Origin: Escherichia coli
GTDB lineage: Bacteria; Pseudomonadota; Gammaproteobacteria; Enterobacterales; Enterobacteriaceae
Length of the DNA stretch: 64,000 nucleotides
Direction: 5' to 3' (one strand)
Assembly: GCF_044647545.1 (NCBI RefSeq)
Contig: NZ_CP172818.1
Part shown: positions 1 to 64,000 of the stretch, piece by piece
How positions within the stretch are numbered: the first letter of the stretch is position 1
Layout: each line of letters begins with the position of its first letter
Made by a program: the position numbers and the translations under genes
Notes under the pieces: generated by a model
The model's database searches: none
Told to the model about the DNA's origin: nothing
What the model saw: the letters and a program-made list of their open reading frames with translations, nothing else

Positions 1-1008
<1,008 letters not shown>

Positions 1009-1027
1009 CTCGCACTTTATTAACAAG

Positions 1028-1052
1028 CTAAAAAGGCGCCGAAGCGCCTTTA
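1028..1052. terminator. Bidirectional rho-independent terminator between convergent bglA and gcvP
   Basis: GC hairpin aggcgcc-gaa-gcgcct with A-run on one side and T-rich on the other. Confidence 0.6.
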
Positions 1053-1073
1053 GAAGATAGTCGAATCAGTGAA

Positions 1074-3947
1074 TTACTGGTATTCGCTAATCGGTACGCA
1101 GGAGCAGAACAGGTTACGGTCGCCGTAAACATCATCCAGACGTTTCACTGTCGGCCAGTATTTGTCTGCCACGCCTGCCGGGAATACCGCAACTTCACGG
1201 CTGTACGGATGCGCCCACTCGGCGACCAGTTCGCTCTGAATGTGCGGCGCGTTCACCAGCGGGTTATCTTCCAGCGGCCAGACACCGGCTTTCACCTGGT
1301 CAATTTCTGCGCGGATAGCCAGCATCGCGTCGATAAAGCGATCCAGTTCCACTTTGCTTTCAGATTCAGTCGGTTCAACCATCAGCGTACCCGCCACCGG
1401 GAACGACATGGTCGGCGCGTGGAAACCGTAGTCGATCAGACGCTTGGCAATATCCAGTTCGCTGATGCCGGTTTCTTCTTTCAGCGGGCGAATATCGAGA
1501 ATACATTCGTGCGCCACGCGACCGTCGCGACCGGTATACAGCACCGGGAAGGCATCCTGCAGGCGGCTGGCAATATAGTTGGCGTTAAGAATTGCCACCT
1601 GGCTTGCTTTTTTCAGCCCTTCTGCGCCCATCATGCGGATGTACATCCAGCTGATTGGCAGAATGGATGCGCTACCGAACGGTGCCGCAGAAACCGCGCC
1701 CTGACGGGTTAACATGCCTTCAATTTGTACCACGCTATGACCTGGCACAAACGGTGCCAGATGCGCTTTCACGCCGATCGGTCCCATACCAGGGCCGCCG
1801 CCACCGTGCGGAATGCAGAAAGTTTTATGCAGGTTAAGGTGCGAGACGTCCGCGCCAATAAAGCCCGGTGAGGTGATGCCGACCTGGGCGTTCATGTTCG
1901 CGCCATCAAGGTAAACCTGACCGCCGAACTGATGCACGACTTCACACACTTCACGGATCGTTTCTTCATACACGCCGTGGGTGGAAGGATAGGTCACCAT
2001 GATACAGGAGAGGTTATCGCCCGCCTGTTCCGCTTTCGCGCGCAGATCAGTCAGATCGATGTTGCCGTTTTTATCACACGCCACAACCACCACCTGCATT
2101 CCTGCCATATGTGCAGAAGCGGGGTTAGTTCCGTGCGCAGAAGCCGGGATCAGGCAGATATCACGATGCCCTTCGTTGCGGCTTTCATGATAATGACGAA
2201 TCGCCAGCAGGCCCGCGTATTCGCCCTGTGCGCCAGAGTTCGGCTGCATACAAACGGCGTCGTAACCGGTCAGTTTCACCAGCCAGTCAGCCAGCTGCGC
2301 AATCATCTGCTGATAACCTTCGGCCTGCTCCGGCGGGCAGAACGGGTGCAGTTCGGCAAATTCCGGCCAGGTGATTGGGATCATCTCGGCGGCGGCGTTC
2401 AGTTTCATGGTGCAGGAACCCAGCGGGATCATCGCCTGATTCAGCGCCAGATCTTTACGCTCCAGCGAGTGCATATAGCGCATCATTTCGGTTTCGCTGT
2501 GGTAGCGATTAAACACCGGATGGGTGAGGATTTCGACGTCGCGCAGCATCGCAGGCTGAATAGAGCGGCTGTCGTGAGCCACGTCTTTGTCCAGCGTGTC
2601 GATGTCCAGGCCGTGGTTATCCCCCAGCAGTACGCTGAAAAGCTGCATCACGTTTTCACGCGTGGTGGTTTCATCAAGGGTGATCCCAACCGCGTTCAGG
2701 ATATCGCTACGCAGGTTGATTTCAGCCGCTTCGGCACGCGCCAGTACGCCCGCCTTGTCTGCCACTTCCACACACAAAGTGTCGAAATAGTGCGCATGAC
2801 GCAGTTTCAGACCTTTTTGTTGCAGGCCCGCCGCCAGGATATCGGTCAGACGGTGGATGCGGTTAGCGATACGTTTCAGGCCAACCGGGCCGTGATAAAC
2901 GGCATACAGGCTGGCGATGTTTGCCAGCAGTACCTGGGAAGTACAAATGTTGGAGTTCGCTTTCTCACGGCGAATATGTTGCTCGCGAGTCTGCATCGCC
3001 ATGCGCAGAGCGGTATTGCCAGCTGCATCTTTCGATACACCGATAATACGGCCCGGCATTGAGCGTTTGTATTCATCTTTCGCCGCAAAGAATGCTGCGT
3101 GTGGGCCACCGTAGCCCATCGGCACACCGAAGCGTTGCGCCGAACCAAAGACAATATCCGCGCCCTGTTTACCCGGCGCAGTTAACAGCACCAGCGCCAT
3201 AATATCGGCGGCGACACTGACCACAATTTTGCGTGATTTCAGTTCGCTGATGAGCGCAGTGTAGTCGTGGATTTCACCGGTTGTGCCAACCTGCTGTAAC
3301 AGCACGCCGAAGACGTCCTGATGGTCGAGCACTTTTTGCGCGTCATCGACAATCACTTCAAAACCAAAGGTTTCAGCACGAGTACGGACCACATCGAGCG
3401 TTTGCGGATGAACGTCAGAAGCAACGAAGAAGCGGTTGGCATTTTTCAGTTTGCTGACGCGTTTCGCCATCGCCATTGCTTCGGCGGCAGCAGTGGCCTC
3501 GTCCAGAAGAGAGGCAGAGGCCATATCCAGCCCGGTCAAATCCAGCGTTACCTGCTGGAAGTTGAGCAGTGCTTCAAGGCGGCCCTGGGAGACTTCAGGT
3601 TGATACGGAGTATACGCGGTATACCAGCCCGGATTTTCCAGCATGTTACGCAGAATAACCGGCGGTAGCTGCACGGCGGTGTAACCCATGCCGATGTAAG
3701 ACGTGAAGCGTTTATTGCGACTGGCAATAGCCTTGAGTTCCGCCAGCGCGGCGTATTCGGTCGCCGGTGCGCCAACCTGCGGCGGGGTCGCAAGCTGAAT
3801 ATCTTTCGGCACAATCTGGCCGGTCAGCGCGTTTAACGATTGTGCGCCAACGGCATTCAGCATTTCTTGCTGTTGCGCGGCGTCCGGTCCGATATGGCGT
3901 TCAATAAAAGCGCCGCTGTTTTCAAGCTGGCTTAACGTCTGTGTCAT
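1074..3947 (-). CDS. gcvP: Glycine dehydrogenase (decarboxylating), glycine cleavage P-protein
   Basis: 957-aa product from canonical start [10 protein letters not shown] (ORF track extends further upstream in frame); PLP-dependent P-protein sequence. Confidence 0.95.
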
Positions 3948-4065
3948 GAGCGATGGTTCCTGAAACGTGCAGTGAATTGTGAACCTCTCTCCTTGCGAAG
4001 AGAGTGAGGGTGAGGCGTAAAAGTTCCTCACCCTGATCCTCTCCCGCAGAAGAGGAATAAAGCCG

Positions 4066-4455
4066 TTACTCGTCTTCTAACAATGCTTCGTATGCGGTCG
4101 CATCCAGCAGTGATTCCAGTTCGCTTTCATCGCTGGCTTTGATTTTAAAGATCCAGCCGCCTGCATACGGTTCGCTGTTCACCAGTTCCGGGGAATCGCT
4201 CAGTGCGTCGTTTACCGCCACGATTTCACCGCTTACTGGCGCATAAATGTCTGACGCCGCTTTTACTGATTCGGCAACCGCGCAGTCATCGCCCGCGCTA
4301 ACCGTTGCGCCCACTTCCGGCAGGTCAACAAACACCATATCGCCTAACAGCTCCTGGGCATGTTCGGTGATACCAACGGTGTAAGTGCCGTCGGCTTCTT
4401 TACGCAGCCATTCGTGTTCTTTGCTGTATTTCAGTTCTGCTGGTACGTTGCTCAT
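4066..4455 (-). CDS. gcvH: Glycine cleavage system H protein (lipoyl carrier)
   Basis: 129-aa product [16 protein letters not shown]..., lipoyl-lysine region [19 protein letters not shown]. Confidence 0.95.
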
Positions 4456-4478
4456 CAATCAATCTCCAAAAAAGTAAA

Positions 4479-5573
4479 TCACGCGACGGCTTTACCGTTA
4501 CGCACAAAAACAGGTTTCGTCACTTTAACCGGCATTTCACGGTTGCGAATTTGTACAATCGCTGTTTCACCAATACCTTCCGGCACGCGCGCCAGCGCAA
4601 TGCTGTAACCCAGCGTCGGGGAGAAAGTACCGCTGGTGATAATGCCTTCATGCTGGTTGCCCTGCGCATCGGTAAAGCGTACCGGCAGTTCATTACGCAG
4701 CACGCCTTTTTCGGTCATCACCAGACCAACCAGTTTTTCTGTGCCATGCTCACGCTGCACTTCCAGGGCTTCACGACCGATGAAGTCACGATCTGCCGGT
4801 TCCCAGGCGATAGTCCAGCCCATATTGGCGGCTAAAGGAGAGATGGTTTCGTCCATCTCCTGACTATAAAGATTCATACCCGCTTCCAGACGCAGCGTGT
4901 CACGCGCGCCCAGGCCGCATGGCTTAACGCCCGCTTCCACCAGCGCGCGCCAGAAATCCGCCGCTTTTTCATTGGGCAGCGCAATTTCATAGCCCGCTTC
5001 ACCGGTATAACCAGTGGTGGCAATAAACAGATCGCCCGCCTGCACGCCAAAGAACGGTTTCATCCCTTCCACCGCCTGACGCTGGGCGTCATTAAACAGT
5101 GTGGCAGCTTTTGCCTGCGCATTCGGCCCTTGTACGGCGATCATGGAAAGGTCATCACGAACGGTAATTTCGATGCCGAAAGGTTCAGCGTGTTGGGTAA
5201 TCCAGGAGAGGTCTTTTTCGCGGGTGGCGGAGTTAACAACGAGGCGGAAGAAATCTTCAGTAAAGTAGTAGACGATGAGGTCATCTATCACACCGCCAGA
5301 GGCATTCAACATCCCCGAGTAAAGGGCTTTGCCGCTTTTGGTGAGTTTCGCCACATCGTTCGCCAGCAGATAACGCAGAAACTCCCGAGTGCGGCTGCCG
5401 CGAAGATCGACGATGGTCATATGTGACACATCAAACATTCCGGCATCGGTACGTACCGCATGATGTTCGTCGATTTGCGAACCGTAATGCAGCGGCATCA
5501 TCCAGCCGTGGAAATCCACCATGCGAGCGCCGCAAAGCGTGTGTTGTTCGTACAAAGGAGTCTGTTGTGCCAT
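4479..5573 (-). CDS. gcvT: Aminomethyltransferase, glycine cleavage T-protein
   Basis: 364-aa product from [13 protein letters not shown]...; ORF track includes an in-frame upstream extension that I do not call. Confidence 0.95.
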
Positions 5574-6020
5574 CTTGTCCTCATTGAATAAGCGGGGCTG
5601 ACAACTTTTCCATGGCGAAATTATCACCACGAAACCCAGCATCGGAGCCACTCCCGGTCCCCAACGCAATCGTTCTCTTTTGCCTGAACTTACCACCGAA
5701 ACAGACTGTTAACCATAAGGTAAAATTGATCATCACATTAGCTTATGGTTAAAAAATGCAAAAATCGCAACAGAATAAAAAACCAAAAAATGAACAAATC
5801 TCTATATAAAGATAAACAGATGAGAAAGTTAATTTGATTAATGCAATATTAAGAACTAAAAAAATGTCAAAAAACACTAAATCAAAAAATCATGACATTA
5901 GAAAATATAATGCGAAAACGGAGGTGAAATTAGTTTATTTCAAATGAGGAAAATCTCCCGGCGAAAAAACCGGGAGATGAAAGTGTGATGGGTATCAAAT
6001 AAACAACAGAGGAGAAATTT
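5574..6020 (-). promoter_or_regulatory. gcvTHP promoter/upstream regulatory region (AT-rich, ~450 bp)
   Basis: Long AT-rich non-coding interval upstream of gcvT; in E. coli this region carries GcvA/Lrp/CRP/PurR sites (not individually mapped here). Confidence 0.5.
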
Positions 6021-7223
6021 TTAACGCAGCCATTCAGGCAAATCGTTTAATCCCATTGCCTGGCGGATAAGTTGTGGTTTAACGCCAGGAAGCGTGTCGG
6101 CCAGTTTTAAACCAATATCACGCAGCAATTTTTTCGCCGGATTGGTACCGGAAAACAGATCGCGGAATCCCTGCATACCAGCCAGCATCAGCGCCGCACT
6201 GTGCTTACGGCTACGCTCATAGCGACGCAGGTAAATGTACTGCCCGATGTCTTTACCCTGACGATGCAACCGTTTCAGTTCAGCAATCAGCTCTGCAGCA
6301 TCCATAAAGCCGAGATTTACCCCCTGCCCCGCCAGCGGGTGAATAGTATGCGCGGCGTCGCCCACCAGCGCCAGACGGTGTGCGGCAAACTGGCGCGCAT
6401 AACGCCCCGTTAGCGGGAACACCAGGCGCTCACTTTCAACCTTGCATAAGCCCAGGCGATTATCAAAAGCGATATTTAACGCGCGATTAAATTCGTCTTC
6501 GCCTGCCTGCTGCATCCGCTGCGCTTCCTCTGGCGACAGTGACCAGACAATCGAGCAAAGATGCGGATCGCTAAGCGGCAAAAAGGCCAGAATGCCTTCG
6601 CCATGAAAAACCTGCCGCGCCACCGCATCATGCGGTTCTTCCGTGCGAATGGTCGCTACCAGCGCGTGATGCTGATAATCCCAGAAAGTCAGCGGAATAT
6701 CGGCTTTGTTGCGCAACCAGGAATTAGCGCCGTCCGCGCCAATCACCAGACGCGCCGTTAACATACTGCCATCTTTCAACGTCAGGAAGGTTTCATTTTC
6801 TCCCCAGGCGACCTGCTGTAATTCTGCGGGGGCCAACAGAGTGATATCTGACGACTGCTGCGCTTTGTTCCACAGCGCGTAGTGAATCACCGAGTTTTCA
6901 ACGATATGCCCAAGATGGCTATAGCCCATGCTTTGATCGTCAAACGAAATGTGACCAAAACTGTCTTTGTCCCACACTTCCATACCGTGATAACAACTGG
7001 CCCTACGAGAGAGAATGTCCTGCCAGACGCCAAGACGGGTGAGTAATTTTTCGCTGGCGGCATTGATAGCCGAAACGCGCAGTTGTGGTGGTGCATCCGC
7101 CGCCAGAGGTTCCGGTACGCGCTGCTCCAGTACGGCAACGCGTAAGCCGCTACCCTGCAAGCCGCAGGCAACCGCCAGCCCCACCATGCCGCCGCCAACA
7201 ATGGCTACATCAACACTTTGCAT
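6021..7223 (-). CDS. ubiI: FAD-dependent 2-octaprenylphenol hydroxylase
   Basis: 400-aa product with N-terminal FAD-binding GGGMVG motif; matches VisC/UbiI. Confidence 0.9.
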   Translation of the reverse strand: MQSVDVAIVGGGMVGLAVACGLQGSGLRVAVLEQRVPEPLAADAPPQLRVSAINAASEKLLTRLGVWQDILSRRASCYHGMEVWDKDSFGHISFDDQSMGYSHLGHIVENSVIHYALWNKAQQSSDITLLAPAELQQVAWGENETFLTLKDGSMLTARLVIGADGANSWLRNKADIPLTFWDYQHHALVATIRTEEPHDAVARQVFHGEGILAFLPLSDPHLCSIVWSLSPEEAQRMQQAGEDEFNRALNIAFDNRLGLCKVESERLVFPLTGRYARQFAAHRLALVGDAAHTIHPLAGQGVNLGFMDAAELIAELKRLHRQGKDIGQYIYLRRYERSRKHSAALMLAGMQGFRDLFSGTNPAKKLLRDIGLKLADTLPGVKPQLIRQAMGLNDLPEWLR

Positions 7224-7245
7224 TGTTTATTCCTTAAAACCGCCT

Positions 7246-8424
7246 TCAACGCGCCACCCACCCGAGGGTGCGCTGCGCCAGCACATCGCGTGCTGGGGTG
7301 AATAATTCCATTGCCATCAGCCCGATGTTGCGCCCGACAACCAGCGGCCCCCAACGGTTGGCAAAAAGATGTACAAGGCTGTCCGTGACGCCGATGGTTG
7401 CTTCGCGATCGCGCTGTCGACGCTGCTGATAACGGCACAATACGCCGTAATCACCCATGTCTTCTCCGCGCTCCTGCGCCTGAGTCAGGGTTTCCGCAAG
7501 GCTCATGACATCTCGCATACCGAGGTTGAACCCTTGCCCGGCAATCGGGTGCAGAGTTTGCGCCGCATTGCCCACCAGCACGGTACGATGGGTAATAGGT
7601 CTGGCGGCGCGGGTTAACGCCAGCGGATAAGCACTGCGTTTACCAGCGTGGGTAATTTTCCCAAGTCGCCAACCAAAGGCCGACTGGAGTTCACGGCAAA
7701 ACTTCTCGTCGCTCCAAGACAGTACCTCTTCGCGCCGTTCCAGTGGATGACACCAGACCAGCGAACAGCGTCCGTCAGACATCGGCAACATCGCCAGCGG
7801 GCCATATTGTGTAAAGCGTTCAAAAGCGCGCCCTTCATGCGCAACGGAAGTCGCAACGTTGGCAATCACAGCCAGTTGTTCGTAAGGCTCCTGCTGCCAG
7901 TCAACGCCGCACACGGTGGCTAACGCTGAATGGGTGCCATCAGCGGCTACCAGCACGCAGCCCGTCAGCGTCTCGCCACTCTCCAGCGTCACTTCAACGT
8001 GACTCTGAGTACGGGCAACGTTAGCCACGCGATCAGGACAATGCAGCGTTACGCCAGGTGCTTTGCGCAGCAATGCAAACAGCCGTTGCCCGACATTATG
8101 CAATTCGACAACCTGCCCCAGCGCCGCCAGTTGGTAATCTTCTGCGGCGAGGGTGACGAATCCGGCATGACCACGATCGCTGACATGCACGGTAGTGATG
8201 GCGGTTGCGCAATCAGCCAGAGATTGCCAGACGCCGATGCGCGCCAGTTGCTGACAGGTACCCGCCGCCAGCGCAATAGCCCGTCCATCAAAGCCCGGAT
8301 GAGCATGTGACTCTGGCGCAGTCGCTTCAATCAAATGTACCGGCAGCGCCCCGTGACTTAACCGGGAAATAGCCAGCGCCAGCGTCGCGCCCGCCATGCC
8401 GCCACCGACGATGATTACGCTCAT
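7246..8424 (-). CDS. ubiH: 2-octaprenyl-6-methoxyphenol hydroxylase
   Basis: 392-aa FAD monooxygenase, N-terminal IVGGGMAG; matches UbiH. Confidence 0.9.
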   Translation of the reverse strand: MSVIIVGGGMAGATLALAISRLSHGALPVHLIEATAPESHAHPGFDGRAIALAAGTCQQLARIGVWQSLADCATAITTVHVSDRGHAGFVTLAAEDYQLAALGQVVELHNVGQRLFALLRKAPGVTLHCPDRVANVARTQSHVEVTLESGETLTGCVLVAADGTHSALATVCGVDWQQEPYEQLAVIANVATSVAHEGRAFERFTQYGPLAMLPMSDGRCSLVWCHPLERREEVLSWSDEKFCRELQSAFGWRLGKITHAGKRSAYPLALTRAARPITHRTVLVGNAAQTLHPIAGQGFNLGMRDVMSLAETLTQAQERGEDMGDYGVLCRYQQRRQRDREATIGVTDSLVHLFANRWGPLVVGRNIGLMAMELFTPARDVLAQRTLGWVAR

Positions 8425-9746
8425 TGCTTTCTCGCAGCAGCCATCAACGCTTCGATTTCTTCCGGCTTTTTCACCACGCTGGCGGTGAGGTTTTCGTTGC
8501 CGGTTTCGGTAATCACAATGTCGTCTTCAATACGAATGCCGATACCGCGATATTGTTCTGGCACTTCTGCATCCGGCGCAATATACAGACCAGGCTCTAC
8601 GGTCAGTACCATCCCCGGTTCCAGAATACGCGAGCGATCCTGACCATAAACACCAACGTCATGAACATCCAGTCCTAACCAGTGGCTAAGGCCATGCATA
8701 AAGAAAGGACGATGGGCGTTCTGAGCGATCAGTTCATCAACATCACCTTTCAGGATGCCGAGTTTTACCAGGCCGCTAACCATGATGCGCACCACTTCAC
8801 CAGTGACTTCCTGCATGGAAGTTCCCGGACGATACAGCCGCAGGCTGGTTTCAAGAGACTCCAGCACAATGTCGTAGATTTCACGCTGGGCCAGGGTGAA
8901 TTTGCCGTTGACCGGGAAGGTGCGGGTAATATCGCCCGCGTAACCTTTGTATTCACAACCCGCGTCAATCAACACCAGGTCACCGTCGCGCAGTTCACTC
9001 TCGTTTTCGGTGTAGTGCAGAATGCAGCCATTTTCACCGCTGCCGACAATGGTGTTATAGGAAGGATAGCGCGCACCGTGGCGGTTAAATTCGTGGTGAA
9101 TTTCGCCTTCCAGGTGGTACTCGAACATTCCCGGACGGCATTTTTCCATCGCCCGGGTATGCGCCAGGGCGGTGATTTCCCCCGCGCGGCGAAGTACGGC
9201 AATCTCTTCTGGTGATTTGAACAGGCGCATTTCATGAACAATGGGACGCCAGTCGATCATCGTTGCCGGGGCAGTGAGATTCTGTCGCGAGCCTTTACGC
9301 AGCTTTTCCAGCGCGCTGTTCACGATTTCATCAGCATAGGTATATTCGCCCTGAGCGTGATAAACCACATCCAGACCATTAAGCAGTTGATAAAGTTGCT
9401 GATTGATTTCGCTGAATGCCAGTGCGCGGTCAACGCCCAGTTTCTCTGGCGCGGCATCCTGGCCTAAGCGACGACCAAACCAGATCTCTGCCGTCAGGTC
9501 GCGAACGCGGTTAAACAAAACGCTGTGGTTATGAGTGTCGTCGCTTTTAATCAGCACCAGCACCGCTTCCGGTTCGTTAAAGCCGGTGAAGTACCAGAAG
9601 TCACTGTTCTGACGATAGGGGTATTCGCTGTCGGCGCTACGTGTTACTTCTGGTGCAGCAAAAATCAGCGCGGCGCTGCCGGGTTGCATTTGCTCCACCA
9701 GGGCCTGACGGCGACGCTGAAACTCTTGCCGGGATATCTCACTCAT
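8421..9746 (-). CDS. pepP: Xaa-Pro aminopeptidase (aminopeptidase P)
   Basis: 441-aa product from MSEISRQEFQRRRQAL; M24 family; 4-bp overlap with ubiH. Confidence 0.95.
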   Translation of the reverse strand: MSEISRQEFQRRRQALVEQMQPGSAALIFAAPEVTRSADSEYPYRQNSDFWYFTGFNEPEAVLVLIKSDDTHNHSVLFNRVRDLTAEIWFGRRLGQDAAPEKLGVDRALAFSEINQQLYQLLNGLDVVYHAQGEYTYADEIVNSALEKLRKGSRQNLTAPATMIDWRPIVHEMRLFKSPEEIAVLRRAGEITALAHTRAMEKCRPGMFEYHLEGEIHHEFNRHGARYPSYNTIVGSGENGCILHYTENESELRDGDLVLIDAGCEYKGYAGDITRTFPVNGKFTLAQREIYDIVLESLETSLRLYRPGTSMQEVTGEVVRIMVSGLVKLGILKGDVDELIAQNAHRPFFMHGLSHWLGLDVHDVGVYGQDRSRILEPGMVLTVEPGLYIAPDAEVPEQYRGIGIRIEDDIVITETGNENLTASVVKKPEEIEALMAAARKQ

Positions 9747-9771
9747 AACACTCTCCTTACGTTTTTTGTTT

Positions 9772-10350
9772 TTAGTGTAGAGTCGGTTTTTGTACTTCTG
9801 GCGCGGTCGGTTGCGGATGAGTAAAGGTGTCGTGGCATAACAGCGCGGCAACACGAACGTATTCGATGATCTCTTCAAGCGACATTTCAAGCTCTTCCTG
9901 ATCTTCGTCTTCGTCGTAGCCCAGCTGCGCGATGTTACGCAGATCGTCGATGGCTTCACCGGTTTCTCCGGTCACTTTGTCCAGCTTCGGTTGCGTAACG
10001 CCAAGACCAAGCAGGAAGTGATTGACCCAACCTGCCAGCGCATCAGCCCGATCGAAAACGCTGACATCATCGCCATCAGGCAGATAAAGCTGAAAAAGGA
10101 AGCCGTCATCCTGCAGGGCATCGCTGGTGGCAGAGTGCATTTTACGCAGTGCCTGTGCCAGCTCATGACCGAAAGCCATGCCTTCGTTCGTCAGGTCGTG
10201 AAGTAGCGGCAGCCATGAGCTGTCATCGTTACCGCCACATATCATCCCACTGATTAAACCATGCATCTCAGCAGGGGTCAGACCCGTCCCTTGTTGGTTC
10301 AGATACTGGTTCATTTCGTTGTAACCAGGCATTTCGTTCTGTATAGACAT
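9772..10350 (-). CDS. ygfB: UPF0149 family protein YgfB
   Basis: 192-aa product [15 protein letters not shown]... Confidence 0.85.
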
Positions 10351-10451
10351 AAGCATTCGTCGTCAAAGGGAGGAATATTCATGATATGCTACCACTTTGG
10401 GCCCTGGTGGACCAGAAAAGGGCTTGTCTCTTCTCATCAGGGTAGCTATAG

Positions 10452-10847
<396 letters not shown>

Positions 10848-10888
10848 CACTTTTCGGTTTACTGTGGTAGAGTAACCGTGAAGACAAA

Positions 10889-11072
10889 ATTTCTCTGAGA
10901 TGTTCGCAAGCGGGCCAGTCCCCTGAGCCGATATTTCATACCACAAGAATGTGGCGCTCCGCGGTTGGTGAGCATGCTCGGTCCGTCCGAGAAGCCTTAA
11001 AACTGCGACGACACATTCACCTTGAACCAAGGGTTCAAGGGTTACAGCCTGCGGCGGCATCTCGGAGATTCC
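10889..11072 (+). ncRNA. ssrS: 6S RNA (RNA polymerase sigma70-holoenzyme regulator)
   Basis: Sequence atttctctgagatgttcgcaagcgggccagtcccctgagccgatatttcatacc...ggagattccc recognised as E. coli 6S RNA; -10-like tagagtaacc just upstream. Confidence 0.9.
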
Positions 11073-11146
11073 CTTCTTATCTGGCACCAGCCATGACGCA
11101 ACTACCCGAACTCCCACTGACATTATCCCGACAAGAAATCCGCAAA

Positions 11147-11695
11147 ATGATTCGGCAACGTCGTCGTACGTTAACGCCGGAACAACAGCAGGAAATGGGT
11201 CAACAAGCCGCTACCCGGATGATGACTTATCCCCCGGTGGTGATGGCACATACGGTCGCTGTATTCCTCTCTTTTGATGGCGAACTCGACACCCAGCCAC
11301 TCATAGAACAACTCTGGCGCGCCGGTAAGCGCGTATATCTTCCAGTTTTGCATCCCTTTAGTGCCGGTAATTTGCTGTTCCTGAATTACCATCCGCAAAG
11401 CGAACTGGTGATGAACAGGTTGAAGATCCATGAGCCAAAACTGGATGTGCGTGACGTGCTACCCCTTTCCCGATTAGACGTGTTGATCACACCGCTGGTC
11501 GCCTTTGATGAGTACGGTCAGCGCCTGGGAATGGGCGGTGGTTTTTATGATCGGACCTTACAAAACTGGCAGCACTATAAAATGCAACCGGTGGGTTATG
11601 CGCATGATTGTCAGTTGGTGGAAAAACTCCCCGTTGAAGAGTGGGATATCCCTCTTCCTGCGGTGGTTACACCGTCGAAAGTCTGGGAGTGGTAA
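11147..11695 (+). CDS. ygfA: 5-formyltetrahydrofolate cyclo-ligase
   Basis: 182-aa product MIRQRRRTLTPEQQQEMGQQAA...; lies immediately downstream of ssrS (ORF track shows a longer in-frame ORF overlapping 6S RNA). Confidence 0.85.
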   Translation: MIRQRRRTLTPEQQQEMGQQAATRMMTYPPVVMAHTVAVFLSFDGELDTQPLIEQLWRAGKRVYLPVLHPFSAGNLLFLNYHPQSELVMNRLKIHEPKLDVRDVLPLSRLDVLITPLVAFDEYGQRLGMGGGFYDRTLQNWQHYKMQPVGYAHDCQLVEKLPVEEWDIPLPAVVTPSKVWEW

Positions 11696-11754
11696 GGGCG
11701 ACACACCTGCATCGCCCTGATTGACATCGTTGATTCTTTAACCTAATTTAGTGA

Positions 11755-11897
11755 GTAAGGGTAAGGGAGGATGACTCCTCCCCTGAGACTGACTGTTAAT
11801 AAGCTGGGAAACTTATGAGTAACAGTACAATCAGTATGATGACAAGTCGCATCATAACCCTTCTCCTTCAAGCCCTCGCTTCGGTGAGGGCTTTACC
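11755..11897 (+). ncRNA. sibC: SibC antitoxin sRNA antisense to ibsC (boundaries approximate)
   Basis: Antisense to ibsC; ends at intrinsic terminator hairpin gccctcgc-ttcg-gtgagggc followed by ttt (11872-11894). Confidence 0.55.
11796..11855 (-). CDS. ibsC: Type I toxin IbsC (19-aa hydrophobic peptide)
   Basis: Minus-strand translation gives MMRLVIILIVLLLISFPAY*; too short for the ORF track. Confidence 0.8.
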   Translation of the reverse strand: MMRLVIILIVLLLISFPAY

Positions 11898-12030
11898 GTT
11901 ACAGCCCCATGCTGCCCTGCCATCGTAAATCCCCATTAAATAAACACAACGCATTGATCTGACTTTGATTTATTTTCTGGAGCAGACTCGCAAAGTAGAA
12001 TGCGCAATGCGGCAACGGTGTGGAGAAGGG

Positions 12031-12063
12031 ATAAAAAAATCGGGCAAGTCAGTGACCTGCCCG
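12031..12063 (-). terminator. Rho-independent terminator downstream of serA
   Basis: Hairpin cgggcaagtcagtgacctgcccg; on the minus strand it is followed by a T-run (plus-strand ataaaaaaat). Confidence 0.65.
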
Positions 12064-12084
12064 TTAATTTTCAGAGAAGGGGAA

Positions 12085-13317
12085 TTAGTACAGCAGACGG
12101 GCGCGAATGGTACCCGGAATAGCTTTCATTGCCTGCAGCGCTTTTTCGGCAACGTCTTCGTCGGCTTCAATATCAATAACTACATAACCCATCTGGGCGG
12201 AAGTTTGTAGATATTGCGCGGCGATGTTGACGCCCTGCTCGGCAAAAATTTTGTTGAGCGCAGTTAGCACGCCCGGACGGTTTTCGTGGATGTGCATCAG
12301 ACGACGCCCACCGTGCAGTGGCAGCGAGACTTCCGGGAAGTTCACCGCAGAGAGCGTTGAGCCATTGTCAGAATACTTGATCAATTTACCCGCAACTTCC
12401 AGGCCGATATTCTCCTGCGCTTCCTGAGTCGAACCGCCAATGTGTGGCGTCAGAAGGACGTTGTCGAATTCACACAGCGGAGAGGTAAATGGATCGCTAT
12501 TGGTTGCCGGTTCCGTCGGGAATACGTCGATTGCCGCCCCCGCCAGATGTTTGCTCGCCAGCGCGTCACACAGCGCCGGAATATCCACCACAGTACCGCG
12601 CGAAGCATTAATCAGCAGCGAGCCGGGCTTCATTAGTGAAATCTCTTTCGCACTCATCATATTTTTGGTGGACGGATTCTCTGGTACATGCAGACTCACC
12701 ACATCGCTCATATTCAGCAGGTCAGAAAGATGCTGTACCTGAGTGGCGTTGCCCAGCGGCAGTTTGTTTTCAATATCATAAAAGTAAACATACATTCCCA
12801 GCGATTCAGCCAGAATGCCCAATTGAGTACCAATATGACCATAGCCGATGATACCCAGCTTTTTGCCGCGCGCTTCAAAAGAACCCGCCGCCAGTTTGTT
12901 CCACACGCCACGGTGCGCTTTAGCATTGGCTTCCGGCACGCCGCGCAATAGCAGCAGCAGTTCGCCAATCACCAGCTCCGCAACAGAGCGCGTATTTGAG
13001 AACGGTGCGTTAAATACCGGGATACCGCGTTTTGCCGCCGCATCCAGATCAACCTGGTTTGTTCCGATACAGAAACAGCCAATAGCGACCAGTTTTTCTG
13101 CGGCGTTGATCACGTCTTCAGTCAGATGGGTACGGGATCGCAGGCCGATGAAGTGGGCATCGCGGATGGATTCTTTTAATTGTTCATCATCCAGCGCGCC
13201 TTTGTGAAATTCGATGTTGGTGTAACCCGCTGCACGAAGGCTTTCAAGCGCCTTTTGGTGCACGCCTTCTACCAGCAGAAACTTAATCTTGTCTTTCTCC
13301 AGCGATACCTTTGCCAT
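12085..13317 (-). CDS. serA: D-3-phosphoglycerate dehydrogenase
   Basis: 410-aa product MAKVSLEKDKIKFLLVEGVHQ... with C-terminal ACT domain. Confidence 0.95.
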   Translation of the reverse strand: MAKVSLEKDKIKFLLVEGVHQKALESLRAAGYTNIEFHKGALDDEQLKESIRDAHFIGLRSRTHLTEDVINAAEKLVAIGCFCIGTNQVDLDAAAKRGIPVFNAPFSNTRSVAELVIGELLLLLRGVPEANAKAHRGVWNKLAAGSFEARGKKLGIIGYGHIGTQLGILAESLGMYVYFYDIENKLPLGNATQVQHLSDLLNMSDVVSLHVPENPSTKNMMSAKEISLMKPGSLLINASRGTVVDIPALCDALASKHLAGAAIDVFPTEPATNSDPFTSPLCEFDNVLLTPHIGGSTQEAQENIGLEVAGKLIKYSDNGSTLSAVNFPEVSLPLHGGRRLMHIHENRPGVLTALNKIFAEQGVNIAAQYLQTSAQMGYVVIDIEADEDVAEKALQAMKAIPGTIRARLLY

Positions 13318-13572
13318 TTACCCAATCCTGTCTTTTGAAATGTTGTGTGCGGATTTGCATCCGCCTTTCAACATATCAAAAAATAATATTGCGGCAATAT
13401 GAACGTTTGCGTCGCGATGTTGAGGAAATATCACGCAAAGGTATTTCTTGGATGAATATGCTGGTTTAGAGGATTTATTTAGAGCAATCGACAATAGCCA
13501 GGTAAAAACGTGACACATGTCACCAAATTTAATGAAGAGAATTTTTTTAACGGGGGAGGTTCCCCCGTCAGA

Positions 13573-14232
13573 TCATTTCACAATGGTTTTGACACCGTCA
13601 GGTGTGCCAATCAGCGCAACGTCCGCGCCACGGTTAGCAAACAAGCCAACAGTCACCACGCCAGGAATCGCATTTATGGCGTTTTCCATCGCTATCGGGT
13701 CAAGGATTTCCATGCCGTGGACGTCGAGGATCACGTTGCCGTTATCGGTCACCACGCCCTGACGGTATTCCGGACGACCGCCCAGTTTCACCAGCTGGCG
13801 CGCCACTGCACTACGTGCCATCGGGATAACTTCTACTGGCAGCGGGAATTTGCCCAGAATATCAACCTGCTTGGAGGCGTCGGCAATACAGATAAATTTT
13901 TCCGCAACCGAAGCAATGATTTTTTCACGGGTCAGCGCCGCGCCGCCGCCTTTGATCATTTGCATGTGGCCGTTGATTTCATCTGCGCCATCAACGTAGA
14001 TGCCAAGGCTGTCGACTTCGTTGAGATCAAAAACGTGAATGCCGAGGCTTTTCAGTTTTTCAGTGGAAGCATCTGAACTGGAAACGGCCCCTTCAATCTG
14101 GCCTTTCATTGTACCGAGCGCGTCAATAAAGTGTGCGGCGGTGGAACCTGTACCTACACCAACAATGGTGCCGGGCTGAACATACTGAAGTGCCGCCCAT
14201 CCTACTGCTTTTTTCAATTCATCCTGGGTCAT
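13573..14232 (-). CDS. rpiA: Ribose-5-phosphate isomerase A
   Basis: 219-aa product [32 protein letters not shown]... Confidence 0.95.
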
Positions 14233-14287
14233 GATCGTTTCGCCTGTGGTATGAAATTTCACACGCATTATATACAAAAAAAGCGAT

Positions 14288-14518
14288 TCAGACCCCGTTG
14301 GCAAGCCGCGTGGTTAACTCATCCATAAAATATCGCGCAATGGCGGGCATCCCCTTTCGCCCGGCAAATAAAGCATACAACGGTCTGGGTATGCCGCTCC
14401 ACGGTGCAAACAGGCGCACCAGTTCACCGTTCGCAAGCCCCTGTTTACAGGCAAATTGAGGCAATAACGCCACGCCATTCAACCCAACCGGGACGCGAAC
14501 TCGCCGAGCAAAATGCAT
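14288..14518 (-). pseudogene. yqfE: C-terminal fragment of a LysR-family regulator
   Basis: 76-aa ORF resembling only the C-terminal tail of a LysR-type effector domain; no N-terminal HTH portion upstream. Confidence 0.6.
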
Positions 14519-14584
14519 TAGCGCAAATCCCTGATCTTATTACACAAGTATTTAATCATTATCTTTAATATAAAAGGAGTTATT

Positions 14585-14845
14585 ATGTCTATTAAGCAAA
14601 ATTTATTTGCCGCATTATTTCTTTGCACTCTCACAGGACACGCATTTGCCGCAACCGAGATACACAAACCGGACAATAATCTTGAACAGTTATCAAAAGT
14701 GAGCATGTCCACACACAATAGCAATCCAGCGGGCGTTGAAAGCCAAATCAAAAGAGAAAGCGGAAGAGTTACAAGCCAGCAATTACTACATCAGTTCTTT
14801 CTCCGTAAAAATTATATCCACGCCACTGTAATTTTCTATAAATAG
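14585..14845 (+). CDS. Hypothetical small exported protein (86 aa)
   Basis: Strong SD (aaggag) 7 nt upstream of ATG; N-terminal signal-peptide-like segment MSIKQNLFAALFLCTLTGHAFAA. Confidence 0.45.
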   Translation: MSIKQNLFAALFLCTLTGHAFAATEIHKPDNNLEQLSKVSMSTHNSNPAGVESQIKRESGRVTSQQLLHQFFLRKNYIHATVIFYK

Positions 14846-15528
14846 CCCCTCTGTTTAACGGAAGCATGGAATTATTCCATGCTCCTCTGCCAAAATGAAA
14901 TAAAAAATGAAAAAAGCTAATCTTACAGGTACGTTGGTTTGCTTTGTCGCATGCCTTATTTTTTTGTCGTCCGGTGATATTTTTCGTGAAAAGCCAATCG
15001 CTCTAATATGGTTCCTTCGACAAAACATACTCTTTTTTACGGGAACTCTTGCGTGGTGTCTGATGACGCTGACGATGTGTTTATCGTTGCGTTCATCATG
15101 GCTTAACAAAGTGCTGGGCGGTCTGGATAAAGTATGGCGAATCACATAAGTGGGCAGGAATATGCGCCATAGCGTTTGCTTTCGCCCACTGGCTGGATGA
15201 AAAATTACCCCAGTTATTCGTCGCCTTTGGCTGGCTTACTCACCCTGGTAAAATCGTTGATATTAACCTGACGCCAGTACAAGAAAATTGGCTTCATGCG
15301 GGACTGTTAGCGGGTGAATGCGCAATGTTTATTATTATAGCGATGGTTTGCGTATCTCTTAGCAAAAGAGTTCCCTATCATTTATTTCATCTTGTTCACC
15401 GTTTGTTCCCCGTCTTTTATCTGGCAATTGCCTTTCATGTGTTTACTGCTTTGTTTAAATCATACTGGTGGAACTCCTGCTGCGTATTTATTAATTTTAA
15501 TTACTATTCCGGGCGTCTTTGCGGCTTT

Positions 15529-15537
15529 CATTTCGCT
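15529..15537. repeat. Left copy of 9-bp target-site duplication (catttcgct) flanking IS1
   Basis: Identical 9-mer directly abuts both IS1 ends. Confidence 0.85.
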
Positions 15538-16307
15538 GGTAATGACTCCAACTTACTGATAGTGTTTTATGTTCAGATAATGCCCGATGACTTTGTCATG
15601 CAGCTCCACCGATTTTGAGAACGACAGTGACTTCCGTCCCAGCCTTGCCAGATGTTGTCTCAGATTCAGGTTATGTCGCTCAATGCGCTGAGTGTAACGC
15701 TTGCTGATTACGTGCAGCTTTCCCTTCAGGCGGGATTCATACAGCGGCCAGCCATCCGTCATCCATACCACGACCTCAAAGGCCGACAGCAGGCTCAGAA
15801 GACGCTCCAGTGTGGCCAGAGTGCGTTCACCGAAGACGTGCCACAACCGTCCTCCGTATCCTGTCATACGCGTAAAACAGCCAGCGCTGACGTGATTTAG
15901 CACCGACGTAGCCCCACTGTTCGTCCATTTCAGCGCAGACAATCACATCACTGCCCGGCTGTATGCGCGAGGTTACCGACTGCGGCCTGAGTTTTTTAAT
16001 AAAGTGACGTAAAATCGTGTTGAGGCCAACGCCCATAATGCGGGCGGTCGCCCGGCATCCAACACCATTCATGGCCATATCAATGATTTTCTGGTGTGTA
16101 CCGGGTTGAGAAGCGGTGTAAGTGAACTGCAGTTGCCATGTTTTACGGCAGTGAGAGCAGAGATAGCGCTGATGTCCGGCAGTACTTTTACCGTTACGCA
16201 CCACGCCTTCAGTAGCTGAGCAGGAGGGACAACTGATGGAGATGGAAGCCACGGGAGCACCTCAAAAACACCATCATACACTAAATCAGTAAGTTGGCAC
16301 CATTACC
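15538..16307 (-). mobile_element. IS1-family insertion sequence (770 bp), divergent isoform
   Basis: Terminal inverted repeats ggtaatgactccaacttactgat / atcagtaagttggcaccattacc; InsA and InsB homologous ORFs on minus strand; flanked by 9-bp direct repeat. Confidence 0.92.
15553..16252 (-). pseudogene. insAB: IS1 insA-insB region; insA fused in-frame to insB' but insB then frameshifted (defective transposase)
   Basis: ORF 15827-16252 = [13 protein letters not shown]...[16 protein letters not shown]...[13 protein letters not shown]; 4-nt insertion at the A6C slippery site (cgtcactttattaaaaaactc) puts insA in the insB frame; a further indel (~2 nt) shifts frame so the rest of InsB is ORF 15553-15942. 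Confidence 0.8.
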
Positions 16308-16316
16308 CATTTCGCT
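16308..16316. repeat. Right copy of 9-bp target-site duplication (catttcgct) flanking IS1
   Basis: Identical to 15529-15537. Confidence 0.85.
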
Positions 16317-17082
16317 GCTGAAATTCAAACGGTAGTAAAAACAAGCATCAGGCTACCATTAAAAACATTGTTAACCATCCAGGACAAATTACCGAAGTCA
16401 CCCTGGAACTGGAACATGCCATCGACTATTCTCCGGGGCAGTTTGCATTCTTAACGTTCGCACACAGTAAAGAATCTCACCCTTTTACTATCGCTTCATA
16501 CACCAAAGAGAAGAACACGTTGCGCTTTGCCATCAAAAATTTAGGGGATTATACCTCTACCCTTGCATCCTCGATAAAAATCGGCCAGTCCGCCTTCGTT
16601 GAAGGGCCATGGGGAAAGTTTGATTTAGACTCTCCCTTGCTCCCACCAGGTCTGGATAGCAGGAGGCATCGGCATTACCCCCTTTATCGCCCAGCTTGAG
16701 TATCGTAAACATCATGGCGCGTCCTCTGTTCCTGTGGATCTCTGGTATTACGTCAGCCGAAGCGAGGATGCCTGGTATGTTGATAAACTGACCTCACTTT
16801 GTGCCCAGGCCAGGGTCACACTGCATCTGCTTGATGCGCATAAAGGTGAGCGCCTACAGGCGCACTATCTTACTGATAAAATAGCAAATAAAGGTGACAC
16901 CCATTTCTGGTTTTGCGGCCCACAGAGTTTTGCCAAAGCGCTCAGCAAAGGGTTATATGAAAATGGGATTGCCAGCCAAAACTTCCATTACGACCGTTTT
17001 TGTATGCGTTAAATGCTCTGTACCCAACGCAAAATTGTGTCATAGTGCAGGAAAAAGCATTTACCAGGAGCAGACAACAGCA

Positions 17083-17976
17083 ATGAAACGCCCGGACTAC
17101 AGAACATTACAGGCACTGGATGCGGTGATACGTGAACGAGGATTTGAACGCGCGGCACAAAAGCTGTGCATTACACAATCAGCCGTCTCACAGCGCATTA
17201 AGCAACTGGAAAATATGTTCGGGCAGCCGCTGTTGGTGCGTACCGTACCGCCGCGCCCGACAGAACAAGGGCAAAAACTGCTGGCACTGCTACGCCAGGT
17301 GGAGTTGCTGGAAGAAGAGTGGCTGGGCGATGAACAAACCGGTTCGACTCCGCTGCTGCTTTCACTGGCGGTCAACGCCGACAGTCTGGCGACGTGGTTG
17401 CTTCCGGCGCTGGCTCCTGTGTTGGCTGATTCGCCTATCCGCCTCAACTTGCAGGTAGAAGATGAAACCCGCACTCAGGAACGTCTGCGCCGCGGCGAAG
17501 TGGTCGGCGCGGTGAGTATTCAACATCAGGCGCTGCCGAGTTGCCTTGTCGATAAGCTCGGTGCGCTTGACTATCTGTTCGTCAGCTCAAAACCGTTTGC
17601 CGAAAAATATTTCCCTAACGGCGTAACGCGTTCGGCATTATTGAAAGCACCTGTGGTCGCCTTTGACCATCTTGACGATATGCACCAGGCCTTTTTGCAG
17701 CAAAACTTCGATCTGCCCCCAGGCAGCGTACCGTGCCATATCGTTAATTCTTCAGAAGCGTTCGTACAACTTGCTCGCCAGGGCACCACCTGCTGTATGA
17801 TCCCGCACCTGCAAATCGAGAAAGAACTGGCCAGCGGCGAACTGATTGACTTAACGCCGGGGCTATTTCAACGCCGGATGCTCTACTGGCACCGCTTTGC
17901 TCCTGAAAGCCGCATGATGCGTAAAGTCACTGATGCGTTGCTCGATTATGGTCACAAAGTCCTTCGTCAGGATTAA
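17083..17976 (+). CDS. argP: LysR-family regulator ArgP/IciA
   Basis: 297-aa product [43 protein letters not shown]... (HTH at N-terminus); ORF track has an in-frame upstream extension. Confidence 0.95.
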
Positions 17977-18179
17977 TCCATCAAATAATGCCTGATAGCA
18001 CATATCAGGCGTTATCCTCACTTCTTTTTGTATTCCTTGAATCACATCACAAAATAGACAAATCTCAGGCGGCAAAAAACGACGTCTGAATGCATTTTTT
18101 TTGCTGGCGACAAACCCACGTAAAAAGCTCACCGTAAGCGCAAATACCCTCATTTTGATTGCGTTTTACGGAGCAAATA

Positions 18180-20323
18180 ATGTCTAACGTGCAGGAGTGG
18201 CAACAGCTTGCCAACAAGGAATTGAGCCGTCGGGAGAAAACTGTCGACTCGCTGGTTCAGCAAACCGCGGAAGGGATCGCCATCAAGCCGCTGTATACCG
18301 AAGCCGATCTCGATAATCTGGAGGTGACAGGTACCCTTCCTGGTTTGCCCCCTACGTTCGTGGCCCGCGTGCCACTATGTATACCGCCCAACCGTGGACC
18401 ATCCGTCAGTATGCTGGTTTTTCAACAGCAAAAGAGTCCAACGCTTTTTATCGCCGTAACCTGGCCGCCGGGCAAAAAGGTCTTTCCGTTGCGTTTGACC
18501 TTGCCACCCACCGAGGCTACGACTCCGATAACCCGCGCGTGGCGGGCGACGTCGGCAAAGCGGGCGTTGCTATCGACACCGTGGAAGATATGAAAGTCCT
18601 GTTCGACCAGATCCCGCTGGATAAAATGTCGGTTTCGATGACCATGAATGGCGCAGTACTACCAGTACTGGCGTTTTATATTGTCGCCGCAGAAGAGCAA
18701 GGTGTTACACCCGATAAACTGACCGGCACCATTCAAAACGATATCCTCAAAGAGTATCTTTGCCGCAACACCTATATTTACCCGCCAAAACCGTCAATGC
18801 GTATTATCGCAGACATCATCGCCTGGTGTTCCGGCAACATGCCGCGATTTAATACCATCAGTATCAGCGGTTACCATATGGGTGAAGCGGGTGCCAACTG
18901 CGTGCAGCAGGTAGCATTTACGCTCGCTGATGGGATTGAGTACATCAAAGCAGCAATCTCCGCCGGGCTGAAAATTGATGACTTCGCTCCTCGCCTGTCG
19001 TTCTTCTTCGGCATTGGCATGGATCTGTTTATGAACGTCGCCATGTTGCGTGCGGCACGTTATTTATGGAGCGAAGCGGTCAGTGGATTTGGCGCACAGG
19101 ATCCGAAATCACTGGCGCTGCGTACCCACTGCCAGACCTCAGGCTGGAGCCTGACTGAACAGGATCCGTATAACAACGTTATACGCACCACCATTGAAGC
19201 ACTGGCTGCAACGCTGGGCGGTACTCAGTCACTGCATACCAACGCCTTTGATGAAGCGCTTGGTTTGCCTACCGATTTCTCAGCACGCATTGCCCGCAAT
19301 ACCCAGATCATCATTCAGGAAGAATCAGAACTCTGCCGCACCGTCGATCCACTGGCCGGATCCTATTACGTTGAATCGCTGACCGATCAAATCGTCAAAC
19401 AAGCCAGAGCCATTATCCAACAGATCGACGAAGCCGGTGGCATGGCGAAAGCGATCGAAGCAGGTCTGCCAAAACGAATGATCGAAGAGGCCTCAGCGCG
19501 CGAACAGTCGTTGATCGACCAGGGCAAGCGTGTCATCGTTGGTGTCAACAAGTACAAACTGGATCACGAAGACGAAACCGATGTACTTGAGATCGACAAC
19601 GTGATGGTGCGTAACGAGCAAATTGCTTCGCTGGAACGCATTCGCGCCACCCGTGATGATGCCGCCGTAACCGCCGCGTTGAACGCCCTGACTCACGCCG
19701 CACAGCATAACGAAAACCTGCTGGCTGCCGCTGTTAATGCCGCTCGCGTTCGCGCAACGCTTGGTGAAATTTCCGATGCACTGGAAGCGGCATTTGACCG
19801 TTATCTGGTGCCAAGCCAGTGTGTTACCGGCGTGATTGCGCAAAGCTATCATCAGTCTGAGAAATCGGCCACCGAGTTCGATGCCATTGTTGCGCAAACG
19901 GAGCAGTTCCTTGCCGACAATGGTCGTCGCCCGCGCATTCTGATCGCCAAAATGGGCCAGGATGGGCACGATCGCGGCGCGAAAGTGATCGCCAGCGCCT
20001 ATTCCGATCTCGGTTTCGACGTAGATTTAAGCCCGATGTTCTCTACACCTGAAGAGATCGCCCGCCTGGCAGTAGAAAACGACGTTCACGTAGTGGGCGC
20101 ATCTTCACTGGCTGCCGGTCATAAAACGCTGATCCCGGAACTGGTCGAAGCGCTGAAAAAATGGGGACGCGAAGATATCTGCGTGGTCGCGGGTGGCGTC
20201 ATTCCGCCGCAGGATTACGCCTTCCTGCAGGAGCGCGGCGTGGCGGCGATTTATGGTCCAGGTACGCCTATGCTCGACAGCGTGCGCGACGTACTGAATC
20301 TGATAAGCCAGCATCATGATTAA
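18180..20323 (+). pseudogene. scpA: Methylmalonyl-CoA mutase (sleeping beauty mutase) with a -1 frameshift after codon ~57
   Basis: N-terminus MSNVQEWQQLANKELSRREK...TGTLPGLPP in frame 0 (ORF 18159-18593), then conserved [30 protein letters not shown]... continues in frame 2 (ORF to 20323); shift occurs in the C5 run at 18348-18352. Confidence 0.8.
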
Positions 20324-21311
20324 TGAAGCCACGCTGGCAGAAAGTATTCGCCGCTTACGTCAGGGTGAGCGTGCCACGCTCGCCCAGGCCATGACGCTGG
20401 TGGAAAGCCGTCACCCGCGTCATCAGGCGCTAAGTACGCAACTGCTTGATGCCATTATGCCGTTCTGTGGTAACGCCCTGCGACTGGGTGTTACCGGCAC
20501 ACCCGGCGCGGGGAAAAGTACCTTTCTTGAAGCCTTTGGCATGTTGTTGATTCGTGAGGGACTAAAGGTTGCGGTTATTGCGGTCGATCCCAGCAGCCCG
20601 GTCACTGGCGGTAGCATTCTCGGAGATAAAACCCGCATGAATGATCTGGCGCGTGCCGAGGCGGCGTTTATTCGCCCGGTACCCTCCTCCGGTCATCTGG
20701 GCGGTGCCAGTCAGCGAGCGCGGGAATTAATGCTGTTATGCGAAGCGGCGGGTTATGACGTAGTGATTGTCGAAACGGTTGGCGTCGGACAGTCGGAAAC
20801 GGAAGTCGCCCGCATGGTGGACTGTTTTATCTCGTTGCAAATTGCCGGTGGCGGCGATGATCTGCAGGGCATTAAAAAGGGGCTGATGGAAGTGGCAGAT
20901 CTGATCGTTATCAACAAAGACGATGGCGATAACCATACCAATGTCGCCATTGCCCAGCATATGTACGAGAGTGCCCTGCATATTCTGCGACACAAATACG
21001 ACGAATGGCAGCCACGGGTTCTGACTTGTAGCGCACTGGAAAAACGTGGAATCAATGAGATCTGGCACGCCATCATCGACTTCAAAACCGCGCTAACTGC
21101 CAGTGGTCGTTTGCAACAAGTACGGCAACAACAATCAGTGGAATGGCTGCGTAAACAAACCGAAGAAGAAGTACTGAATCACCTGTTCGCGAATGAAGAT
21201 TTCGATCGCTATTACCGCCAGACGCTTTTAGCGGTCAAAAACAATACGCTCTCACCGCGCACCGGCCTGCGACAGCTCAGTGAATTTATCCAGACGCAAT
21301 ATTTTGATTAA
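20316..21311 (+). CDS. argK: Mutase-associated GTPase (MeaB/ArgK family)
   Basis: 331-aa product with P-loop GTPGAGKST; overlaps scpA stop. Confidence 0.9.
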
Positions 21312-21321
21312 AGGAATTTTT

Positions 21322-22107
21322 ATGTCTTATCAGTATGTGAACGTTGTCACTATCAACAAAGTGGCGGTCATTGAGTTTAACTATGGCCGAAAACTTAATG
21401 CCTTAAGTAAAGTCTTTATTGATGATCTTATGCAGGCATTAAGCGATCTCAACCGGCCGGAAATTCGCTGTATCATTTTGCGCGCGCCGAGTGGATCCAA
21501 AGTCTTCTCCGCAGGTCACGATATTCACGAACTGCCGTCTGGCGGTCGCGATCCGCTCTCCTATGATGATCCGTTGCGTCAAATCACCCGCATGATCCAA
21601 AAATTCCCGAAACCGATCATTTCGATGGTGGAAGGTAGTGTTTGGGGTGGCGCATTTGAAATGATCATGAGTTCCGATCTGATTATCGCCGCCAGTACCT
21701 CAACCTTCTCAATGACACCTGTAAACCTCGGTGTCCCGTATAACCTGGTCGGCATTCACAATCTGACCCGCGACGCGGGCTTCCACATTGTCAAAGAGCT
21801 GATTTTTACCGCTTCGCCAATCACCGCCCAGCGCGCGCTGGCTGTCGGCATCCTCAACCATGTTGTGGAAGTGGAAGAACTGGAAGATTTCACCTTACAA
21901 ATGGCGCACCACATCTCTGAGAAAGCGCCGTTAGCCATTGCCGTTATCAAAGAAGAGCTGCGTGTACTGGGCGAAGCGCACACCATGAACTCCGATGAAT
22001 TTGAACGTATTCAGGGGATGCGCCGCGCGGTTTATGACAGCGAAGACTACCAGGAAGGGATGAACGCTTTCCTCGAAAAACGTAAACCTAATTTCGTTGG
22101 TCATTAA
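21322..22107 (+). CDS. scpB: Methylmalonyl-CoA decarboxylase (crotonase fold)
   Basis: 261-aa product MSYQYVNVVTINKVAVIEFNYGRKLNAL... Confidence 0.9.
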   Translation: MSYQYVNVVTINKVAVIEFNYGRKLNALSKVFIDDLMQALSDLNRPEIRCIILRAPSGSKVFSAGHDIHELPSGGRDPLSYDDPLRQITRMIQKFPKPIISMVEGSVWGGAFEMIMSSDLIIAASTSTFSMTPVNLGVPYNLVGIHNLTRDAGFHIVKELIFTASPITAQRALAVGILNHVVEVEELEDFTLQMAHHISEKAPLAIAVIKEELRVLGEAHTMNSDEFERIQGMRRAVYDSEDYQEGMNAFLEKRKPNFVGH

Positions 22108-22130
22108 TCCCTGCGAACGAAGGAGTTAAA

Positions 22131-23609
22131 ATGGAAACTCAGTGGACAAGGATGACCGCCGATGAAGCGGCAGAAATTATCCAGCATAACGACATGGTGG
22201 CATTTAGCGGCTTTACCCCAGCGGGTTCGCCGAAAGCCTTACCCACCGCGATTGCCCGCAGAGCTAACGAACAGCATGAGGCCAAAAAGCCGTATCAAAT
22301 TCGCCTGCTGACGGGGGCGTCAATCAGCGCCACCGCTGACGATGTACTTTCTGACGCCGATGCTGTTTCCTGGCGTGCGCCATATCAAACATCGTCCGGT
22401 TTACGTAAAAAGATCAATCAGGGCGCGGTGAGTTTCGTTGACCTGCATTTGAGCGAAGTGGCGCAAATGGTCAATTACGGTTTCTTCGGCGACATTGATG
22501 TTGCCGTCATCGAAGCATCGGCACTGGCACCGGATGGTCGAGTCTGGTTAACCAGCGGGATCGGTAATGCGCCGACCTGGCTGCTGCGAGCGAAGAAAGT
22601 GATCATTGAACTTAATCACTATCACGATCCGCGCGTTGCAGAACTGGCAGATATTGTGATTCCTGGCGCGCCACCGCGGCGCAATAGCGTGTCGATCTTC
22701 CATGCAATGGATCGCGTCGGTACCCGCTATGTGCAAATCGATCCGAAAAAGATTGTCGCCGTCGTGGAAACCAACTTGCCTGACGCCGGTAATATGCTGG
22801 ATAAGCAAAATCCCATGTGCCAGCAGATTGCCGATAACGTGGTCACGTTCTTGTTGCAGGAAATGGCGCATGGGCGTATTCCGCCGGAATTTCTGCCGCT
22901 GCAAAGTGGCGTGGGCAATATCAATAATGCGGTAATGGCGCGTCTGGGGGAAAACCCGGAAATTCCTCCGTTTATGATGTATTCGGAAGTGCTACAGGAA
23001 TCGGTGGTGCATTTACTGGAAACCGGCAAAATCAGCGGGGCCAGCGCCTCCAGCCTGACAATCTCGGCCGATTCCCTGCGCAAGATTTACGACAATATGG
23101 ATTACTTTGCCAGCCGCATTGTGTTGCGTCCGCAGGAGATTTCCAATAACCCGGAAATCATCCGTCGTCTGGGCGTCATCGCTCTGAACGTCGGCCTGGA
23201 GTTTGATATTTACGGGCATGCCAACTCAACGCACGTAGCCGGGGTCGATCTGATGAACGGCATCGGCGGCAGCGGTGATTTTGAACGCAACGCGTATCTG
23301 TCGATCTTTATGGCTCCGTCGATTGCTAAAGAAGGCAAGATCTCAACCGTCGTGCCAATGTGCAGCCATGTTGATCACAGCGAACACAGCGTCAAAGTGA
23401 TCATCACCGAACAAGGGATCGCCGATCTGCGCGGTCTTTCCCCGCTTCAACGCGCCCGCACTATCATTGATAATTGTGCACATCCTATGTATCGGGATTA
23501 TCTGCATCGTTATCTGGAAAATGCGCCCGGCGGACATATTCACCACGATCTTAGCCACGTCTTCGACTTACACCGTAATTTAATTGCAACCGGCTCGATG
23601 CTGGGTTAA
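22131..23609 (+). CDS. scpC: Propionyl-CoA:succinate CoA-transferase
   Basis: 492-aa product, acetyl-CoA hydrolase/transferase family. Confidence 0.9.
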   Translation: METQWTRMTADEAAEIIQHNDMVAFSGFTPAGSPKALPTAIARRANEQHEAKKPYQIRLLTGASISATADDVLSDADAVSWRAPYQTSSGLRKKINQGAVSFVDLHLSEVAQMVNYGFFGDIDVAVIEASALAPDGRVWLTSGIGNAPTWLLRAKKVIIELNHYHDPRVAELADIVIPGAPPRRNSVSIFHAMDRVGTRYVQIDPKKIVAVVETNLPDAGNMLDKQNPMCQQIADNVVTFLLQEMAHGRIPPEFLPLQSGVGNINNAVMARLGENPEIPPFMMYSEVLQESVVHLLETGKISGASASSLTISADSLRKIYDNMDYFASRIVLRPQEISNNPEIIRRLGVIALNVGLEFDIYGHANSTHVAGVDLMNGIGGSGDFERNAYLSIFMAPSIAKEGKISTVVPMCSHVDHSEHSVKVIITEQGIADLRGLSPLQRARTIIDNCAHPMYRDYLHRYLENAPGGHIHHDLSHVFDLHRNLIATGSMLG

Positions 23610-24502
23610 TGGTTTGTCCCGTCACGATCTTCAGCAATATGCTGAAGCATCGTGGCGGTATAACGATGATTTCTGATTGAATAAAGATATTCCTGCATAT
23701 ACATCGGCCTGTGCGGCGCATCAAAATATTTCAGCGTTGCCGGATTCACCAGTCGCCAGGCAAAATGCGGGATCACCGTCAGAAAATGTCCGCGCTCCAC
23801 GGCGCTGATTTTGGCCATAAAACTGTAGGGACGATAAATAATGGTGGGATTGATCCCACAAGGTCGCATATTCGCATCAATCATTGCTTCGAAGTTAGCC
23901 CGGTTCTGAAAGCGCATTTGCAGCCAGGGTAGCTCCTGAAGCAGCTCTTGCTCTTGTCGCTCTTCATAACGGCGAGAAACGAGAAAGCCCAATCGCAGCG
24001 GTGGTAGTTCACTGATAGTCAGGTTTTCCAGTTCCTGAACTCGTGCAGATACATGCTGTGGGGAGATAATAAAATCTAACTGACGGTCAAAAAGATTATC
24101 GATAACGCCGTTTTCGCTGAACTCAACTGGCTGGGCGGTCACGCCTTCATACTTATCTCCGAGACTAATCAACTGATCGAAAATAATTGTCGGATAAGTA
24201 TTATCTATGCCAATCACAATTTCTCGTGAACGACGCCCTGAGTTATGGATTTCATTATCAATCGCAGAAAGTCGTTGATAAACCGGGAACAGTTTTTGAT
24301 ACAGTTCCTGTCCGGCTTTATTGAGGCTGATATTATTATCTTTGCGGGTAAATAGCGTATAGCCAATTTGTTCTTCCAGCGCGGCAATGCTTTTACCAAA
24401 TGGCGAAGCCGTCATATGGATTTTTTCTGCCGCCCGGGCAATATTATTGGTTTGCGCTAATAAAATGAAATTGCGCATCTTTTTCGAAATAAAAATGTCC
24501 AT
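23606..24502 (-). CDS. ygfI: LysR-family transcriptional regulator
   Basis: 298-aa product with N-terminal HTH (QTNNIARAAEKIHMTASPFGKSIAALEEQIG). Confidence 0.85.
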   Translation of the reverse strand: MDIFISKKMRNFILLAQTNNIARAAEKIHMTASPFGKSIAALEEQIGYTLFTRKDNNISLNKAGQELYQKLFPVYQRLSAIDNEIHNSGRRSREIVIGIDNTYPTIIFDQLISLGDKYEGVTAQPVEFSENGVIDNLFDRQLDFIISPQHVSARVQELENLTISELPPLRLGFLVSRRYEERQEQELLQELPWLQMRFQNRANFEAMIDANMRPCGINPTIIYRPYSFMAKISAVERGHFLTVIPHFAWRLVNPATLKYFDAPHRPMYMQEYLYSIRNHRYTATMLQHIAEDRDGTNH

Positions 24503-24669
24503 ACCCCCTCCCCCGCATCCTTGTCCGCTTAACCGTTTCAGTCAGCCTATCCTTGATGAAACCGCGAGCAAAGATAGGTGATTACGTCATGGTTTTACAG
24601 AAAATTACAGAAAAAGGAGGCAATATCGGGTAAAGGCATTAGCCCGACGAATACGTCGGGCTACAAATA

Positions 24670-25410
24670 TTATTGTGCTGCAGGTGTTTTAGCGGGTTGT
24701 TGATCCACAGGTTCTAACTGGAAGACCACATCGACCTGATCATCAAACTGAATAGCGGCCTGCTCGTAAGTTTCCTGGGCGGACACCGGCGCGGCATCGG
24801 CTTTCATCATCCGCACCATTGGGCTGGGCTGATAGTTGGAAACATGGTAGCGCACGCTATATACCGGCCCCAGTTTACGATGAAAGCCGTTCGCCAGTTC
24901 CTGCGCCTGATGAATCGCGTTATCAATCGCTGCCTTACGCGCTTTGTCTTTATAGGCATCCGGCTGCGCCACGCCCAGCGACACAGAACGAATTTCGTTA
25001 AGACCCGCCTTCAGCGCGCCATCCAGCAAGGAATTCAGTTTGTCTAACTGACGGAGCGTGACTTCCACCGTTCTCACAGCACGGTAGCCTTTCAGGATAC
25101 TTTTACCATCCTGATAATCATAATCTGGCTGGGTGCGTAAGTTCGCTGAGCTGATATCTTTTTTCGCGATCTGATTGAGTTCAAGGAAGGAAATGTATTG
25201 TGCGACGCGCTCATCCGCCTGTTTCTTGGCAGTAGCGGCATCCTTCGCGGCCACGTTGACTTCAATCGCAAGAGTGGCAATGTCTGGCACCGCATCCACG
25301 CTTGCCGTACCGGAGGTGACAATATGCGGTCCATCCGGCAATTCGTTAGCCTGCGCTGCCATCCCGCTAATACCCATTAATGCCGCCAGGGCGATAACTT
25401 TGAACTTCAC
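24670..25410 (-). CDS. yggE: Periplasmic SIMPL/DUF541 protein
   Basis: 246-aa product with signal peptide MKFKVIALAALMGISGMAAQA. Confidence 0.85.
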   Translation of the reverse strand: MKFKVIALAALMGISGMAAQANELPDGPHIVTSGTASVDAVPDIATLAIEVNVAAKDAATAKKQADERVAQYISFLELNQIAKKDISSANLRTQPDYDYQDGKSILKGYRAVRTVEVTLRQLDKLNSLLDGALKAGLNEIRSVSLGVAQPDAYKDKARKAAIDNAIHQAQELANGFHRKLGPVYSVRYHVSNYQPSPMVRMMKADAAPVSAQETYEQAAIQFDDQVDVVFQLEPVDQQPAKTPAAQ

Positions 25411-25502
25411 GTTAGTCTCTCCGTGTTAATTGACTTGCCCAAAATTCAGGACCTCTGGAGGCAAGCTTAGCGCCTCTGTTTTATTTTTCCATCAGATAGC
25501 GC

Positions 25503-26138
25503 CTAACTGAACAAGGCTTGTGCATGAGCAATACCGTCTCTCGCCAGCTGCAAGGCAATAAACCACATAACACATCCCACTACCAGATTGATAATGCGTT
25601 GTGATTTTGCCGTGCGCAGGCGCGGTGCCAGCCAGGCTGCGAGAATAGCCAGACCAAAGAACCACAGGAAAGAGGCGCTAATTGTCCCGAGCGCAAACCA
25701 ACGTTTTGGTTCGACGTCAAGCTGCCCACCAAGGCTGCCCAGTACAACAAAAGTATCCAGGTAAACATGCGGATTCAGCCAGGTCACTGCCAACATGGTG
25801 GCGATAATTTTCCATCTGCCTTGCTTCAGGACTTCGGCACTGGCTAACTCAATATTACTGCTCATTGCTGTTTTAAAAGCGCCAAAACCATACCACAGCA
25901 AGAAGGCTACGCCGCCCCAGGTGACCAGCGCCAGCAACCACGGCGACTGCATCAATAACGCACTGCCACCAAAAATCCCGGCGCAAATCAGGACCAAATC
26001 GCTGATAGCGCAAAGTAAGGCAATCATAATGTGGTACTGACGACGAATGCCCTGATTCATCACAAAAGCATTTTGTGGACCGAGCGGTAGGATCATAGCC
26101 GCCCCAAGCGCAAGACCTTGAAAGTAATAAGAAAACAC
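25503..26138 (-). CDS. argO: Arginine exporter (LysE family)
   Basis: 211-aa multi-TM product [34 protein letters not shown]. Confidence 0.9.
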
Positions 26139-26276
26139 GTTGGATATTCCGAATTAAGTATCTGATGCAGAGACTATATCGCGGGATTGTTATTAGCGGA
26201 AATTGATAATATTAATTGGCAATCAGAAAAACTAATAAGAGAGAGGCCAGAGAGTATTATCTGGCCTCAGCGTTGA

Positions 26277-27137
<861 letters not shown>

Positions 27138-27269
27138 TCAATATTCCTTTTCAACTGACTCAAAATGGAGAAATACACTCCGCCGCCTTATGACGGGCAG
27201 TCTGACAAGGGTAAACAATAAAGCATAATTTTGCCAAATAGATCACAGATTTCTCATCTGTATCCTCTG

Positions 27270-27300
27270 GCGAAAAAAAGACCCGCAGAGCGGGCCTTGA
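27270..27300 (-). terminator. Rho-independent terminator downstream of fbaA
   Basis: Minus-strand hairpin ggcccgc-tctg-cgggtc followed by tttttttc. Confidence 0.65.
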
Positions 27301-27320
27301 GATAAGCAGAAAGGAATGAC

Positions 27321-28400
27321 TTACAGAACGTCGATCGCGTTCAGTTCCTGGAATGCTTTTTCCAGACGAGCGATCATCGAAGTCTGACCGGCACGCAGCC
27401 ATACGCGCGGATCGTAGTATTTCTTGTTCGGCTGATCTTCGCCTTTCGGGTTACCCAGCTGACCCTGCAGGTAAGCTTCGTTCGCTTTGTAGTAGTTCAG
27501 AACGCCTTCCCAGGTTGCCCATTGGGTATCGGTATCGATGTTCATTTTCACTACGCCGTAGCTTACGGAGTCTTTGATTTCCTGAGCAGTAGAACCGGAA
27601 CCACCGTGGAATACGAAGTTCAGGCTGTTGTGCGGCAGGTTGTGTTTCTTAGAAACATATTCCTGAGAATCACGCAGGATGGTCGGAGTCAGAACCACGT
27701 TACCCGGCTTGTAAACACCGTGTACGTTACCGAAGGACGCTGCGATGGTGAAACGCGGGCTGATTTTGCTCAGCTCGGTATACGCATAATCAACGTCTTC
27801 CGGCTGGGTGTACAGTGCAGAAGCGTCCATGTGGCTGTTGTCCACGCCGTCTTCTTCACCACCGGTGCAACCCAGTTCGATTTCCAGAGTCATGCCGATT
27901 TTGGACATGCGCTCCAGGTATTTAGAGCAGATTTCGATGTTCTCTTGCAGAGATTCTTCAGACAGGTCGATCATGTGAGAAGAGAACAGCGGCTTGCCGG
28001 TAGCTGCGAAGTGTTTTTCACCAGCGTCCAGCAGACCGTCGATCCACGGCAGCAGTTTCTTCGCGCAGTGGTCGGTGTGCAGGATAACCGGAACACCATA
28101 ATGTTCAGCCATCTGGTGAACGTGATGCGCACCAGAGATCGCGCCCAGGATAGCAGCACCCTGCGGAACGTCAGATTTCACGCCTTTACCAGCGATAAAG
28201 GAAGCACCACCGTTGGAGAACTGAACGATAACCGGCGCTTTAACTTTAGCAGCGGTTTCCAGCACGGCGTTGATGGAGTCAGTACCGACGCAGTTTACTG
28301 CTGGCAGTGCGAAGTTGTTTTCTTTTGCTACCTGGAAAACTTTCTGTACGTCATCACCAGTGATTACGCCAGGTTTTACGAAATCAAAAATCTTAGACAT
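27321..28400 (-). CDS. fbaA: Fructose-bisphosphate aldolase class II
   Basis: 359-aa product MSKIFDFVKPGVITGDDVQKVFQ...; ORF track has upstream in-frame extension. Confidence 0.95.
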   Translation of the reverse strand: MSKIFDFVKPGVITGDDVQKVFQVAKENNFALPAVNCVGTDSINAVLETAAKVKAPVIVQFSNGGASFIAGKGVKSDVPQGAAILGAISGAHHVHQMAEHYGVPVILHTDHCAKKLLPWIDGLLDAGEKHFAATGKPLFSSHMIDLSEESLQENIEICSKYLERMSKIGMTLEIELGCTGGEEDGVDNSHMDASALYTQPEDVDYAYTELSKISPRFTIAASFGNVHGVYKPGNVVLTPTILRDSQEYVSKKHNLPHNSLNFVFHGGSGSTAQEIKDSVSYGVVKMNIDTDTQWATWEGVLNYYKANEAYLQGQLGNPKGEDQPNKKYYDPRVWLRAGQTSMIARLEKAFQELNAIDVL

Positions 28401-28613
28401 GTCTCTTGTCCTGTATCGTCGGGCCTTATACTCGTCATACTTCAAGTTGCATGTGCTGCGTCTGCGTTCGCTCACCCCAGTCACTTACTTATGTAAGCTC
28501 ATGGGATTCACTCTCTTGTCGCCTTCCTGCAACTCGAATTATTTAGAGTATGAAAAAGTGCGTGCTTTAAAAGCGCGCTGCAACAAGGGCAGGTTTCCCT
28601 GCCCTGTGATTTT

Positions 28614-29777
28614 TTACTTCTTAGCGCGCTCTTCGAGCATCGCTACTGCAGGCAGTACTTTACCTTCCACGAATTCGAGGAATGCGCCGCCGCCAGTGGA
28701 GATGTAGGAGATTTTGTCAGCAATGCCGAACAGGTCGATTGCTGCCAGAGTGTCGCCGCCGCCAGCGATGGAGAACGCTTCGCTGTCTGCGATAGCGTTA
28801 GCCACGATTTCAGTACCTTTGCGGAAGTTCGGGAATTCGAACACGCCAACCGGACCGTTCCACAGAATGGTTTTCGCATTCTTCAGGATTTCAGCCAGTT
28901 CCTGAGCGGAAGCATCACCGATATCCAGGATCTGCTCGTCAGCTTTCACATCGTTAACAGATTTCAGGGTAGCCGGTGCAGTTTCAGAGAACTCAGTTGC
29001 TACACGAACATCAGACGGAACCGGGATGTTGCAGGTGGTCAGCAGACGTTTTGCTTCGTCAACCAGATCAGCTTCGTACAGGGATTTACCCACATCGTGG
29101 CCTTGTGCCGCGATAAAGGTGTTAGCGATACCACCACCAACAATCAGCTGGTCAGCGATTTTAGACAGGGAGTCCAGAACGGTCAGTTTGGTAGATACTT
29201 TAGAACCACCAACGATAGCCACCATCGGGCGAGCAGGTTCTTTCAGTGCTTTACCCAGCGCGTCCAGTTCAGCTGCCAGCAGCGGGCCTGCGCACGCAAC
29301 GTCAGCGAATTTACCGATACCGTGAGTAGAAGCCTGCGCGCGGTGAGCAGTACCGAATGCGTCCATTACGAACACGTCACACAGTGCAGCGTATTTTTTG
29401 GACAGGGTTTCGTCGTCTTTCTTCTCGCCTTTGTTGAAGCGAACGTTTTCCAGAACAACCAGTTCACCTTCAGCAACGTCAACGCCGTCGAGGTAATCTT
29501 TAACCAGACGAACCGGGTTAGACAGTTTGTCTTTCAGGTAGTTAACAACCGGCAGCAGAGAGAATTCTTCGTTGTACTCGCCTTCGGTAGGACGACCCAG
29601 GTGGGAAGTTACCATCACTTTTGCGCCTTGTTTCAGGGCCAGTTCGATGGTCGGCAGAGAAGCACGGATACGCGCGTCGCTGGTTACTTTCCCGTCTTTT
29701 ACTGGTACGTTCAGATCCGCACGGATAAATACACGTTTCCCAGCAAGATCCAGATCGGTCATCTTAATTACAGACAT
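28614..29777 (-). CDS. pgk: Phosphoglycerate kinase
   Basis: 387-aa product [25 protein letters not shown]... Confidence 0.95.
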
Positions 29778-29826
29778 GGTGAATCCTCTCGTTGATTCTA
29801 AAAGTTTTGCAGACGCTGCTTGCGTC

Positions 29827-30846
29827 TTACCTGAAAGCAACAGTAGCCATAGCTAACGTCGTGTCGAGCATTCGGTTAGCAAAGCCCCATTCGTTATCGC
29901 ACCAGACCAACGTTTTGATCAGGTGTGCGCCACTGACCCGGGTTTGAGTGCCATCGACAATGGCACTGTGCGGATCGTGGTTAAAATCTACAGAGACCAA
30001 CGGCAATTCCGTATAGTCAACTATACCATGAAATGCACCTTGTGCTGCTTTTTGCAGCAACAGGTTGACTTCATTGGCTTTTACAGGTTTCTTCACCGTC
30101 ACGCTTAAATCGATTGCCGTCACATTTATGGTTGGCACACGTACCGCAATCGCTTCAAAGCGATCGTTAAATTGCGGAAAAAATCGTGTGATACCGGCGG
30201 CCAGTTTAGTATCGACCGGAATGATCGACTGGCTGGCTGCCCGGGTGCGACGCAGGTCAGGATGGTATGCATCAATAACCTGTTGATCGTGCATGGCGGA
30301 GTGAATTGTGGTCACAGTGCCGGACTCAATACCGTACGCATCATCTAACAATTTGATGACGGGAATTATGCAATTCGTGGTACAGGAAGCGTTAGAAACG
30401 ATGCGGTGTTCCGCACGAAGTTGATCCTGATTGACGCCGTAAACAACGGTCGCGTCGAGATCGTTACTGCCAGGATGTGAAAAGAGCACTTTTTTAGCCC
30501 CGGCGGCAATGTGTGCTTCACCATGCTCGCGGGAGCCATATACGCCGGTGCAGTCGAGGACTACATCAACGCCAAGTTCACGCCAGGGGAGCGATTGCAG
30601 TGAACGTTCATGCAATACACGGATGGCGTCATCACCAACAAAAAGTTGATTGCGTTCCTGTCGTACTTCCCATGCAAAACGGCCATGGCTGGTGTCATAT
30701 TTCAACAAATGCGCCATGCCCGCAGCATCCGCCAGTTCGTTGATTGCCACCACGGTAATTTCCGCCCGGCGTCCGGATTCATACAAAGCACGAACCACAT
30801 TACGCCCGATGCGACCGAAGCCATTTATCGCTACGCGTACGGTCAT
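29827..30846 (-). CDS. epd: D-erythrose-4-phosphate dehydrogenase
   Basis: 339-aa product [21 protein letters not shown]... (GAPDH family). Confidence 0.95.
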
Positions 30847-31130
30847 AGATCTCCTGCAAGGTTTTCCCTGAGCAAATTTGCCAGACAGAGTAATCCAGCA
30901 AATCGTCCGGGGAAACCTTACCTGTCGCAAACTGCGACTGATTGGTTAATTGTCGAACATTTAATCGACTGAAACGCTTCAGCTAGGATAAGCGAAACGT
31001 GGAATAAAAGGAATGTTTGTCCAGCCGAAGAAGACATTTATCTGACTCACATCACACTTTTATCCCCTTTTGTGGGAAGCTTTATTCCAGGCTGGCGTAA
31101 TAATAACCCTGCAATAACTGGAATAAATTG

Positions 31131-31844
31131 TCAGCTTGTGAAGTAATACCGGCCTTCTTCAGTCATCTCTACTATCAGATTGGCCTGACGACTATTCATC
31201 AGCACACGCTCGACATTGGGGCCATCGGTTCGGGCATAAAATGCTTCGGCTTCTTGCCGCGATAATCCTCCCGCAATTTTACGACTAATCAAGCGCTCCC
31301 GCAGAATTTGAGCAGGTGCATGAATAAAAATAGAAAAATCGCAGAAAGATGCCAATTCCTGCCACTTTTCATCATCCAGTAATAGCCAGTTTCCTTCGAC
31401 GATGACGAGTGGTGCGGTAACGTGCAACGCATCTTCAACAGGATCATGCTTTTGTCGATCGTACTGCGGCCACGTACAATCCCCTTCCACGACCTGGCGC
31501 AGATTTTCCGCCAGTTTCGCAACGTCAAATGTCTCTGGTGCGCCTTTGAAGGGGCGCAATTGATGCGCATCCAGCCAGCTATTGTAATGGTGAAAACCAT
31601 CCATCGGTAGCGTCTGAATAGCGGGCAGTTCCGGGTCTTGTTGCGCGATATATTCCCAGAAGGTGGTTAGGGTAGATTTACCCGTCCCCGGCGGAGCGCA
31701 AAGAAAAACCACCGTACGCCGCTGCGGATTTACCGTCTGTAAGGCCGCCAACATGTGCAGCAACGGTTTATGTACATTTTCAATCTCTTCGTTCTGGTAC
31801 TGTGCCTGTATCTTCAGCCCATTCACCGTTAATTCAATTTTCAC
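31131..31844 (-). CDS. yggC: P-loop kinase-like protein YggC
   Basis: 237-aa product with Walker A CAPPGTGKST. Confidence 0.85.
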   Translation of the reverse strand: MKIELTVNGLKIQAQYQNEEIENVHKPLLHMLAALQTVNPQRRTVVFLCAPPGTGKSTLTTFWEYIAQQDPELPAIQTLPMDGFHHYNSWLDAHQLRPFKGAPETFDVAKLAENLRQVVEGDCTWPQYDRQKHDPVEDALHVTAPLVIVEGNWLLLDDEKWQELASFCDFSIFIHAPAQILRERLISRKIAGGLSRQEAEAFYARTDGPNVERVLMNSRQANLIVEMTEEGRYYFTS

Positions 31845-32350
31845 GGCGTTAATTCCTTTAAGGTGGTCGTTACTGCCAGCGTCAGCGCCGTTTTGACCAT
31901 CCCGCTAAAACGCGCCTCTGACCAGACGGCGAAATCGGCGAACTTCATCGCTTTCAATGCGTCATAGAGCGTCGCATTGCGGGTTATGCTATTGACGTTG
32001 CTGATAAAATCCCAGGTCATGTCATCGGCAAATCCGGGCGTTTCATCCTGTTCGTTCAGGTAATGCCAGAACTGGGAAAAATGCGTGATATCGGCGTACA
32101 GCCATTTATCCATTTTCCCCAGCGCATAAATCAAACGCAGCGCAACATCAATATCGTCAAGCGGGCCGCTTTGGGCGAGTAACGGCTTCACTGCATATTC
32201 GACGATCTCTTCATCGTTATCGACAAACAGCGACGGCAGAAACTGGCGTATCCCCTGGAGCAAAATAGAATGCGCAGTTTTCATAAATGAAAATAAATTG
32301 TCCTGTGCGTCCAGTTGCTCAAGCACATCATCTTCTGTCAGCGTCGCCAT
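31841..32350 (-). CDS. fumE: YggD/FumE family protein (169 aa)
   Basis: 169-aa product MATLTEDDVLEQLDAQDNLFSFMKTAHSILLQ... Confidence 0.8.
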   Translation of the reverse strand: MATLTEDDVLEQLDAQDNLFSFMKTAHSILLQGIRQFLPSLFVDNDEEIVEYAVKPLLAQSGPLDDIDVALRLIYALGKMDKWLYADITHFSQFWHYLNEQDETPGFADDMTWDFISNVNSITRNATLYDALKAMKFADFAVWSEARFSGMVKTALTLAVTTTLKELTP

Positions 32351-32371
32351 TGGTCTTCCGATAGATCACCA

Positions 32372-33337
32372 TCAATGCAGGGAGTCTATTATATTACACG
32401 TTTGGTCCGCGCCGCCGATCAGTAATGTCTGCGTCCGCACCCCATTCGCCGTCTGTTGGATACCGTTCACCAACTCGCCACCCGTCACGCCCGTAGCGCT
32501 AAAGAGGATATCGTTCCCCCTCACCAGTTCATCGAGCGAGTACACACGGTTAACGTCAACGCCCATTGCCTTGCAACGCTTGCGCTCCTGCTCTGCAATC
32601 TGCCGATTTTCCGTGTAATCCCCTTTAGCCTGACAAAAGTCAATCAGCTGGGCCTGCATATCCCCGCCTAATGCTTTAACGGCACAGGCAGAAATCACGC
32701 CTTCTGGCGCACCGCCGATGGTGTACATCACATCGTAAGGATTATCCTGCCAGCAGGTCAGCACGCTGGCGGCGACATCGCCATCCGGCAGAGCGAAAAC
32801 CTTCACGCCCAGCTGTGTTGCTTCTTCAATCGCGGCACTCAGGCGCGGTTTATCCAGCGTAACCATGCGCAGCTTGTCCAGCGGTTTGCCTAACGCTTTC
32901 GCCACGTTGCGCAGGTTGTCCACCAGTGGCAAAGACAGATCAATCGCGCCCGCCGCCAGCCGATTAACAACCAGTTTTTTCATATACATATCGGGAGCGT
33001 GTAGCAGGCTGCCTCGTGGGGCGAAGGCCATGACTGCCAGCGCATTGCTCTGCCCCATCGCCACCATCCTGGTGCCTTCAATCGGATCAACCGCGATATC
33101 GACTTCTGGCCCATCGCCTTTGCCCACCTCTTCGCCAATCCACAGCATCGGCGCATGGTCAATTTCTCCTTCGCCGATAACCACTCGTCCACGAAAAGCG
33201 ACGTCGTTTAATGCCTGGCGCATCGCGGTGACCGCCAGGCCATCAATTTTATTTTTGTCGCCACATCCGGTTTGCGGCCAGGCAGCCAACGCTGCCTGTT
33301 CCGTAACGCGAAATAATGGCCACGCCAGGGACATCAT
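32372..33337 (-). CDS. yggF: Fructose-1,6-bisphosphatase class II (GlpX paralogue)
   Basis: 321-aa product, GlpX-like. Confidence 0.85.
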   Translation of the reverse strand: MMSLAWPLFRVTEQAALAAWPQTGCGDKNKIDGLAVTAMRQALNDVAFRGRVVIGEGEIDHAPMLWIGEEVGKGDGPEVDIAVDPIEGTRMVAMGQSNALAVMAFAPRGSLLHAPDMYMKKLVVNRLAAGAIDLSLPLVDNLRNVAKALGKPLDKLRMVTLDKPRLSAAIEEATQLGVKVFALPDGDVAASVLTCWQDNPYDVMYTIGGAPEGVISACAVKALGGDMQAQLIDFCQAKGDYTENRQIAEQERKRCKAMGVDVNRVYSLDELVRGNDILFSATGVTGGELVNGIQQTANGVRTQTLLIGGADQTCNIIDSLH

Positions 33338-34611
33338 TGCGCGGCCTCCCCGATATCAACGCCAAATTGCGCCAGCAGATATTTCTCGGCCTGCTCATTC
33401 CAGATGCCGTGCGTTTCCTCAACCAGCCGCGCCAACTCTTTAAACAGCGGATCGGTTTTGCCTTTTTCGGCAAAATCGGCAATGGCAGTGAGCGGCATGG
33501 TCACGCCGTTATAAATGAGTTTTTTACCGCCTGGGATATCCGGCAGATTGAGCACGGTTTCTGGCACCGCATCCAGGCCACCAATATGGGTCACCATAAA
33601 CGACGGCTGTAACTGCCCCGTGGCGCTAAGGGCAATCGCCTCTTTCATGTCGTCCGTTGAACCGCCAGATGTACCGACGACGTGCGTGCTGTTGTAATGG
33701 ACGTTGTAGAAATTAAACGGCACTTTGAAGTTTTTATCCGTCGGCCCGGCAAAGAAGTTCAGGCAGCCATCTTCCGCCAGTAATTCGTCAGCCATCTCAA
33801 CGACAGCAGGCACCGCCGCATAAACAAAAATGTCATCGAACCCGACATCTCCTGTCAGCGCCCGCAGCTTCTGTACCGGATCGCTCATCCCTTTGGTATT
33901 CACATACACCAGCTCAATGCCTTTACTGGCCGCCAGCTCCACCGGCAGCAGCTTCTGTACCTGCGCCAGGCGTTTGTCGTCGATATCGACCACCACCACC
34001 CGCGACGGTTGTATACCGCCGTTAATGGCGTAATCGATAGCGCCAATGCCCATTGGGCCAGCACACGCCAGCAGTGCAATATTGCCGCCAGGTTTGACGC
34101 CCATGCGATGCTCATAAACATATTGCGTGGTGTGATAATTGGCATGATAAGCGCCAATAATGCAGCACATAGGCTCTGCCAGCGACGCCGCAGCAAAATA
34201 AGAGCCGTGATAGGGTAATACGCAGCCCAGGTTAATGGCGATCTCGGGAATAATCATATAGGTGGCGTTACCGCCAAAATATTCGTAGCTGTAGCCCGCT
34301 GAATATCCGCCTGGTAACCCCATCGCCGGTTGCAATACAAAACGCTGGCCTTTTTTATATTTGTCGGTGAGATTTTTACCCACTTCAACAATAACCCCGG
34401 CACATTCATGCCCGGTAATGACCGGATGATTTTCTAAATCGTCGGGTACGCGTTTATGTTCACTACCGAGTAACGCCGCTTTCTAGGTCGATAAACAGAC
34501 GCTGTCAGAAATTACACTCACTAACAGTTCATTATCGGTAATTTCTGGCAGTTCAAATTCGCGCAGACGGACATCCCGCTTGCCATAAATAGCAGCAACT
34601 TTGGTTTTCAT
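33334..34611 (-). pseudogene. yggP: Zn-dependent dehydrogenase (MDR family) interrupted by in-frame TAG at codon 43
   Basis: ATG at 34609-34611 opens MKTKVAAIYGKRDVRLREFELPEITDNELLVSVISDSVCLST then TAG (plus-strand cta at 34483-34485), then same frame continues KAALLGSEHKRVP...GHECAG... to 33334; full frame = 425 codons. Confidence 0.8.
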
Positions 34612-34625
34612 TTTTACCTCTGTAA

Positions 34626-36014
34626 TCAGTGTTTATGTTCGGCGGTTAATTGATTAAATAAAGTGTCGAGTTTGGGATCGCCAATATAGTTATTAATCAG
34701 TATCAGCGGTTTATCCGTCACACGTTTCACGCGCCCTTCCAGACTAGCGTGAGTAACGACGATATCCGCATCCGCAGGCACGTTTTCTATCGCGTAATGT
34801 TTTACTTCAATTGCCAGCCCCGCTTTTTCCAGGCGTTTACGGAAGGTGGTTGCGCCCATCGCGCTGGAGCCCATCCCCGCATCGCAAACAAAGGCGATAC
34901 GCTTAACTCTGCTTAGCGAGAATGCACCCTCTTGTTTCATCGCCTTAACCGCATTGGCTGACTGAGCAAACTCATCTTCGCTCTCCGTTTCCACCGTTTT
35001 TTCCATCTTCAGTATCAGCGAAGTGATAGCAAAGGACACCAGGGTACCTACCGTAACACCAGCAATTGTCGCCAGGAATGAGCCTTTCGGCGTCAGCGCC
35101 AGGTAAGCAAAGATAGACCCCGGACTTGGGCCAGCCACCAGACCACCGTCCAGTAAGTTAAACATCCAGGTGCCAGACATACCGCCCGCAATCATGGCAA
35201 TAATGGTCAGCGGCTTCATCAGCACATATGGGAAATACAGTTCGTGGATCCCACCGAGGAAGTGAATAATCATCGCCCCGGGCGCAGAACGTTTACTCAT
35301 CCCTTTACCAAACAAGGTAAACGCCAGCAGCAGCCCCAGGCCCGGACCTGGGTTAGAGGCCACCATAAAGAAGATGGATTTACCGTTAACCGAAGCCTGT
35401 TGCATTCCCAGCGGATAATAGACGCCCTGATCGATCGCATTATTAAGGAAAAGCACTTTCGCCGGTTCATTGATGACTGACAGCAGAGGCAGATAACCCG
35501 CATGTACCAGCGCCTCAATACACTCTTTGACGAAAGTATTGGCAATTAACACCGCCGGGCCGATCACTTCAAAACCCAGCAGACAAAGGAGCATCCCCGC
35601 GATACCTAATGAGAAGTTATTGATAACCATCTCAAAACCAGCAGGTATGCGTTTTTCCAGTGCCTTATCGACATATTTTATGACCAGCCCACCGAGCGGC
35701 CCCATAATCATTGAGCCAAGGAACATCGGGATCTCTGCGCCGACGATCACACCAATAGTACCAATTCCGCCCATGACCGCGCCGCGTTTACCGCCGACCA
35801 GATGACCACCGGTAGAACCAATCATCACGGGCAATAAATAGGTAATCATCGGGCCGACAATTTTGGCGAAATGTTCGTTAGGCAGCCAACCGGTGGGAAT
35901 AAATAACGCAGTAATAAAACCCCAGGCAATAAAAGCACCAATATTGGGGATGACCATTGCAGTCAAAAAGCCCCCAAAAGCCTGGACCTTTGCACGAGCA
36001 GACTTGTTTTCCAT
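34626..36014 (-). CDS. cmtA: PTS mannitol-family EIICB component (cryptic)
   Basis: 462-aa multi-TM product MENKSARAKVQAFGGFLTAMVIPNIGAFIAWG... Confidence 0.9.
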   Translation of the reverse strand: MENKSARAKVQAFGGFLTAMVIPNIGAFIAWGFITALFIPTGWLPNEHFAKIVGPMITYLLPVMIGSTGGHLVGGKRGAVMGGIGTIGVIVGAEIPMFLGSMIMGPLGGLVIKYVDKALEKRIPAGFEMVINNFSLGIAGMLLCLLGFEVIGPAVLIANTFVKECIEALVHAGYLPLLSVINEPAKVLFLNNAIDQGVYYPLGMQQASVNGKSIFFMVASNPGPGLGLLLAFTLFGKGMSKRSAPGAMIIHFLGGIHELYFPYVLMKPLTIIAMIAGGMSGTWMFNLLDGGLVAGPSPGSIFAYLALTPKGSFLATIAGVTVGTLVSFAITSLILKMEKTVETESEDEFAQSANAVKAMKQEGAFSLSRVKRIAFVCDAGMGSSAMGATTFRKRLEKAGLAIEVKHYAIENVPADADIVVTHASLEGRVKRVTDKPLILINNYIGDPKLDTLFNQLTAEHKH

Positions 36015-36041
36015 AATATTATCCTGTAGAGGAGAGAGTAA

Positions 36042-36485
36042 TTATCCGCGGCTGATAATGTCCGCTAATTGTTTTTCTGATGATGCTGTTAAGAGTTGTT
36101 CGAGTATTTCTTCTTCGCACAGTAATTCACTTAACGCCTGAATAGCGCCAATGTGCGAATCGGCATCGGCAGCAGAGAGTCCGATGAGTAATTTAATTGG
36201 TTCGTCATTCCCCGGAAAATAAACACCTTGTTCAAGTAATGTCAAAGACATCCCGGTTTTAAGCGCCCCACATTCCGGTCGCGCATGAGGCATTGCCACG
36301 CCTGGTGCGAGAATATAATAAGGGCCATTGTTAATGGTGGAATCTTTAATTGCCTGAATGTAATTCTCGCTGATATAGTTTTTATCCAGCAATGATACCA
36401 TCGAGAAATCGATAGCTTCCTGCCAATCTTTTGCTGAATGTATAACTGAGATTGATGATTCTGGAAAATAATCACTAAGCCGCAT
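36042..36485 (-). CDS. cmtB: PTS mannitol-family EIIA component (cryptic)
   Basis: 147-aa product MRLSDYFPESSISVIHSAKDWQEAIDF... Confidence 0.9.
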   Translation of the reverse strand: MRLSDYFPESSISVIHSAKDWQEAIDFSMVSLLDKNYISENYIQAIKDSTINNGPYYILAPGVAMPHARPECGALKTGMSLTLLEQGVYFPGNDEPIKLLIGLSAADADSHIGAIQALSELLCEEEILEQLLTASSEKQLADIISRG

Positions 36486-36779
36486 AAATTATCCTTATTT
36501 TATTTTTAGGGTACCGTCCGGCGGTAAAAATAAAATACTCGTGCGGTTTAATGAAAGCAATTGAGAAGAAAAACCCCATAAACCAAAATAATAAAACCTT
36601 AAATAACAACAATATGAAATTGATATTTTTAAAGTCAACTTTGTATTTGTTATATTTATCACAAAATCAACATTTTGTTTGTTATTGTATTTGTGATGCA
36701 TATCTCTATTTATTTATTGAATGTTCGAAAACATACTTTTCTAATGCAATGTTTTTTCGCTATACCCCTTTATAGATTC

Positions 36780-37321
36780 TGAATTCTCACCTGTCGGCTA
36801 TTTTCTCCTTACCTCATGTGACATATTCCCCATTTTACTCAAAAAAAATTTATATAAAAGCACCTTTTTCATAAACCTTATTTCCCCCAAAAAAATCTTT
36901 TTTTATCCCTTTGGGCGTTTTTCCTGTTTTTTCCCCCTTTTTTTCTTTTTTACCCCTTAAAAAAAGGAACGCGGCATTTTTTTGCCCTACGAAAAAATCG
37001 TAAAATTTGCCGAGCCGGGTCTGGGTTTTAAGATCCCGTTTTTGAAAAGGGGAAAAAAATTTCCACCCGTAATAAGGCGGGGGTTTATCAGGGATTAAAG
37101 CCTTCAACCCCCCACCAGAAACCGGCAAAAAAAAAAATTGAGTGAGCTTCCACATAAAAAATTCAGAAAAAGGCGCGGTTTATACCACCTACAACACCAT
37201 TGAAGCATTAAAAGATCGTCTGATTGTCCGTCAGTTGCCAACTCAACTGGAGAATTCCCATATACATACAACTACAAAACAACAAACATAAACAAAACCC
37301 ACAAAAAAAAATATCTCTAAA
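36780..37321. other. Compositionally aberrant homopolymer-rich non-coding segment (origin unresolved; possible assembly/synthetic artefact)
   Basis: Dense runs of A7-11, T5-9, C5-6, G5; no credible ORF, RBS or RNA fold; cmtB-tktA spacer is ~885 bp here versus a few hundred bp as I recall for K-12. Confidence 0.5.
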
Positions 37322-37350
37322 GTAATAAAAAGGGCCGCTTTCGCGGCCCT
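37322..37350 (-). terminator. Rho-independent terminator immediately downstream of tktA
   Basis: Minus-strand hairpin agggccgc-gaaa-gcggccct followed by ttttattac. Confidence 0.75.
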
Positions 37351-37371
37351 TCTCACAAAGCATCTTACCGA

Positions 37372-39363
37372 TTACAGCAGTTCTTTTGCTTTCGCAACAA
37401 CGTTGTCAACGGTGAAGCCGAACTCTTCAAACAGCAGCTCTGCCGGAGCAGATTCACCGAAGGTGGTCATGCCGACGATAGCACCGTTCAGGCCAACATA
37501 CTTGTACCAGTAGTCAGCAATACCCGCTTCCACCGCAACGCGTGCAGTAACCGCTTTCGGCAGGACGGATTCACGGTAAGCCGCATCCTGCTTGTCGAAT
37601 GCATCGGTAGACGGCATGGAAACCACGCGCGCCTTCACGCCTTCGGCAGTCAGTTTTTCGTAGGCAGCAACCGCCAGTTCAACTTCCGAACCGGTCGCGA
37701 TGAAGATCAGTTCCGGCTGACCGGCACAGTCTTTCAGCACATAACCACCGCGCGCGATGTTTGCCAGCTGCTCTTCAGTACGCTCCTGCTGCGCCAGGTT
37801 CTGACGGGAGAGGATAAGCGCAGTCGGGCCGTCCTGACGCTCAACGCCGTATTTCCATGCCACTGCAGATTCAACCTGGTCACACGGACGCCATGTAGAC
37901 ATGTTCGGGGTCACGCGCAGTGAAGCGACCTGCTCAACCGGCTGGTGAGTCGGGCCATCTTCGCCCAGACCGATGGAGTCGTGGGTGTAAACCATCACCT
38001 GACGCTGTTTCATCAGCGCAGCCATACGTACGGCGTTACGTGCGTATTCCACGAACATCAGGAAGGTGGAGGTGTACGGCAGGAAGCCACCGTGCAGGGA
38101 GATACCGTTAGCAATCGCGGTCATACCGAACTCGCGAACACCGTAGTGGATGTAGTTACCCGCAACATCTTCGTTGATTGCTTTAGAACCAGACCACAGG
38201 GTCAGGTTAGACGGTGCCAGGTCAGCAGAGCCGCCGAGGAATTCCGGCAACAGCGGGCCGAACGCTTCAATCGCATTCTGAGACGCTTTACGGCTGGCGA
38301 TTTTCGCCGGATTAGCCTGCAGTTTAGCGATGAATTCTTTCGCTTTGGCATCGAAGTCAGACGGCATTTCGCCTTTCATACGGCGGGTAAATTCAGCGGC
38401 TTCCTGCGGATAAGCTTTCGCGTAAGCAGCGAATTTCTCGTTCCATGCGGATTCTTTCGCCTGGCCTGCTTCTTTCGCATCCCACTGAGCATAGATTTCA
38501 GACGGGATTTCGAACGGTGCATATTTCCAGCCCAGCTGTTCGCGGGTCAGGGCAATTTCAGCGTCGCCCAGCGGCGCACCGTGGGAGTCGTGCGTACCGG
38601 CTTTGTTCGGTGAACCGAAACCGATGATGGTTTTGCACATCAGCAGGGACGGTTTGTCAGTCACTGCGCGCGCTTCTTCTACTGCGCGTTTGATGGATGC
38701 CGCGTCATGACCGTCGATGCCGCGAATAACGTGCCAGCCGTAAGCTTCGAAACGCATTGCGGTGTCGTCGGTGAACCAGCCTTCAACGTGACCATCGATA
38801 GAGATACCGTTGTCATCGTAGAACGCAATCAGTTTACCCAGCTTCAGCGTACCCGCCAGAGAACAAACTTCGTGGGAGATGCCTTCCATCATGCAGCCGT
38901 CGCCCATGAAGGCGTAGGTGTAGTGGTCGACGATGTCGTGGCCCGGACGGTTAAACTGCGCCGCCAGCGTTTTTTCTGCAATCGCCATACCGACTGCGTT
39001 GGCAATACCCTGACCCAGCGGACCTGTAGTGGTTTCCACGCCAGCGGTGTAACCCACTTCCGGGTGGCCCGGAGTTTTAGAGTGCAGCTGACGGAAGTTT
39101 TTCAGTTCTTCCATCGGCAGATCGTAACCGGTGAGGTGCAGCAGGCTGTAGATCAGCATGGAGCCGTGGCCGTTGGACAGCACGAAGCGGTCACGGTCAG
39201 CCCAGGACGGATTCTGCGGGTTGTGTTTCAGGAAATCACGCCACAGGACTTCGGCAATGTCAGCCATACCCATAGGGGCACCCGGGTGACCGGATTTGGC
39301 TTTCTGTACTGCGTCCATGCTCAGCGCACGAATAGCATTGGCAAGCTCTTTACGTGAGGACAT
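37372..39363 (-). CDS. tktA: Transketolase 1
   Basis: 663-aa product [41 protein letters not shown]... Confidence 0.95.
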
Positions 39364-39640
39364 TTTGACTCCAGATCGGATGATGAAGGGCACGCCCTTA
39401 ACGACTTGACGACAGCGCGTTTTGGGCTACGCCGGAAAATTTGCCAACAATTTACCGCAAGCCGCGCGTCATGTACATGGAACATCCTTTTGCCGCTTCA
39501 GAAATCTCTGGATCATGCTCGCATGTTGCGCAATCTGCTCGCCCGTCCGCTGCGCTTTTCCTTATACTGAGACTGAGCGTCGATTCACCTGCAAACGGCG
39601 CATTTTTAGAATAATCCTGACCTTGTGCGGAAGAGAAAAC

Positions 39641-40399
39641 ATGAAAATTCGCGCCTTATTGGTAGCAATGAGCGTGGCAACGGTACTGACCGGTTGCCAG
39701 AATATGGACTCCAACGGACTGCTCTCATCAGGAGCGGAAGCTTTTCAGGCTTACAGTTTGAGTGATGCGCAGGTGAAAACCCTGAGCGATCAGGCATGTC
39801 AGGAGATGGACAGCAAGGCGACGATTGCGCCAGCCAATAGCGAATACGCTAAACGTCTGACAACTATTGCCAATGCGCTAGGCAACAATATCAACGGTCA
39901 GCCGGTGAATTACAAAGTGTATATGGCGAAGGATGTGAACGCCTTTGCAATGGCTAACGGCTGTATCCGCGTCTATAGCGGGCTGATGGATATGATGACG
40001 GATAACGAAGTCGAAGCGGTGATCGGTCACGAGATGGGGCACGTAGCGTTGGGCCATGTGAAAAAAGGGATGCAGGTGGCACTTGGTACAAATGCCGTAC
40101 GAGTAGCTGCGGCCTCTGCGGGCGGGATTGTCGGCAGTTTATCTCAATCACAACTCGGTGATCTGGGCGAGAAATTAGTTAATTCGCAATTCTCCCAGCG
40201 CCAGGAAGCAGAAGCCGATGATTATTCTTACGATCTTCTGCGCCAACGCGGCATCAGCCCGGCAGGTCTTGCCACCAGCTTTGAAAAACTGGCGAAGCTG
40301 GAAGAAGGCCGTCAAAGCTCAATGTTTGACGACCATCCAGCATCCGCCGAACGCGCCCAGCATATTCGCGATCGTATGAGCGCGGATGGAGTTAAGTAA
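39641..40399 (+). CDS. loiP: M48 family metalloprotease lipoprotein
   Basis: 252-aa product with lipobox LTGC and HEMGH zinc motif. Confidence 0.9.
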   Translation: MKIRALLVAMSVATVLTGCQNMDSNGLLSSGAEAFQAYSLSDAQVKTLSDQACQEMDSKATIAPANSEYAKRLTTIANALGNNINGQPVNYKVYMAKDVNAFAMANGCIRVYSGLMDMMTDNEVEAVIGHEMGHVALGHVKKGMQVALGTNAVRVAAASAGGIVGSLSQSQLGDLGEKLVNSQFSQRQEAEADDYSYDLLRQRGISPAGLATSFEKLAKLEEGRQSSMFDDHPASAERAQHIRDRMSADGVK

Positions 40400-40441
40400 T
40401 TTATTACGCCGGATTTGACGCATAACGCATCTTATCCGGGC

Positions 40442-41362
40442 TTACTCGCCCTTTTTCGCCGCCTGAATATACAGCATTTCCAGCGCCAGCGTCGCCGCAG
40501 CCAGAGCGGTGATTTCCGACTGATCGTATGCCGGAGCCACTTCCACTACGTCCATCCCAACAATGTTGAGATCTTTCAGGCCGCGTACCAGTTTAATAGC
40601 GCGATCGGAGGTCAGGCCGCCAATTACTGGCGTACCTGTTCCCGGCGCGAAAGCAGGATCCAGGCAGTCGATATCAAAGGTCAGGTAAACCGGCATATCA
40701 CCTACAATCTGTTTCACCTGAGCGATAACGTCATCCACGCTGCGATCGTTCACCTGGCAGGCGTCCAGCACGGTAAAACCGTTGTCTTTATCAAACTCGG
40801 TACGAATACCAATCTGCACGGAATGATTCGGGTCGATCAGACCTTCTTTCGGCGCGGTATAGAACATGGTGCCGTGGTCAAATTCACAACCGTTAGCGTA
40901 GGTATCGGTGTGGGCGTCAAAGTGTACCAGCGCCATTTTACCGAAATGCTTCGCATGAGCACGCAGCAGCGGCAGCGTAACAAAGTGGTCACCACCGAAG
41001 GAGAGCATACGCTTACCGGCAGCCAGCAGCTTCTCGGCGTGCGCCTGCAGCTTCTCGCTCATCTCACGGGCATCTCCGAAGGCATATACCAGATCGCCGC
41101 AGTCCACGACGTTCAGGCGCTCACGCATGTCGAAATTCCACGGGAAGCGATTGTGTTCCCAGGCCAGATTCGTCGAAACCTGACGGATCGCTGCCGGACC
41201 GTGGCGACCACCCGCACGACCAGAAGTGGCCATATCGAACGGCACGCCAGTAATCACCCAGTCAGCATCGCTGTCATATGGCTGGAAGTTCATCGGCAGG
41301 CGTAAAAAACCAAAGGCGTTGGAAACCAGTGAGTTATCGTATTGATGACCTAAGGTGCTCAT
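40442..41362 (-). CDS. speB: Agmatinase
   Basis: 306-aa product [29 protein letters not shown]... Confidence 0.95.
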
Positions 41363-41385
41363 GGATGGACTCCTATTACAAAGTC

Positions 41386-41425
41386 GATATAAAAAAACCC
41401 TTCCGCGTCGTTAGGCCCGACGAGG
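41386..41425 (-). terminator. Rho-independent terminator between speA and speB
   Basis: Minus-strand hairpin cccttcctcgtcgggcctaacgacgcggaaggg followed by tttttttat. Confidence 0.6.
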
Positions 41426-41528
41426 AAGGGTTGGATTTGCGAAACACAAGTATGCGCTAATTATCGCCTTAAATGAAAAGAGGGCCGCATCAAGGACTAA
41501 CACAGGTCCCATACCACCAAACTCCAAC

Positions 41529-43542
<2,014 letters not shown>

Positions 43543-43550
43543 AGCGAACC

Positions 43551-43682
43551 TCAAATTATTTTATTAAGTGTAAAACAGTTAACGACTATCGCAGCCTGGA
43601 ACTGCGATAACAACCCATAAGCACATGGATTTTCCAGCAGTGAATGCTGACGCTCCAACTGCGCAACCGGTTTCTTTTTCAT
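43551..43682 (-). CDS. yqgB: Small protein YqgB (43 aa)
   Basis: Minus-strand [46 protein letters not shown] just upstream of speA. Confidence 0.7.
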
Positions 43683-43817
43683 AACATTATTAAGCACATA
43701 ACCGAACGTAAGTGTGACAGTTCGGCGAAACCACGAGAAAACTCTTGTTTTTACAAGAGCGCCCTTGTTCAGTCCTCAGTAACTGTAACCAGCTCTTGAA
43801 TCCTGAGAAGCGCCGAG

Positions 43818-44033
43818 ATGGGTATAACATCGGCAGGTATGCAAAGCAGAGATGCAGAGTGCGGGGAACGAATCTTCACCAGAACGGTGAGACAGGTTAA
43901 GCAGCAGACAACGGTTCATTATTTCGTATCACCTCCACGGCCGCCTGTTAAGACGAACCCACAAGCCAAAACTCTGATTTCAACCCGGCTGGAAGTGGCA
44001 ACACGAAAGAAACGTCGTGTGCTTTTTATTTAA
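43818..44033 (+). CDS. yqgC: Small hypothetical protein (71 aa), possibly YqgC
   Basis: ORF of the expected size and position in the speA-metK interval; no other support. Confidence 0.35.
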
Positions 44034-44296
44034 GCCGCGCGCCGCGTTTTATACCCCACAATGGCAGAAAATTGCAAAAGATAAATACGCAGAATGCCAG
44101 CATTGTCAGGAAAAATTTCCAGCCACGTTTTTAAAAGAATGAGACACGATTCAAAAAAAAGTGGAAATCGGGTGAAGAATTGACCTAAAATAGCCATCCA
44201 GATGTTAATCCATCCATACCGATTAACACTCAGACTGCCAGTGTTTTTAACCTGCAGAGTCGTGGTAGGATCCGCTACCACAGAAAATCCACACAA
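44030..44296 (-). CDS. yqgD: Small hypothetical protein, possibly YqgD
   Basis: 88-aa ORF in metK upstream region; weak. Confidence 0.3.
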
Positions 44297-44336
44297 CAGT
44301 TTGAGCTAACCAAATTCTCTTTAGGTGATATTAAAT

Positions 44337-45491
44337 ATGGCAAAACACCTTTTTACGTCCGAGTCCGTCTCTGAAGGGCATCCTGACAAAATTGCTGACC
44401 AAATCTCTGATGCCGTTTTAGACGCGATCCTCGAACAGGATCCGAAAGCACGCGTTGCTTGCGAAACCTACGTAAAAACCGGCATGGTTTTAGTTGGCGG
44501 CGAAATCACCACCAGCGCCTGGGTAGACATCGAAGAGATCACCCGTAACACCGTTCGCGAAATTGGCTATGTACATTCCGACATGGGCTTTGACGCTAAC
44601 TCCTGTGCGGTTCTGAGCGCTATCGGCAAACAGTCTCCTGACATCAACCAGGGCGTTGACCGTGCCGATCCGCTGGAACAGGGCGCGGGTGACCAGGGTC
44701 TGATGTTTGGCTACGCAACCAATGAAACCGACGTGCTGATGCCAGCGCCTATCACCTATGCACACCGTCTGGTACAGCGTCAGGCTGAAGTGCGTAAAAA
44801 CGGCACTCTGCCGTGGCTGCGCCCGGACGCGAAAAGCCAGGTGACTTTCCAGTATGACGACGGCAAAATCGTTGGTATCGATGCTGTCGTGCTTTCCACT
44901 CAGCACTCTGAAGAAATCGACCAGAAATCGCTGCAAGAAGCGGTAATGGAAGAGATCATCAAGCCGATTCTGCCGGCTGAATGGCTGACTTCTGCCACCA
45001 AATTCTTCATCAACCCGACCGGTCGTTTTGTTATCGGTGGCCCGATGGGTGACTGCGGTCTGACTGGTCGTAAAATTATCGTTGATACCTACGGCGGCAT
45101 GGCACGTCACGGTGGTGGTGCATTCTCTGGTAAAGATCCATCAAAAGTGGACCGTTCCGCAGCGTACGCAGCACGTTATGTCGCGAAAAACATCGTTGCT
45201 GCTGGCCTGGCCGATCGTTGTGAAATTCAGGTTTCCTACGCAATCGGCGTGGCTGAACCGACCTCTATCATGGTGGAAACTTTCGGTACCGAGAAAGTGC
45301 CTTCTGAACAACTGACTCTGCTGGTACGTGAGTTCTTTGACCTGCGTCCATACGGTCTGATTCAGATGCTGGATCTGCTGCACCCGATCTACAAAGAAAC
45401 CGCAGCATACGGTCACTTTGGTCGCGAACATTTCCCGTGGGAAAAAACCGACAAAGCGCAGCTGCTGCGCGATGCTGCCGGTCTGAAGTAA
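44337..45491 (+). CDS. metK: S-adenosylmethionine synthetase
   Basis: 384-aa product [32 protein letters not shown]... Confidence 0.97.
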
Positions 45492-45511
45492 TCTTTCTTC
45501 ACCTGCTTTCA

Positions 45512-45542
45512 AAGGCCAGCCTCGCGCTGGCCTTTTTCTTTT
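45512..45542 (+). terminator. Rho-independent terminator of metK
   Basis: Hairpin aaggccagc-ctcgc-gctggcctt followed by tttctttt. Confidence 0.75.
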
Positions 45543-45926
45543 ACCTCACCGCGGTGGATAGGCGTTCACGCGGCATCCGGCAAAAAGCTGCCCGCACAAT
45601 AACATCATTCTTCCTGAACACGTTTTACCGCAAATTATCATCGCTACTGAAACCGATTACACCAACCACACCAGACAAAGATTTGTAATATTTTCATATT
45701 ATTATTCGGTTTTCACAGTTGTTACATTTCTTTTCAGTAAAGTCTTAATTGCAGATAACAGCGTTTAATCTATGATGATATAACTCAATTATTTTCATGC
45801 ACTTAAATCATAACTAAGATAAATGTTAGTGTAAGCGATTACACTGATGTGATTTGCTTCACATCTTTTTACGTCGTACTCACCTATCTTAATTCACAAT
45901 AAAAAATAACCATATTGGAGGGCATC

Positions 45927-47321
45927 ATGCCTGACGCTAAAAAACAGGGGCGGTCAAACAAGGCAATGACGTTTTTCGTCTGCTTCCTTGCTGCTCTGGC
46001 GGGATTACTCTTTGGCCTGGATATCGGTGTAATTGCTGGCGCACTGCCGTTTATTGCAGATGAATTCCAGATTACTTCGCACACGCAAGAATGGGTCGTA
46101 AGCTCCATGATGTTCGGTGCGGCAGTCGGTGCGGTGGGCAGCGGCTGGCTCTCCTTTAAACTCGGGCGCAAAAAGAGCCTGATGATCGGCGCAATTTTGT
46201 TTGTTGCCGGTTCACTGTTCTCTGCGGCTGCGCCAAACGTTGAAGTACTGATTCTTTCCCGCGTTCTGCTGGGGCTGGCGGTGGGTGTGGCCTCTTATAC
46301 CGCACCACTGTACCTGTCAGAAATTGCGCCGGAAAAAATTCGCGGCAGTATGATCTCGATGTATCAGTTGATGATCACTATCGGGATCCTCGGTGCTTAT
46401 CTTTCTGATACCGCCTTCAGCTACACCGGTGCATGGCGCTGGATGCTGGGTGTGATTATCATCCCGGCAATTTTGCTGCTGATTGGTGTCTTCTTCCTGC
46501 CAGACAGCCCTCGTTGGTTTGCCGCCAAACGCCGTTTTGTTGATGCCGAACGCGTGCTGCTGCGCCTGCGTGACACCAGCGCGGAAGCGAAACGTGAACT
46601 GGATGAAATCCGTGAAAGTTTGCAGGTTAAACAGAGTGGCTGGGCGCTGTTTAAAGAGAACAGCAACTTCCGTCGCGCGGTGTTCCTTGGCGTACTGTTG
46701 CAGGTAATGCAGCAATTCACCGGGATGAACGTCATCATGTATTACGCGCCGAAAATCTTCGAACTGGCGGGTTATACCAACACTACCGAGCAAATGTGGG
46801 GGACGGTGATCGTCGGCCTGACTAACGTACTCGCCACCTTTATCGCAATCGGCCTTGTTGACCGCTGGGGACGTAAACCAACGCTAACGCTGGGCTTCCT
46901 GGTGATGGCTGCTGGCATGGGCGTACTCGGTACAATGATGCATATCGGTATCCACTCTCCGTCGGCGCAGTATTTCGCTATCGCCATGCTGCTGATGTTT
47001 ATTGTCGGTTTTGCCATGAGTGCCGGTCCGCTGATTTGGGTACTGTGCTCCGAAATTCAGCCGCTGAAAGGCCGCGATTTTGGCATCACCTGCTCCACCG
47101 CCACCAACTGGATTGCCAACATGATCGTTGGCGCAACGTTCCTGACCATGCTCAACACGCTGGGTAACGCCAACACCTTCTGGGTGTATGCGGCTCTGAA
47201 CGTACTGTTTATCTTGCTGACATTGTGGCTGGTACCGGAAACCAAACACGTTTCGCTGGAACATATTGAACGTAATCTGATGAAAGGTCGTAAACTGCGC
47301 GAAATCGGCGCTCACGATTAA
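45927..47321 (+). CDS. galP: Galactose:H+ symporter (MFS)
   Basis: 464-aa product [40 protein letters not shown]... Confidence 0.95.
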
Positions 47322-47397
47322 TCTCCTCAGGCTTCCTCCCGTCGCGGAGGAAGCCACCTCTTGCAGTCATCTTTTCTTCGCTCTATCCTCTGCCGCT

Positions 47398-47895
47398 ATG
47401 AAAACATCCCGTCTCCCTATCGCCATCCAACAGGCCGTTATGCGTCGCCTGCGGGAAAAACTCGCCCAGGCCAACCTGAAGCTAGGACGTAACTACCCGG
47501 AGCCAAAACTCTCTTACACCCAGCGCGGCACCTCCGCCGGAACAGCCTGGCTGGAAGGCTATGAAATTCGCCTCAATCCCGTTTTGCTGTTGGAAAACAG
47601 TGAAGCCTTTATTGAAGAAGTGGTGCCGCACGAACTGGCACATTTGCTGGTATGGAAACATTTCGGCCGCGTAGCACCACATGGCAAAGAGTGGAAGTGG
47701 ATGATGGAAAGCGTGCTGGGCGTTCCCGCCCGTCGTACGCATCAGTTTGAACTGCAATCCGTGCGCCGCAACACCTTCCCCTACCGCTGTAAGTGCCAGG
47801 AACATCAGCTTACCGTACGCCGCCATAATCGCGTAGTTCGTGGCGAAGCCGTCTATCGCTGTGTTCACTGCGGCGAACAGCTGGTTGCGAAATAA
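47398..47895 (+). CDS. sprT: SprT family protein
   Basis: 165-aa product with HELAH zinc motif and C-terminal Cys pairs. Confidence 0.85.
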
Positions 47896-47989
47896 CCACC
47901 TGAACTATCAGGAACTTTCCTGACCTGGCTGATTGCATACCAAAACAACTTTCGCTACGTTGCTGGCTCGTTTTAACACGGAGTAAGTG

Positions 47990-48697
47990 ATGTACCGTTA
48001 TTTGTCTATTGCTGCGGTGGTACTGAGCGCAGCATTTTCCGGCCCGGCGTTGGCCGAAGGTATCAATAGTTTTTCTCAGGCGAAAGCCGCGGCGGTAAAA
48101 GTCCACGCTGACGCGCCCGGTACGTTTTATTGCGGATGTAAAATTAACTGGCAGGGCAAAAAAGGCGTTGTTGATCTGCAATCGTGCGGCTATCAGGTGC
48201 GCAAAAATGAAAACCGCGCCAGCCGCGTAGAGTGGGAACACGTCGTTCCCGCCTGGCAATTCGGTCACCAGCGCCAGTGCTGGCAGGACGGTGGACGTAA
48301 AAATTGCGCCAAAGATCCGGTCTATCGCAAGATGGAAAGCGATATGCATAACCTGCAACCGTCAGTCGGCGAGGTGAATGGCGATCGCGGCAACTTTATG
48401 TACAGCCAGTGGAATGGCGGCGAAGGCCAGTACGGTCAATGCGCCATGAAGGTCGATTTCAAAGAAAAAGCTGCCGAACCACCAGCGCGTGCACGCGGTG
48501 CCATTGCGCGCACCTACTTCTATATGCGCGACCAATACAACCTGACACTCTCCCGCCAGCAAACGCAGCTGTTCAACGCATGGAACAAGATGTATCCGGT
48601 TACCGACTGGGAGTGCGAGCGTGATGAACGCATCGCGAAGGTGCAGGGCAATCATAACCCGTATGTGCAACGCGCTTGCCAGGCGCGAAAGAGCTAA
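47990..48697 (+). CDS. endA: Periplasmic DNA-specific endonuclease I
   Basis: 235-aa product [22 protein letters not shown]... (signal peptide). Confidence 0.95.
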
Positions 48698-48776
48698 CCT
48701 ACACTAGCGGGATTCTTTTTGTTAACCCCTACCCCACGCGTACAACCGCGTGGGGAGACGACGCGGATTTTTAACT

Positions 48777-49508
48777 ATGCGTATCCCCCGCATTTATCAT
48801 CCTGAACCACTGACCAGCCATTCTCACATCGCGCTTTGCGAAGATGCCGCCAACCATATCGGGCGCGTACTGCGCATGGGGCCGGGGCAGGCGTTGCAAT
48901 TGTTTGACGGCAGCAACCAGGTCTTTGACGCCGAAATTACCAGCGCCAGCAAAAAAAGCGTGGAAGTGAAGGTGCTGGAAGGCCAACTCGACGATCGTGA
49001 ATCTCCGCTGCATATTCACCTCGGTCAGGTGATGTCGCGTGGCGAAAAAATGGAATTTACTATCCAGAAATCGATCGAACTCGGTGTAAGCCTCATTACG
49101 CCACTTTTTTCTGAACGCTGCGGCGTTAAACTGGATAGTGAACGTCTGAACAAGAAGCTCCAGCAGTGGCAGAAGATTGCAATTGCTGCCTGTGAGCAGT
49201 GTGGTCGTAACCGGGTGCCGGAAATCCGTCCAGCGATGGATCTGGAAGCCTGGTGTGCAGAGCAGGATGAAGGACTGAAACTGAATCTTCACCCGCGCGC
49301 CAGTAACAGCATCAATACGTTGCCGTTACCGGTTGAACGCGTCCGCCTGCTGATTGGCCCGGAAGGCGGTTTATCGGCAGATGAAATTGCCATGACTGCC
49401 CGCTATCAATTTACTGATATCCTGTTGGGACCTCGCGTTTTGCGTACAGAGACAACTGCGCTCACCGCCATTACCGCGCTACAAGTACGATTTGGCGATT
49501 TGGGCTAA
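48777..49508 (+). CDS. rsmE: 16S rRNA (uracil1498-N3)-methyltransferase
   Basis: 243-aa product [37 protein letters not shown]... Confidence 0.9.
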
Positions 49509-49520
49509 CGGAGAAGAATA

Positions 49521-50471
49521 ATGATCAAGCTCGGCATCGTGATGGACCCCATCGCAAACATCAACATCAAGAAAGATTCCAGTTTCGCTATGTTGCTGGA
49601 AGCACAGCGTCGTGGTTACGAACTTCACTATATGGAGATGGGCGATCTGTATCTGATCAATGGCGAAGCCCGCGCCCATACCCGCACGCTGAACGTGAAG
49701 CAGAACTACGAAGAGTGGTTTTCGTTCGTCGGTGAACAGGATCTGCCGCTGGCCGATCTCGATGTGATCCTGATGCGTAAAGACCCGCCGTTTGATACCG
49801 AGTTTATCTACGCGACCTATATTCTGGAACGTGCCGAAGAGAAAGGGACGCTGATCGTTAACAAGCCGCAGAGCCTGCGCGACTGTAACGAGAAACTGTT
49901 TACTGCCTGGTTCTCTGACTTAACGCCAGAAACGCTGGTTACGCGCAATAAAGCGCAGCTAAAAGCGTTCTGGCAGAAACACGGCGACATCATTCTTAAG
50001 CCACTGGACGGTATGGGCGGCGCGTCGATTTTCCGCGTGAAAGAAGGCGATCCAAACCTCGGCGTGATTGCCGAAACCCTGACTGAGCATGGCACTCGCT
50101 ACTGCATGGCGCAAAATTACCTGCCAGCCATTAAAGATGGCGACAAACGCGTGCTGGTAGTGGATGGCGAGCCGGTGCCGTATTGCCTGGCGCGTATTCC
50201 GCAGGGGGGCGAAACCCGTGGCAATCTGGCTGCCGGTGGTCGCGGTGAACCTCGTCCGCTGACGGAAAGTGACTGGAAAATCGCCCGTCAGATTGGGCCG
50301 ACGCTGAAAGAAAAAGGGCTGATTTTTGTTGGTCTGGATATCATCGGCGACCGTCTGACTGAAATTAACGTCACCAGCCCAACCTGTATTCGTGAGATTG
50401 AAGCAGAGTTTCCGGTGTCGATCACCGGAATGTTAATGGATGCCATCGAAGCACGTTTACAGCAGCAGTAA
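49521..50471 (+). CDS. gshB: Glutathione synthetase
   Basis: 316-aa product MIKLGIVMDPIANINIKKDSSFAMLLEAQRRGYELHYMEMGDLY... Confidence 0.95.
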   Translation: MIKLGIVMDPIANINIKKDSSFAMLLEAQRRGYELHYMEMGDLYLINGEARAHTRTLNVKQNYEEWFSFVGEQDLPLADLDVILMRKDPPFDTEFIYATYILERAEEKGTLIVNKPQSLRDCNEKLFTAWFSDLTPETLVTRNKAQLKAFWQKHGDIILKPLDGMGGASIFRVKEGDPNLGVIAETLTEHGTRYCMAQNYLPAIKDGDKRVLVVDGEPVPYCLARIPQGGETRGNLAAGGRGEPRPLTESDWKIARQIGPTLKEKGLIFVGLDIIGDRLTEINVTSPTCIREIEAEFPVSITGMLMDAIEARLQQQ

Positions 50472-50579
50472 CCCACCTTAGCGAGAAGGATCTCGTTGAG
50501 ACTCTGAGTGACAGCGCCCTTCTTTCCACGCATACTGGGCGCTGTTGCTTTTTTGAACCAGGAAACAGAACCTCTGACA

Positions 50580-51143
50580 ATGAATTTACAGCATCACTTT
50601 CTTATTGCCATGCCTGCTCTCCAGGATCCGATTTTCCGTCGTTCCGTGGTCTACATTTGCGAACATAATACCAATGGTGCAATGGGGATCATCGTCAACA
50701 AGCCGCTGGAAAATCTCAAAATTGAAGGGATTCTGGAAAAGCTGAAGATCACGCCGGAGCCGCGTGATGAATCAATCCGTCTGGATAAACCGGTTATGCT
50801 CGGCGGTCCGCTGGCTGAAGATCGCGGGTTTATTTTGCATACTCCGCCCTCCAATTTTGCTTCCAGCATTCGCATTTCAGACAACACGGTGATGACCACT
50901 TCCCGCGATGTGCTGGAAACGCTCGGCACCGATAAACAACCGTCTGACGTATTGGTGGCTCTGGGTTATGCCTCCTGGGAGAAAGGTCAACTGGAACAAG
51001 AAATTCTCGATAACGCGTGGCTAACGGCCCCGGCAGATCTGAATATTCTGTTCAAAACGCCGATTGCCGACCGCTGGCGCGAGGCGGCAAAACTGATTGG
51101 TGTGGATATTCTCACCATGCCTGGTGTGGCAGGACACGCCTGA
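50580..51143 (+). CDS. yqgE: UPF0301 family protein YqgE
   Basis: 187-aa product [29 protein letters not shown]... Confidence 0.85.
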
Positions 51144-51559
51144 TGAGTGGAACCTTACTCGCCTTCGACTTCGGTACCAAAAGCATTGGTGTAGCGGTCG
51201 GCCAACGCATTACCGGCACCGCTCGCCCATTGCCTGCAATTAAAGCACAGGACGGTACGCCGGACTGGAATCTCATCGAACGTTTACTGAAAGAGTGGCA
51301 GCCGGACGAAATCATCGTTGGTTTGCCGCTGAATATGGATGGCACCGAGCAACCATTGACTGCCAGAGCCCGTAAATTTGCCAACCGTATTCATGGCCGT
51401 TTCGGTGTTGAAGTAAAGCTCCATGACGAGCGTCTTAGCACCGTGGAGGCACGTTCCGGTCTGTTTGAACAGGGCGGCTATCGGGCGCTCAACAAAGGCA
51501 AAGTTGACTCTGCCTCTGCGGTTATTATTCTCGAAAGCTATTTCGAGCAGGGATATTAA
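51143..51559 (+). CDS. ruvX: RuvC-like pre-16S rRNA nuclease / putative Holliday junction resolvase
   Basis: 138-aa product [30 protein letters not shown]...; start overlaps yqgE stop. Confidence 0.9.
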
Positions 51560-51564
51560 GGCGA

Positions 51565-51770
51565 TTTAAAAGCCTGGCGGATAGTCGTACCATCCCGCCA
51601 TCTTGCCGGATGCGGCGTGAACGCCTTATCCAGCACACATCTGGCAGCGGCTGTAGGTCTGATAAGACGCGTTAGCGTCGCATCAGACGTTTATTGCCGG
51701 GTGCTGCGTTTGTATGCCTGATAAGCGTAGCGCATCAGGCATATTTACTAAACTAATCAATCACTTTAGC
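51565..51770. repeat. REP/BIME cluster
   Basis: Palindromic units gccggatgcggcgtgaacgccttatccagc and gcctgataagcgtagcgcatcaggc. Confidence 0.8.
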
Positions 51771-51771
51771 C

Positions 51772-52752
51772 TCACAAACGTCCTTCCCCCACCCGCTGCT
51801 GATAACTCTGCTGAAACGTTAACATCCCCACCTGCTGCCCGGTTTGAATAACATGCGGCAACTGGTGGGTTTTCCCTTCGCGAATCAAATTCCCCACCGC
51901 GGGAGTGTTAATCAGTAATTCAAACAGCGCCACGCGTCCTTCCTGTTTATCCACTTCCAGCTTTTGTGACAGCACTGCCCGTAAACTACCCGCCAGTTGA
52001 TTACGTACGGGATCTTTTTCCTGCGCCGGAAATGAATCCACCAGTCGCTCAACTGCCTGCGCGGCACCACGCGTATGTAAAGTTGCCAGCACCAGGTGTC
52101 CGGTTTCTGCTGCCGTCAGCGCCAGACGGATTGTCTCGCTGTCACGCAGCTCTCCGAGCAAAATCACATCGGGATCTTCCCGCAATGCGGCCCGCAATCC
52201 CGATGCGAACGTCATACAGTGCAAACCAATCTCCCGCTGCTGGATCAAACATCGCTGGCTGGCATAGAGATATTCCACAGGATCTTCCAGCGTCAGAATA
52301 TGCGCATCGGCATGTTGATTGAGATAGCCAACCATCGCCGCCAGCGTGGTAGATTTGCCGCTCCCCGTCGCCCCCGTCACCAGAATCAGGCCATTCTCGC
52401 TCTTGAGTAATTCCGGCAATACCGGTGGCGCACCAAGCTGTTCGAGCTGTGGACAGTGCGAAGGTAACAACCGTAATGCCAGAGAAATACCTTGCCGTTG
52501 CGCGAACGCACTGCCACGCAACCGCTGATTTTCCGCCAGCGACACAGCAAAATCCAGCTGACCATTCTCCAGCAATATTGCCCGCTGATCGTCATCCAGC
52601 CACTCCCGCAGTAGCTCTTCGACGCCCGGCGCATCAAACGGCGCAGCTTCCATTCGCCCGCGAATACGCCATCGTGCGGGCCAGGCGCTGCACAGGTGTA
52701 GATCCGAGACGTTATGCTTTACACTAAGGGCCACAATTTCTTCCATATTCAT
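51772..52752 (-). CDS. yggR: PilT-like type IV pilus retraction ATPase homologue
   Basis: 326-aa product MNMEEIVALSVKHNVSDLHL... with Walker A GATGSGKST. Confidence 0.85.
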   Translation of the reverse strand: MNMEEIVALSVKHNVSDLHLCSAWPARWRIRGRMEAAPFDAPGVEELLREWLDDDQRAILLENGQLDFAVSLAENQRLRGSAFAQRQGISLALRLLPSHCPQLEQLGAPPVLPELLKSENGLILVTGATGSGKSTTLAAMVGYLNQHADAHILTLEDPVEYLYASQRCLIQQREIGLHCMTFASGLRAALREDPDVILLGELRDSETIRLALTAAETGHLVLATLHTRGAAQAVERLVDSFPAQEKDPVRNQLAGSLRAVLSQKLEVDKQEGRVALFELLINTPAVGNLIREGKTHQLPHVIQTGQQVGMLTFQQSYQQRVGEGRL

Positions 52753-52769
52753 ACTAAGATCCTCGGAAA

Positions 52770-53474
52770 ATGAACGATATTGCGCATAACCTGGCACAGG
52801 TCCGGGACAAAATCTCAGCGGCTGCAACGCGTTGCGGCCGTTCTCCAGAAGAAATTACGCTGCTTGCAGTCAGTAAAACAAAACCTGCGAGCGCCATCGC
52901 AGAAGCCATTGATGCCGGGCAGCGTCAATTTGGTGAAAACTACGTTCAGGAAGGGGTAGATAAAATTCGCCACTTTCAGGAACTGGGCGTAACAGGATTA
53001 GAATGGCATTTTATTGGCCCGTTGCAGTCTAATAAAAGCCGCCTGGTGGCAGAGCATTTCGACTGGTGTCATACCATCGACCGTTTGCGCATTGCTACCC
53101 GCCTCAACGATCAGCGCCCGGCAGAACTTTCCCCTCTTAACGTACTGATTCAAATTAATATTAGTGATGAAAACAGTAAGTCCGGGATTCAACTGGCAGA
53201 ACTGGACGAGCTGGCAGCTGCGGTCGCTGAACTACCGCGTTTACGTCTGCGCGGGCTGATGGCAATCCCTGCGCCTGAGTCAGAATATGTAAGGCAGTTT
53301 GAAGTTGCACGCCAAATGGCTGTAGCATTTGCCGGACTGAAAACGCGCTACCCGCATATCGACACGCTCTCTCTGGGAATGTCGGACGATATGGAAGCCG
53401 CCATTGCGGCAGGTAGCACGATGGTTCGTATCGGCACTGCAATTTTTGGTGCGCGTGATTACTCTAAAAAATAA
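52770..53474 (+). CDS. yggS: PLP homeostasis protein (YggS/PLPBP family)
   Basis: 234-aa product MNDIAHNLAQVRDKISAAATRCGRSPEEITLLAVSKTKP... Confidence 0.9.
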   Translation: MNDIAHNLAQVRDKISAAATRCGRSPEEITLLAVSKTKPASAIAEAIDAGQRQFGENYVQEGVDKIRHFQELGVTGLEWHFIGPLQSNKSRLVAEHFDWCHTIDRLRIATRLNDQRPAELSPLNVLIQINISDENSKSGIQLAELDELAAAVAELPRLRLRGLMAIPAPESEYVRQFEVARQMAVAFAGLKTRYPHIDTLSLGMSDDMEAAIAAGSTMVRIGTAIFGARDYSKK

Positions 53475-53491
53475 GGAATTAAAGGAACGCC

Positions 53492-54058
53492 ATGAATACG
53501 TTGACTTTCCTGCTTTCAACGGTCATTGAGCTGTATACCATGGTGCTGTTATTACGCATCTGGATGCAGTGGGCTCATTGTGATTTTTACAACCCCTTCT
53601 CACAGTTTGTGGTGAAGGTAACGCAGCCAATTATCGGGCCACTGCGCCGCGTTATTCCGGCAATGGGTCCCATTGATAGCGCCTCGCTGCTGGTTGCGTA
53701 CATTCTCAGTTTCATCAAAGCCATCGTGCTGTTTAAAGTGGTGACCTTCCTGCCAATCATCTGGATTGCCGGTTTACTGATTCTGCTGAAAACCATCGGC
53801 CTGCTGATTTTCTGGGTCCTGCTGGTGATGGCGATTATGAGCTGGGTAAGCCAGGGTCGTAGCCCGATTGAATACGTGCTGATTCAGCTGGCAGATCCGC
53901 TGCTGCGCCCGATTCGCCGCTTGCTACCGGCAATGGGTGGGATTGATTTCTCGCCGATGATCCTCGTTCTGCTGCTGTATGTCATCAATATGGGTGTCGC
54001 AGAAGTATTACAGGCAACCGGAAACATGCTGCTGCCGGGGCTGTGGATGGCGTTATGA
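53492..54058 (+). CDS. yggT: YggT family integral membrane protein
   Basis: 188-aa hydrophobic product. Confidence 0.85.
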
Positions 54059-54345
54059 GTGCCGTAACAGTTAATGATGACGGTCTGGTTTTACGGCTCT
54101 ATATTCAGCCGAAAGCCAGCCGTGATTCTATTGTCGGTTTACATGGCGACGAGGTAAAAGTCGCCATTACCGCGCCGCCGGTTGACGGCCAGGCCAACAG
54201 CCATCTGGTGAAGTTTCTCGGTAAGCAATTCCGGGTTGCCAAAAGCCAGGTGGTGATTGAAAAAGGCGAACTTGGCCGCCACAAACAAATTAAAATCATT
54301 AATCCGCAACAAATCCCGCCAGAAATCGCGGCGTTAATTAATTAG
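54055..54345 (+). CDS. yggU: DUF167 family protein YggU
   Basis: 96-aa product [36 protein letters not shown]... Confidence 0.85.
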
Positions 54346-54352
54346 GTATCAT

Positions 54353-54946
54353 ATGCAAAAAGTTGTCCTCGCAACCGGCAATGCCGGTAAAGTGCGTGAG
54401 CTGGCGTCGCTGCTTAGCGACTTCGGTCTTGATATCGTGGCCCAAACAGACCTCGGCGTAGATTCCGCTGAAGAAACCGGCCTGACCTTTATTGAAAACG
54501 CGATTCTGAAAGCGCGCCATGCGGCAAAAGTGACCGGTTTACCGGCAATTGCCGACGACTCCGGTCTGGCGGTAGATGCGCTGGGTGGCGCGCCGGGTAT
54601 TTACTCCGCGCGTTATTCCGGTGAAGACGCGACCGATCAAAAGAATCTGCAAAAACTGCTGGAAACGATGAAAGACGTACCGGACGACCAACGTCAGGCG
54701 CGTTTCCACTGCGTGCTGGTATATCTGCGTCACGCGGAAGATCCCACTCCGCTGGTATGCCACGGTAGCTGGCCAGGCGTGATTACTCGTGAACCAGCGG
54801 GCACTGGTGGCTTTGGTTATGATCCAATCTTCTTCGTACCTTCCGAAGGGAAAACCGCTGCCGAACTGACCCGCGAAGAAAAGAGCGCCATTTCCCACCG
54901 TGGTCAGGCGTTGAAACTGCTGCTGGACGCTTTACGTAATGGTTAA
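54353..54946 (+). CDS. rdgB: dITP/XTP pyrophosphatase
   Basis: 197-aa product [21 protein letters not shown]... Confidence 0.95.
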
Positions 54947-56075
54947 ATTACCGCCGCTGAGTCTCTACATTCACATCCCGTGGTGCGTGCAGAAATGCCC
55001 GTACTGCGATTTCAACTCTCACGCGTTGAAAGGAGAAGTGCCGCACGACGATTATGTTCAGCATCTGCTTAACGATCTGGACAACGATGTGGCTTACGCT
55101 CAGGGCCGTGAAGTAAAGACAATCTTTATTGGCGGTGGTACGCCGAGCCTGCTTTCCGGCCCGGCGATGCAAACGCTGCTGGACGGCGTGCGTGCGCGTT
55201 TGCCGCTGGCAGCGGATGCAGAAATTACTATGGAAGCGAACCCTGGTACGGTAGAAGCCGATCGCTTTGTCGATTATCAGCGTGCTGGTGTGAACCGCAT
55301 CTCTATTGGTGTGCAGAGTTTTAGCGAAGAAAAGCTGAAACGACTTGGGCGCATTCATGGCCCGCAAGAAGCGAAACGAGCTGCGAAGCTGGCGAGCGGT
55401 TTAGGGTTACGTAGCTTTAACCTTGATTTGATGCATGGGCTGCCGGATCAATCACTGGAAGAGGCGCTAGGCGATCTGCGCCAGGCTATTGAACTGAATC
55501 CGCCGCATCTTTCCTGGTATCAACTGACCATCGAACCTAATACGCTGTTTGGCTCTCGCCCGCCGGTGCTGCCGGACGACGATGCGTTGTGGGATATATT
55601 CGAACAGGGGCATCAGTTATTAACCGCAGCGGGCTATCAGCAGTATGAAACATCCGCTTACGCCAAACCAGGTTATCAGTGCCAGCACAATCTCAACTAC
55701 TGGCGTTTTGGCGACTACATCGGTATTGGCTGCGGCGCGCACGGCAAAGTGACCTTCCCGGATGGGCGCATTCTGCGTACCACCAAAACGCGTCATCCGC
55801 GTGGTTTTATGCAGGGAAGATATCTGGAAAGCCAGCGTGATGTCGAAGCCGCAGATAAGCCGTTTGAGTTCTTTATGAATCGCTTCCGTCTGTTGGAAGC
55901 CGCGCCGCGCGTGGAGTTTAGCCAGTATACTGGCCTTTCTGAAGAAGTTATTCGCTCTCAGTTAGACGAGGCCATCGCTCAGGGTTATCTCACAGAATGT
56001 GCGGATTACTGGCAGATAACGGAACATGGTAAATTATTCTTAAACTCACTTCTTGAATTATTCCTCGCTGAGTAA
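54939..56075 (+). CDS. hemW: Radical SAM heme chaperone HemW
   Basis: 378-aa product with CxxxCxxC ([14 protein letters not shown]). Confidence 0.9.
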
Positions 56076-57265
56076 TCATTAATGCCGCATGCGGCGTTAA
56101 TCACTTCTATAATAAATATAATTATATATTAAACATATATTAAAATAACACAACAATAATATTCTTCAATCAAAAATAAACAAAAACACACGATGAACCG
56201 AACAACATGCAAAAACAAATCACATCTCAAAAATTTATAACACTCTTCCCCTCCAACAACGAAAACAAAGAAAAATACGTTAAAAAACAAAAAATATCGA
56301 AACAGAAAAACGAAAAAAAAATAAAGTAATGAATCACCACACGAGAACAAGAAAAAAACAACAAAATATATACTAATAACACAGTAGGAAAGGAATAAGA
56401 ATCAACAAAGAAATTTTTACCATCATCAAACGATAACAAACAACCGAAGAGGGAGATAGTTGCCACACCGACACAGAACATCTCTCCACATCACAACAAT
56501 AACAGGTAGCGGAGCACCCCCAATAACCAAAACACAGACCCATACTTGACAACCAGAACAAAAAAACACAACGACAAAAACCAAACAACGAAGAATGAAA
56601 AATGATAAAGAAGAAATTGAATAATTAACACTATCACCCCTACATCAAACTAGAAAAGAAATCGTTGTTAGATATGCGCGGTGTGGTGGTCCTGTGATGC
56701 GCGAACTAGGCGTGACGCCTTTTCTGTCGCCGTCATGCTTGCTCTGGTTGTATGCGTAGTCTGATAAGACGCTCCAAACCACAAAAGCACAGCATCCCAT
56801 TCAGACCAAAGAAGGTTATGATTGCCGGCATTTTCTACCGCTGTCAACGTCTCATCTTGTTATAACTGGATTACTGATACCGCCCTCAAACGTGTTAATT
56901 GTTTTTCCCTACACTGCGCGTTTCTAGCACGCTATTAGCGGGATATGCAAGGGACTAAGAGTCGCGGTAAAAACCGGCATATCAAACGCGGCTACCCGCT
57001 TCAGAAAAAGCAACCTCCAGGCCTAAAGCGTTCGACCTACCAAGTTCTCGTCAAGGCGGCATCGGCGGCATTTTACGCAACGAAGGCCGATCTTCACAAT
57101 TATGATTACCGGGAATAAAATCGCGATTTACCCAAACGATCGAACGGTTACAAATAATTCGCACCGCAAACCAACAATCCAAAAACTAGGATTCAAACCC
57201 ACCAAATAAAAAAAAAAAAAAAAAGGAAAAACAAAAAAAAAAACAACAAAAAAAAAAAAAAGAAA
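56076..57265. other. ~1.2 kb non-coding segment of aberrant composition: A/C-rich block (~56100-56640), ORF-free block with REP-like fragment (~56640-57180), A-rich tail (57181-57265)
   Basis: Strong strand-asymmetric A+C bias with very little G/T in the first block; runs A17, A11, A14 abutting yggM stop; only low-complexity ORFs in the track; hemW-yggM spacer is <100 bp in K-12 as I recall. Confidence 0.5.
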
Positions 57266-58273
57266 TTACTTAATCACACCATTGCGCCGCAATTGTTCGG
57301 TATCTTTTTTCCAGCGTTCATTAGCCTGGTTGATATCGTCAATTTTCATCAAAATCGTGACTTTTTTACTGTTTATTTCTGAAACTTTCATCGTTAACGG
57401 ATATTGCCCTTTTTCGAGCGTTATCCAGTCATCCTGCAATTTACGGCTAAGTTTTTGTGATTGCAGGAAAGTCTGTCGCCGTTGTTCGTTGATATCGAAA
57501 TCTCGCTTCTGCTGAATCGGCACTTCATAACACTCTTCACTCTGTTTATGACATGCCGCAATCGCCGGTTGATAAACCTCTTTGTCATATTTAACCGCGA
57601 ACGCCTCGCTATCGTTCTGTTTATTAAACTCATCACGCTGTTGGTGAATTTTTTTAAAGGCGTCTTCGCGGGTCATTTGCTTACCATTTGCATCTTTTCC
57701 CCAATATGCATCCGCTGCTTTCTGCGCCGCCACCATTTGCTTATCAAGCGCTTTCACTTCCTTTTCCAGCGCAGGAATCGAGTTCTTCTGGGTATTCAAC
57801 GCAGTCTCAAGCTGACTAAAGCGATAATTGAAATCTTCGCTATTCACGATCAGATATTTATTATTCGTTTTGATATCGTCGACCACCCGCCCACGATCGC
57901 TGGCTGCCGCCTGAAAAGAGTAAAAGTTCACCGACCAGCCAGACGCGGGCGTTCCTTTACTGGTTAACATCGCCGAGAATTTTACCGGTTTATCTTTCGT
58001 CCAGGTCTGTTCGAGCAGTTCGTAATCTGCCAACTGACCGACCCAGGTATAGAGATCGTCACTGGAAGATACATCGCCTTCCGCTGACCAGGTGGCCTGA
58101 TTACCCTTAGCATCAAGATTTTTTAAGCTGATGGCATCAAGCTTGAGAATGCCGTGATACTGCTTTTTGAATTGATCTTTTAAGATATTTTCAGTTGGCG
58201 ATTCGCCATCTGCCCAGACATTACCAGTCATCAACATAAGCAGCGCCGTGCCAACAATCCATTGCTTTTTCAC
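57266..58273 (-). CDS. yggM: Periplasmic protein YggM
   Basis: 335-aa product with signal peptide MKKQWIVGTALLMLMTGNVWA. Confidence 0.85.
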   Translation of the reverse strand: MKKQWIVGTALLMLMTGNVWADGESPTENILKDQFKKQYHGILKLDAISLKNLDAKGNQATWSAEGDVSSSDDLYTWVGQLADYELLEQTWTKDKPVKFSAMLTSKGTPASGWSVNFYSFQAAASDRGRVVDDIKTNNKYLIVNSEDFNYRFSQLETALNTQKNSIPALEKEVKALDKQMVAAQKAADAYWGKDANGKQMTREDAFKKIHQQRDEFNKQNDSEAFAVKYDKEVYQPAIAACHKQSEECYEVPIQQKRDFDINEQRRQTFLQSQKLSRKLQDDWITLEKGQYPLTMKVSEINSKKVTILMKIDDINQANERWKKDTEQLRRNGVIK

Positions 58274-58352
58274 CCGAAAACCCTCGCGCGGAATAATTTA
58301 TTCCGGTGATTATCATCAGGGTAATGAAAATTGGCAATGGACGTAAGTCTGA

Positions 58353-58386
58353 AGTGAAAAAGCCCCGGCACGATACCGGGGCGAGG
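58353..58386 (-). terminator. Rho-independent terminator downstream of ansB
   Basis: Minus-strand hairpin gccccggtatcgtgccggggc followed by tttttcac. Confidence 0.7.
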
Positions 58387-58389
58387 TGA

Positions 58390-59436
58390 TTAGTACTGAT
58401 TGAAGATCTGCTGGATCTGCTGCGGATCTTTGGTTTGCGTCAGAGCCAGTTGCAGCAGAACGCGCGCTTTTTGCGGGTTCAACGTGCCAGAGGCGACGAA
58501 GCCGTATTTCGCATCATCGACTTCGGCATCCTGAGTGGTAGCGCCCGTCGGTACGCGGGAAGAACGCACGACTGCAGTGCCGTTTTTCGCGGCGGTCGCC
58601 AGAGTGTCAAATACGGATTTATACAGGTTACCGTTACCCACACCAGCGCTAACAATGCCATCATAGCCCGCATCTACCAGTGCTTTAGCCGGAAGATCGG
58701 ATGCGTTAGCGTAGTTATAAACAATGCCGACTTTCGGCAGTTCATTCAGTTTAGAGACATCGAACGGCGTGTCGCTGGTGTGCTTACGTGCCGGGGTACG
58801 TTGGTAGTCAATCTTACCGTTGTGAATGTAACCCAGAGGACCGTAGTTAACAGACTTGAAGGTCGCTACGTCGGTGGTGTTGGTTTTAGTGACATCACGG
58901 CCATCAAGCACGGTGTCGTTCATCACTACCAGTACGCCACGATTAGCGGAGGCTTTATCAGCTGCGGTCACTACCGCGTTATACAGGTTGAATGGACCGT
59001 CTGCGCTCATGGACGTGGACGGGCGCATTGCACCGACCATCACCACCGGTTTGTCGCATTTTACCGTCAGGTCGAGGAAGTAAGCGGTTTCTTCCATCGT
59101 GTCGGTACCGTGGGTAATGACGAAGCCGTCGGTTTTATCGCAGTCGGTGTTAATTTTTTTCGCCAGTGTCAGCCAGACATTATCGTTCATGTCCTGGGAG
59201 CCGATATTCACTACCTGCTCGCCTTTAACGTTCGCAATGTCCTTCAGTTGCGGCACCGCATTAACCAGATTTTCTACGCCAACTTTACCCGCTGTGTAGT
59301 TAGATTTGGTTGCGGAGTCACCACCACCGGCAATGGTCCCGCCGGTTGCTAAAATGGTGATATTGGGTAATGCCAATGCTGCACCACTAAAACCCATAAC
59401 CAGTGCGGCAAGTGCCGTCTTTTTGAAAAACTCCAT
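58390..59436 (-). CDS. ansB: Periplasmic L-asparaginase II
   Basis: 348-aa product MEFFKKTALAALVMGFSGAALALPNITILATGGTIAGGG... Confidence 0.95.
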   Translation of the reverse strand: MEFFKKTALAALVMGFSGAALALPNITILATGGTIAGGGDSATKSNYTAGKVGVENLVNAVPQLKDIANVKGEQVVNIGSQDMNDNVWLTLAKKINTDCDKTDGFVITHGTDTMEETAYFLDLTVKCDKPVVMVGAMRPSTSMSADGPFNLYNAVVTAADKASANRGVLVVMNDTVLDGRDVTKTNTTDVATFKSVNYGPLGYIHNGKIDYQRTPARKHTSDTPFDVSKLNELPKVGIVYNYANASDLPAKALVDAGYDGIVSAGVGNGNLYKSVFDTLATAAKNGTAVVRSSRVPTGATTQDAEVDDAKYGFVASGTLNPQKARVLLQLALTQTKDPQQIQQIFNQY

Positions 59437-59611
59437 TTCATTCCTCCAGTTACGTGAACGCTACGCATTATCCCTTAGCTTTGTATGGGAAATTTGACGT
59501 TAAACAATTTACAACGTGAATATATTTTGGAGATCTACAAAGTTAGAGGCAGGTAACAAAACGAAGAATTAAACGGCATAAAAAAGTATTATGCCGTCTT
59601 AAAATAGAGGA

Positions 59612-60331
59612 TTATTTTAAATTCCCGACCAGGGCTTTGCGACTATCTTCCAGAGTCACAACGCGGCTACAAACATCTTTGCCAAACTGTTGGAAATCTT
59701 TTTCCTGCTTTTTCCATTCGGTTTGGATTGAGGATTGCAGACCGCCCAGGCTTCCCAGCACATTCTGTAATGGGTTACCACCGCTTTTCAGCACCGCTTT
59801 CGCACCCATTTCATTAATGCTGTCCTGTAAAATTCCGCCCATTGCCTGATTCACTAATTGCTGGCCTTCGGCGCGAACCTGATCAATGGCTTTATAGTGG
59901 AACGTCAGGCCATCGCTGCGCGTTTCGATAATGCGGTTCATCTGCTCTTTCAGCTGCGCATCAAGTTTGGTCAGACGGCTGCGCATTTTGCTGCTTTCGC
60001 CCATCTCCTGAACGATAATTTTATCCAGCGCAATACGGGCTTTTTCGACGCGGCTTTTCGCGCCTTCATCAATCCACGGCAGGGTGCTACGGAGTTCAGC
60101 CTGATAATCCTTCGCCTGCTCGCGCTGGGCGGCATTCAGGGAATATTGCTTACCGTTATACATCACGTTGCCGTCTGGCGTGATCACCAGATTGCCGTTT
60201 TCGCCCTTCACCTGCACGGTTTGCGGGCTGACAATCACATCGTCACGCGGCGTGACGCTGCACTGGTAGTCGGCGTGAGCGGTCATTGCCGTCACTGAAA
60301 GTGCTGCCGCCAGCAGCATTTTGCGCATCAT
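59612..60331 (-). CDS. yggN: Periplasmic DUF2884 protein YggN
   Basis: 239-aa product with signal peptide MMRKMLLAAALSVTAMTAHA. Confidence 0.85.
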   Translation of the reverse strand: MMRKMLLAAALSVTAMTAHADYQCSVTPRDDVIVSPQTVQVKGENGNLVITPDGNVMYNGKQYSLNAAQREQAKDYQAELRSTLPWIDEGAKSRVEKARIALDKIIVQEMGESSKMRSRLTKLDAQLKEQMNRIIETRSDGLTFHYKAIDQVRAEGQQLVNQAMGGILQDSINEMGAKAVLKSGGNPLQNVLGSLGGLQSSIQTEWKKQEKDFQQFGKDVCSRVVTLEDSRKALVGNLK

Positions 60332-60339
60332 AGTCTTCC

Positions 60340-60510
60340 CTCAAGAACAAATCAGGCCAGCATTTGCTGGCCCCAGATTGATAACAAAGTGCGCGTTTTC
60401 CATGCCGGATGCGGCGTAAACGCCTTATCCAGCCTACTCGATCGTGCATCTTTATAGGCCTGATAAGCGTAGCACATCAGGCAGTTTTGCATTTGTCATC
60501 GCCCGTATGT
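60340..60510. repeat. REP/BIME cluster
   Basis: gccggatgcggcgtaaacgccttatccagcc and gcctgataagcgtagcacatcaggc palindromic units. Confidence 0.8.
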
Positions 60511-60514
60511 TTTC

Positions 60515-60841
60515 TTAGTCCCACCAAACGTCGAAAAGTTCGCTGGTGCGTACCTCGCCCAGTTTGCGCTCTTCCAGCCACTTACGCACAATCGCCTGAT
60601 GTTCTTCGGTGCATTTGCCGATTTCCTGCATGCAGATCAGACCTTCCCAGGCCAGATAACCGCTGCCGTCAAAGGCCAGTTTGTTCGGTTCGATAACCTC
60701 GTTAATAAAGTCATCAACGGTTTTATCAATCTGTTCTTCCGATGTACCTTCCGGGAATCGCCATGCCACCGAAAATCCTAATTCCTGGAATTCGTCGATG
60801 TGCATTTTTTTACGCAGACGACGGCTACGGTTCTTTGCCAT
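60515..60841 (-). CDS. yggL: DUF469 family protein YggL
   Basis: 108-aa product [29 protein letters not shown]... Confidence 0.85.
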   Translation of the reverse strand: MAKNRSRRLRKKMHIDEFQELGFSVAWRFPEGTSEEQIDKTVDDFINEVIEPNKLAFDGSGYLAWEGLICMQEIGKCTEEHQAIVRKWLEERKLGEVRTSELFDVWWD

Positions 60842-61560
60842 TATTTCACCCTCTCGAACATTAAGTCCCATACTCCGTGACCAAGACGATGACCACGTTG
60901 TTCAAATTTCGTCACCGGACGTGATGCCGGACGCGGTACGTAATCATTGCTCTCTGACAGGTTTTTATAACCGTCAATAGAAGACATCACTTCAAGCATA
61001 TGTTCCGCATAAGGTTCCCAGTCGGTCGCCATATGGAATACGCCCCCCAGTTGCAGTTTGCTTTTTACCAGTTCGGCAAACGGCACCTGAACGATACGGC
61101 GTTTATTATGGCGCGCTTTGTGCCACGGGTCAGGGAAAAAGAGCTGCACCATGCGCAATGAATTGTCAGGAATCATTTTATGCAGCACTTCAACCGCATC
61201 GTGACACATCACGCGCAGGTTGCTTAAGCCCTCTTCATGCGCAGAAGCCAGGCACGCACCAACGCCCGGTGAATGCACTTCAATGCCGAGGAAGTCCTGC
61301 TCGGGGCGATCTTTAGCCATTGCCACCAGCGACGCCCCCATGCCGAAACCAATCTCAAGCGTCACCGGCGCTTCACGGCCAAAAAGCGCAGGGAAATCCA
61401 GCATATCTTCGCTGAACTCAACGCCCATCACCGGCCAGTAGTTTTCCAGCGCATGTTCCTGGCCTTTGGTCAGTCGCCCCTGGCGGCGCACAAAACTACG
61501 GATACGGCGCAGCGGGCGGCCGTTTTCATCAAATTCCGGTGAGATGACGTCGTTTTTCAT
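60841..61560 (-). CDS. trmB: tRNA (guanine46-N7)-methyltransferase
   Basis: 239-aa product [39 protein letters not shown]... Confidence 0.95.
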
Positions 61561-61720
61561 AAAGATTTAGTCGCTTGTGAAAGTGTTCTGAAAACGGGCA
61601 TTATCCAAAGTTAGTTGCCGGATGCAAGCATGATAAGGCCGTGGCTGCGGAAAGTTCCGGTTTACACCCTGCCGTCGCTGTGCTGCAATCTTGCCCCCAA
61701 CAACAGTGAATTCGGTGACC

Positions 61721-62773
61721 ATGCAAGCGTCGCAATTTTCAGCCCAGGTTCTGGACTGGTACGATAAATACGGGCGGAAAACGCTGCCCTGGCAAATTGA
61801 CAAGACGCCCTACAAAGTATGGCTCTCAGAAGTGATGTTGCAACAAACTCAGGTTGCGACCGTTATCCCCTATTTTGAACGCTTTATGGCGCGCTTCCCA
61901 ACGGTGACCGATCTCGCCAATGCGCCGCTCGACGAAGTTCTCCACTTGTGGACCGGGCTTGGCTATTACGCCCGCGCGCGCAACCTACATAAAGCGGCAC
62001 AACAAGTGGCGGCCTTACACGGCGGTAAATTCCCGGAAACTTTTGAGGAAGTTGCAGCACTGCCAGGCGTCGGGCGTTCCACCGCAGGCGCGATTCTCTC
62101 GCTTTCTCTGGGTAAGCACTTTCCGATTCTCGACGGTAACGTCAAACGCGTGCTGGCGCGCTGCTATGCTGTAAGCGGCTGGCCTGGGAAAAAAGAGGTC
62201 GAGAATAAACTATGGAGTTTGAGCGAGCAGGTGACGCCCGCGGTCGGCGTGGAGCGGTTTAATCAGGCGATGATGGATTTGGGCGCGATGATTTGCACGC
62301 GCTCGAAGCCGAAATGCTCGCTCTGTCCGCTACAAAACGGGTGTATTGCCGCCGCCAACAATAGCTGGTCGCTTTATCCGGGCAAAAAACCAAAGCAGAC
62401 GCTACCGGAGCGCACGGGTTACTTTTTACTGTTACAGCATGATGATGAGGTATTGCTGGCGCAACGCCCGCCGAGTGGATTGTGGGGCGGTTTATACTGT
62501 TTCCCACAGTTTGCCGACGAAGAAAGTTTGCGGCAGTGGCTGGCGCAACGGCAGATTGCTGCCGATAACCTGACGCAACTGACCGCGTTTCGGCATACCT
62601 TCAGCCATTTCCACTTAGATATTGTGCCTATGTGGCTTCCCGTGTCGTCATTCACCGGCTGCATGGATGAAGGCAATGCGCTCTGGTATAACTTAGCGCA
62701 ACCGCCGTCAGTTGGCCTGGCGGCTCCCGTGGAGCGTTTGTTACAGCAGTTACGCACTGGCGCGCCGGTTTAG
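61721..62773 (+). CDS. mutY: Adenine DNA glycosylase
   Basis: 350-aa product [25 protein letters not shown]... with HhH-GPD and 4Fe-4S Cys cluster ([17 protein letters not shown]). Confidence 0.95.
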
Positions 62774-62797
62774 CGCGTGAGTCGATAAAGAGGATGA

Positions 62798-63076
<279 letters not shown>

Positions 63077-63113
63077 AAACAGTGCCGGAGCACGCCTCCG
63101 GCAACTTGCATAA

Positions 63114-64000
<887 letters not shown>

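What the first reader, a model, noticed from the sequence alone, without database searches (positions are those of the whole stretch)
18340..18380. Frameshift (1-nt deletion in a C-run) splits the sbm/scpA methylmalonyl-CoA mutase gene
The N-terminal 57 codons read in frame 0 to ...TGTLPGLPP, but the conserved mutase sequence [23 protein letters not shown]... continues in frame 2. The switch is in ttgccccctac (C5 at 18348-18352), where a C6 would restore the frame. The upstream ORF then terminates at 18593 and the next in-frame ATG (18377) would give an N-terminally truncated protein. sbm heads the cryptic sbm-argK-scpB-scpC propionate operon, so inactivation is plausible biologically, but a homopolymer miscount is equally plausible technically.
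Basis: seen in the sequence. Interest (0 to 1): 0.45.

Follow-up and report, generated by a model that had tools for sequence, protein, structure and literature searches.

The report
One-base frameshift in scpA, probably artefact
A single missing C in a run of six splits the E. coli methylmalonyl-CoA mutase gene (scpA/sbm); the break is in the sequence as described, but it is most likely a base-counting or sequence-quality error, and if real it is an ordinary strain-specific pseudogene.

Summary
scpA starts at 18180, and the frame changes at a C5 run (18348-18352). The first ORF stops at 18593; the rest of the mutase reads in another frame to 20323. Adding one C gives a 714-aa protein identical to ScpA of ST648 strain MS6198.

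The window belongs to an ST648 subclade. All its close relatives have C6 and an intact scpA. Across 59 kb of clean sequence, the window differs from MS14385 only by this deletion and three ansB SNPs.

C5 is rare: 3 of 5,421 complete E. coli genomes. It follows sequencing batches, not phylogeny:
- Two unrelated strains from one Bangkok submission carry it.
- Three haplotypes from neighbouring SRA runs carry it.
- Near-identical clones carry C4, C5 or C7.

A Dcm site (CCTGG) lies 4 nt upstream of the run, and Dcm sites are a published nanopore error context. The window also contains clearly non-biological patches: a poly-A(37), A-rich filler replacing accessory genes, and small indels breaking every gene of one island.

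One result points the other way. Two control G/C6 runs, in gshB and trmB, show no -1 variants in about 5,400 genomes, so some scpA variants may be real and simply tolerated.

Verdict: artefact about 0.75, real recent pseudogene about 0.22, recoding or phase variation about 0.03. Interest is low.

The parts
18180..20323 (+). scpA (sbm) methylmalonyl-CoA mutase gene, interrupted by a 1-nt deletion; 2,144 bp here against 2,145 bp in relatives
   Evidence: PGAP annotation of the same stretch in relatives. The repaired translation is identical to WP_000073261.1. Pfam PF01642 E 3.6e-235 and PF02310 E 3.1e-20. Human MUT 2xij E 2.4e-278.
18348..18352 (+). C5 homopolymer; C6 (Pro57-Pro58, CCC CCC) in 5,418 of 5,421 complete E. 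coli genomes; the site of the frame change
18339..18343 (+). Dcm methylation motif CCTGG, 4 nt upstream of the C run; a possible context for a nanopore base-calling error (inference)
   Evidence: Motif found. Dcm-site and modification-induced nanopore errors are reported in PMC6703438 and PMC11610603.
18180..18593 (+). Frameshifted N-terminal ORF, 137 aa: 58 native residues (through Pro58), then 79 out-of-frame residues and a stop
   Evidence: No Pfam hit. The exact product is on record in only one public contig, DRR571130.
18377..20323 (+). 648-aa ORF from the next in-frame ATG (Met67). It lacks the first 40 positions of the MM_CoA_mutase profile and has no Shine-Dalgarno sequence upstream (gcgtgccactATG)
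   Evidence: The same truncated product is called in about 50 blocks of public assemblies.
20316..21311 (+). meaB (argK/ygfD), the GTPase chaperone of the mutase. It is intact and its start overlaps the scpA stop by 8 nt, so it would be affected by polarity if the frameshift were real
21322..22107 (+). scpB (ygfG) methylmalonyl-CoA decarboxylase, intact
   Evidence: no differences from MS6198.
22131..23609 (+). scpC (ygfH) propionyl-CoA:succinate CoA transferase, intact

Best explanation
The missing C is most likely not a property of the organism. It is probably a miscount of a C6 homopolymer, introduced during base-calling, assembly, polishing or later handling of this sequence. The underlying gene would then be the normal, intact scpA of an ST648 E. 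coli, at the head of the silent, B12-dependent scpA-meaB-scpB-scpC succinate-to-propionate operon.

Shown: the lesion; its absence from all close relatives; its recurrence in unrelated genomes grouped by submission; and other corruption in the same window. Inferred: that the cause is technical, and that the adjacent Dcm site CCTGG makes this run an error hot spot for nanopore-type data.
For: 1. The closest relatives all have C6 and an intact scpA. These are the ST648 subclade that shares the yggP W43* mutation: MS14385, 4973, EC11 and WP4-S18-ESBL-09. Across 59.3 kb of clean sequence, the window differs from MS14385 only by this deletion and three ansB SNPs.
2. C5 tracks sequencing batch, not phylogeny.
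   - Two of the three RefSeq C5 genomes are unrelated strains (49 SNPs in 2.9 kb) from one Bangkok submission, CM142671 and CM142673.
   - Lineage mates of one of them have C6.
   - Three different haplotypes from neighbouring runs SRR30896162, SRR30896197 and SRR30896431 all have C5.
3. Near-identical clones carry different run lengths. One clone shows C5 (L001, L007, L011), C7 (L012) and C4 (L014). The ST648 haplotype shows C5 (window, L008), C7 (L013), C8 (L009) and C6.
4. L008, L009, L014 and L015 show other homopolymer indels or fragmented genes, which marks them as noisy assemblies.
5. In complete genomes only under-counts are seen: C5 in 3, C7 in 0. Nanopore reads are reported to under-report homopolymer length (PMC10039527).
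6. A Dcm site lies 4 nt upstream of the run. Dcm-site and modification-induced nanopore errors are documented (PMC6703438; PMC11610603).
7. The window itself is demonstrably unfaithful in places: a poly-A(37) and A-rich filler replace accessory genes, one gene is homopolymer-smeared, and 8 small indels break every gene of one island. The flanks of these patches are 100% identical to relatives.
Against: 1. The other 227 homopolymer runs of 5 or more bases in the clean 59 kb, including A8, T8, a G6 and a C6, all agree with relatives. There is no general homopolymer problem.
2. The two control G/C6 runs in the window, in gshB and trmB, show no -1 variant in about 5,400 complete genomes, against 3 for scpA. 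This is what selection would produce if scpA frameshifts were real and tolerated. It requires the technical explanation to be specific to this sequence context.
3. scpA is dispensable under most conditions, because the operon is silent and needs exogenous B12 (PMC3850637, PMC5512728).
4. In one other C5 genome, scpA is the only pseudogene in 50 kb, so that assembly is not globally poor.
5. The sequencing platform and reads behind the window are unknown, and its source record could not be found.
Confidence: 0.75

Rival explanations
1. A real, recent, strain-specific pseudogene. Replication slippage on the C6 run deleted one C in this ST648 isolate. Translation ends after 137 aa, the 648-aa remainder has no ribosome-binding site, and the overlapping meaB start loses translational coupling, so the already silent Sbm pathway is inactivated.
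For: - The lesion sits at one of only three G/C runs of 6 in 59 kb, which is the likeliest place for slippage.
- The rest of the clean sequence is accurate at 227 other runs.
- Control runs in gshB and trmB never show the -1 state in about 5,400 genomes, while scpA does in 3. That fits tolerated loss of a dispensable gene.
- The same lineage already carries a real inherited pseudogene nearby, yggP W43*, shared by 4 genomes.
- The operon is described as silent (PMC3850637, PMC5512728).
Against: - No relative shares the lesion by descent. The four subclade genomes and MS6198 have C6.
- C5 elsewhere clusters by submission batch across unrelated strains, and run length varies from C4 to C8 within clones.
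- The window contains other changes that cannot be biological.
Confidence: 0.22
2. The C run is a functional switch. Either it is a phase-variable (contingency) tract that turns the sbm operon on and off, or the C5 allele is decoded by programmed -1 ribosomal frameshifting or transcriptional slippage to give full-length mutase.
For: Public assemblies show run lengths C4, C5, C6, C7 and C8 at this one site. Pro-Pro codons on a C run are intrinsically slippery (my own knowledge).
Against: - 5,418 of 5,421 complete genomes have the in-frame C6, and none has C7.
- A 6-nt tract is shorter than known contingency tracts.
- G CCC CCU is not an X XXY YYZ heptamer.
- The 88 nt downstream fold no better than shuffles (z = -0.56; 58 of 200 shuffles fold as well).
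- Variant lengths co-occur with noisy assemblies and with batches.
Confidence: 0.03

Closest known systems
E. coli Sbm/ScpA (sleeping beauty mutase), adenosylcobalamin-dependent methylmalonyl-CoA mutase heading the scpA-meaB(argK/ygfD)-scpB(ygfG)-scpC(ygfH) operon
   Same: Same locus, between argP and srsR. After adding one C, the protein is 714/714 identical to WP_000073261.1 of ST648 strains. It has the PF01642 and PF02310 domains and the DGHDRG (DxHxxG) cobalamin-binding motif. The downstream genes are intact.
   Different: The reading frame is broken after codon 58 by a C6-to-C5 change, so no full-length product is encoded as written.
scpA entries flagged 'frameshifted' by PGAP in RefSeq genomes NZ_CP146571 (B1.H1.1), NZ_CM142671 and NZ_CM142673
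   Same: Identical lesion, with C5 at the same run and 601/601 bp identity around it.
   Different: They sit on different chromosomal backgrounds, 40-117 SNPs apart in 7.7 kb, so they are independent occurrences and not the source of this window.
Residual homopolymer and methylation-motif errors in long-read (nanopore) bacterial assemblies
   Same: A single-base under-count in a G/C homopolymer next to a Dcm site. It recurs across unrelated genomes of one batch, in assemblies that are otherwise clean (PMC6703438, PMC10039527, PMC11610603).
   Different: The platform of the window is unknown. Its other defects (poly-A filler, collapsed accessory genes, non-homopolymer indels) are not typical nanopore errors.

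Membership tests
Methylmalonyl-CoA mutase (ScpA/Sbm) | MM_CoA_mutase catalytic (TIM-barrel) domain, PF01642 | tested here: met
   Repaired protein: residues 28-539, E 3.6e-235. The 648-aa ORF matches from profile position 41 onward.
Methylmalonyl-CoA mutase (ScpA/Sbm) | C-terminal B12-binding domain (PF02310) with the DxHxxG motif | tested here: met
   PF02310 at residues 586-701, E 3.1e-20. The motif [11 protein letters not shown] is visible in the translation.
Methylmalonyl-CoA mutase (ScpA/Sbm) | Close sequence relatives with solved mutase structures | tested here: met
   Human MUT 2xij/8gju E about 2e-278 over residues 6-707; P. shermanii 1req alpha chain E 3e-270.
Methylmalonyl-CoA mutase (ScpA/Sbm) | Operon context scpA-meaB-scpB-scpC between argP and srsR | tested here: met
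   Collinear with the annotated genomes.
Methylmalonyl-CoA mutase (ScpA/Sbm) | One uninterrupted reading frame encoding the full-length enzyme | tested here: not met
   The frame changes at 18348-18352; the ORFs are 18180-18593 and 18377-20323.
Genuine (inherited) pseudogene | Lesion shared by descent with related genomes, or confirmed in reads | tested here: not met
   The four genomes of the yggP W43* subclade and MS6198 have C6. L008 (ST648, C5) is a noisy assembly with 4 other homopolymer indels in 20 kb. Reads are not available.
Sequencing or assembly homopolymer artefact | Single-base length change confined to a homopolymer, with the sequence otherwise identical to relatives | tested here: met
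   It is the only difference from MS6198 in 17000-27000.
Sequencing or assembly homopolymer artefact | The same miscall recurs in unrelated genomes and groups by submission or run batch rather than by phylogeny | tested here: met
   Bangkok pair; SRR30896162/197/431 with three haplotypes; C4, C5 and C7 within one clone. That these runs belong to one batch is inferred from accession proximity.
Sequencing or assembly homopolymer artefact | Comparable homopolymers elsewhere show the same error | tested here: not met
   The -1 variants of the gshB G6 and trmB C6 runs have 0 exact hits in about 5,400 genomes. The other 227 runs in the window are correct.
Sequencing or assembly homopolymer artefact | Read pile-up shows the reference length (C6) | not testable with these tools
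   No reads are available, and the source record was not found.
Programmed -1 frameshift or transcriptional slippage site | Slippery heptamer X XXY YYZ (or a run of 8-9 or more A/T), plus a downstream stimulatory structure | tested here: not met
   The sequence is UUG CCC CCU ACG. The downstream 88 nt fold with z = -0.56.
Programmed -1 frameshift or transcriptional slippage site | The out-of-frame arrangement is conserved among relatives | tested here: not met
   5,418 of 5,421 genomes are in frame.
Phase-variable contingency locus | Long simple-sequence tract with frequent on/off states among close relatives | tested here: not met
   The tract is 6 nt. C5 occurs in 3 and C7 in 0 of 5,421 genomes.

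The most novel reading that the evidence does not exclude
The C run in scpA is a genuinely hypermutable site, possibly made so by the adjacent Dcm-methylated CCTGG. Under this reading, E. coli lineages repeatedly and reversibly switch off the B12-dependent Sbm propionate operon, and the C4-C8 variants in public assemblies are real alleles, not errors.
Probability: 0.04. Interest if true: 0.35.

Novelty: not a real feature. Interest (0 to 1): 0.08.

Why it matters
It matters little for biology. If the deletion is real, this is one more strain-specific loss of a silent, dispensable gene, and the same allele is already flagged 'frameshifted' in three RefSeq genomes.

The practical value is for quality control. 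This C6 run next to a Dcm site appears to be a recurrent miscall site in E. coli assemblies, so scpA 'pseudogenes' called there should not be counted as gene loss without read support. This particular window also contains corrupted stretches, so any small lesion in it needs read-level confirmation.

Tried and rejected
1. The window's source is not one of the three RefSeq C5 genomes. They differ from the window by 40-117 SNPs in 7.7 kb.
2. C5 did not spread by recombination. UID2309220031 has a 780-bp tract identical to the window around the run. However, about 30 lineage mates carry the same haplotype with C6, so its C5 is a singleton.
3. I could not find the source record.
   - The exact 137-aa product matched only one unrelated 2.9-kb Logan contig.
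   - The 565-aa product was not on record.
   - ORFs from the garbled patches were not on record.
   - A 50-mer from the garbled patch was absent from GTDB representatives and JGI metagenomes.
   - No complete E. coli genome holds the patch.
4. Programmed frameshifting is rejected. There is no slippery heptamer, no downstream structure and no conservation of the shifted state.
5. A general homopolymer-error model for the window is rejected. 227 of 228 runs are correct.
6. I first suspected the yggP stop at a Dcm site was a second methylation-linked error. Four genomes from different laboratories share it, so it is a real inherited mutation.
7. A literature search for the platform used for the Olsztyn B1.H1.1 genome found nothing usable.

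Full report
**Observation**

The window reads cttcctggtttgCCCCCtacgttcgtggc, with five C's at 18348-18352. From the ATG at 18180, translation gives [58 protein letters not shown]. It then turns to nonsense and stops at 18593. The next frame carries [23 protein letters not shown]... without interruption to the stop at 20323. The mechanical ORF list shows 18159..18593 and 18377..20323 (648 aa).

**Identity of the gene**

The stretch is scpA (sbm), the methylmalonyl-CoA mutase gene. It lies between argP and the meaB-scpB-scpC genes, as annotated in E. coli genomes.
- Inserting one C gives a 714-aa protein identical to MS6198 ScpA, WP_000073261.1.
- The repaired protein has PF01642 (E 3.6e-235) and PF02310 (E 3.1e-20).
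- It matches human and Propionibacterium mutase structures at E of about 1e-270 or better.
- The 137-aa N-terminal product has no Pfam hit.
- The 648-aa ORF lacks the first 40 profile positions and has no Shine-Dalgarno sequence upstream.
- The meaB start overlaps the scpA stop, so a real frameshift would probably also reduce expression of the downstream genes. This last point is inference.

**How unusual the lesion is**

Of 5,421 complete E. coli genomes that hold the 61-mer, 3 have C5 and the rest align with a one-base gap, meaning C6. None has C7. PGAP annotates the three C5 genomes as 'frameshifted'. They differ from the window by 40-117 SNPs in 7.7 kb, and they differ from each other as well. 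They are therefore independent occurrences and none is the source of the window.

**Lineage of the window**

The window is almost identical to ST648 genomes. It shows no differences from MS6198 over 1011-14480. Within 17000-27000 the C deletion is the only difference.

A C-to-T change at 34484 turns Trp43 of yggP into a stop. Exactly four genomes share it: MS14385, 4973, EC11 and WP4-S18-ESBL-09. MS14385 annotates it as 'internal stop'. This mutation defines the window's subclade.

All four subclade genomes have an intact scpA. Against MS14385, the 59.3 kb of clean sequence differs only by the C deletion and three clustered ansB SNPs, two synonymous and one T274S. The deletion is therefore private to this sequence.

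**Evidence that the site is a technical hot spot**

The exact 648-aa truncated product is called in about 50 blocks of public assemblies. In the retrieved loci the run is C4, C5, C7 or C8.
- Nearly identical clones carry different lengths. L001, L007 and L011 have C5, L012 has C7 and L014 has C4. On the ST648 haplotype, the window and L008 have C5, L013 has C7, L009 has C8 and MS6198 has C6.
- C5 groups by submission. Two unrelated strains from one Bangkok deposit carry it, while lineage mates of one of them have C6.
- Three different haplotypes from SRA runs SRR30896162, SRR30896197 and SRR30896431 also carry C5. That these runs form one project is inferred from their accession numbers.
- Several variant-carrying assemblies show other homopolymer indels or fragmented genes.
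- A Dcm motif, CCTGG, lies 4 nt upstream of the run.
- Published work reports three relevant nanopore behaviours: discrepancies concentrated at CC(A/T)GG sites in E. coli (PMC6703438), errors induced by bacterial DNA modification (PMC11610603), and under-reporting of homopolymer length (PMC10039527).

The link between the Dcm site and this particular miscount is my inference.

**The window is not a faithful sequence everywhere**

Next to flanks that are 100% identical to relatives, the window has the following defects.
- A 1,346-bp loss at 14481. It is followed by eight small, mostly non-homopolymer indels from 14750 to 16627 that break every gene of the rpiA-argP accessory island, including IS1.
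- Losses of 7 nt and 8 nt at 27265 and 36563, both intergenic.
- A homopolymer-smeared version of the prohibitin-family gene at 36840-37315.
- About 900 bp between speB and speA replaced by 90 bp ending in a poly-A(37), at 41476-41565.
- The 3.2-kb TRAP transporter region replaced by 1.16 kb of filler that is 53% A, at 56100-57265. Part of the filler is a gapped subsequence of the true gene.

None of this exists in complete E. coli genomes, GTDB representatives, JGI metagenomes or called ORFs of public assemblies. Natural evolution cannot produce such patches while leaving 14 kb of neighbouring sequence without a single substitution. I cannot say which process made them. It could be an assembly or polishing failure, or later corruption or synthesis of the sequence. 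A process that makes small indels in this window is, in any case, an obvious candidate for the scpA deletion.

**Evidence on the other side**

- In the clean 59 kb, 227 of 228 homopolymer runs of 5 or more bases agree with relatives, including A8, T8, a G6 in gshB and a C6 in trmB.
- The -1 variants of those two control runs have no exact match in about 5,400 complete genomes. If miscounts at G/C6 runs were a uniform technical background at the scpA rate, about three would be expected at each control site.
- Either the error is specific to the scpA context, or some scpA variants are real and persist because the gene is dispensable.
- The operon is described as silent and depends on supplied B12 (PMC3850637, PMC5512728).
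- In UID2309220031, scpA is the only pseudogene in 50 kb.

**Recoding and phase variation**

The sequence UUG CCC CCU is not a canonical slippery heptamer. The 88 nt downstream fold no better than shuffled sequence (z = -0.56). The in-frame C6 is nearly universal. A 6-nt tract with 3 variants in 5,421 genomes does not behave as a contingency locus.

**Verdict**

I weight the explanations as follows:
- a technical or sequence-integrity artefact, about 0.75;
- a real, recent, strain-specific pseudogene made by slippage, about 0.22;
- a functional switch or recoding site, about 0.03.

Under any of these the finding is ordinary. The identical allele is already annotated as 'frameshifted' in RefSeq. 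Read-level data at 18340-18360 would settle the question.

Noticed in passing
window 36840-37315, 41476-41565, 56100-57265: Accessory genes are replaced by shorter, low-complexity, A-rich sequence: a prohibitin-family gene, a hypothetical gene between speB and speA, and a 3.2-kb TRAP transporter. The filler includes a poly-A(37) and a homopolymer-smeared copy of the true gene. The flanks are 100% identical to ST648 genomes. The patches were not found in any public collection searched. They look non-biological and their origin is unknown.
   Followed up: partly
window 14481-16627: The rpiA-argP accessory island (LysR regulator, azoreductase, DUF1471, ferric reductase, IS1, FAD oxidoreductase) has a 1,346-bp deletion. 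It also has eight small, mostly non-homopolymer indels (1-4 nt) and a few substitutions relative to every ST648 relative. Together these break every gene, including the IS1 copy.
   Followed up: partly
window 34484 (yggP, minus strand, gene about 33334-34611): A C-to-T change at the inner, methylated C of a Dcm site (CCAGG to CTAGG) turns Trp43 (TGG) into a TAG stop in yggP. Exactly four complete ST648 genomes share it (MS14385, 4973, EC11, WP4-S18-ESBL-09), and MS14385 annotates it as 'internal stop'. It is a real inherited pseudogene with the signature of 5-methylcytosine deamination, and it marks the window's subclade.
   Followed up: yes
window 58617, 58630, 58888 (ansB, minus strand): Three substitutions within 272 bp, two synonymous and one T274S, are private to the window relative to MS6198 and MS14385. 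They are the only SNPs in 59 kb of clean sequence. They may be a short recombination tract or further noise.
   Followed up: partly
window 1008-1010, 27265, 36563, 40400-40440, 56086-56097: Small window-specific losses or rearrangements in intergenic regions relative to ST648 relatives: about 100 bp between bglA and gcvP, 7 nt, 8 nt, 4+1 nt, and a few bases after hemW. They could be REP-element variation or part of the same corruption.
   Followed up: no
loci L006-L016 (public assemblies), position equivalent to window 18348-18352: The scpA C run appears as C4, C5, C7 or C8 in public assemblies that encode the same 648-aa truncated product. Within-clone differences and clustering by run accession suggest a recurrent miscall site. 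This is worth knowing when counting scpA pseudogenes.
   Followed up: partly

Follow-up and report, generated by a model that had tools for sequence, protein, structure and literature searches.

The window, as we call the whole stretch of Escherichia coli DNA that was analysed here, is 64,000 nucleotides long. On its minus strand it carries a co-directional cluster of genes, cmtB-cmtA-yggP-yggF-fumE(yggD)-yggC. Within this cluster yggP is interrupted by an in-frame stop codon. The features are as follows, in the order in which the cluster is read:

36042-36485, minus strand: cmtB (PTS EIIA), intact, first gene of the cluster
34626-36014, minus strand: cmtA (PTS mannitol-type EIICB), intact, 14 nt upstream of yggP
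33334-34611, minus strand: yggP, very probably a pseudogene (predicted zinc-binding dehydrogenase of the MDR family); 425 codons and a TGA, with the interruption at codon 43
34483-34611, minus strand: open reading frame of the 42-aa N-terminal remnant (MKTKVAAIYG...SVCLST*), the sole product predicted for the normal yggP start
34483-34485, minus strand: amber codon TAG, codon 43 of yggP, ancestrally TGG (Trp)
33334-34383, minus strand: residual 349-aa open reading frame, with a GTG start at yggP codon 77
32372-33337, minus strand: yggF (glpX-like class II fructose-bisphosphatase), intact
31841-32350, minus strand: fumE (yggD), intact
31131-31844, minus strand: yggC, intact

Read on the minus strand, yggP starts with an ATG at 34611 and proceeds through ...TCG ACC TAG AAA GCG..., where the TAG occupies 34485-34483. 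In translation, the frame past the TAG is unbroken down to the TGA at 33336-33334. A first-pass annotation of this DNA had described an amber codon at position 43 of an otherwise intact 425-codon yggP, and the minus-strand reading bears this out. The split it reported, into a 42-aa fragment and a C-terminal remainder, is likewise found in the list of open reading frames, at 34483-34611 and 33334-34383. The gene name holds too, as this is a zinc-binding dehydrogenase gene located between cmtA and the glpX-like yggF.

The nearest intact allele is of the ST648 type and comes from strain FDAARGOS_497. Over the 1,278 nt of yggP, the window differs from it at a single place, nt 128, which is A in the window and G in the intact allele. 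This G128A change converts TGG to TAG, or in protein terms, W43*. With W43 restored, the window's gene encodes WP_022646100.1 exactly. An intact YggP of this kind is what the window's own copy is unable to make.

For comparison, 5,426 complete E. coli genomes were used. A 61-mer centred on codon 43 has an exact match in 3,190 of these in its TGG version, and in four in its TAG version. Together with the one-base difference, this agrees with the earlier proposal of a single G-to-A transition from TGG (Trp).

YggP was also aligned with 26 full-length homologues, at 65-99% identity, which reach from the Enterobacterales (Escherichia, Salmonella, Enterobacter, Buttiauxella, Serratia, Yersinia, Hafnia) as far as Vibrio and Clostridia. 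Each of the 26 is a single uninterrupted protein of 415-429 aa. Because the interrupted frame is homologous from end to end to this conserved family, it is not there by chance. Position 43 is W in 15 homologues and Y in the other 11, and the motif around it, C39-L-S-T-x-K-A-A, is invariant. None of the 26 full-length homologues has a stop or a gene boundary at position 43. The first-pass annotation had left room for two separate genes meeting here, and with W or Y at this position in 26 out of 26 homologues, that scenario is ruled out.

It is true that gene callers output two open reading frames for this locus, of 42 aa and 349 aa, and that the latter has been deposited as a protein. Taken at face value this could mean that the TAG is a natural boundary between two genuine genes, or else a site of programmed recoding or regulated read-through. 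We give next to no credence to this. The invariant motif spans the site in all 26 uninterrupted homologues, the allele is confined to four of the 5,426 E. coli genomes, and the 349-aa frame starts inside the ADH_N domain, without either of the zinc-ligand motifs. E. coli is not known to have UAG-recoding machinery. A natural two-gene split or recoding was rejected on the homologue alignment.

What the intact protein would do can be read in part from its domains. The restored YggP matches Pfam ADH_N (PF08240) at residues 26-123, with 37.1 bits against a cut-off of 23.5, and ADH_zinc_N (PF00107) at 186-329, with 62.6 bits against a cut-off of 31.8. In alignment with the solved ADH/SDH structures 9k8u and 1e3j, residues C39 and G66-H67-E68 fall on the catalytic-zinc motifs, and both are kept in all 26 homologues. 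The restored protein of the window shares its ADH_N and ADH_zinc_N domains, its Cys39 and its GHE66-68 with WP_022646100.1 and with K-12 b4465-type proteins. Judged by its sequence, intact YggP is a medium-chain zinc-dependent dehydrogenase/reductase (MDR).

A more specific name is harder to give. Some sources attach 'L-sorbose 1-phosphate reductase' to YggP homologues, and this is a label only. No NCBIfam equivalog for YggP scores above its cut-off; the best, IolM, reaches 86.8 bits where 450 are required. Assignment as L-sorbose-1-phosphate reductase (SorE) or as another specific enzyme was dropped, there being no curated equivalog match. The papers searched on yggP and cmtAB offered nothing on function.

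The position of the stop within this protein is important. The TAG comes four residues past C39, which is the first catalytic-zinc Cys. The first in-frame ATG, GTG or TTG after it is the GTG at codon 77, and this is beyond G66-H67-E68. The 42-aa remnant contains C39 and has no Pfam domain, and the 349-aa frame has neither C39 nor G66-H67-E68, retaining only ADH_zinc_N (the Rossmann part) and having lost ADH_N. Translation from the normal yggP start would stop after 42 residues. A restart at codon 77, past the GHE motif and most of the GroES-like ADH_N, would be expected to yield no active dehydrogenase, unless the TAG is decoded.

There is thus an in-frame stop within a full-length homologous frame, a sense codon at the same place in relatives, and a loss of essential parts, which are the usual marks of a pseudogene. 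We consider it very probable that yggP is here a loss-of-function pseudogene of part of one clone, produced by one nonsense substitution (W43amber). It would also be a recent one, since the gene carries no further change and since the five neighbouring genes of the operon are intact. Those five are identical to annotated coding sequences.

A stop codon in a single stretch of DNA could of course be an error. Among the 5,426 genomes, only 62 have a yggP at 99% identity or more to the window's copy, and four have one that is 100% identical. These four carriers of the TAG are WP4-S18-ESBL-09 (Japan), 4973 (USA, blood), EC11 (Spain, gut) and MS14385 (Australia, blood). In all four, yggP is annotated by PGAP (RefSeq) as 'pseudo, internal stop', with the same 1,278 nt, the same TAG and the same operon context as in the window. 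Each has one copy of yggP, and no second copy was found in these four genomes. A further NCBI assembly (locus L006) has the 349-aa frame beside the 42-aa frame, in a yggP identical to that of the window.

The predicted 349-aa product is found on 158 public contigs and has been deposited as BBR96870.1, a 'hypothetical protein'. In terms of index blocks, which are not the same as samples, it accounts for 296 where the intact protein of the same allele type accounts for 3,584, or roughly 8%.

Because the allele is common to four independently assembled complete genomes and to more assemblies besides, the TAG is not a sequencing error. It is a genuine inherited minority allele. The first-pass annotation had judged an error to be less likely here than in the sbm lesion, and the identical allele in four complete genomes, along with the 158 contigs, supports the reading as a true substitution. 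RefSeq already records the gene as a pseudogene.

Another 349-aa hit, P0086, is unrelated to the TAG allele; its source assembly is riddled with indels. In that source, L007 (GCA_046452175.1, 1295809-1300858), the cmtA-yggP-yggF region is broken into many short open reading frames. This looks like the product of an indel-rich assembly rather than biology.

The window itself needs some care. Compared with WP4-S18-ESBL-09, 4973, EC11 and MS14385, it differs only in accessory and intergenic segments, and there it is apparently corrupted. Outside the core genes, some stretches of the window are not natural sequence. One could argue from this that the TAG is also an artefact of sequencing, assembly or reconstruction, and that the organism truly has TGG, since the window holds homopolymer-degraded stretches, low-complexity filler and, when set against every real ST648 chromosome, numerous small indels. 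This is extremely improbable, as four complete genomes, each sequenced independently, have the same allele, and more assemblies have it too. In addition, the anomalies are limited to accessory and intergenic DNA, and the 9.3 kb around yggP (27268-36561) show no difference whatsoever from real TAG-carrying ST648 genomes. With this segment free of differences, the yggP finding stands.

The anomalies elsewhere are of several kinds. The ST648 sequence is degraded at 36833-37311, in the 5' part of a prohibitin/Band_7-family gene: some 420 nt carry about 70 substitutions and small indels, almost all of them creating homopolymers of A, T or C, and the segment does not resemble natural E. coli DNA. 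The next 486 nt of real ST648 sequence are replaced there by 57 nt. A TRAP-transporter operon of ~3.2 kb in ST648 gives way at 56109-57265 to some 1.16 kb of low-complexity filler rich in A and C, of which only 245 nt (56788-57032) can be aligned, with 83% identity.

Relative to strain 4973, 1,346 bp are missing at 14480/14481 (parts of a LysR regulator and an azoreductase), 90 nt at 41476-41565 stand in place of 899 bp (a hypothetical protein), and 3 nt at 1008-1010 stand in place of 101 bp of the gcvP-bglA spacer. An IS1 copy with its flanks (15133-16628) has about a dozen small indels and substitutions when set against the real chromosome. Small spacer deletions relative to real ST648 genomes are found at 36562, 27264-27267, 40399 and 56086-56096. 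One of the spacer deletions measures 8 nt and lies 77 nt upstream of the cmtB start, likely in the cmt-ygg promoter region.

At 18347, one base is deleted from a C6 run in scpA (sbm, methylmalonyl-CoA mutase), a gene that is intact in 4973 (WP_000073261.1). This is presumably the lesion in sbm that the first-pass annotation had held to be more doubtful than the TAG, and it fits the indel noise of the window. Unlike the TAG, the scpA deletion is absent from 4973, the only genome compared at that place. Other lesions reported from this window, especially indels and those in accessory DNA, need comparison with real chromosomes.

The TAG coincides with a site for the Dcm methyltransferase, which lies as follows:

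34483-34487: destroyed Dcm site, CCWGG to CTAGG/CCTAG
34484, plus strand: mutated base, T where the ancestral base is C; the inner cytosine of CCAGG, the one that Dcm would methylate

Nucleotides 125-129 of yggP are ancestrally CCTGG on the coding strand, as in the intact allele, and this is a Dcm site (CCWGG). G128 pairs with the inner C of CCAGG on the plus strand, which now reads CTAGG at 34483-34487. There are 141 possible single-base nonsense changes in yggP, and only one of these, W43amber, is a transition at a Dcm inner cytosine.

Such sites have a history. Classical amber hotspots at Dcm sites are reported for the CCAGG sites of lacI (Coulondre and colleagues 1978; Lieb 1991, cited in PMC2715241), and Vsr very-short-patch repair counteracts them. 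The yggP lesion resembles the lacI hotspots in that a C to T change of the inner cytosine in CCWGG makes a TAG, in a lineage that has both dcm and vsr. It differs in that the 5-methylcytosine of lacI is on the coding strand (CAG to TAG), whereas that of yggP would have been on the template strand (TGG to TAG), where methylation is presumed. What is expected of a Dcm hotspot is found in yggP: an ancestral CCWGG, a change of the inner C to T, and a lineage that encodes Dcm. In carrier 4973, dcm (1,419 nt) and vsr are both annotated as intact.

Deamination of 5-methylcytosine in a Dcm context leads to a T:G mismatch, which is normally fixed by Vsr very-short-patch repair (PMC2715241). The sequence of events in yggP may then have been that a 5-methylcytosine at 34484 deaminated to thymine, that Vsr very-short-patch repair missed the T:G mismatch so formed, and that replication fixed C to T, which in yggP would be TGG to TAG. 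W43amber is most simply explained as such an escape from Vsr repair at a Dcm site, in which both the methylation of the site and the deamination are our inference. An ordinary G:C to A:T transition would leave the same trace as deamination at a Dcm site.

A stop codon need not end translation if something decodes it. The first-pass annotation had pointed to amber suppressors in the host as a matter to look into. The window contains no tRNA gene. The search in the comparison set covered suppressors of the supE and supF types. The supF-type tyr-tRNA(CUA) has an exact match in none of the 5,426 genomes, the carriers included. The supE-type glnV(CUA) has an exact match in 155 of the 5,426. The eight supE-type genomes listed are K-12-type laboratory strains or their derivatives, among them C600, DH5alpha, J53 and RR1; recovering these is a positive control for the method. 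In carrier 4973, the anticodons of glnV and glnX are both CTG, and there is no supE-type suppressor. With the supF type in no genome and the supE type absent from 4973, the check on these two suppressor types came out negative.

In the eight listed supE-type genomes there is no annotated feature under the match, which leaves the suppressor tRNA gene unannotated.

Could yggP still be functional, through a suppressor tRNA or natural read-through that places a working Trp, Tyr or Gln at position 43? Homologues have W or Y there, and insertion of Tyr or Trp would probably be harmless. A TAG followed by A (TAG-A) is a context that favours suppression in the older suppression literature, and the allele has persisted for long enough to reach four continents. 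Even so, decoding to a functional degree is highly improbable. The supF type is found in no genome, 4973 has CTG anticodons, the window is free of tRNA genes, and the stop is conserved in no homologue. At its basal level, UAG read-through in E. coli falls far short of wild-type expression. Given that position 43 tolerates W or Y, the rare products of read-through would probably be active, and nothing points to appreciable read-through of the TAG in yggP. We continue to regard the gene as a pseudogene.

The effects of the stop may extend beyond yggP. From the cmtA-yggP junction onward, the junctions in the cluster measure 14 nt, -4 nt, 21 nt and -4 nt. The ATG of yggF overlaps the TGA of yggP (ATGA), and yggF has its own GGAGG Shine-Dalgarno sequence 7 nt upstream. 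With the stop at codon 43, roughly 1.15 kb of untranslated mRNA would precede the yggF start, and this may lower the expression of yggF-fumE-yggC, through lost translational coupling and Rho-dependent polarity.

A scan of the minus strand between the TAG and yggF found no promoter-like or terminator-like site, with counts at background level. A polar effect on yggF-fumE-yggC may for that reason be considered plausible, if speculative. In a scan for Rho polarity, the C>G windows in the untranslated stretch of yggP were only modest. These windows and the strong Shine-Dalgarno sequence of yggF speak, though not decisively, against polarity.

As to lineage, the core segments of the window are 99.95-100% identical to ST648 chromosomes. 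MS14385 and ECONIH1 have been typed as ST648 (PMC8454413). W43amber would thus appear to have arisen within the ExPEC clone ST648, where its carriers form a minority sub-lineage of international spread. The flanks of 25 kb and 22 kb are essentially invariant across ST648 genomes. Within these 25 kb and 22 kb, the ST648 genomes offer no usable flanking SNPs that resolve a TAG sub-clade. A single origin is the parsimonious reading, and a Dcm hotspot could mutate repeatedly.

The presence of yggP in 5,414 of the 5,426 genomes argues that the gene is normally maintained by selection and is not freely dispensable. The cmt operon was reportedly described by Sprenger in 1993 as poorly expressed, or 'cryptic'. 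Lying in such an operon, W43amber is probably neutral or nearly so.

It is also conceivable that the pseudogene stands and that the allele rose by positive selection, with the loss of YggP, a polar down-regulation of the genes behind it, or both, benefiting this ExPEC sub-lineage. The carriers are intercontinental, the truncated product is indexed roughly 8% as often as the intact protein (296 blocks), and shortened forms of YggP occur in other lineages as well, including Shigella. We think this very unlikely. There is no evidence of convergence at codon 43 in other backgrounds, and the spread would follow just as readily from hitch-hiking with a successful multidrug-resistant clone. Blocks in the index do not stand for samples, and many of the shortened forms are partial sequences at contig ends. 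A broader version has W43amber as either selected, with the loss of YggP and polar damping being adaptive, or leaky, with read-through of the TAG-A maintaining a low, regulated level of enzyme. This we hold to be very unlikely. A neutral or nearly neutral pseudogene remains our preferred reading.

Shortened forms of YggP are also found on complete chromosomes elsewhere (P0123, P0128, P0130 and others), with lengths of 256 aa, 277 aa and 329 aa (Shigella dysenteriae Sd197). Since their lengths differ from that left by W43amber, these are different lesions, with many of the shortened forms being contig-end partials. The forms in other E. coli and Shigella lineages are probably independent truncations.

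Beyond what the first-pass annotation offered, this analysis adds the probable origin at a Dcm hotspot, the placing of the allele in an ST648 sub-lineage and the negative results for supE- and supF-type suppressors. The lesion in yggP is an ordinary nonsense pseudogene in a poorly characterised operon. W43amber can be used as a single-nucleotide marker for a sub-lineage of multidrug-resistant ExPEC ST648. It would also be a natural example of a 5-methylcytosine transition at a Dcm site that makes an amber codon, with the methylation presumed. For the carriers themselves, it would mean that the cmt-ygg sugar-phosphate operon, itself poorly understood, lacks one of its enzymes.

Follow-up and report, generated by a model that had tools for sequence, protein, structure and literature searches.

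Three aberrant segments in an Escherichia coli sequence are probably corrupted renderings of ordinary accessory loci

Introduction

A collapse of their output into homopolymer runs has been reported for autoregressive models of genomes (bioRxiv 10.64898/2026.01.17.700093). Here we analyze three segments in a stretch of 64,000 nucleotides of E. coli DNA (hereafter the window) that resemble such a collapse. As in long generations by Evo 2, quality declines gradually in a single direction until it ends in runs of a single nucleotide (bioRxiv 10.64898/2026.01.17.700093), and well-represented sequence fares better. In contrast to the Evo 2 type of collapse, however, that in the window stays local, at 0.1-1.2 kb, and the sequence then falls back exactly into register with a real genome; furthermore, the other ~58 kb of the window are ~100% identical to one real lineage, which would need the true sequence as an input.

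Three other systems are partly similar. Long-read basecalling or consensus and collapsed presence/absence heterogeneity in assemblies produce deletion-rich errors that involve homopolymers, and they do so at structurally polymorphic sites; unlike these artefacts, the segments show a preferential loss of G and T, length-preserving copying of neighboring bases, a one-sided gradient, a run of 35 A and perfect core genes. Poly(A)-terminated non-LTR retroelements and processed pseudogenes, of which we know no example in bacteria, share with the window a seemingly foreign segment that has an A-run on one side. The segments differ from them in having no target-site duplications, no reverse-transcriptase open reading frame (ORF) and no conserved 5' end, and in replacing resident genes of which they contain degraded pieces. 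Finally, bacterial pseudogene decay, which is deletional and biased towards AT, leaves shortened, A-enriched, non-coding remnants of genes. In the window, in contrast, the flanks are identical to those of relatives with intact genes, the written strand shows a gradient of damage and the substitutions are copies of neighboring bases rather than a mutational spectrum.

Results

The segments replace intact genes of close relatives

The genomes nearest to the window are E. coli FDAARGOS_497 and Ecol_881, which are essentially identical to it apart from the defects; outside of these the identity to NZ_CP033850.1 and NZ_CP019029.1 is 99.9-100%. The two relatives agree with each other at every position where the window deviates. 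The comparison confirmed three aberrant segments, at 36833-37326, 41475-41565 and 56086-57265. The original prediction had located them on the 3' side of minus-strand genes, with intact coding sequences on both sides, and the coordinates bear this out. Each segment adjoins the low-coordinate side of such a gene, i.e. tkt (tktA; transketolase, 37372-39363), speA (41566-43542) or yggM (57266-58273), and the flanking coding sequences cmtB, tkt, speB, speA, hemW and yggM are all intact and 100% identical to those of the relatives.

The location was also described as intergenic. This is correct for the window itself but not for the relatives, which have annotated intact genes at exactly these three sites; the spaces look intergenic because the resident genes were destroyed. 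The resident loci are a Band_7/prohibitin gene, a gene for a 243-aa hypothetical protein together with the speA terminator, and a DctP/Q/M TRAP-transporter operon. A Pfam search of the products from the relatives gave matches to Band_7, DctP, DctQ and DctM. The lost genes have an unremarkable GC content of 40-51%.

Contrary to the earlier framing, the segments are not insertions. They replace longer accessory loci, and segments 1 and 3 hold noisy pieces of them: ~940 nt became 494 nt in segment 1, 900 nt became 91 nt in segment 2 and 3169 nt became 1157 nt in segment 3. The corresponding spacers in the window and in the relatives measure 886 versus 1330 bp (cmtB-tkt), 203 versus 1012 bp (speB-speA) and 1190 versus 3203 bp (hemW-yggM). 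The sequences of the empty sites in K-12 did not match the segments.

Anatomy of the segments

All parts of the segments are given here on the plus strand. Segment 1 begins with a length-preserving, homopolymer-smoothed copy of the ribosome binding site and the 5' third of the prohibitin-family gene (36833-37170), whose intact counterpart in the relatives is WP_000646940.1 (Pfam Band_7). This copy contains 63 substitutions, 61 of which reproduce the adjacent base (random expectation 31.8 +/- 3.7). It is followed by an 84-nt island of perfect copy (37171-37254), bounded by the last difference at 37170 and the next break at 37255. Then 57 nt of A/C-rich junk (37255-37311; A.61, C.26, T.12, G 0) stand in place of 486 bp of the gene, with no significant residual homology to the sequence replaced. 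A run of nine A (37303-37311) ends this junk, and a noisy version of the final 15 nt of the prohibitin coding sequence, with a 2-nt deletion and a 1-nt insertion, completes the segment (37312-37326). Fidelity is back before the terminator hairpin of tkt.

Segment 2 (41475-41565) consists of 55 nt of A/C-rich junk, a run of 35 A (41530-41564) and a C. It stands in place of 900 bp comprising the minus-strand gene for the hypothetical protein WP_000758898.1, its upstream region and the speA terminator. The intact protein of the relative had no family in a Pfam search, and the junk has no significant residual homology to the replaced locus. Identity restarts at the first base of the speA stop codon.

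Segment 3 starts just past hemW with a hairpin that is changed by small indels and one substitution (56086-56108); the altered hairpin resembles the REP-like K-12 motif GCCGGATGCGGCG. The next 604 nt (56109-56712) are A-rich junk (A.51) in place of 1349 bp, which in the relatives hold an intergenic region, dctP and the start of dctQ. Here only a weak colinear signal connects the junk with the lost DNA, in that the longest common subsequence is 560, compared to maxima of 547 for shuffled sequences and 540 for random regions. A 56-nt piece of dctQ, the small permease of the TRAP transporter, is 93% identical (56713-56768), and it precedes a decaying copy of 441 bp of dctM, the large permease (56788-57137), which is near-perfect at the start and then accumulates deletions, mostly of G and T. 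The last part (57138-57265) is A-rich junk with runs of 17, 11 and 14 A within 57208-57261; it takes the place of the final 540 bp of the locus, made up of the dctM 3' end and the spacer, and runs up to yggM, where identity restarts at the first base of the stop codon. For the junk in 57138-57207 a derivation from the replaced gene was not demonstrable in the homology test.

Two compositional claims are valid only in part. The A-runs were said to lie nearest the stop codons, and they do abut those of speA and yggM; the run of nine A is 61 nt away from the stop codon of tkt, and between the two lie what was kept of the prohibitin gene at its 3' end and the terminator hairpin of tkt, itself intact. 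The segments were also said to share an A-rich or AC-rich composition, but the bulk of segment 1 (36833-37170) is T/A/C-rich and homopolymer-smoothed, not AC-rich.

The damage is polar and follows the written strand

The 64 kb contain seven homopolymers of at least 9 nt, all of them A-runs inside the segments; stretches of 80 kb from the closest genome and 70 kb from K-12 contained no homopolymer of this length. Along the plus strand a faithful copy gives way to bases overwritten by their neighbors, then to the loss of G and T, to A/C junk and to A-runs, before 100% identity returns abruptly. In the decaying dctM copy of segment 3, A is retained at.97, C at.88, G at.67 and T at.60, and in blocks of 50 nt along the plus strand retention drops from.96 to.48. 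The decay proceeds from left to right on this strand in all three segments, and the lost genes are oriented plus, minus and plus. Hence polarity and extent follow the written strand and the type of sequence and not the orientation of the genes, as an artefact should.

The damage starts 10-280 nt inside islands that are missing in K-12, not at the breakpoints of K-12 homology, and it is one-sided, with junk reaching the backbone only at the right edge. Segments 2 and 3 stop exactly where the K-12-shared sequence restarts, at the stop codons of speA and yggM, respectively. The placement at the stop codons of minus-strand genes occurs because the damage runs from left to right and halts at this restart. 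The original prediction took the placement as non-random and as a sign of one shared mechanism. The data support the shared mechanism; the link with gene ends rests on n=3 and would arise in about 1 of 8 cases by chance.

Fidelity depends on the class of sequence

The coding sequence that the window shares with K-12, which serves here just as a proxy for the common E. coli backbone or for the commonness of a sequence, was reproduced at 52,657 of 52,664 bases (99.99%), the other 7 differing from the relative; for K-12-shared intergenic DNA the count is 5,392 of 5,401. The non-K-12 coding sequence was reproduced to only ~36% and the non-K-12 intergenic sequence to 43%. Expressed as loss, this is 0.01% of the K-12-shared versus 64% of the non-K-12 coding sequence. 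Five of the six non-K-12 blocks of at least 100 bp are lost or corrupted. The exception is a 2.5-kb block from a DUF1471 gene to a FAD oxidoreductase gene, including an IS1, which is reproduced at 99.6%; the rule that non-backbone sequence collapses is therefore not absolute.

Further deletions and indels occur elsewhere in the window, nearly all of them in non-K-12 or intergenic sequence. A 1347-bp deletion at 14480 has the exact yqfE breakpoints of K-12, but with the SNPs of the relatives. When the junction and the island that follows it were used as a 401-nt query, 0 of 5,426 complete genomes held it in one match over at least 80% of the query. A frameshift in scpA is due to a small error of the homopolymer type, the shortening of six C to five at 18348.

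The segments are absent from public data

Segment 3 is covered in 0 of 5,426 complete E. coli genomes, and its TRAP remnant is matched in 1,477 of them. All of the genomes that match segments 1 and 2 best have the intact genes in their place. An exact 50-mer occurs in neither genome_contigs nor metagenome_contigs, so that irreproducibility in independent genomes, the mark of an artefact, was indeed found. Searches of the segments against phages and Rfam gave no match, plasmid matches were restricted to a 51-nt dctQ remnant, and no foreign homologues were found. The longest ORF in the segments, 101 aa of low complexity, is not on record.

Discussion

The anatomy of the segments, their error spectrum, their link with non-backbone sequence and their absence from public data are direct observations. 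The most plausible reading of the segments is that the sequence record is defective, not that they are a real biological feature. We consider it likely (probability roughly 0.8) that three ordinary accessory loci were rendered in corrupted form by a prior-driven, directional process of copying or generating. This agrees with the systematic artefact that the original prediction had listed among its options.

Such a process would move 5' to 3' along the written plus strand, with a fidelity set by the familiarity of the sequence, so that the K-12-shared backbone would be copied essentially perfectly. Some 10 to 280 nt after leaving the backbone the copy would degrade, first by overwriting with neighboring bases, then by skipping G and T, then by writing only A and C and finally A-runs; at the next backbone sequence it would regain register, exactly or within ~70 nt. 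The agent may be a predictor with a learned or reference prior, e.g. a generative genome model, re-emission by a language model, or a neural or template-driven consensus. Judged from the footprint, the step was probably a prior-driven or autoregressive computation and less likely a noisy long-read consensus. The features expected of model output were found, namely a collapse into low complexity and homopolymers with a fidelity that tracks commonness; the K-12-type junction at 14480 and the drift towards a REP-like motif belong to this evidence. Because 52 kb of one lineage appear at ~100% identity, the process must presumably have had the true sequence as input, as in copying, in-filling or consensus; a free-running generative model could not have given this result.

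A wet-lab sequencing or assembly artefact is an unlikely alternative. Few and very noisy long reads, a mixture of strains or a template without the genes might have left a collapsed, lossy consensus, and the dominance of deletions in 56788-57137 and homopolymer-type errors such as that in scpA fit this idea. The affected sites are also all polymorphic for presence or absence in E. coli: at least 80% of the cmtB-tkt query is covered in only 1,813 of 5,426 genomes, besides the 1,477 with the TRAP remnant. A K-12-type junction with the SNPs of the sample itself, as at 14480, is even expected from a template-guided consensus. However, none of the 5,426 complete genomes has the combination of alleles that a template would need, and the onset of damage inside the islands and on one side, away from the K-12 breakpoints, is not explained. 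Substitution by neighboring bases, loss of G and T, a run of 35 A and shrinkage to 10-50% of the length are atypical of long-read consensus and, to our knowledge, not among its usual errors. With the ordinary GC content of the lost genes a drop-out in coverage is not expected.

Deliberate alteration is much less probable. Genes could have been scrambled or masked computationally, or knockouts made in vivo could have left designed scars or tags behind, and it is true that the segments match whole gene units roughly and that the adjoining genes are untouched. An engineering scar or cassette remnant should have clean junctions and a common scar; the boundaries are instead ragged, with graded, noisy and degraded homology inside, and no common scar, tag, FRT/lox-like or primer sequence is present. 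In addition, the speA terminator is gone, a designed tract of 35 A would be unstable, and many more small defects occur elsewhere in the window.

Least probable of all is real biology in the form of poly(A)-terminated (retro)insertions, strand-specific hypermutation or deletion, or rapid pseudogene decay of recently acquired genes, for which the A-runs at one end of each segment and the non-random placement in horizontally acquired genes might speak, but against which stand the replacement of resident loci by shorter segments, always with the A-runs on the plus strand, a polarity that ignores gene orientation, and the public-data results given above. The original prediction saw neither target-site duplications nor conserved termini, and a search for flanking direct repeats and a comparison of words confirmed this: the two edges share words of at most 5-6 nt, which lie off the junctions, and the segments have no word of at least 12 nt in common outside low complexity. 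No long ORF is present, the longest being that of 101 aa, and none for a reverse transcriptase. Pseudogene decay fails on divergence, since flanks identical to the relatives allow no time in which segment 1 could have gained 63 substitutions over ~420 nt, compared to 7 in 52,664 K-12-shared coding bases. We know of no mutational process that copies neighboring bases and then deletes G and T, and we infer that the footprint is unlike that of a mutational or mobile-element process. It is equally improbable that the record is true and that a living E. coli lineage erodes recently acquired genes to A-rich tracts by strand-polar neighbor copying and then loss of G and T with its core genes untouched; if it were, xenogeneic DNA would be destroyed there and not silenced.

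The data give no indication of a new mobile element, tag or mutational process. Favoring a corrupted rendering of accessory loci, we conclude that the value of the finding lies in quality control and not in biology. The window, and presumably the whole record, is unreliable wherever its sequence departs from the common E. coli backbone, and the 1347-bp deletion at 14480, the scpA frameshift and the small intergenic deletions do not warrant a biological interpretation either. Other oddities of the window need a comparison with a close reference first. Taken at face value, the prohibitin-family gene, the hypothetical gene and the TRAP transporter would be mis-scored as absent, or their remains as novel intergenic elements.

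Results

The window spans the E. coli chromosome from bglA to mltC, which is equivalent to about 3.04-3.11 Mb in K-12. Direct reading of the written (+) strand at the places flagged in the original prediction showed three A-rich stretches, each with a minus-strand gene on its right side. Segment 1 (36833-37326), next to tkt, contains many short homopolymers and has an A/C-rich end with A9. Segment 2 (41475-41565), next to speA, consists of an A/C-rich 55 nt followed by A35. Segment 3 (56086-57265), next to yggM, starts with about 600 A-rich nt, continues with about 450 nt of ordinary appearance and ends in about 130 nt that include the runs A17, A11 and A14. The 64 kb contain seven homopolymers of at least 9 nt, every one of them an A-run within these segments; 80 kb of the closest genome and 70 kb of K-12 have none. 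The same three anomalies stand out in the composition profile. They are real and far above chance level, and the observation in the original prediction is to this extent largely borne out. The apparent rule that it drew, with such segments immediately 3' of minus-strand genes, is based on three cases. It is a by-product of recovery where backbone sequence returns; at speA and yggM this point happens to be a stop codon.

Queries from the window were compared by megablast with 5,426 complete E. coli genomes. The flanks of the segments are ubiquitous among these genomes. The best matches (FDAARGOS_497, ECONIH1, MS6198, Ecol_881 and others) carry extra DNA at all three sites. In their annotation, cmtB and tkt are separated by a prohibitin-family gene (+ strand), speB and speA by a gene for a 243-aa hypothetical protein (- strand), and hemW and yggM by a TRAP transporter operon of three genes (+ strand). 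The resident gene products match the Pfam families Band_7, DctP, DctQ and DctM; the 243-aa protein gave no Pfam match. Because all three loci are absent from K-12, they are accessory genes. In the window the cmtB-tkt, speB-speA and hemW-yggM spacers measure 886, 203 and 1190 bp, against 1330, 1012 and 3203 bp in the relatives; in NZ_CP019029.1 the three regions are at 4,191,882-4,195,084, 4,209,595-4,210,529 and 4,214,604-4,215,854. Most of the cmtB-tkt query is covered in 1,813 of the 5,426 genomes (about one third), and the TRAP remnant is matched in 1,477 of 5,426. None of the 5,426 covers segment 1 or segment 2, and the count for segment 3 is also 0/5,426. An exact 50-mer had no match in collections of genome and metagenome contigs, and an exact-protein look-up of a 101-aa ORF from the low-complexity A- or A/C-rich sequence inside the segments (hereafter junk) returned nothing on record. 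One complete genome matched none of the four queries (tkt, speA, yggM and rpiA-argP).

Alignment of the whole window with two near-identical relatives, FDAARGOS_497 and Ecol_881, gave blocks of 99.9-100% identity, which are broken exactly at segments 1-3 and in a few other places. The two references agree with each other at every point where the window deviates. We then classed every Ecol_881 base across the window by coding status and by homology to K-12, a proxy for the common backbone. The window reproduces 52,657 of 52,664 bases in K-12-shared coding sequence and 5,392 of 5,401 in K-12-shared intergenic sequence; the values for non-K-12 sequence are 36% (coding) and 43% (intergenic). Five of the six non-K-12 blocks of at least 100 bp are lost or corrupted, namely 117 bp after bglA, a 1346-bp LysR/azoreductase block and segments 1-3, while the sixth, of 2.5 kb, is kept at 99.6%. 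The first damage comes 10, 36 and 277 nt past the exit from the backbone. It ends exactly at the return to the backbone in segments 2 and 3, and about 70 nt before this return in segment 1.

Alignment to the relatives indicated how the sequence is lost. In segment 1 the copy is perfect through 36832, which is 21 nt upstream of the prohibitin ATG. From 36833 to 37170 the length is kept and the sequence is "smoothed" toward neighbouring bases: 61 of 63 substitutions make a base the same as its neighbour (random expectation 31.8 +/- 3.7). The copy is perfect again from 37171 to 37254; 486 bp are then replaced by 57 nt of A/C junk, and the last 15 nt of the prohibitin gene return with two small indels. 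The tkt terminator and tkt itself are perfect. In segment 2, 91 nt replace 900 bp that in the relatives comprise the hypothetical gene with its upstream region as well as the speA terminator; the match is restored from the first base of the stop codon of speA. In segment 3, a slightly altered hairpin after hemW forms the left edge, and 604 nt of A-rich junk then replace 1349 bp with only a weak colinear signal (longest common subsequence 560, shuffle maximum 547). A 56-nt dctQ piece (93% identical) and a copy of 441 bp of dctM follow. The latter has a near-perfect start and a mounting loss of bases, with retention per 50 nt falling from.96 to.48 and differing by base (A.97, C.88, G.67, T.60). 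A-rich junk then extends to the yggM stop codon, where identity is restored. Local alignments of the short junk pieces to the replaced genes did not exceed those of shuffles; at such lengths the longest-common-subsequence test is uninformative.

The segments share one order of events. A faithful copy passes into neighbour-copy substitutions and then into loss of G and T; A/C junk and A-runs come next, and recovery is abrupt. The decay runs from left to right on the + strand in all of them, and the destroyed genes lie on the +, - and + strands. The earlier proposal of one mechanism is supported, and so is an artefact, the first of the options that it listed.

The window has further defects. At 14480/14481 a clean deletion takes out 1347 bp that the closest relatives retain, including the greater part both of a LysR regulator gene and of an FMN-dependent azoreductase gene. 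Its breakpoints are those of the K-12 yqfE pseudogene junction, and the SNPs are those of the relatives. With a 401-nt query across this junction and the following DUF1471 island, 0 of the 5,426 complete genomes gave one match that included the junction and extended over at least 80% of the query. The deletion probably belongs to the same corruption as the segments. The terminator-like hairpin after hemW (56080-56100), at the left edge of segment 3, reads ATGCGCCTGCGGGCGCAT in the relatives and ATGCCGCATGCGGCGT in the window; the altered form resembles the REP-like motif GCCGGATGCGGCG, which is the K-12 sequence at the same position.

Smaller differences from the two references are scattered over the window. 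Just after the bglA stop codon, which is TAG here and TAA in the relatives, about 3 nt take the place of their non-K-12 REP-like spacer of about 101 bp (1007-1011). Indels of 1-4 nt and substitutions occur at 14750, 14805, 15133-15143, 15472, 15840, 15998-16001, 16049, 16326, 16627-16628 and 16750, all within an accessory island with a DUF1471 gene, a ferric-reductase-like gene, IS1 and an FAD-binding oxidoreductase; the DUF1471 frame is shifted for 55 nt between +A at 14750 and -G at 14805. The IS1 copy (15538-16300) interrupts the ferric-reductase-like gene, as it does in Ecol_881. FDAARGOS_497 also lacks the 463 bp beside it (window 15075-15537), which looks like natural strain variation. 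The sole indel found in K-12-shared coding sequence is a contraction from C6 to C5 at 18348, near the 5' end of scpA (methylmalonyl-CoA mutase), which leaves a longest ORF of 648 aa, compared with 714 aa in the relatives. Intergenic deletions of 7, 8, 4 and 1 nt are located at 27265-27268, 36563, 40400 and 40440, in the mscS-fbaA, cmtB-prohibitin and loiP-speB spacers; after the deletion at 36563 the window reads CAATTGAG, the K-12 form, and then continues with the sequence of the relatives. Five isolated core-gene substitutions distinguish the window from both references: 34484 (yggP), 58617, 58630 and 58888 (ansB) and 61229 (probably trmB). The one at 58617 is the K-12 allele. These five may be either true SNPs of the source strain or additional errors.

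Discussion

The footprint of the segments is that of a lossy copy. The copy is directional along the written strand, with a fidelity set by how common a sequence is; it collapses to homopolymers and re-synchronises at familiar sequence. The most likely source, we infer, is a process whose output is shaped by a prior, learned or taken from a reference; it may be a sequence model that generates or re-emits DNA, or a consensus built by a neural or template-driven method. Such a prior is also pointed to by the K-12 yqfE junction with the SNPs of the relatives at 14480, and by the hemW hairpin and the 8-nt deletion at 36563, both of which resemble the K-12/REP-like versions. Autoregressive genome models are reported to fail by collapsing into homopolymers (bioRxiv 10.64898/2026.01.17.700093). 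Such a process would have needed the true sequence as its input, since 52 kb match one lineage at approximately 100%.

The main rival is a wet-lab failure of a long-read or mixed-strain consensus at sites that are polymorphic for presence or absence. This would account for the bias toward deletions and for the K-12-type junction, but it is a poor fit to a gradient confined to one side, to substitutions that copy a neighbour, to a loss specific to G and T, to A35 and to the perfect core. A majority-rule pangenome consensus could explain dropped columns, but presumably neither the neighbour-copy substitutions and A35 nor the 100% identity of the core genes to one lineage. A consensus guided by K-12 is rejected in view of the faithful non-K-12 sequence to the left of each segment (35-277 nt) and the faithful 2.5-kb non-K-12 block; the required allele combination is also found in 0/5,426 complete genomes. 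Nor are the segments K-12 "empty site" alleles or hybrids, as they have no similarity to K-12 past the common flanks.

Polyadenylated RNA or cDNA reads are an improbable in vitro source of the A-runs, given that the run is internal to the + strand prohibitin gene rather than terminal and that segment 2 replaces a minus-strand gene. The original prediction had also considered poly(A)-terminated insertions and engineering scars. The search for direct repeats that it called for revealed no target-site duplications at segments 1-3, nor any shared termini, and the segments have no word of at least 12 nt in common outside low complexity. They have no substantial ORF and moreover replace longer resident loci, and an insertion, mobile element or retroelement is rejected on these grounds. 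An engineering scar is contradicted by the graded degradation and the lack of common sequence. Natural decay is not compatible with flanks that are identical to those of genomes with intact genes. Simple bit-level corruption is rejected too: for length-preserving damage to a 2-bit encoding (G→A plus T→C, or G→C plus T→A), ungapped identities were at chance level. As to a foreign origin, the segments have no phage or Rfam match, and only the 51-nt dctQ remnant matched the plasmid collection.

Segments 1-3 are not a real feature of this chromosome; we put the probability that they are artefacts, under either the prior-driven process or the wet-lab failure, at about 0.95. The non-core sequence of this record deserves distrust.

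Follow-up and report, generated by a model that had tools for sequence, protein, structure and literature searches.

Two spacers in this stretch of the Escherichia coli chromosome, one between ruvX and yggR and the other between yggN and yggL, very probably carry genuine E. coli repetitive extragenic palindromes (REPs) of the y, z1 and z2 classes, organized in BIMEs. The same high confidence covers the account that goes with this identification, in which REP hairpins would act as barriers to exonucleases and differences between strains would come from the gain, loss and replacement of REP units. Both clusters are of an already known kind, with a literature on REPs and BIMEs that goes back about 40 years.

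Genomic setting and identity of the repeat units

The window, that is, the whole stretch of 64,000 nucleotides that was analyzed, is E. coli chromosome, and its 41.6–56.1 kb and 57.3–64 kb portions are 99.9–100% identical to strain FDAARGOS_497 (NZ_CP033850.1). The original prediction had placed the palindromic clusters in the ruvX-yggR and yggN-yggL spacers, and these gene names agree with the annotations of both FDAARGOS_497 and K-12. By annotation, ruvX (also named yqgF) has its 3′ end at 51559 and is convergent on yggR, which extends from 51772 on the minus strand; yggN (59612–60331) and yggL (from 60515) both lie on the minus strand, with yggL upstream of yggN. The ranges first assigned to the repeats, 51565–51770 and 60340–60510, are essentially the entire spacers, whereas the REPs proper are confined to 51605–51740 (cluster A) and 60404–60482 (cluster B).

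Elsewhere in the window, 1,346 bp of FDAARGOS_497 from the LysR-regulator/azoreductase region are absent at 14480/14481, and 463 nt of ordinary-looking sequence at 15075–15537 stand where FDAARGOS_497 has an IS1 insertion. These two differences look like normal strain variation.

Pattern scanning of the window located each unit type. The y pattern GCCGGATGCGGCGTRAACGCCTTATCC matches at 51605–51631 and 60404–60430, the z1 pattern GCCTGATAAGCGTAGCRCATCAGGC at 51716–51740 and 60458–60482, and the z2 pattern CTGATAAGACGCGNNAGCGTCGCATCAG once, at 51659–51686, which adds a unit type to the two that had been noticed before. With up to three mismatches allowed, none of the three patterns gave a chance match in 100 dinucleotide shuffles each. 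The two clusters had been said to hold near-identical palindromic units: all of the strings quoted for them are present, and the copies in clusters A and B are one base apart, differing at 1/30 bases in the y unit and 1/25 in z1.

Structure prediction gives a consistent picture. All five units fold into hairpins on both strands, with energies of −11.8 to −20 kcal/mol and z-scores of −3.5 to −6.7, and in each predicted fold a two-base internal mismatch separates an outer 7-bp stem from an inner stem of 2–5 bp. When whole spacers are folded as RNA, every REP stays a separate hairpin. These five are the complete REP hairpins of the 64 kb, all of them in clusters A and B; neither a loose arm-motif scan nor the REP-derived Rfam model found a further complete REP in the same 64 kb. 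A hairpin at 40408–40440 in the loiP-speB spacer (GCCGGATTTGACGCATAACGCATCTTATCCGGG) has y-REP-like arms and a different core, and it may be either a REP that has diverged or a terminator that serves two convergent genes in both directions.

The search patterns were derived from the strings of the original prediction itself, and independent anchors were therefore sought. The first is Rfam naRNA4 (RF02564), a model of y, linker and z2 built from REP325. Within the 64 kb it matches at clusters A and B only, and in the alignment to its consensus the y and z2 units each fall on one of the two hairpins. Its best scores (37.6, 37.6 and 37.4 bits) do not reach the gathering threshold of 59.5; matches of this kind indicate homology through shared REP modules and not family membership by the Rfam rule. 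Two RNAs expected in the region do score over their Rfam gathering scores: 6S RNA (ssrS) at 10889–11072 (139.8 bits) and a Sib antitoxin RNA at 11721–11871 (136.5 bits), beside the ibsC toxin gene.

Further anchors come from a known REP structure, from copy number and from location. The y unit of cluster B agrees at 30 of 32 positions with the REP crystallized with the E. coli REP-associated transposase (GTAGGACGGATAAGGCGTTTACGCCGCATCCG). A 146-nt query from cluster A hits at least 40 places per genome in 5,425 E. coli genomes, and both clusters are extragenic, lying in spacers between annotated genes. Together with the naRNA4 matches and the stem mismatch, these observations bear out the earlier statement that the palindromes are ordinary E. 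coli REPs; when tested, the units fit the y/z consensus and are multi-copy in E. coli genomes. The copy of the K-12 RefSeq record that was consulted lists no curated REP features. In a test for a REPtron, no Y1-transposase gene (RAYT/tnpA_REP) was found annotated beside cluster A or B; an adjacent transposase gene is not required for ordinary dispersed REPs.

Short palindromic repeats that recur in intergenic DNA could also suggest a small or degenerate CRISPR array, and the earlier statement that these are not CRISPR repeats deserves a check on this account. Neither locus has a head-to-tail array. Neighboring units are inverted and belong to different classes, each locus holds only 2–3 of them at irregular spacing, no cas genes lie nearby, and the same units are dispersed genome-wide. 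A CRISPR origin has practically no chance of being correct, and the statement stands. For annotation, the value of identifying the REPs is that it guards against labeling the clusters as terminators, new RNA genes or CRISPR arrays.

The vocabulary for the anatomy of the clusters follows Ton-Hoang et al. 2012 (PMC3333891), where the y/z1/z2 classes, the 5′ GTAG, the stem mismatch, BIME-1, BIME-2 and the atypical BIME are defined. Cluster A lies between convergent genes and reads, on the plus strand of 51605–51740: y, z2, a truncated y arm, z1. Its y-type REP (51605–51638; stem 51605–51634) is an iREP on the plus strand and ends 3′ in ACAC, where the canonical sequence is CTAC. The stem contains one C·A mismatch, with ATCCAGC instead of ATCCGGC, and other alleles have ATCCGGCCTAC. 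A 14-nt linker at 51639–51652 (ATCTGGCAGCGGCT) leads to the z2-type REP (51653–51688), which has an intact 5′ GTAG at 51653–51656 followed by a stem at 51657–51688, and which aligns to the naRNA4 z2 hairpin. The truncated left arm of a y-REP follows at 51694–51709 (TTGCCGGGTGCTGCGT), 88% identical to 51603–51618; 10 bp of it are absent from K-12-type alleles. In the z1-type REP (51712–51740; stem 51716–51740), GTAT replaces GTAG. Counted from 51743, the base of the extended stem, this unit follows the yggR stop codon at a distance of 28 nt. Because the intervening y is truncated, the z2 and z1 units of cluster A have the same orientation. By the definitions of PMC3333891, cluster A is an atypical BIME, a chimera of y, z1 and z2. 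A literature search for yggR/yqgF together with REP gave nothing specific to this locus.

Cluster B is simpler. Its y-type REP occupies 60404–60437, with a stem at 60404–60433 followed by CTAC at 60434–60437, which is an intact GTAG on the minus strand. A linker of 16 nt (60438–60453, TCGATCGTGCATCTTT), in which there is no IHF consensus site, joins it to a z1-type REP at 60454–60482. This unit carries ATAG for GTAG, has its stem at 60458–60482, and follows the yggL stop codon by 32 nt.

Thus the GTAG/CTAC foot is exact in two of the five units, z2 of cluster A and y of cluster B. It is degenerate in y of cluster A (ACAC), z1 of cluster A (GTAT) and z1 of cluster B (ATAG); CTAC and GTAG are present in other alleles of the two cluster-A units. 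Since transposase binding needs GTAG and only 2/5 units keep it intact, current mobility is doubtful.

Variation between strains and the A/C-rich segments

Cluster A differs strongly between strains: the 10 E. coli alleles compared take at least five architectures. The window has y-z2-y′-z1. K-12, O157 and others have y-z2-z1′, which lacks 10 bp of the y remnant and has another right flank; in EC25 this same y-z2-z1′ layout has lost the left arm of y. Strain 4/0 has half a y fused to z1 in a spacer of only 114 bp, and SF-468 and GPEC657 have y, a 31-nt linker and z1′. The allele of the window is found at 99% identity or above in 173/5,441 records, about 3% of complete genomes.

Stem pairing is largely kept through this variation. 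Across the 10 alleles, 96.9% of stem cells are paired, compared with 25–42% when the partners are slid by 1–3 columns. Four stem pairs are altered on both sides; among them, GCCGGAT/ATCCGGC has become GTTGGAT/ATCCAAC and GCCTGAT/ATCAGGC has become GCCCGAT/ATCGGGC. Over ten related sequences this is modest support, and substitution of units by REP copies from elsewhere could explain it just as well as selection on the structure. The variation as a whole would result from REP gain, loss and replacement, brought about by RAYT or by recombination between REP copies.

It might be asked whether cluster A is an active mobile BIME that the transposase is still remodeling in this lineage, and not a relic. 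The allele series, with its loss, truncation and replacement of units in at least five forms among ten alleles, is what such activity would leave; the transposase cleaves and recombines BIMEs in vitro, the number of BIMEs per locus varies between strains (PMC3333891), and z2 of cluster A retains both GTAG and the stem mismatch. Two of the three cluster-A units, however, have a degenerate foot (ACAC and GTAT), and mutation of GTAG abolishes both binding and cleavage (PMC3333891). The alleles also fall into few discrete types, fitting an old polymorphism combined with homologous recombination. Ongoing remodeling by the transposase is therefore unlikely. Cluster A offers a natural series of BIME alleles (loss, truncation, replacement and stem-preserving double changes) that is handy for the study of REP turnover.

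Cluster B is conserved. It is present at equal length and 95–100% identity in 5,348/5,426 E. coli genomes, and the y-linker-z1-terminator layout is kept in E. albertii, E. whittamii and Escherichia sp. E1V33. Nearly fixed in E. coli, it would be an old insertion. In E. albertii, changes in the inner stem of the y unit leave G·U pairs on the non-transcribed strand only; these were considered as covariation support and, for that reason, not counted. In Escherichia sp. MOD1-EC7003, from a cryptic clade, the yggN-yggL spacer (approximately 725–947 of the piece compared) holds an expanded and different set of REPs instead of the y-linker-z1 pair. This is the sole genome examined with a remodeled cluster B.

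The hemW-yggM spacer touches the subject of REPs in two ways. In K-12 (8405–8558 of the K-12 piece compared), this spacer has no TRAP genes and holds a y-z2-y′ BIME closely paralogous to cluster A: its y and z2 are joined by the cluster-A linker with 3 substitutions, and linker and z2 are near-identical to those of cluster A. As the K-12 BIME stands where the TRAP operon is absent, the presence/absence polymorphism of the operon coincides with a BIME site.

In the window, the same spacer contains a segment of about 1.19 kb (56109–57265) that follows the 3.2-kb TRAP-transporter operon of FDAARGOS_497 collinearly, in collapsed form. In the alignable blocks the differences are mainly dropped G and T bases. 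Elsewhere the segment is A/C-rich and of low complexity, with long poly-A runs and a poly-A end, GC content down to 0.28 and an AT-skew of +0.6. No full-length match to it exists among 5,426 complete E. coli genomes. The comparison with the operon rests on BLAST-supported blocks only. A global alignment with cheap gaps between the 56–57 kb segment and the operon was rejected as unreliable in the low-complexity parts, in that any A-rich string threads through a 3.2-kb reference.

Two shorter stretches are of similar appearance. At 37255–37311, 57 nt of A/C-rich sequence with poly-A replace 487 bp of the closest reference, the 3′ part of a prohibitin-family gene; at 41476–41565, 90 A/C-rich nt ending in about 35 A's replace 900 bp of the reference, a hypothetical gene between speB and speA. 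All three share one signature, which looks like sequence corruption and not biology. Collapsed A/C-rich segments of this kind are a matter of data quality, and biological interpretation of them is inadvisable.

The original prediction had also reported a fragment resembling a REP half-site within this segment. The string is indeed there: the 13-mer TCTGATAAGACGC recurs exactly at 56760–56772 (+) and matches the left arm of z2, with 0.06 occurrences expected by chance. Its REP status did not hold up, as there is no second arm, that is, no complementary right arm downstream of 56760–56772. The 13-mer starts inside homology to the TRAP small permease and runs past its end; the 51 nt before it, which include GTAGTCTG, are 96% identical to the TRAP small-permease coding sequence of FDAARGOS_497. 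At the junction FDAARGOS_497 continues with GTAGTCTGGCAAG and the window with GTAGTCTGATAAGACGC. The junction 32-mer (56745–56776) has no exact match in public metagenome and genome collections, a result that is uninformative alone and consistent with an artifact.

These data bear on whether the 13-mer is a remnant of a real REP, for example of the K-12 hemW-yggM BIME. The exact 13/13 agreement with the z2 left arm, at 0.06 expected by chance, and the y-z2-y′ BIME that K-12 carries in this very spacer speak for a remnant. Against it are the missing right arm, the preceding 51 nt of TRAP small-permease sequence, the position inside a collapsed, G/T-depleted copy of the TRAP operon of 1.19 kb that is absent from 5,426 complete E. 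coli genomes, and the absence of the junction 32-mer from the public collections. A REP origin of the 13-mer is quite improbable.

Transcription across the two spacers

Each REP unit folds to its own stable hairpin in transcripts of either strand. REP hairpins have been described as barriers to 3′-to-5′ exonucleases (Newbury et al. 1987 and Khemici and Carpousis 2004, as cited in PMC12306157). By the properties of the family, the hairpins of clusters A and B would hinder such exonucleases and in this way stabilize the upstream mRNA or decay intermediates. The transcript evidence that follows comes from K-12 and Shigella, not from the strain of the window.

For cluster A, Term-seq and Rho mapping in K-12 (Adams et al. 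2021, PMC7815308) has no curated 3′ end in the equivalent of the spacer. It places a Rho-termination region at 3,094,341(+), about 240 nt into sequence antisense to yggR (Rho score 3.04, p = 5.7e-11). Since this region lies beyond the spacer and no 3′ end lies inside it, the yqgE-ruvX transcript reads through the BIME.

For cluster B, the same data set has a sole dominant 3′ end in the K-12 spacer, at 3,101,642(-), with scores of 175,128 and 231,175; it is not Rho-dependent and has a terminator score of 11.0 (Adams et al. 2021). This position corresponds to 60350 of the window, four nt past a hairpin at 60354–60373 that is not a REP. The hairpin belongs to an intrinsic terminator on the minus strand (60340–60373), which consists of an 8-bp GC-rich stem-loop (60373–60354) and the tail GAUUUGUUCUUGAG (GAUUUUUUCUUGAG in K-12). 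As the 3′ end falls at this separate terminator, the yggL 3′ UTR encloses the cluster-B REPs; that is, they lie within the 3′ UTR of the trmB-yggL transcript, with the intrinsic terminator downstream of them. The terminator adjoins the yggN ribosome-binding site, directly upstream of it, and the hairpin ends about 22 nt before the yggN start codon. Its U-tract (60340–60353, minus strand) reads GAUUUGUUCUU in the window versus GAUUUUUUCUU in K-12, a T-to-G change that turns UUUUUU into UUUGUU and, from the sequence, could weaken termination. Transcription of yggN may depend on read-through or on a promoter within the spacer itself.

GC-rich hairpins 28–45 nt past stop codons, as the REPs are, could in principle be the Rho-independent terminators of ruvX, yggR and yggL themselves. 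None of them is followed by a T-run, and a terminator scan found no terminator-like site at any REP. In K-12, none of the dominant 3′ ends mapped by Term-seq falls at a REP: transcription passes through spacer A as far as the Rho site, and the actual terminator of spacer B is the separate hairpin. Moreover, ordinary terminators are not sequences that occur at 40 or more places per genome. It is very improbable that the REPs serve as these terminators, and the barrier role of the family remains the preferred account of what they do in transcripts.

When a REP lies no more than 15 nt from a stop codon, it stalls ribosomes (Liang et al. 2015, as summarized in PMC12306157). Translational down-regulation by stop-proximal REPs was considered on this basis and ruled out; the hairpins stand at 45, 28 and 32 nt from the stop codons, all distances above 15 nt.

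At the DNA level, BIMEs made of y and z2 are the class preferentially cleaved by gyrase (PMC6379681). By family resemblance, the y+z2 pair of cluster A would belong to this class of DNA, bound and cleaved by gyrase. None of the names yggR, yqgF, yggM, yggN and yggL occurs in those supplements of PMC6379681 that were searched.

The probable CssrE counterpart and comparison with known systems

CssrE is an sRNA of about 140 nt from Shigella flexneri 301, confirmed by Northern blot (Peng et al. 2011, PMC3071730, Table 1). It is located between yggN and yggL on the strand of both genes, and its 3′ end is at a rho-independent terminator (PMC3071730). The name of the Rfam naRNA4 family, RF02564, includes CssrE. 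The spacer, the strand and the terminator that define this locus are all matched by cluster B. We infer that cluster B is the E. coli counterpart of CssrE from flanking genes, strand, size and terminator. The equivalent RNA would run on the minus strand from about 60489 to 60350, approximately 140 nt of yggL 3′ UTR that comprise the z1, y and terminator hairpins. Its 5′ end is an estimate from the Northern size in Shigella: 140 nt counted back from 60350 lead to about 60489, just 5′ of z1. The barrier effect of the REPs in cluster B would leave such a stable three-hairpin RNA of about 140 nt, reported from Shigella as CssrE. In this way cluster B ties a conserved pair of REPs to CssrE, and also to a 3′ end that ranks among the stronger 'orphan' ends of the K-12 Term-seq data. 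A literature search found CssrE detected in 2011 and no later characterization of it.

A more far-reaching proposal is that the fixed pair of cluster B, together with its terminator, encodes an abundant RNA with two REP hairpins, CssrE, that has a function of its own and is not a mere decay intermediate. The function might be HU-dependent bridging of cruciform DNA, as for naRNA4, or that of a regulatory RNA derived from a 3′ UTR. In naRNA4, two hairpins plus HU suffice to bridge cruciform DNA, independently of sequence (PMC4550694). The proposal for the RNA of cluster B rests on this result. Overall, a function of its own is unlikely.

Comparison with naRNA4 proper shows a difference in arrangement. 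That RNA comes from REP325 (yjdM-yjdN) and has y followed by z2, whereas cluster B has z1 followed by y on the transcribed strand. As for CssrE, the spacer, the strand, the rho-independent 3′ end and a length of about 140 nt that covers z1, y and the terminator are as in cluster B, and K-12 has a very strong 3′ end at the equivalent site.

Among the BIME types, BIME-1, also known as RIP/RIB elements, consists of y and z1 with a long L linker that frequently carries an IHF site. Cluster B shares with it the y and z1 composition, the single copy and the inverted units. An assignment of cluster B as an IHF-binding BIME-1 (RIP) was rejected, with a linker of only 16 nt and no match to WATCAANNNNTTR in either spacer. 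Cluster A resembles BIME-2 in its inverted y/z2 pair with a short linker; it differs in having one such pair with a 14-nt linker and no tandem copies, followed by the truncated y and z1.

At the level of single units, all five share with the E. coli REP/PU classes y, z1 and z2 (Bachellier/Gilson nomenclature) the stems of 25–32 nt, the mismatch, the foot, the location, the copy number and the sequence. Differences from the family are minor: GTAG carries 1–2 substitutions in three units, and ATCCAGC stands for ATCCGGC in both y units, which gives one C·A mismatch on the plus strand and a G·U pair in RNA of the minus strand. Nothing essential separates the five units from the REP family of E. 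coli.

Follow-up and report, generated by a model that had tools for sequence, protein, structure and literature searches.

TRAP transporters of the DctPQM type are tripartite ATP-independent periplasmic transporters, and the E. coli strains FDAARGOS_497 and 4973 carry an operon for one of them between hemW and yggM, where dctP, dctQ and dctM, encoding a substrate-binding protein, a small permease and a large permease, lie in a spacer of 3203 bp. One example of the operon (NZ_CP103468.1, 920109-922944) encodes the proteins WP_000784004.1, WP_000577034.1 and WP_000378954.1. By comparison with NCBIfam models, the binding protein belongs to TIGR00787 (dctP; 285.7 bits against a cut-off of 175) and the large permease to TIGR00786 (dctM; 473.9 bits against a cut-off of 268), and the small permease weakly resembles YiaM. 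The operon is carried by 1492 of 5426 complete E. coli genomes (27%), and in 1486 of these 1492 carriers it is at least 95% identical to the copy of strain 4973. Divergence is of the ordinary kind in all of the 1461 genomes that hold at least 80% of the operon, with no case of decay like that described below. A literature search on the TRAP locus between hemW and yggM returned nothing specific to the locus.

E. coli K-12 is without the TRAP operon, and its hemW-yggM spacer corresponds to a repeat that lies at another place in the window, by which we mean the whole stretch of 64,000 nucleotides of E. coli DNA analyzed here (contig NZ_CP172818.1). This repeat, in the ruvX-yggR spacer at 51603-51704, is 92% identical to the K-12 hemW-yggM spacer sequence. 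A preliminary description of the window, which took K-12 as its point of comparison, had given a K-12 spacer of well under 100 bp; the spacer is indeed shorter than in the window, but it measures 154 bp. K-12 is the wrong reference for judging the novelty of the hemW-yggM spacer.

In the window, hemW (54939-56075, plus strand) and yggM (57266-58273, minus strand) are intact open reading frames of 378 and 335 amino acids, and hemW is identical to that of strain 4973 through its stop codon. The convergent spacer between them extends from 56076 to 57265, the yggM stop codon beginning at 57266, and its 1190 bp agree with the length first reported for it. Its composition lies far from that of the window, as a comparison with the background confirmed: A+C amounts to 74.7% at 56130-56670 and to 89% in the final 85 bp of the spacer, compared to 51% in the whole window (mean 0.51, sd 0.06, in 100-bp windows). 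The first ~540 bp of the spacer were thus correctly described as A+C-rich on the plus strand, but the accompanying statement that they contain almost no G or T was too strong, as G+T reaches 25% at 56130-56670. The A17, A11 and A14 runs reported at the end of the spacer are present at 57208-57224, 57233-57243 and 57248-57261, the last of them stopping 4 nt short of the yggM stop codon. By our own arithmetic, only about 0.01 A runs of at least 11 would be expected in 64 kb at 25% A, and these runs are therefore not due to chance. The open reading frames of the spacer are, as had been proposed, low-complexity shadows of 40-84 amino acids, with none longer than 84.

The complete genome nearest to the window is that of E. 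coli strain 4973, to which the flanks of the spacer are ~99.95-100% identical. A megablast search of the region against the 5426 complete E. coli genomes matched part of the insert to the TRAP small and large permease genes; the recognizable permease gene sequence, kept at 56713-57137, had been missed by the preliminary description. The last stretch that aligns well to the reference after hemW is a terminator-like palindrome at 56071-56108, found by an inverted-repeat scan. This hairpin differs from strain 4973 at five places between 56086 and 56097 and still forms a 22-nt palindrome with 82% complementarity; the differences may represent natural variation or mark where the corruption sets in. 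Beyond it, the insert at 56109-57265 (1157 bp) stands for 3168 bp of the strain 4973 reference, a collapse of ~2.7-fold in which 2011 of the 3168 bases are missing. As many as 1132 of the 1157 insert bases (97.8%) form an ordered subsequence of the reference, compared to 1075 when the reference is reversed.

On the plus strand, the A/C-rich block at 56109-56712 renders the hemW-dctP spacer, dctP and the beginning of dctQ with losses, collapsed ~2.2-fold from 1349 bp in the reference to 604 bp, and dctP can no longer be recognized in it by BLAST. We compared the block with the reference in four-letter global alignment and common-subsequence tests, with block shuffles and reversal as controls. 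The global alignment scored 508, compared to 437-443 (sd 10-11) for the block shuffles and 423 for the reversed sequence, and the longest common subsequence took in 560 of the 604 bases, ~6 sd above the 538 (sd 3.7) of the controls; a common-subsequence test limited to A and C, a two-letter alphabet, is saturated (780/781 versus 778 in the controls). Base counts in the block relative to the reference are 307/428 for A, 123/270 for C, 102/381 for T and 72/270 for G. The block is followed by a 51-bp island of dctQ (56713-56763, plus strand) that is 96% identical to the reference and in which tblastn recovers the 10 residues 16-25 of DctQ. A 24-bp junction (56764-56787, plus strand), which fills the gap between colinear matches at reference positions 40568 and 41356, then replaces 787 bp of the reference, comprising the remainder of dctQ and the 5′ portion of dctM. 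In the dctM fragment (56788-57205, plus strand), near-identity to the reference at 56788-56900 gives way to a progressive dropout of T and G and then of C; the colinear matches span 56788-57032 (~80% identity, with many gaps) and 57103-57137 (90%). The fragment yields DctM residues 128-197 by tblastn (E = 3e-11), a piece of ~70 residues after which the frame changes. Apart from this piece and the 10-residue piece of DctQ, tblastn of the insert for TRAP proteins found nothing, and no gene is intact. The final segment (57206-57265, plus strand), which contains the A17, A11 and A14 runs, is the remainder of the last ~380 bp of the reference, that is, the 3′ end of dctM and a 55-bp spacer. The stretch from 57205 to 57265 consists of 88.5% A (~54/61), compared to 94 A in 377 bases of the matching reference. 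Identity returns abruptly at the yggM stop codon, and the first 185 bp from there are 100% identical to the reference. The place of the insert between hemW and yggM and its colinearity show that it derives from the resident TRAP operon, of which three intact DctP, DctQ and DctM genes are not to be found.

The loss of bases depends on the base and on the strand. From 56900 onward, T and G on the plus strand are deleted at a rising rate, followed by C, until A alone is left. We counted the outcome for each base from 56788, where the alignment is anchored well enough. In 60-bp reference bins along the dctM fragment, retention of G and T falls from 96% to 14%, the successive counts being 25/26, 31/33, 24/38, 17/33 and 17/30, and then 19/39, 14/36, 14/32, 5/37 and 5/35. 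Retention of A and C is at least 68% in all of these bins, and over the whole fragment 93% of A, 83% of C, 54% of G and 47% of T are retained (chi-square p = 4e-22). Since almost only A is kept beyond ~57205, the poly(A) end is the end-point of the dropout and not a separate feature. Transition hypermutation by deaminases (G to A, T to C) was considered and rejected, given that the G/T losses in the dctM fragment comprise 162 deletions and 8 substitutions.

We also scanned the window for A/C-rich windows and long homopolymers, which flagged two further sites with the same kind of anomaly, neither of which the preliminary description had picked up. Between cmtB and tkt, a prohibitin-family gene that strain 4973 has and K-12 lacks is garbled at 36833-37327 (plus strand, by alignment to strain 4973) from its ribosome-binding site to its stop codon, and the terminator downstream is intact. 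Of the 63 substitutions at this locus, 61 copy the adjacent base, and the mean homopolymer run is 2.22, compared to 1.41 in the reference; a perfect island of 85 bp is followed by 486 bp reduced to a 57-bp A/C-rich stretch that ends in A9. Between speB and speA, 899 bp are reduced to 90 bp at 41476-41565 (plus strand), ending in A35. The content lost here is a hypothetical gene of 243 amino acids on the minus strand together with the 3′ region of speA; relative to the lost gene, the A35 run (41530-41564) lies on the antisense strand, and the garbled block ends where the stop codon of speA is reached. At all three loci, a run of A on the plus strand stands just before the abrupt recovery, whatever the strand of the gene. 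The window thus carries at three independent loci an error signature that is absent from its relatives, as an artefact would. The form of the noise differs between stretches: homopolymers are smoothed at 36833-37170, G and T drop out at 56900-57205, and the patch at 56668-56712 is rich in G and T. That the damage takes in all DNA absent from K-12 does not hold as an exact rule, since 36576-36832 is absent from K-12 and yet intact.

The preliminary description had suggested that the segment be sought in other finished genomes, and among the 5426 complete E. coli genomes searched by megablast none covers at least 80% of the region. An exact 49-mer from the insert had no matches in GTDB genome contigs or in JGI metagenome contigs. 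When the A/C-rich half was searched by BLAST in distant mode against E. coli genomes, no match emerged, but the low-complexity filter was on, which makes this negative a weak one. BLAST against phages found no match for the insert; against plasmids, the TRAP part was matched and the A/C-rich block was not. A repeat scan detected no terminal inverted repeats, flanking direct repeats or target duplication at the insert, its only hits being the hemW palindrome and a 20-nt pair at chance level, and the repeat and tandem-repeat scans together showed A-rich self-similarity only, with no element-like termini. The terminal repeats, target duplication and transposase or integrase gene of a mobile element are missing, as are real open reading frames. 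In a search of Rfam 15 with a permissive E-value, the one match, at the poly(A) end, was to CrcZ and reached 16.8 bits, where the gathering score is 95 (E = 0.062), and no family, including group II introns and sRNAs, matched the insert near its gathering score. The insert contains no reverse transcriptase-like open reading frame.

Apart from the three blocks, the window matches strain 4973 at 99.95-100% identity, and the flanks differ from it at 8 positions in ~21 kb. The accessory island between argP and rpiA (14481-17026), which holds YdgH-like, ferric reductase-like, IS1 and FAD-binding oxidoreductase genes, shows the damage in a milder form, with 17 small differences in ~2.5 kb, mostly indels outside homopolymers that break reading frames, compared to 1 in 13.5 kb of the adjacent core. 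The IS1 insertion is specific to the lineage of the window and was found in only 33 genomes; the several differences in this IS1 copy indicate that fidelity is not a matter of how widespread a sequence is. At 14480/14481, a deletion of 1346 bp relative to strain 4973 takes out the larger part of a LysR regulator gene and an azoreductase gene. The junction coincides with that of the K-12 yqfE pseudogene, yet the flanking SNPs are like those of strain 4973; the deletion could be a natural allele, a product of recombination or a reference-guided artefact. At 18349, the methylmalonyl-CoA mutase gene scpA has lost 1 bp (C6 to C5) and is split into open reading frames of 144 and 648 amino acids; homopolymer-length differences of this kind are produced by long-read assemblies. 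The bglA-gcvP spacer has 3 bases at 1008-1010 in place of 101 bp of strain 4973. Intergenic deletions of 1-8 bp relative to strain 4973, some of them beside hairpins, occur at 27265-27268, 36563, 40400 and 40440; that at 36563 is the K-12 state, that at 27265 is unique to the window, and the K-12 spacer differs at 40400. Three substitutions in ansB (58617, 58630 and 58888), as compared with the closest genomes, lie within 271 bp and are all towards A on the plus strand. One of them, T274S, matches K-12 and the other two are synonymous; the top-listed complete genomes for ansB score the same as strain 4973, which carries the three mismatches. On the basis of these ansB SNPs, the remainder of the window looks like sequence of a genuine isolate. 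That the whole window was invented by a machine is disfavored by the IS1 insertion, shared with so few genomes, and by SNPs that are mostly synonymous.

Taken together, these data lead us to conclude, with a probability of about 0.88, that the text of the spacer is a corrupted rendering of an ordinary dctP-dctQ-dctM operon and that the damage lies in the sequence record and not in the biology, which supports the technical artefact that the preliminary description had offered as one of its two readings and identifies it as a known operon altered by strand- and base-specific errors that recur at strain-variable loci. A non-biological origin is indicated by the 8 flank differences in ~21 kb, which leave no time for the loss of more than 2000 bases; by a loss that discriminates, on one strand only, between T and A and between G and C; by a smooth directional gradient that leads to a run of a single base and is followed by abrupt recovery; and by the lack of any such allele in the 1492 carriers and of any matching text in the collections searched. 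No known mutational process accounts for a dropout that is specific to strand and base next to flanks that are nearly identical. The real locus would then be an ordinary dctP-dctQ-dctM operon between hemW and yggM in this E. coli lineage, and the corruption would act on it like a lossy channel running from left to right on the plus strand, in which bases of the reference are lost instead of being altered, with T and G hit hardest, then C, and A least. The dropout rate would climb until A alone remained, giving the poly(A) runs, and near-perfect identity would resume suddenly once the next conserved gene was reached. The technical cause of the damage is one that we infer from its pattern only. 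Its source may have been unpolished, low-quality, read-like sequence that bridged strain-specific DNA during assembly or consensus building, or else a step of in-silico alteration or generation, for example of the garbled segments alone; read-like noise and in-silico alteration could equally be the cause. Against an artefact count the avoidance of conserved genes by the damage, the lack of one uniform noise channel across the garbled loci, and the genuine-isolate character of the remaining window. Uniformly noisy sequencing alone is insufficient to explain damage confined to strain-variable DNA, which needs an extra assumption such as reference- or homology-guided polishing, gap bridging, a mixed-strain consensus or deliberate alteration.

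If the text is instead real DNA, the locus might be a naturally decayed pseudo-operon in which the TRAP genes were inactivated and then suffered many small, A-biased deletions. Damage restricted to dispensable, strain-variable genes is what relaxed selection predicts, and the coincidence of the 14480/14481 deletion junction with that of the K-12 yqfE pseudogene means that some of the structural differences may be natural. Nevertheless, we regard such decay as very unlikely, since the nearly unchanged flanks allow no time for it, deletion from double-stranded DNA cannot tell a T:A from an A:T pair although the losses are of T and G on one strand, the dropout rises smoothly and ends sharply at a stop codon, and none of the 1461 genomes with at least 80% of the operon shows anything similar. 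A highly improbable account is that the accessory genes were replaced in the laboratory by engineered or synthetic DNA, for example a designed A/C spacer of low structure or a barcode: the sequence is unique to this record and its boundaries fall at or near those of genes (the yggM stop codon, the speA stop codon, and the ribosome-binding site and stop codon of the prohibitin-family gene), but a spacer made by design would not take the form of a noisy subsequence, colinear with the gene it replaces, with islands and graded dropout, and cloning scars, recombination sites and marker remnants are all missing, the repeat and Rfam scans being empty. We also think it extremely improbable that the text is real through a process in this strain that erodes dispensable, strain-variable genes by strand-specific, base-selective skipping, for example through rounds of error-prone copying in which T and G of one strand are skipped and the locus is then replaced; if true, such erosion would leave A-rich remnants beside untouched core genes. 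The other reading of the preliminary description, an unusual acquired element, is barely credible, whether as a new non-coding element between hemW and yggM or as a retro-copied, polyadenylated transcript. The poly(A) does lie at the sense-strand 3′ end of both the TRAP operon and the prohibitin-family gene, and the match to CrcZ, an A-rich sRNA, speaks faintly for an element, although it is driven by composition. However, the A35 run at the third locus is antisense to the lost gene, so that the polarity follows the plus strand of the record and not transcription, as it would in a retro-copied transcript; there is no reverse transcriptase, intact open reading frame, terminal or target-site repeat or Rfam family; and the content is that of the operon resident at this site, with which it is colinear, and was not brought in from elsewhere. 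Nor did the searches described above find such an element at other loci or in other genomes.

Under the artefact reading, the insert has no function as an element, and the operon of the organism itself is most likely normal. Our verdict is that the insert is not a real feature, and the operon that underlies it is common and already annotated. The finding matters mainly for quality control, as the record contains at least three garbled strain-variable loci along with frameshifts in an accessory island. Calls of gene content, pseudogenes or a novel intergenic element made from GCF_044647545.1 would mislead, and the non-core regions of the record are unreliable until they have been checked against reads.

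Compared with the loci and processes that are known, the insert stands closest to the DctPQM operon, with which it has position and orientation in common and whose dctQ and dctM remnants it keeps in colinear order; it differs in retaining only 1157 of 3168 bp and no intact gene. Natural alleles of the operon are at least 95% identical, so that natural variation among the carriers is far smaller than the damage in the window, whose losses are specific to base and strand. The K-12 spacer lies between the same flanking genes, and only the first ~25 bp after hemW are common to it and the insert. Low-quality base-calling and consensus artefacts turn missed signals into deletions, blur homopolymers and run out at read ends. 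The garbled loci resemble them in the directional decay of quality, the base-specific deletions and the substitutions that copy a neighboring base (61/63), as does the window in the run-out into a homopolymer and in the C6-to-C5 frameshift in scpA. Raw read noise by itself does not account for the confinement of the damage to strain-variable DNA or for the return of identity at gene boundaries.
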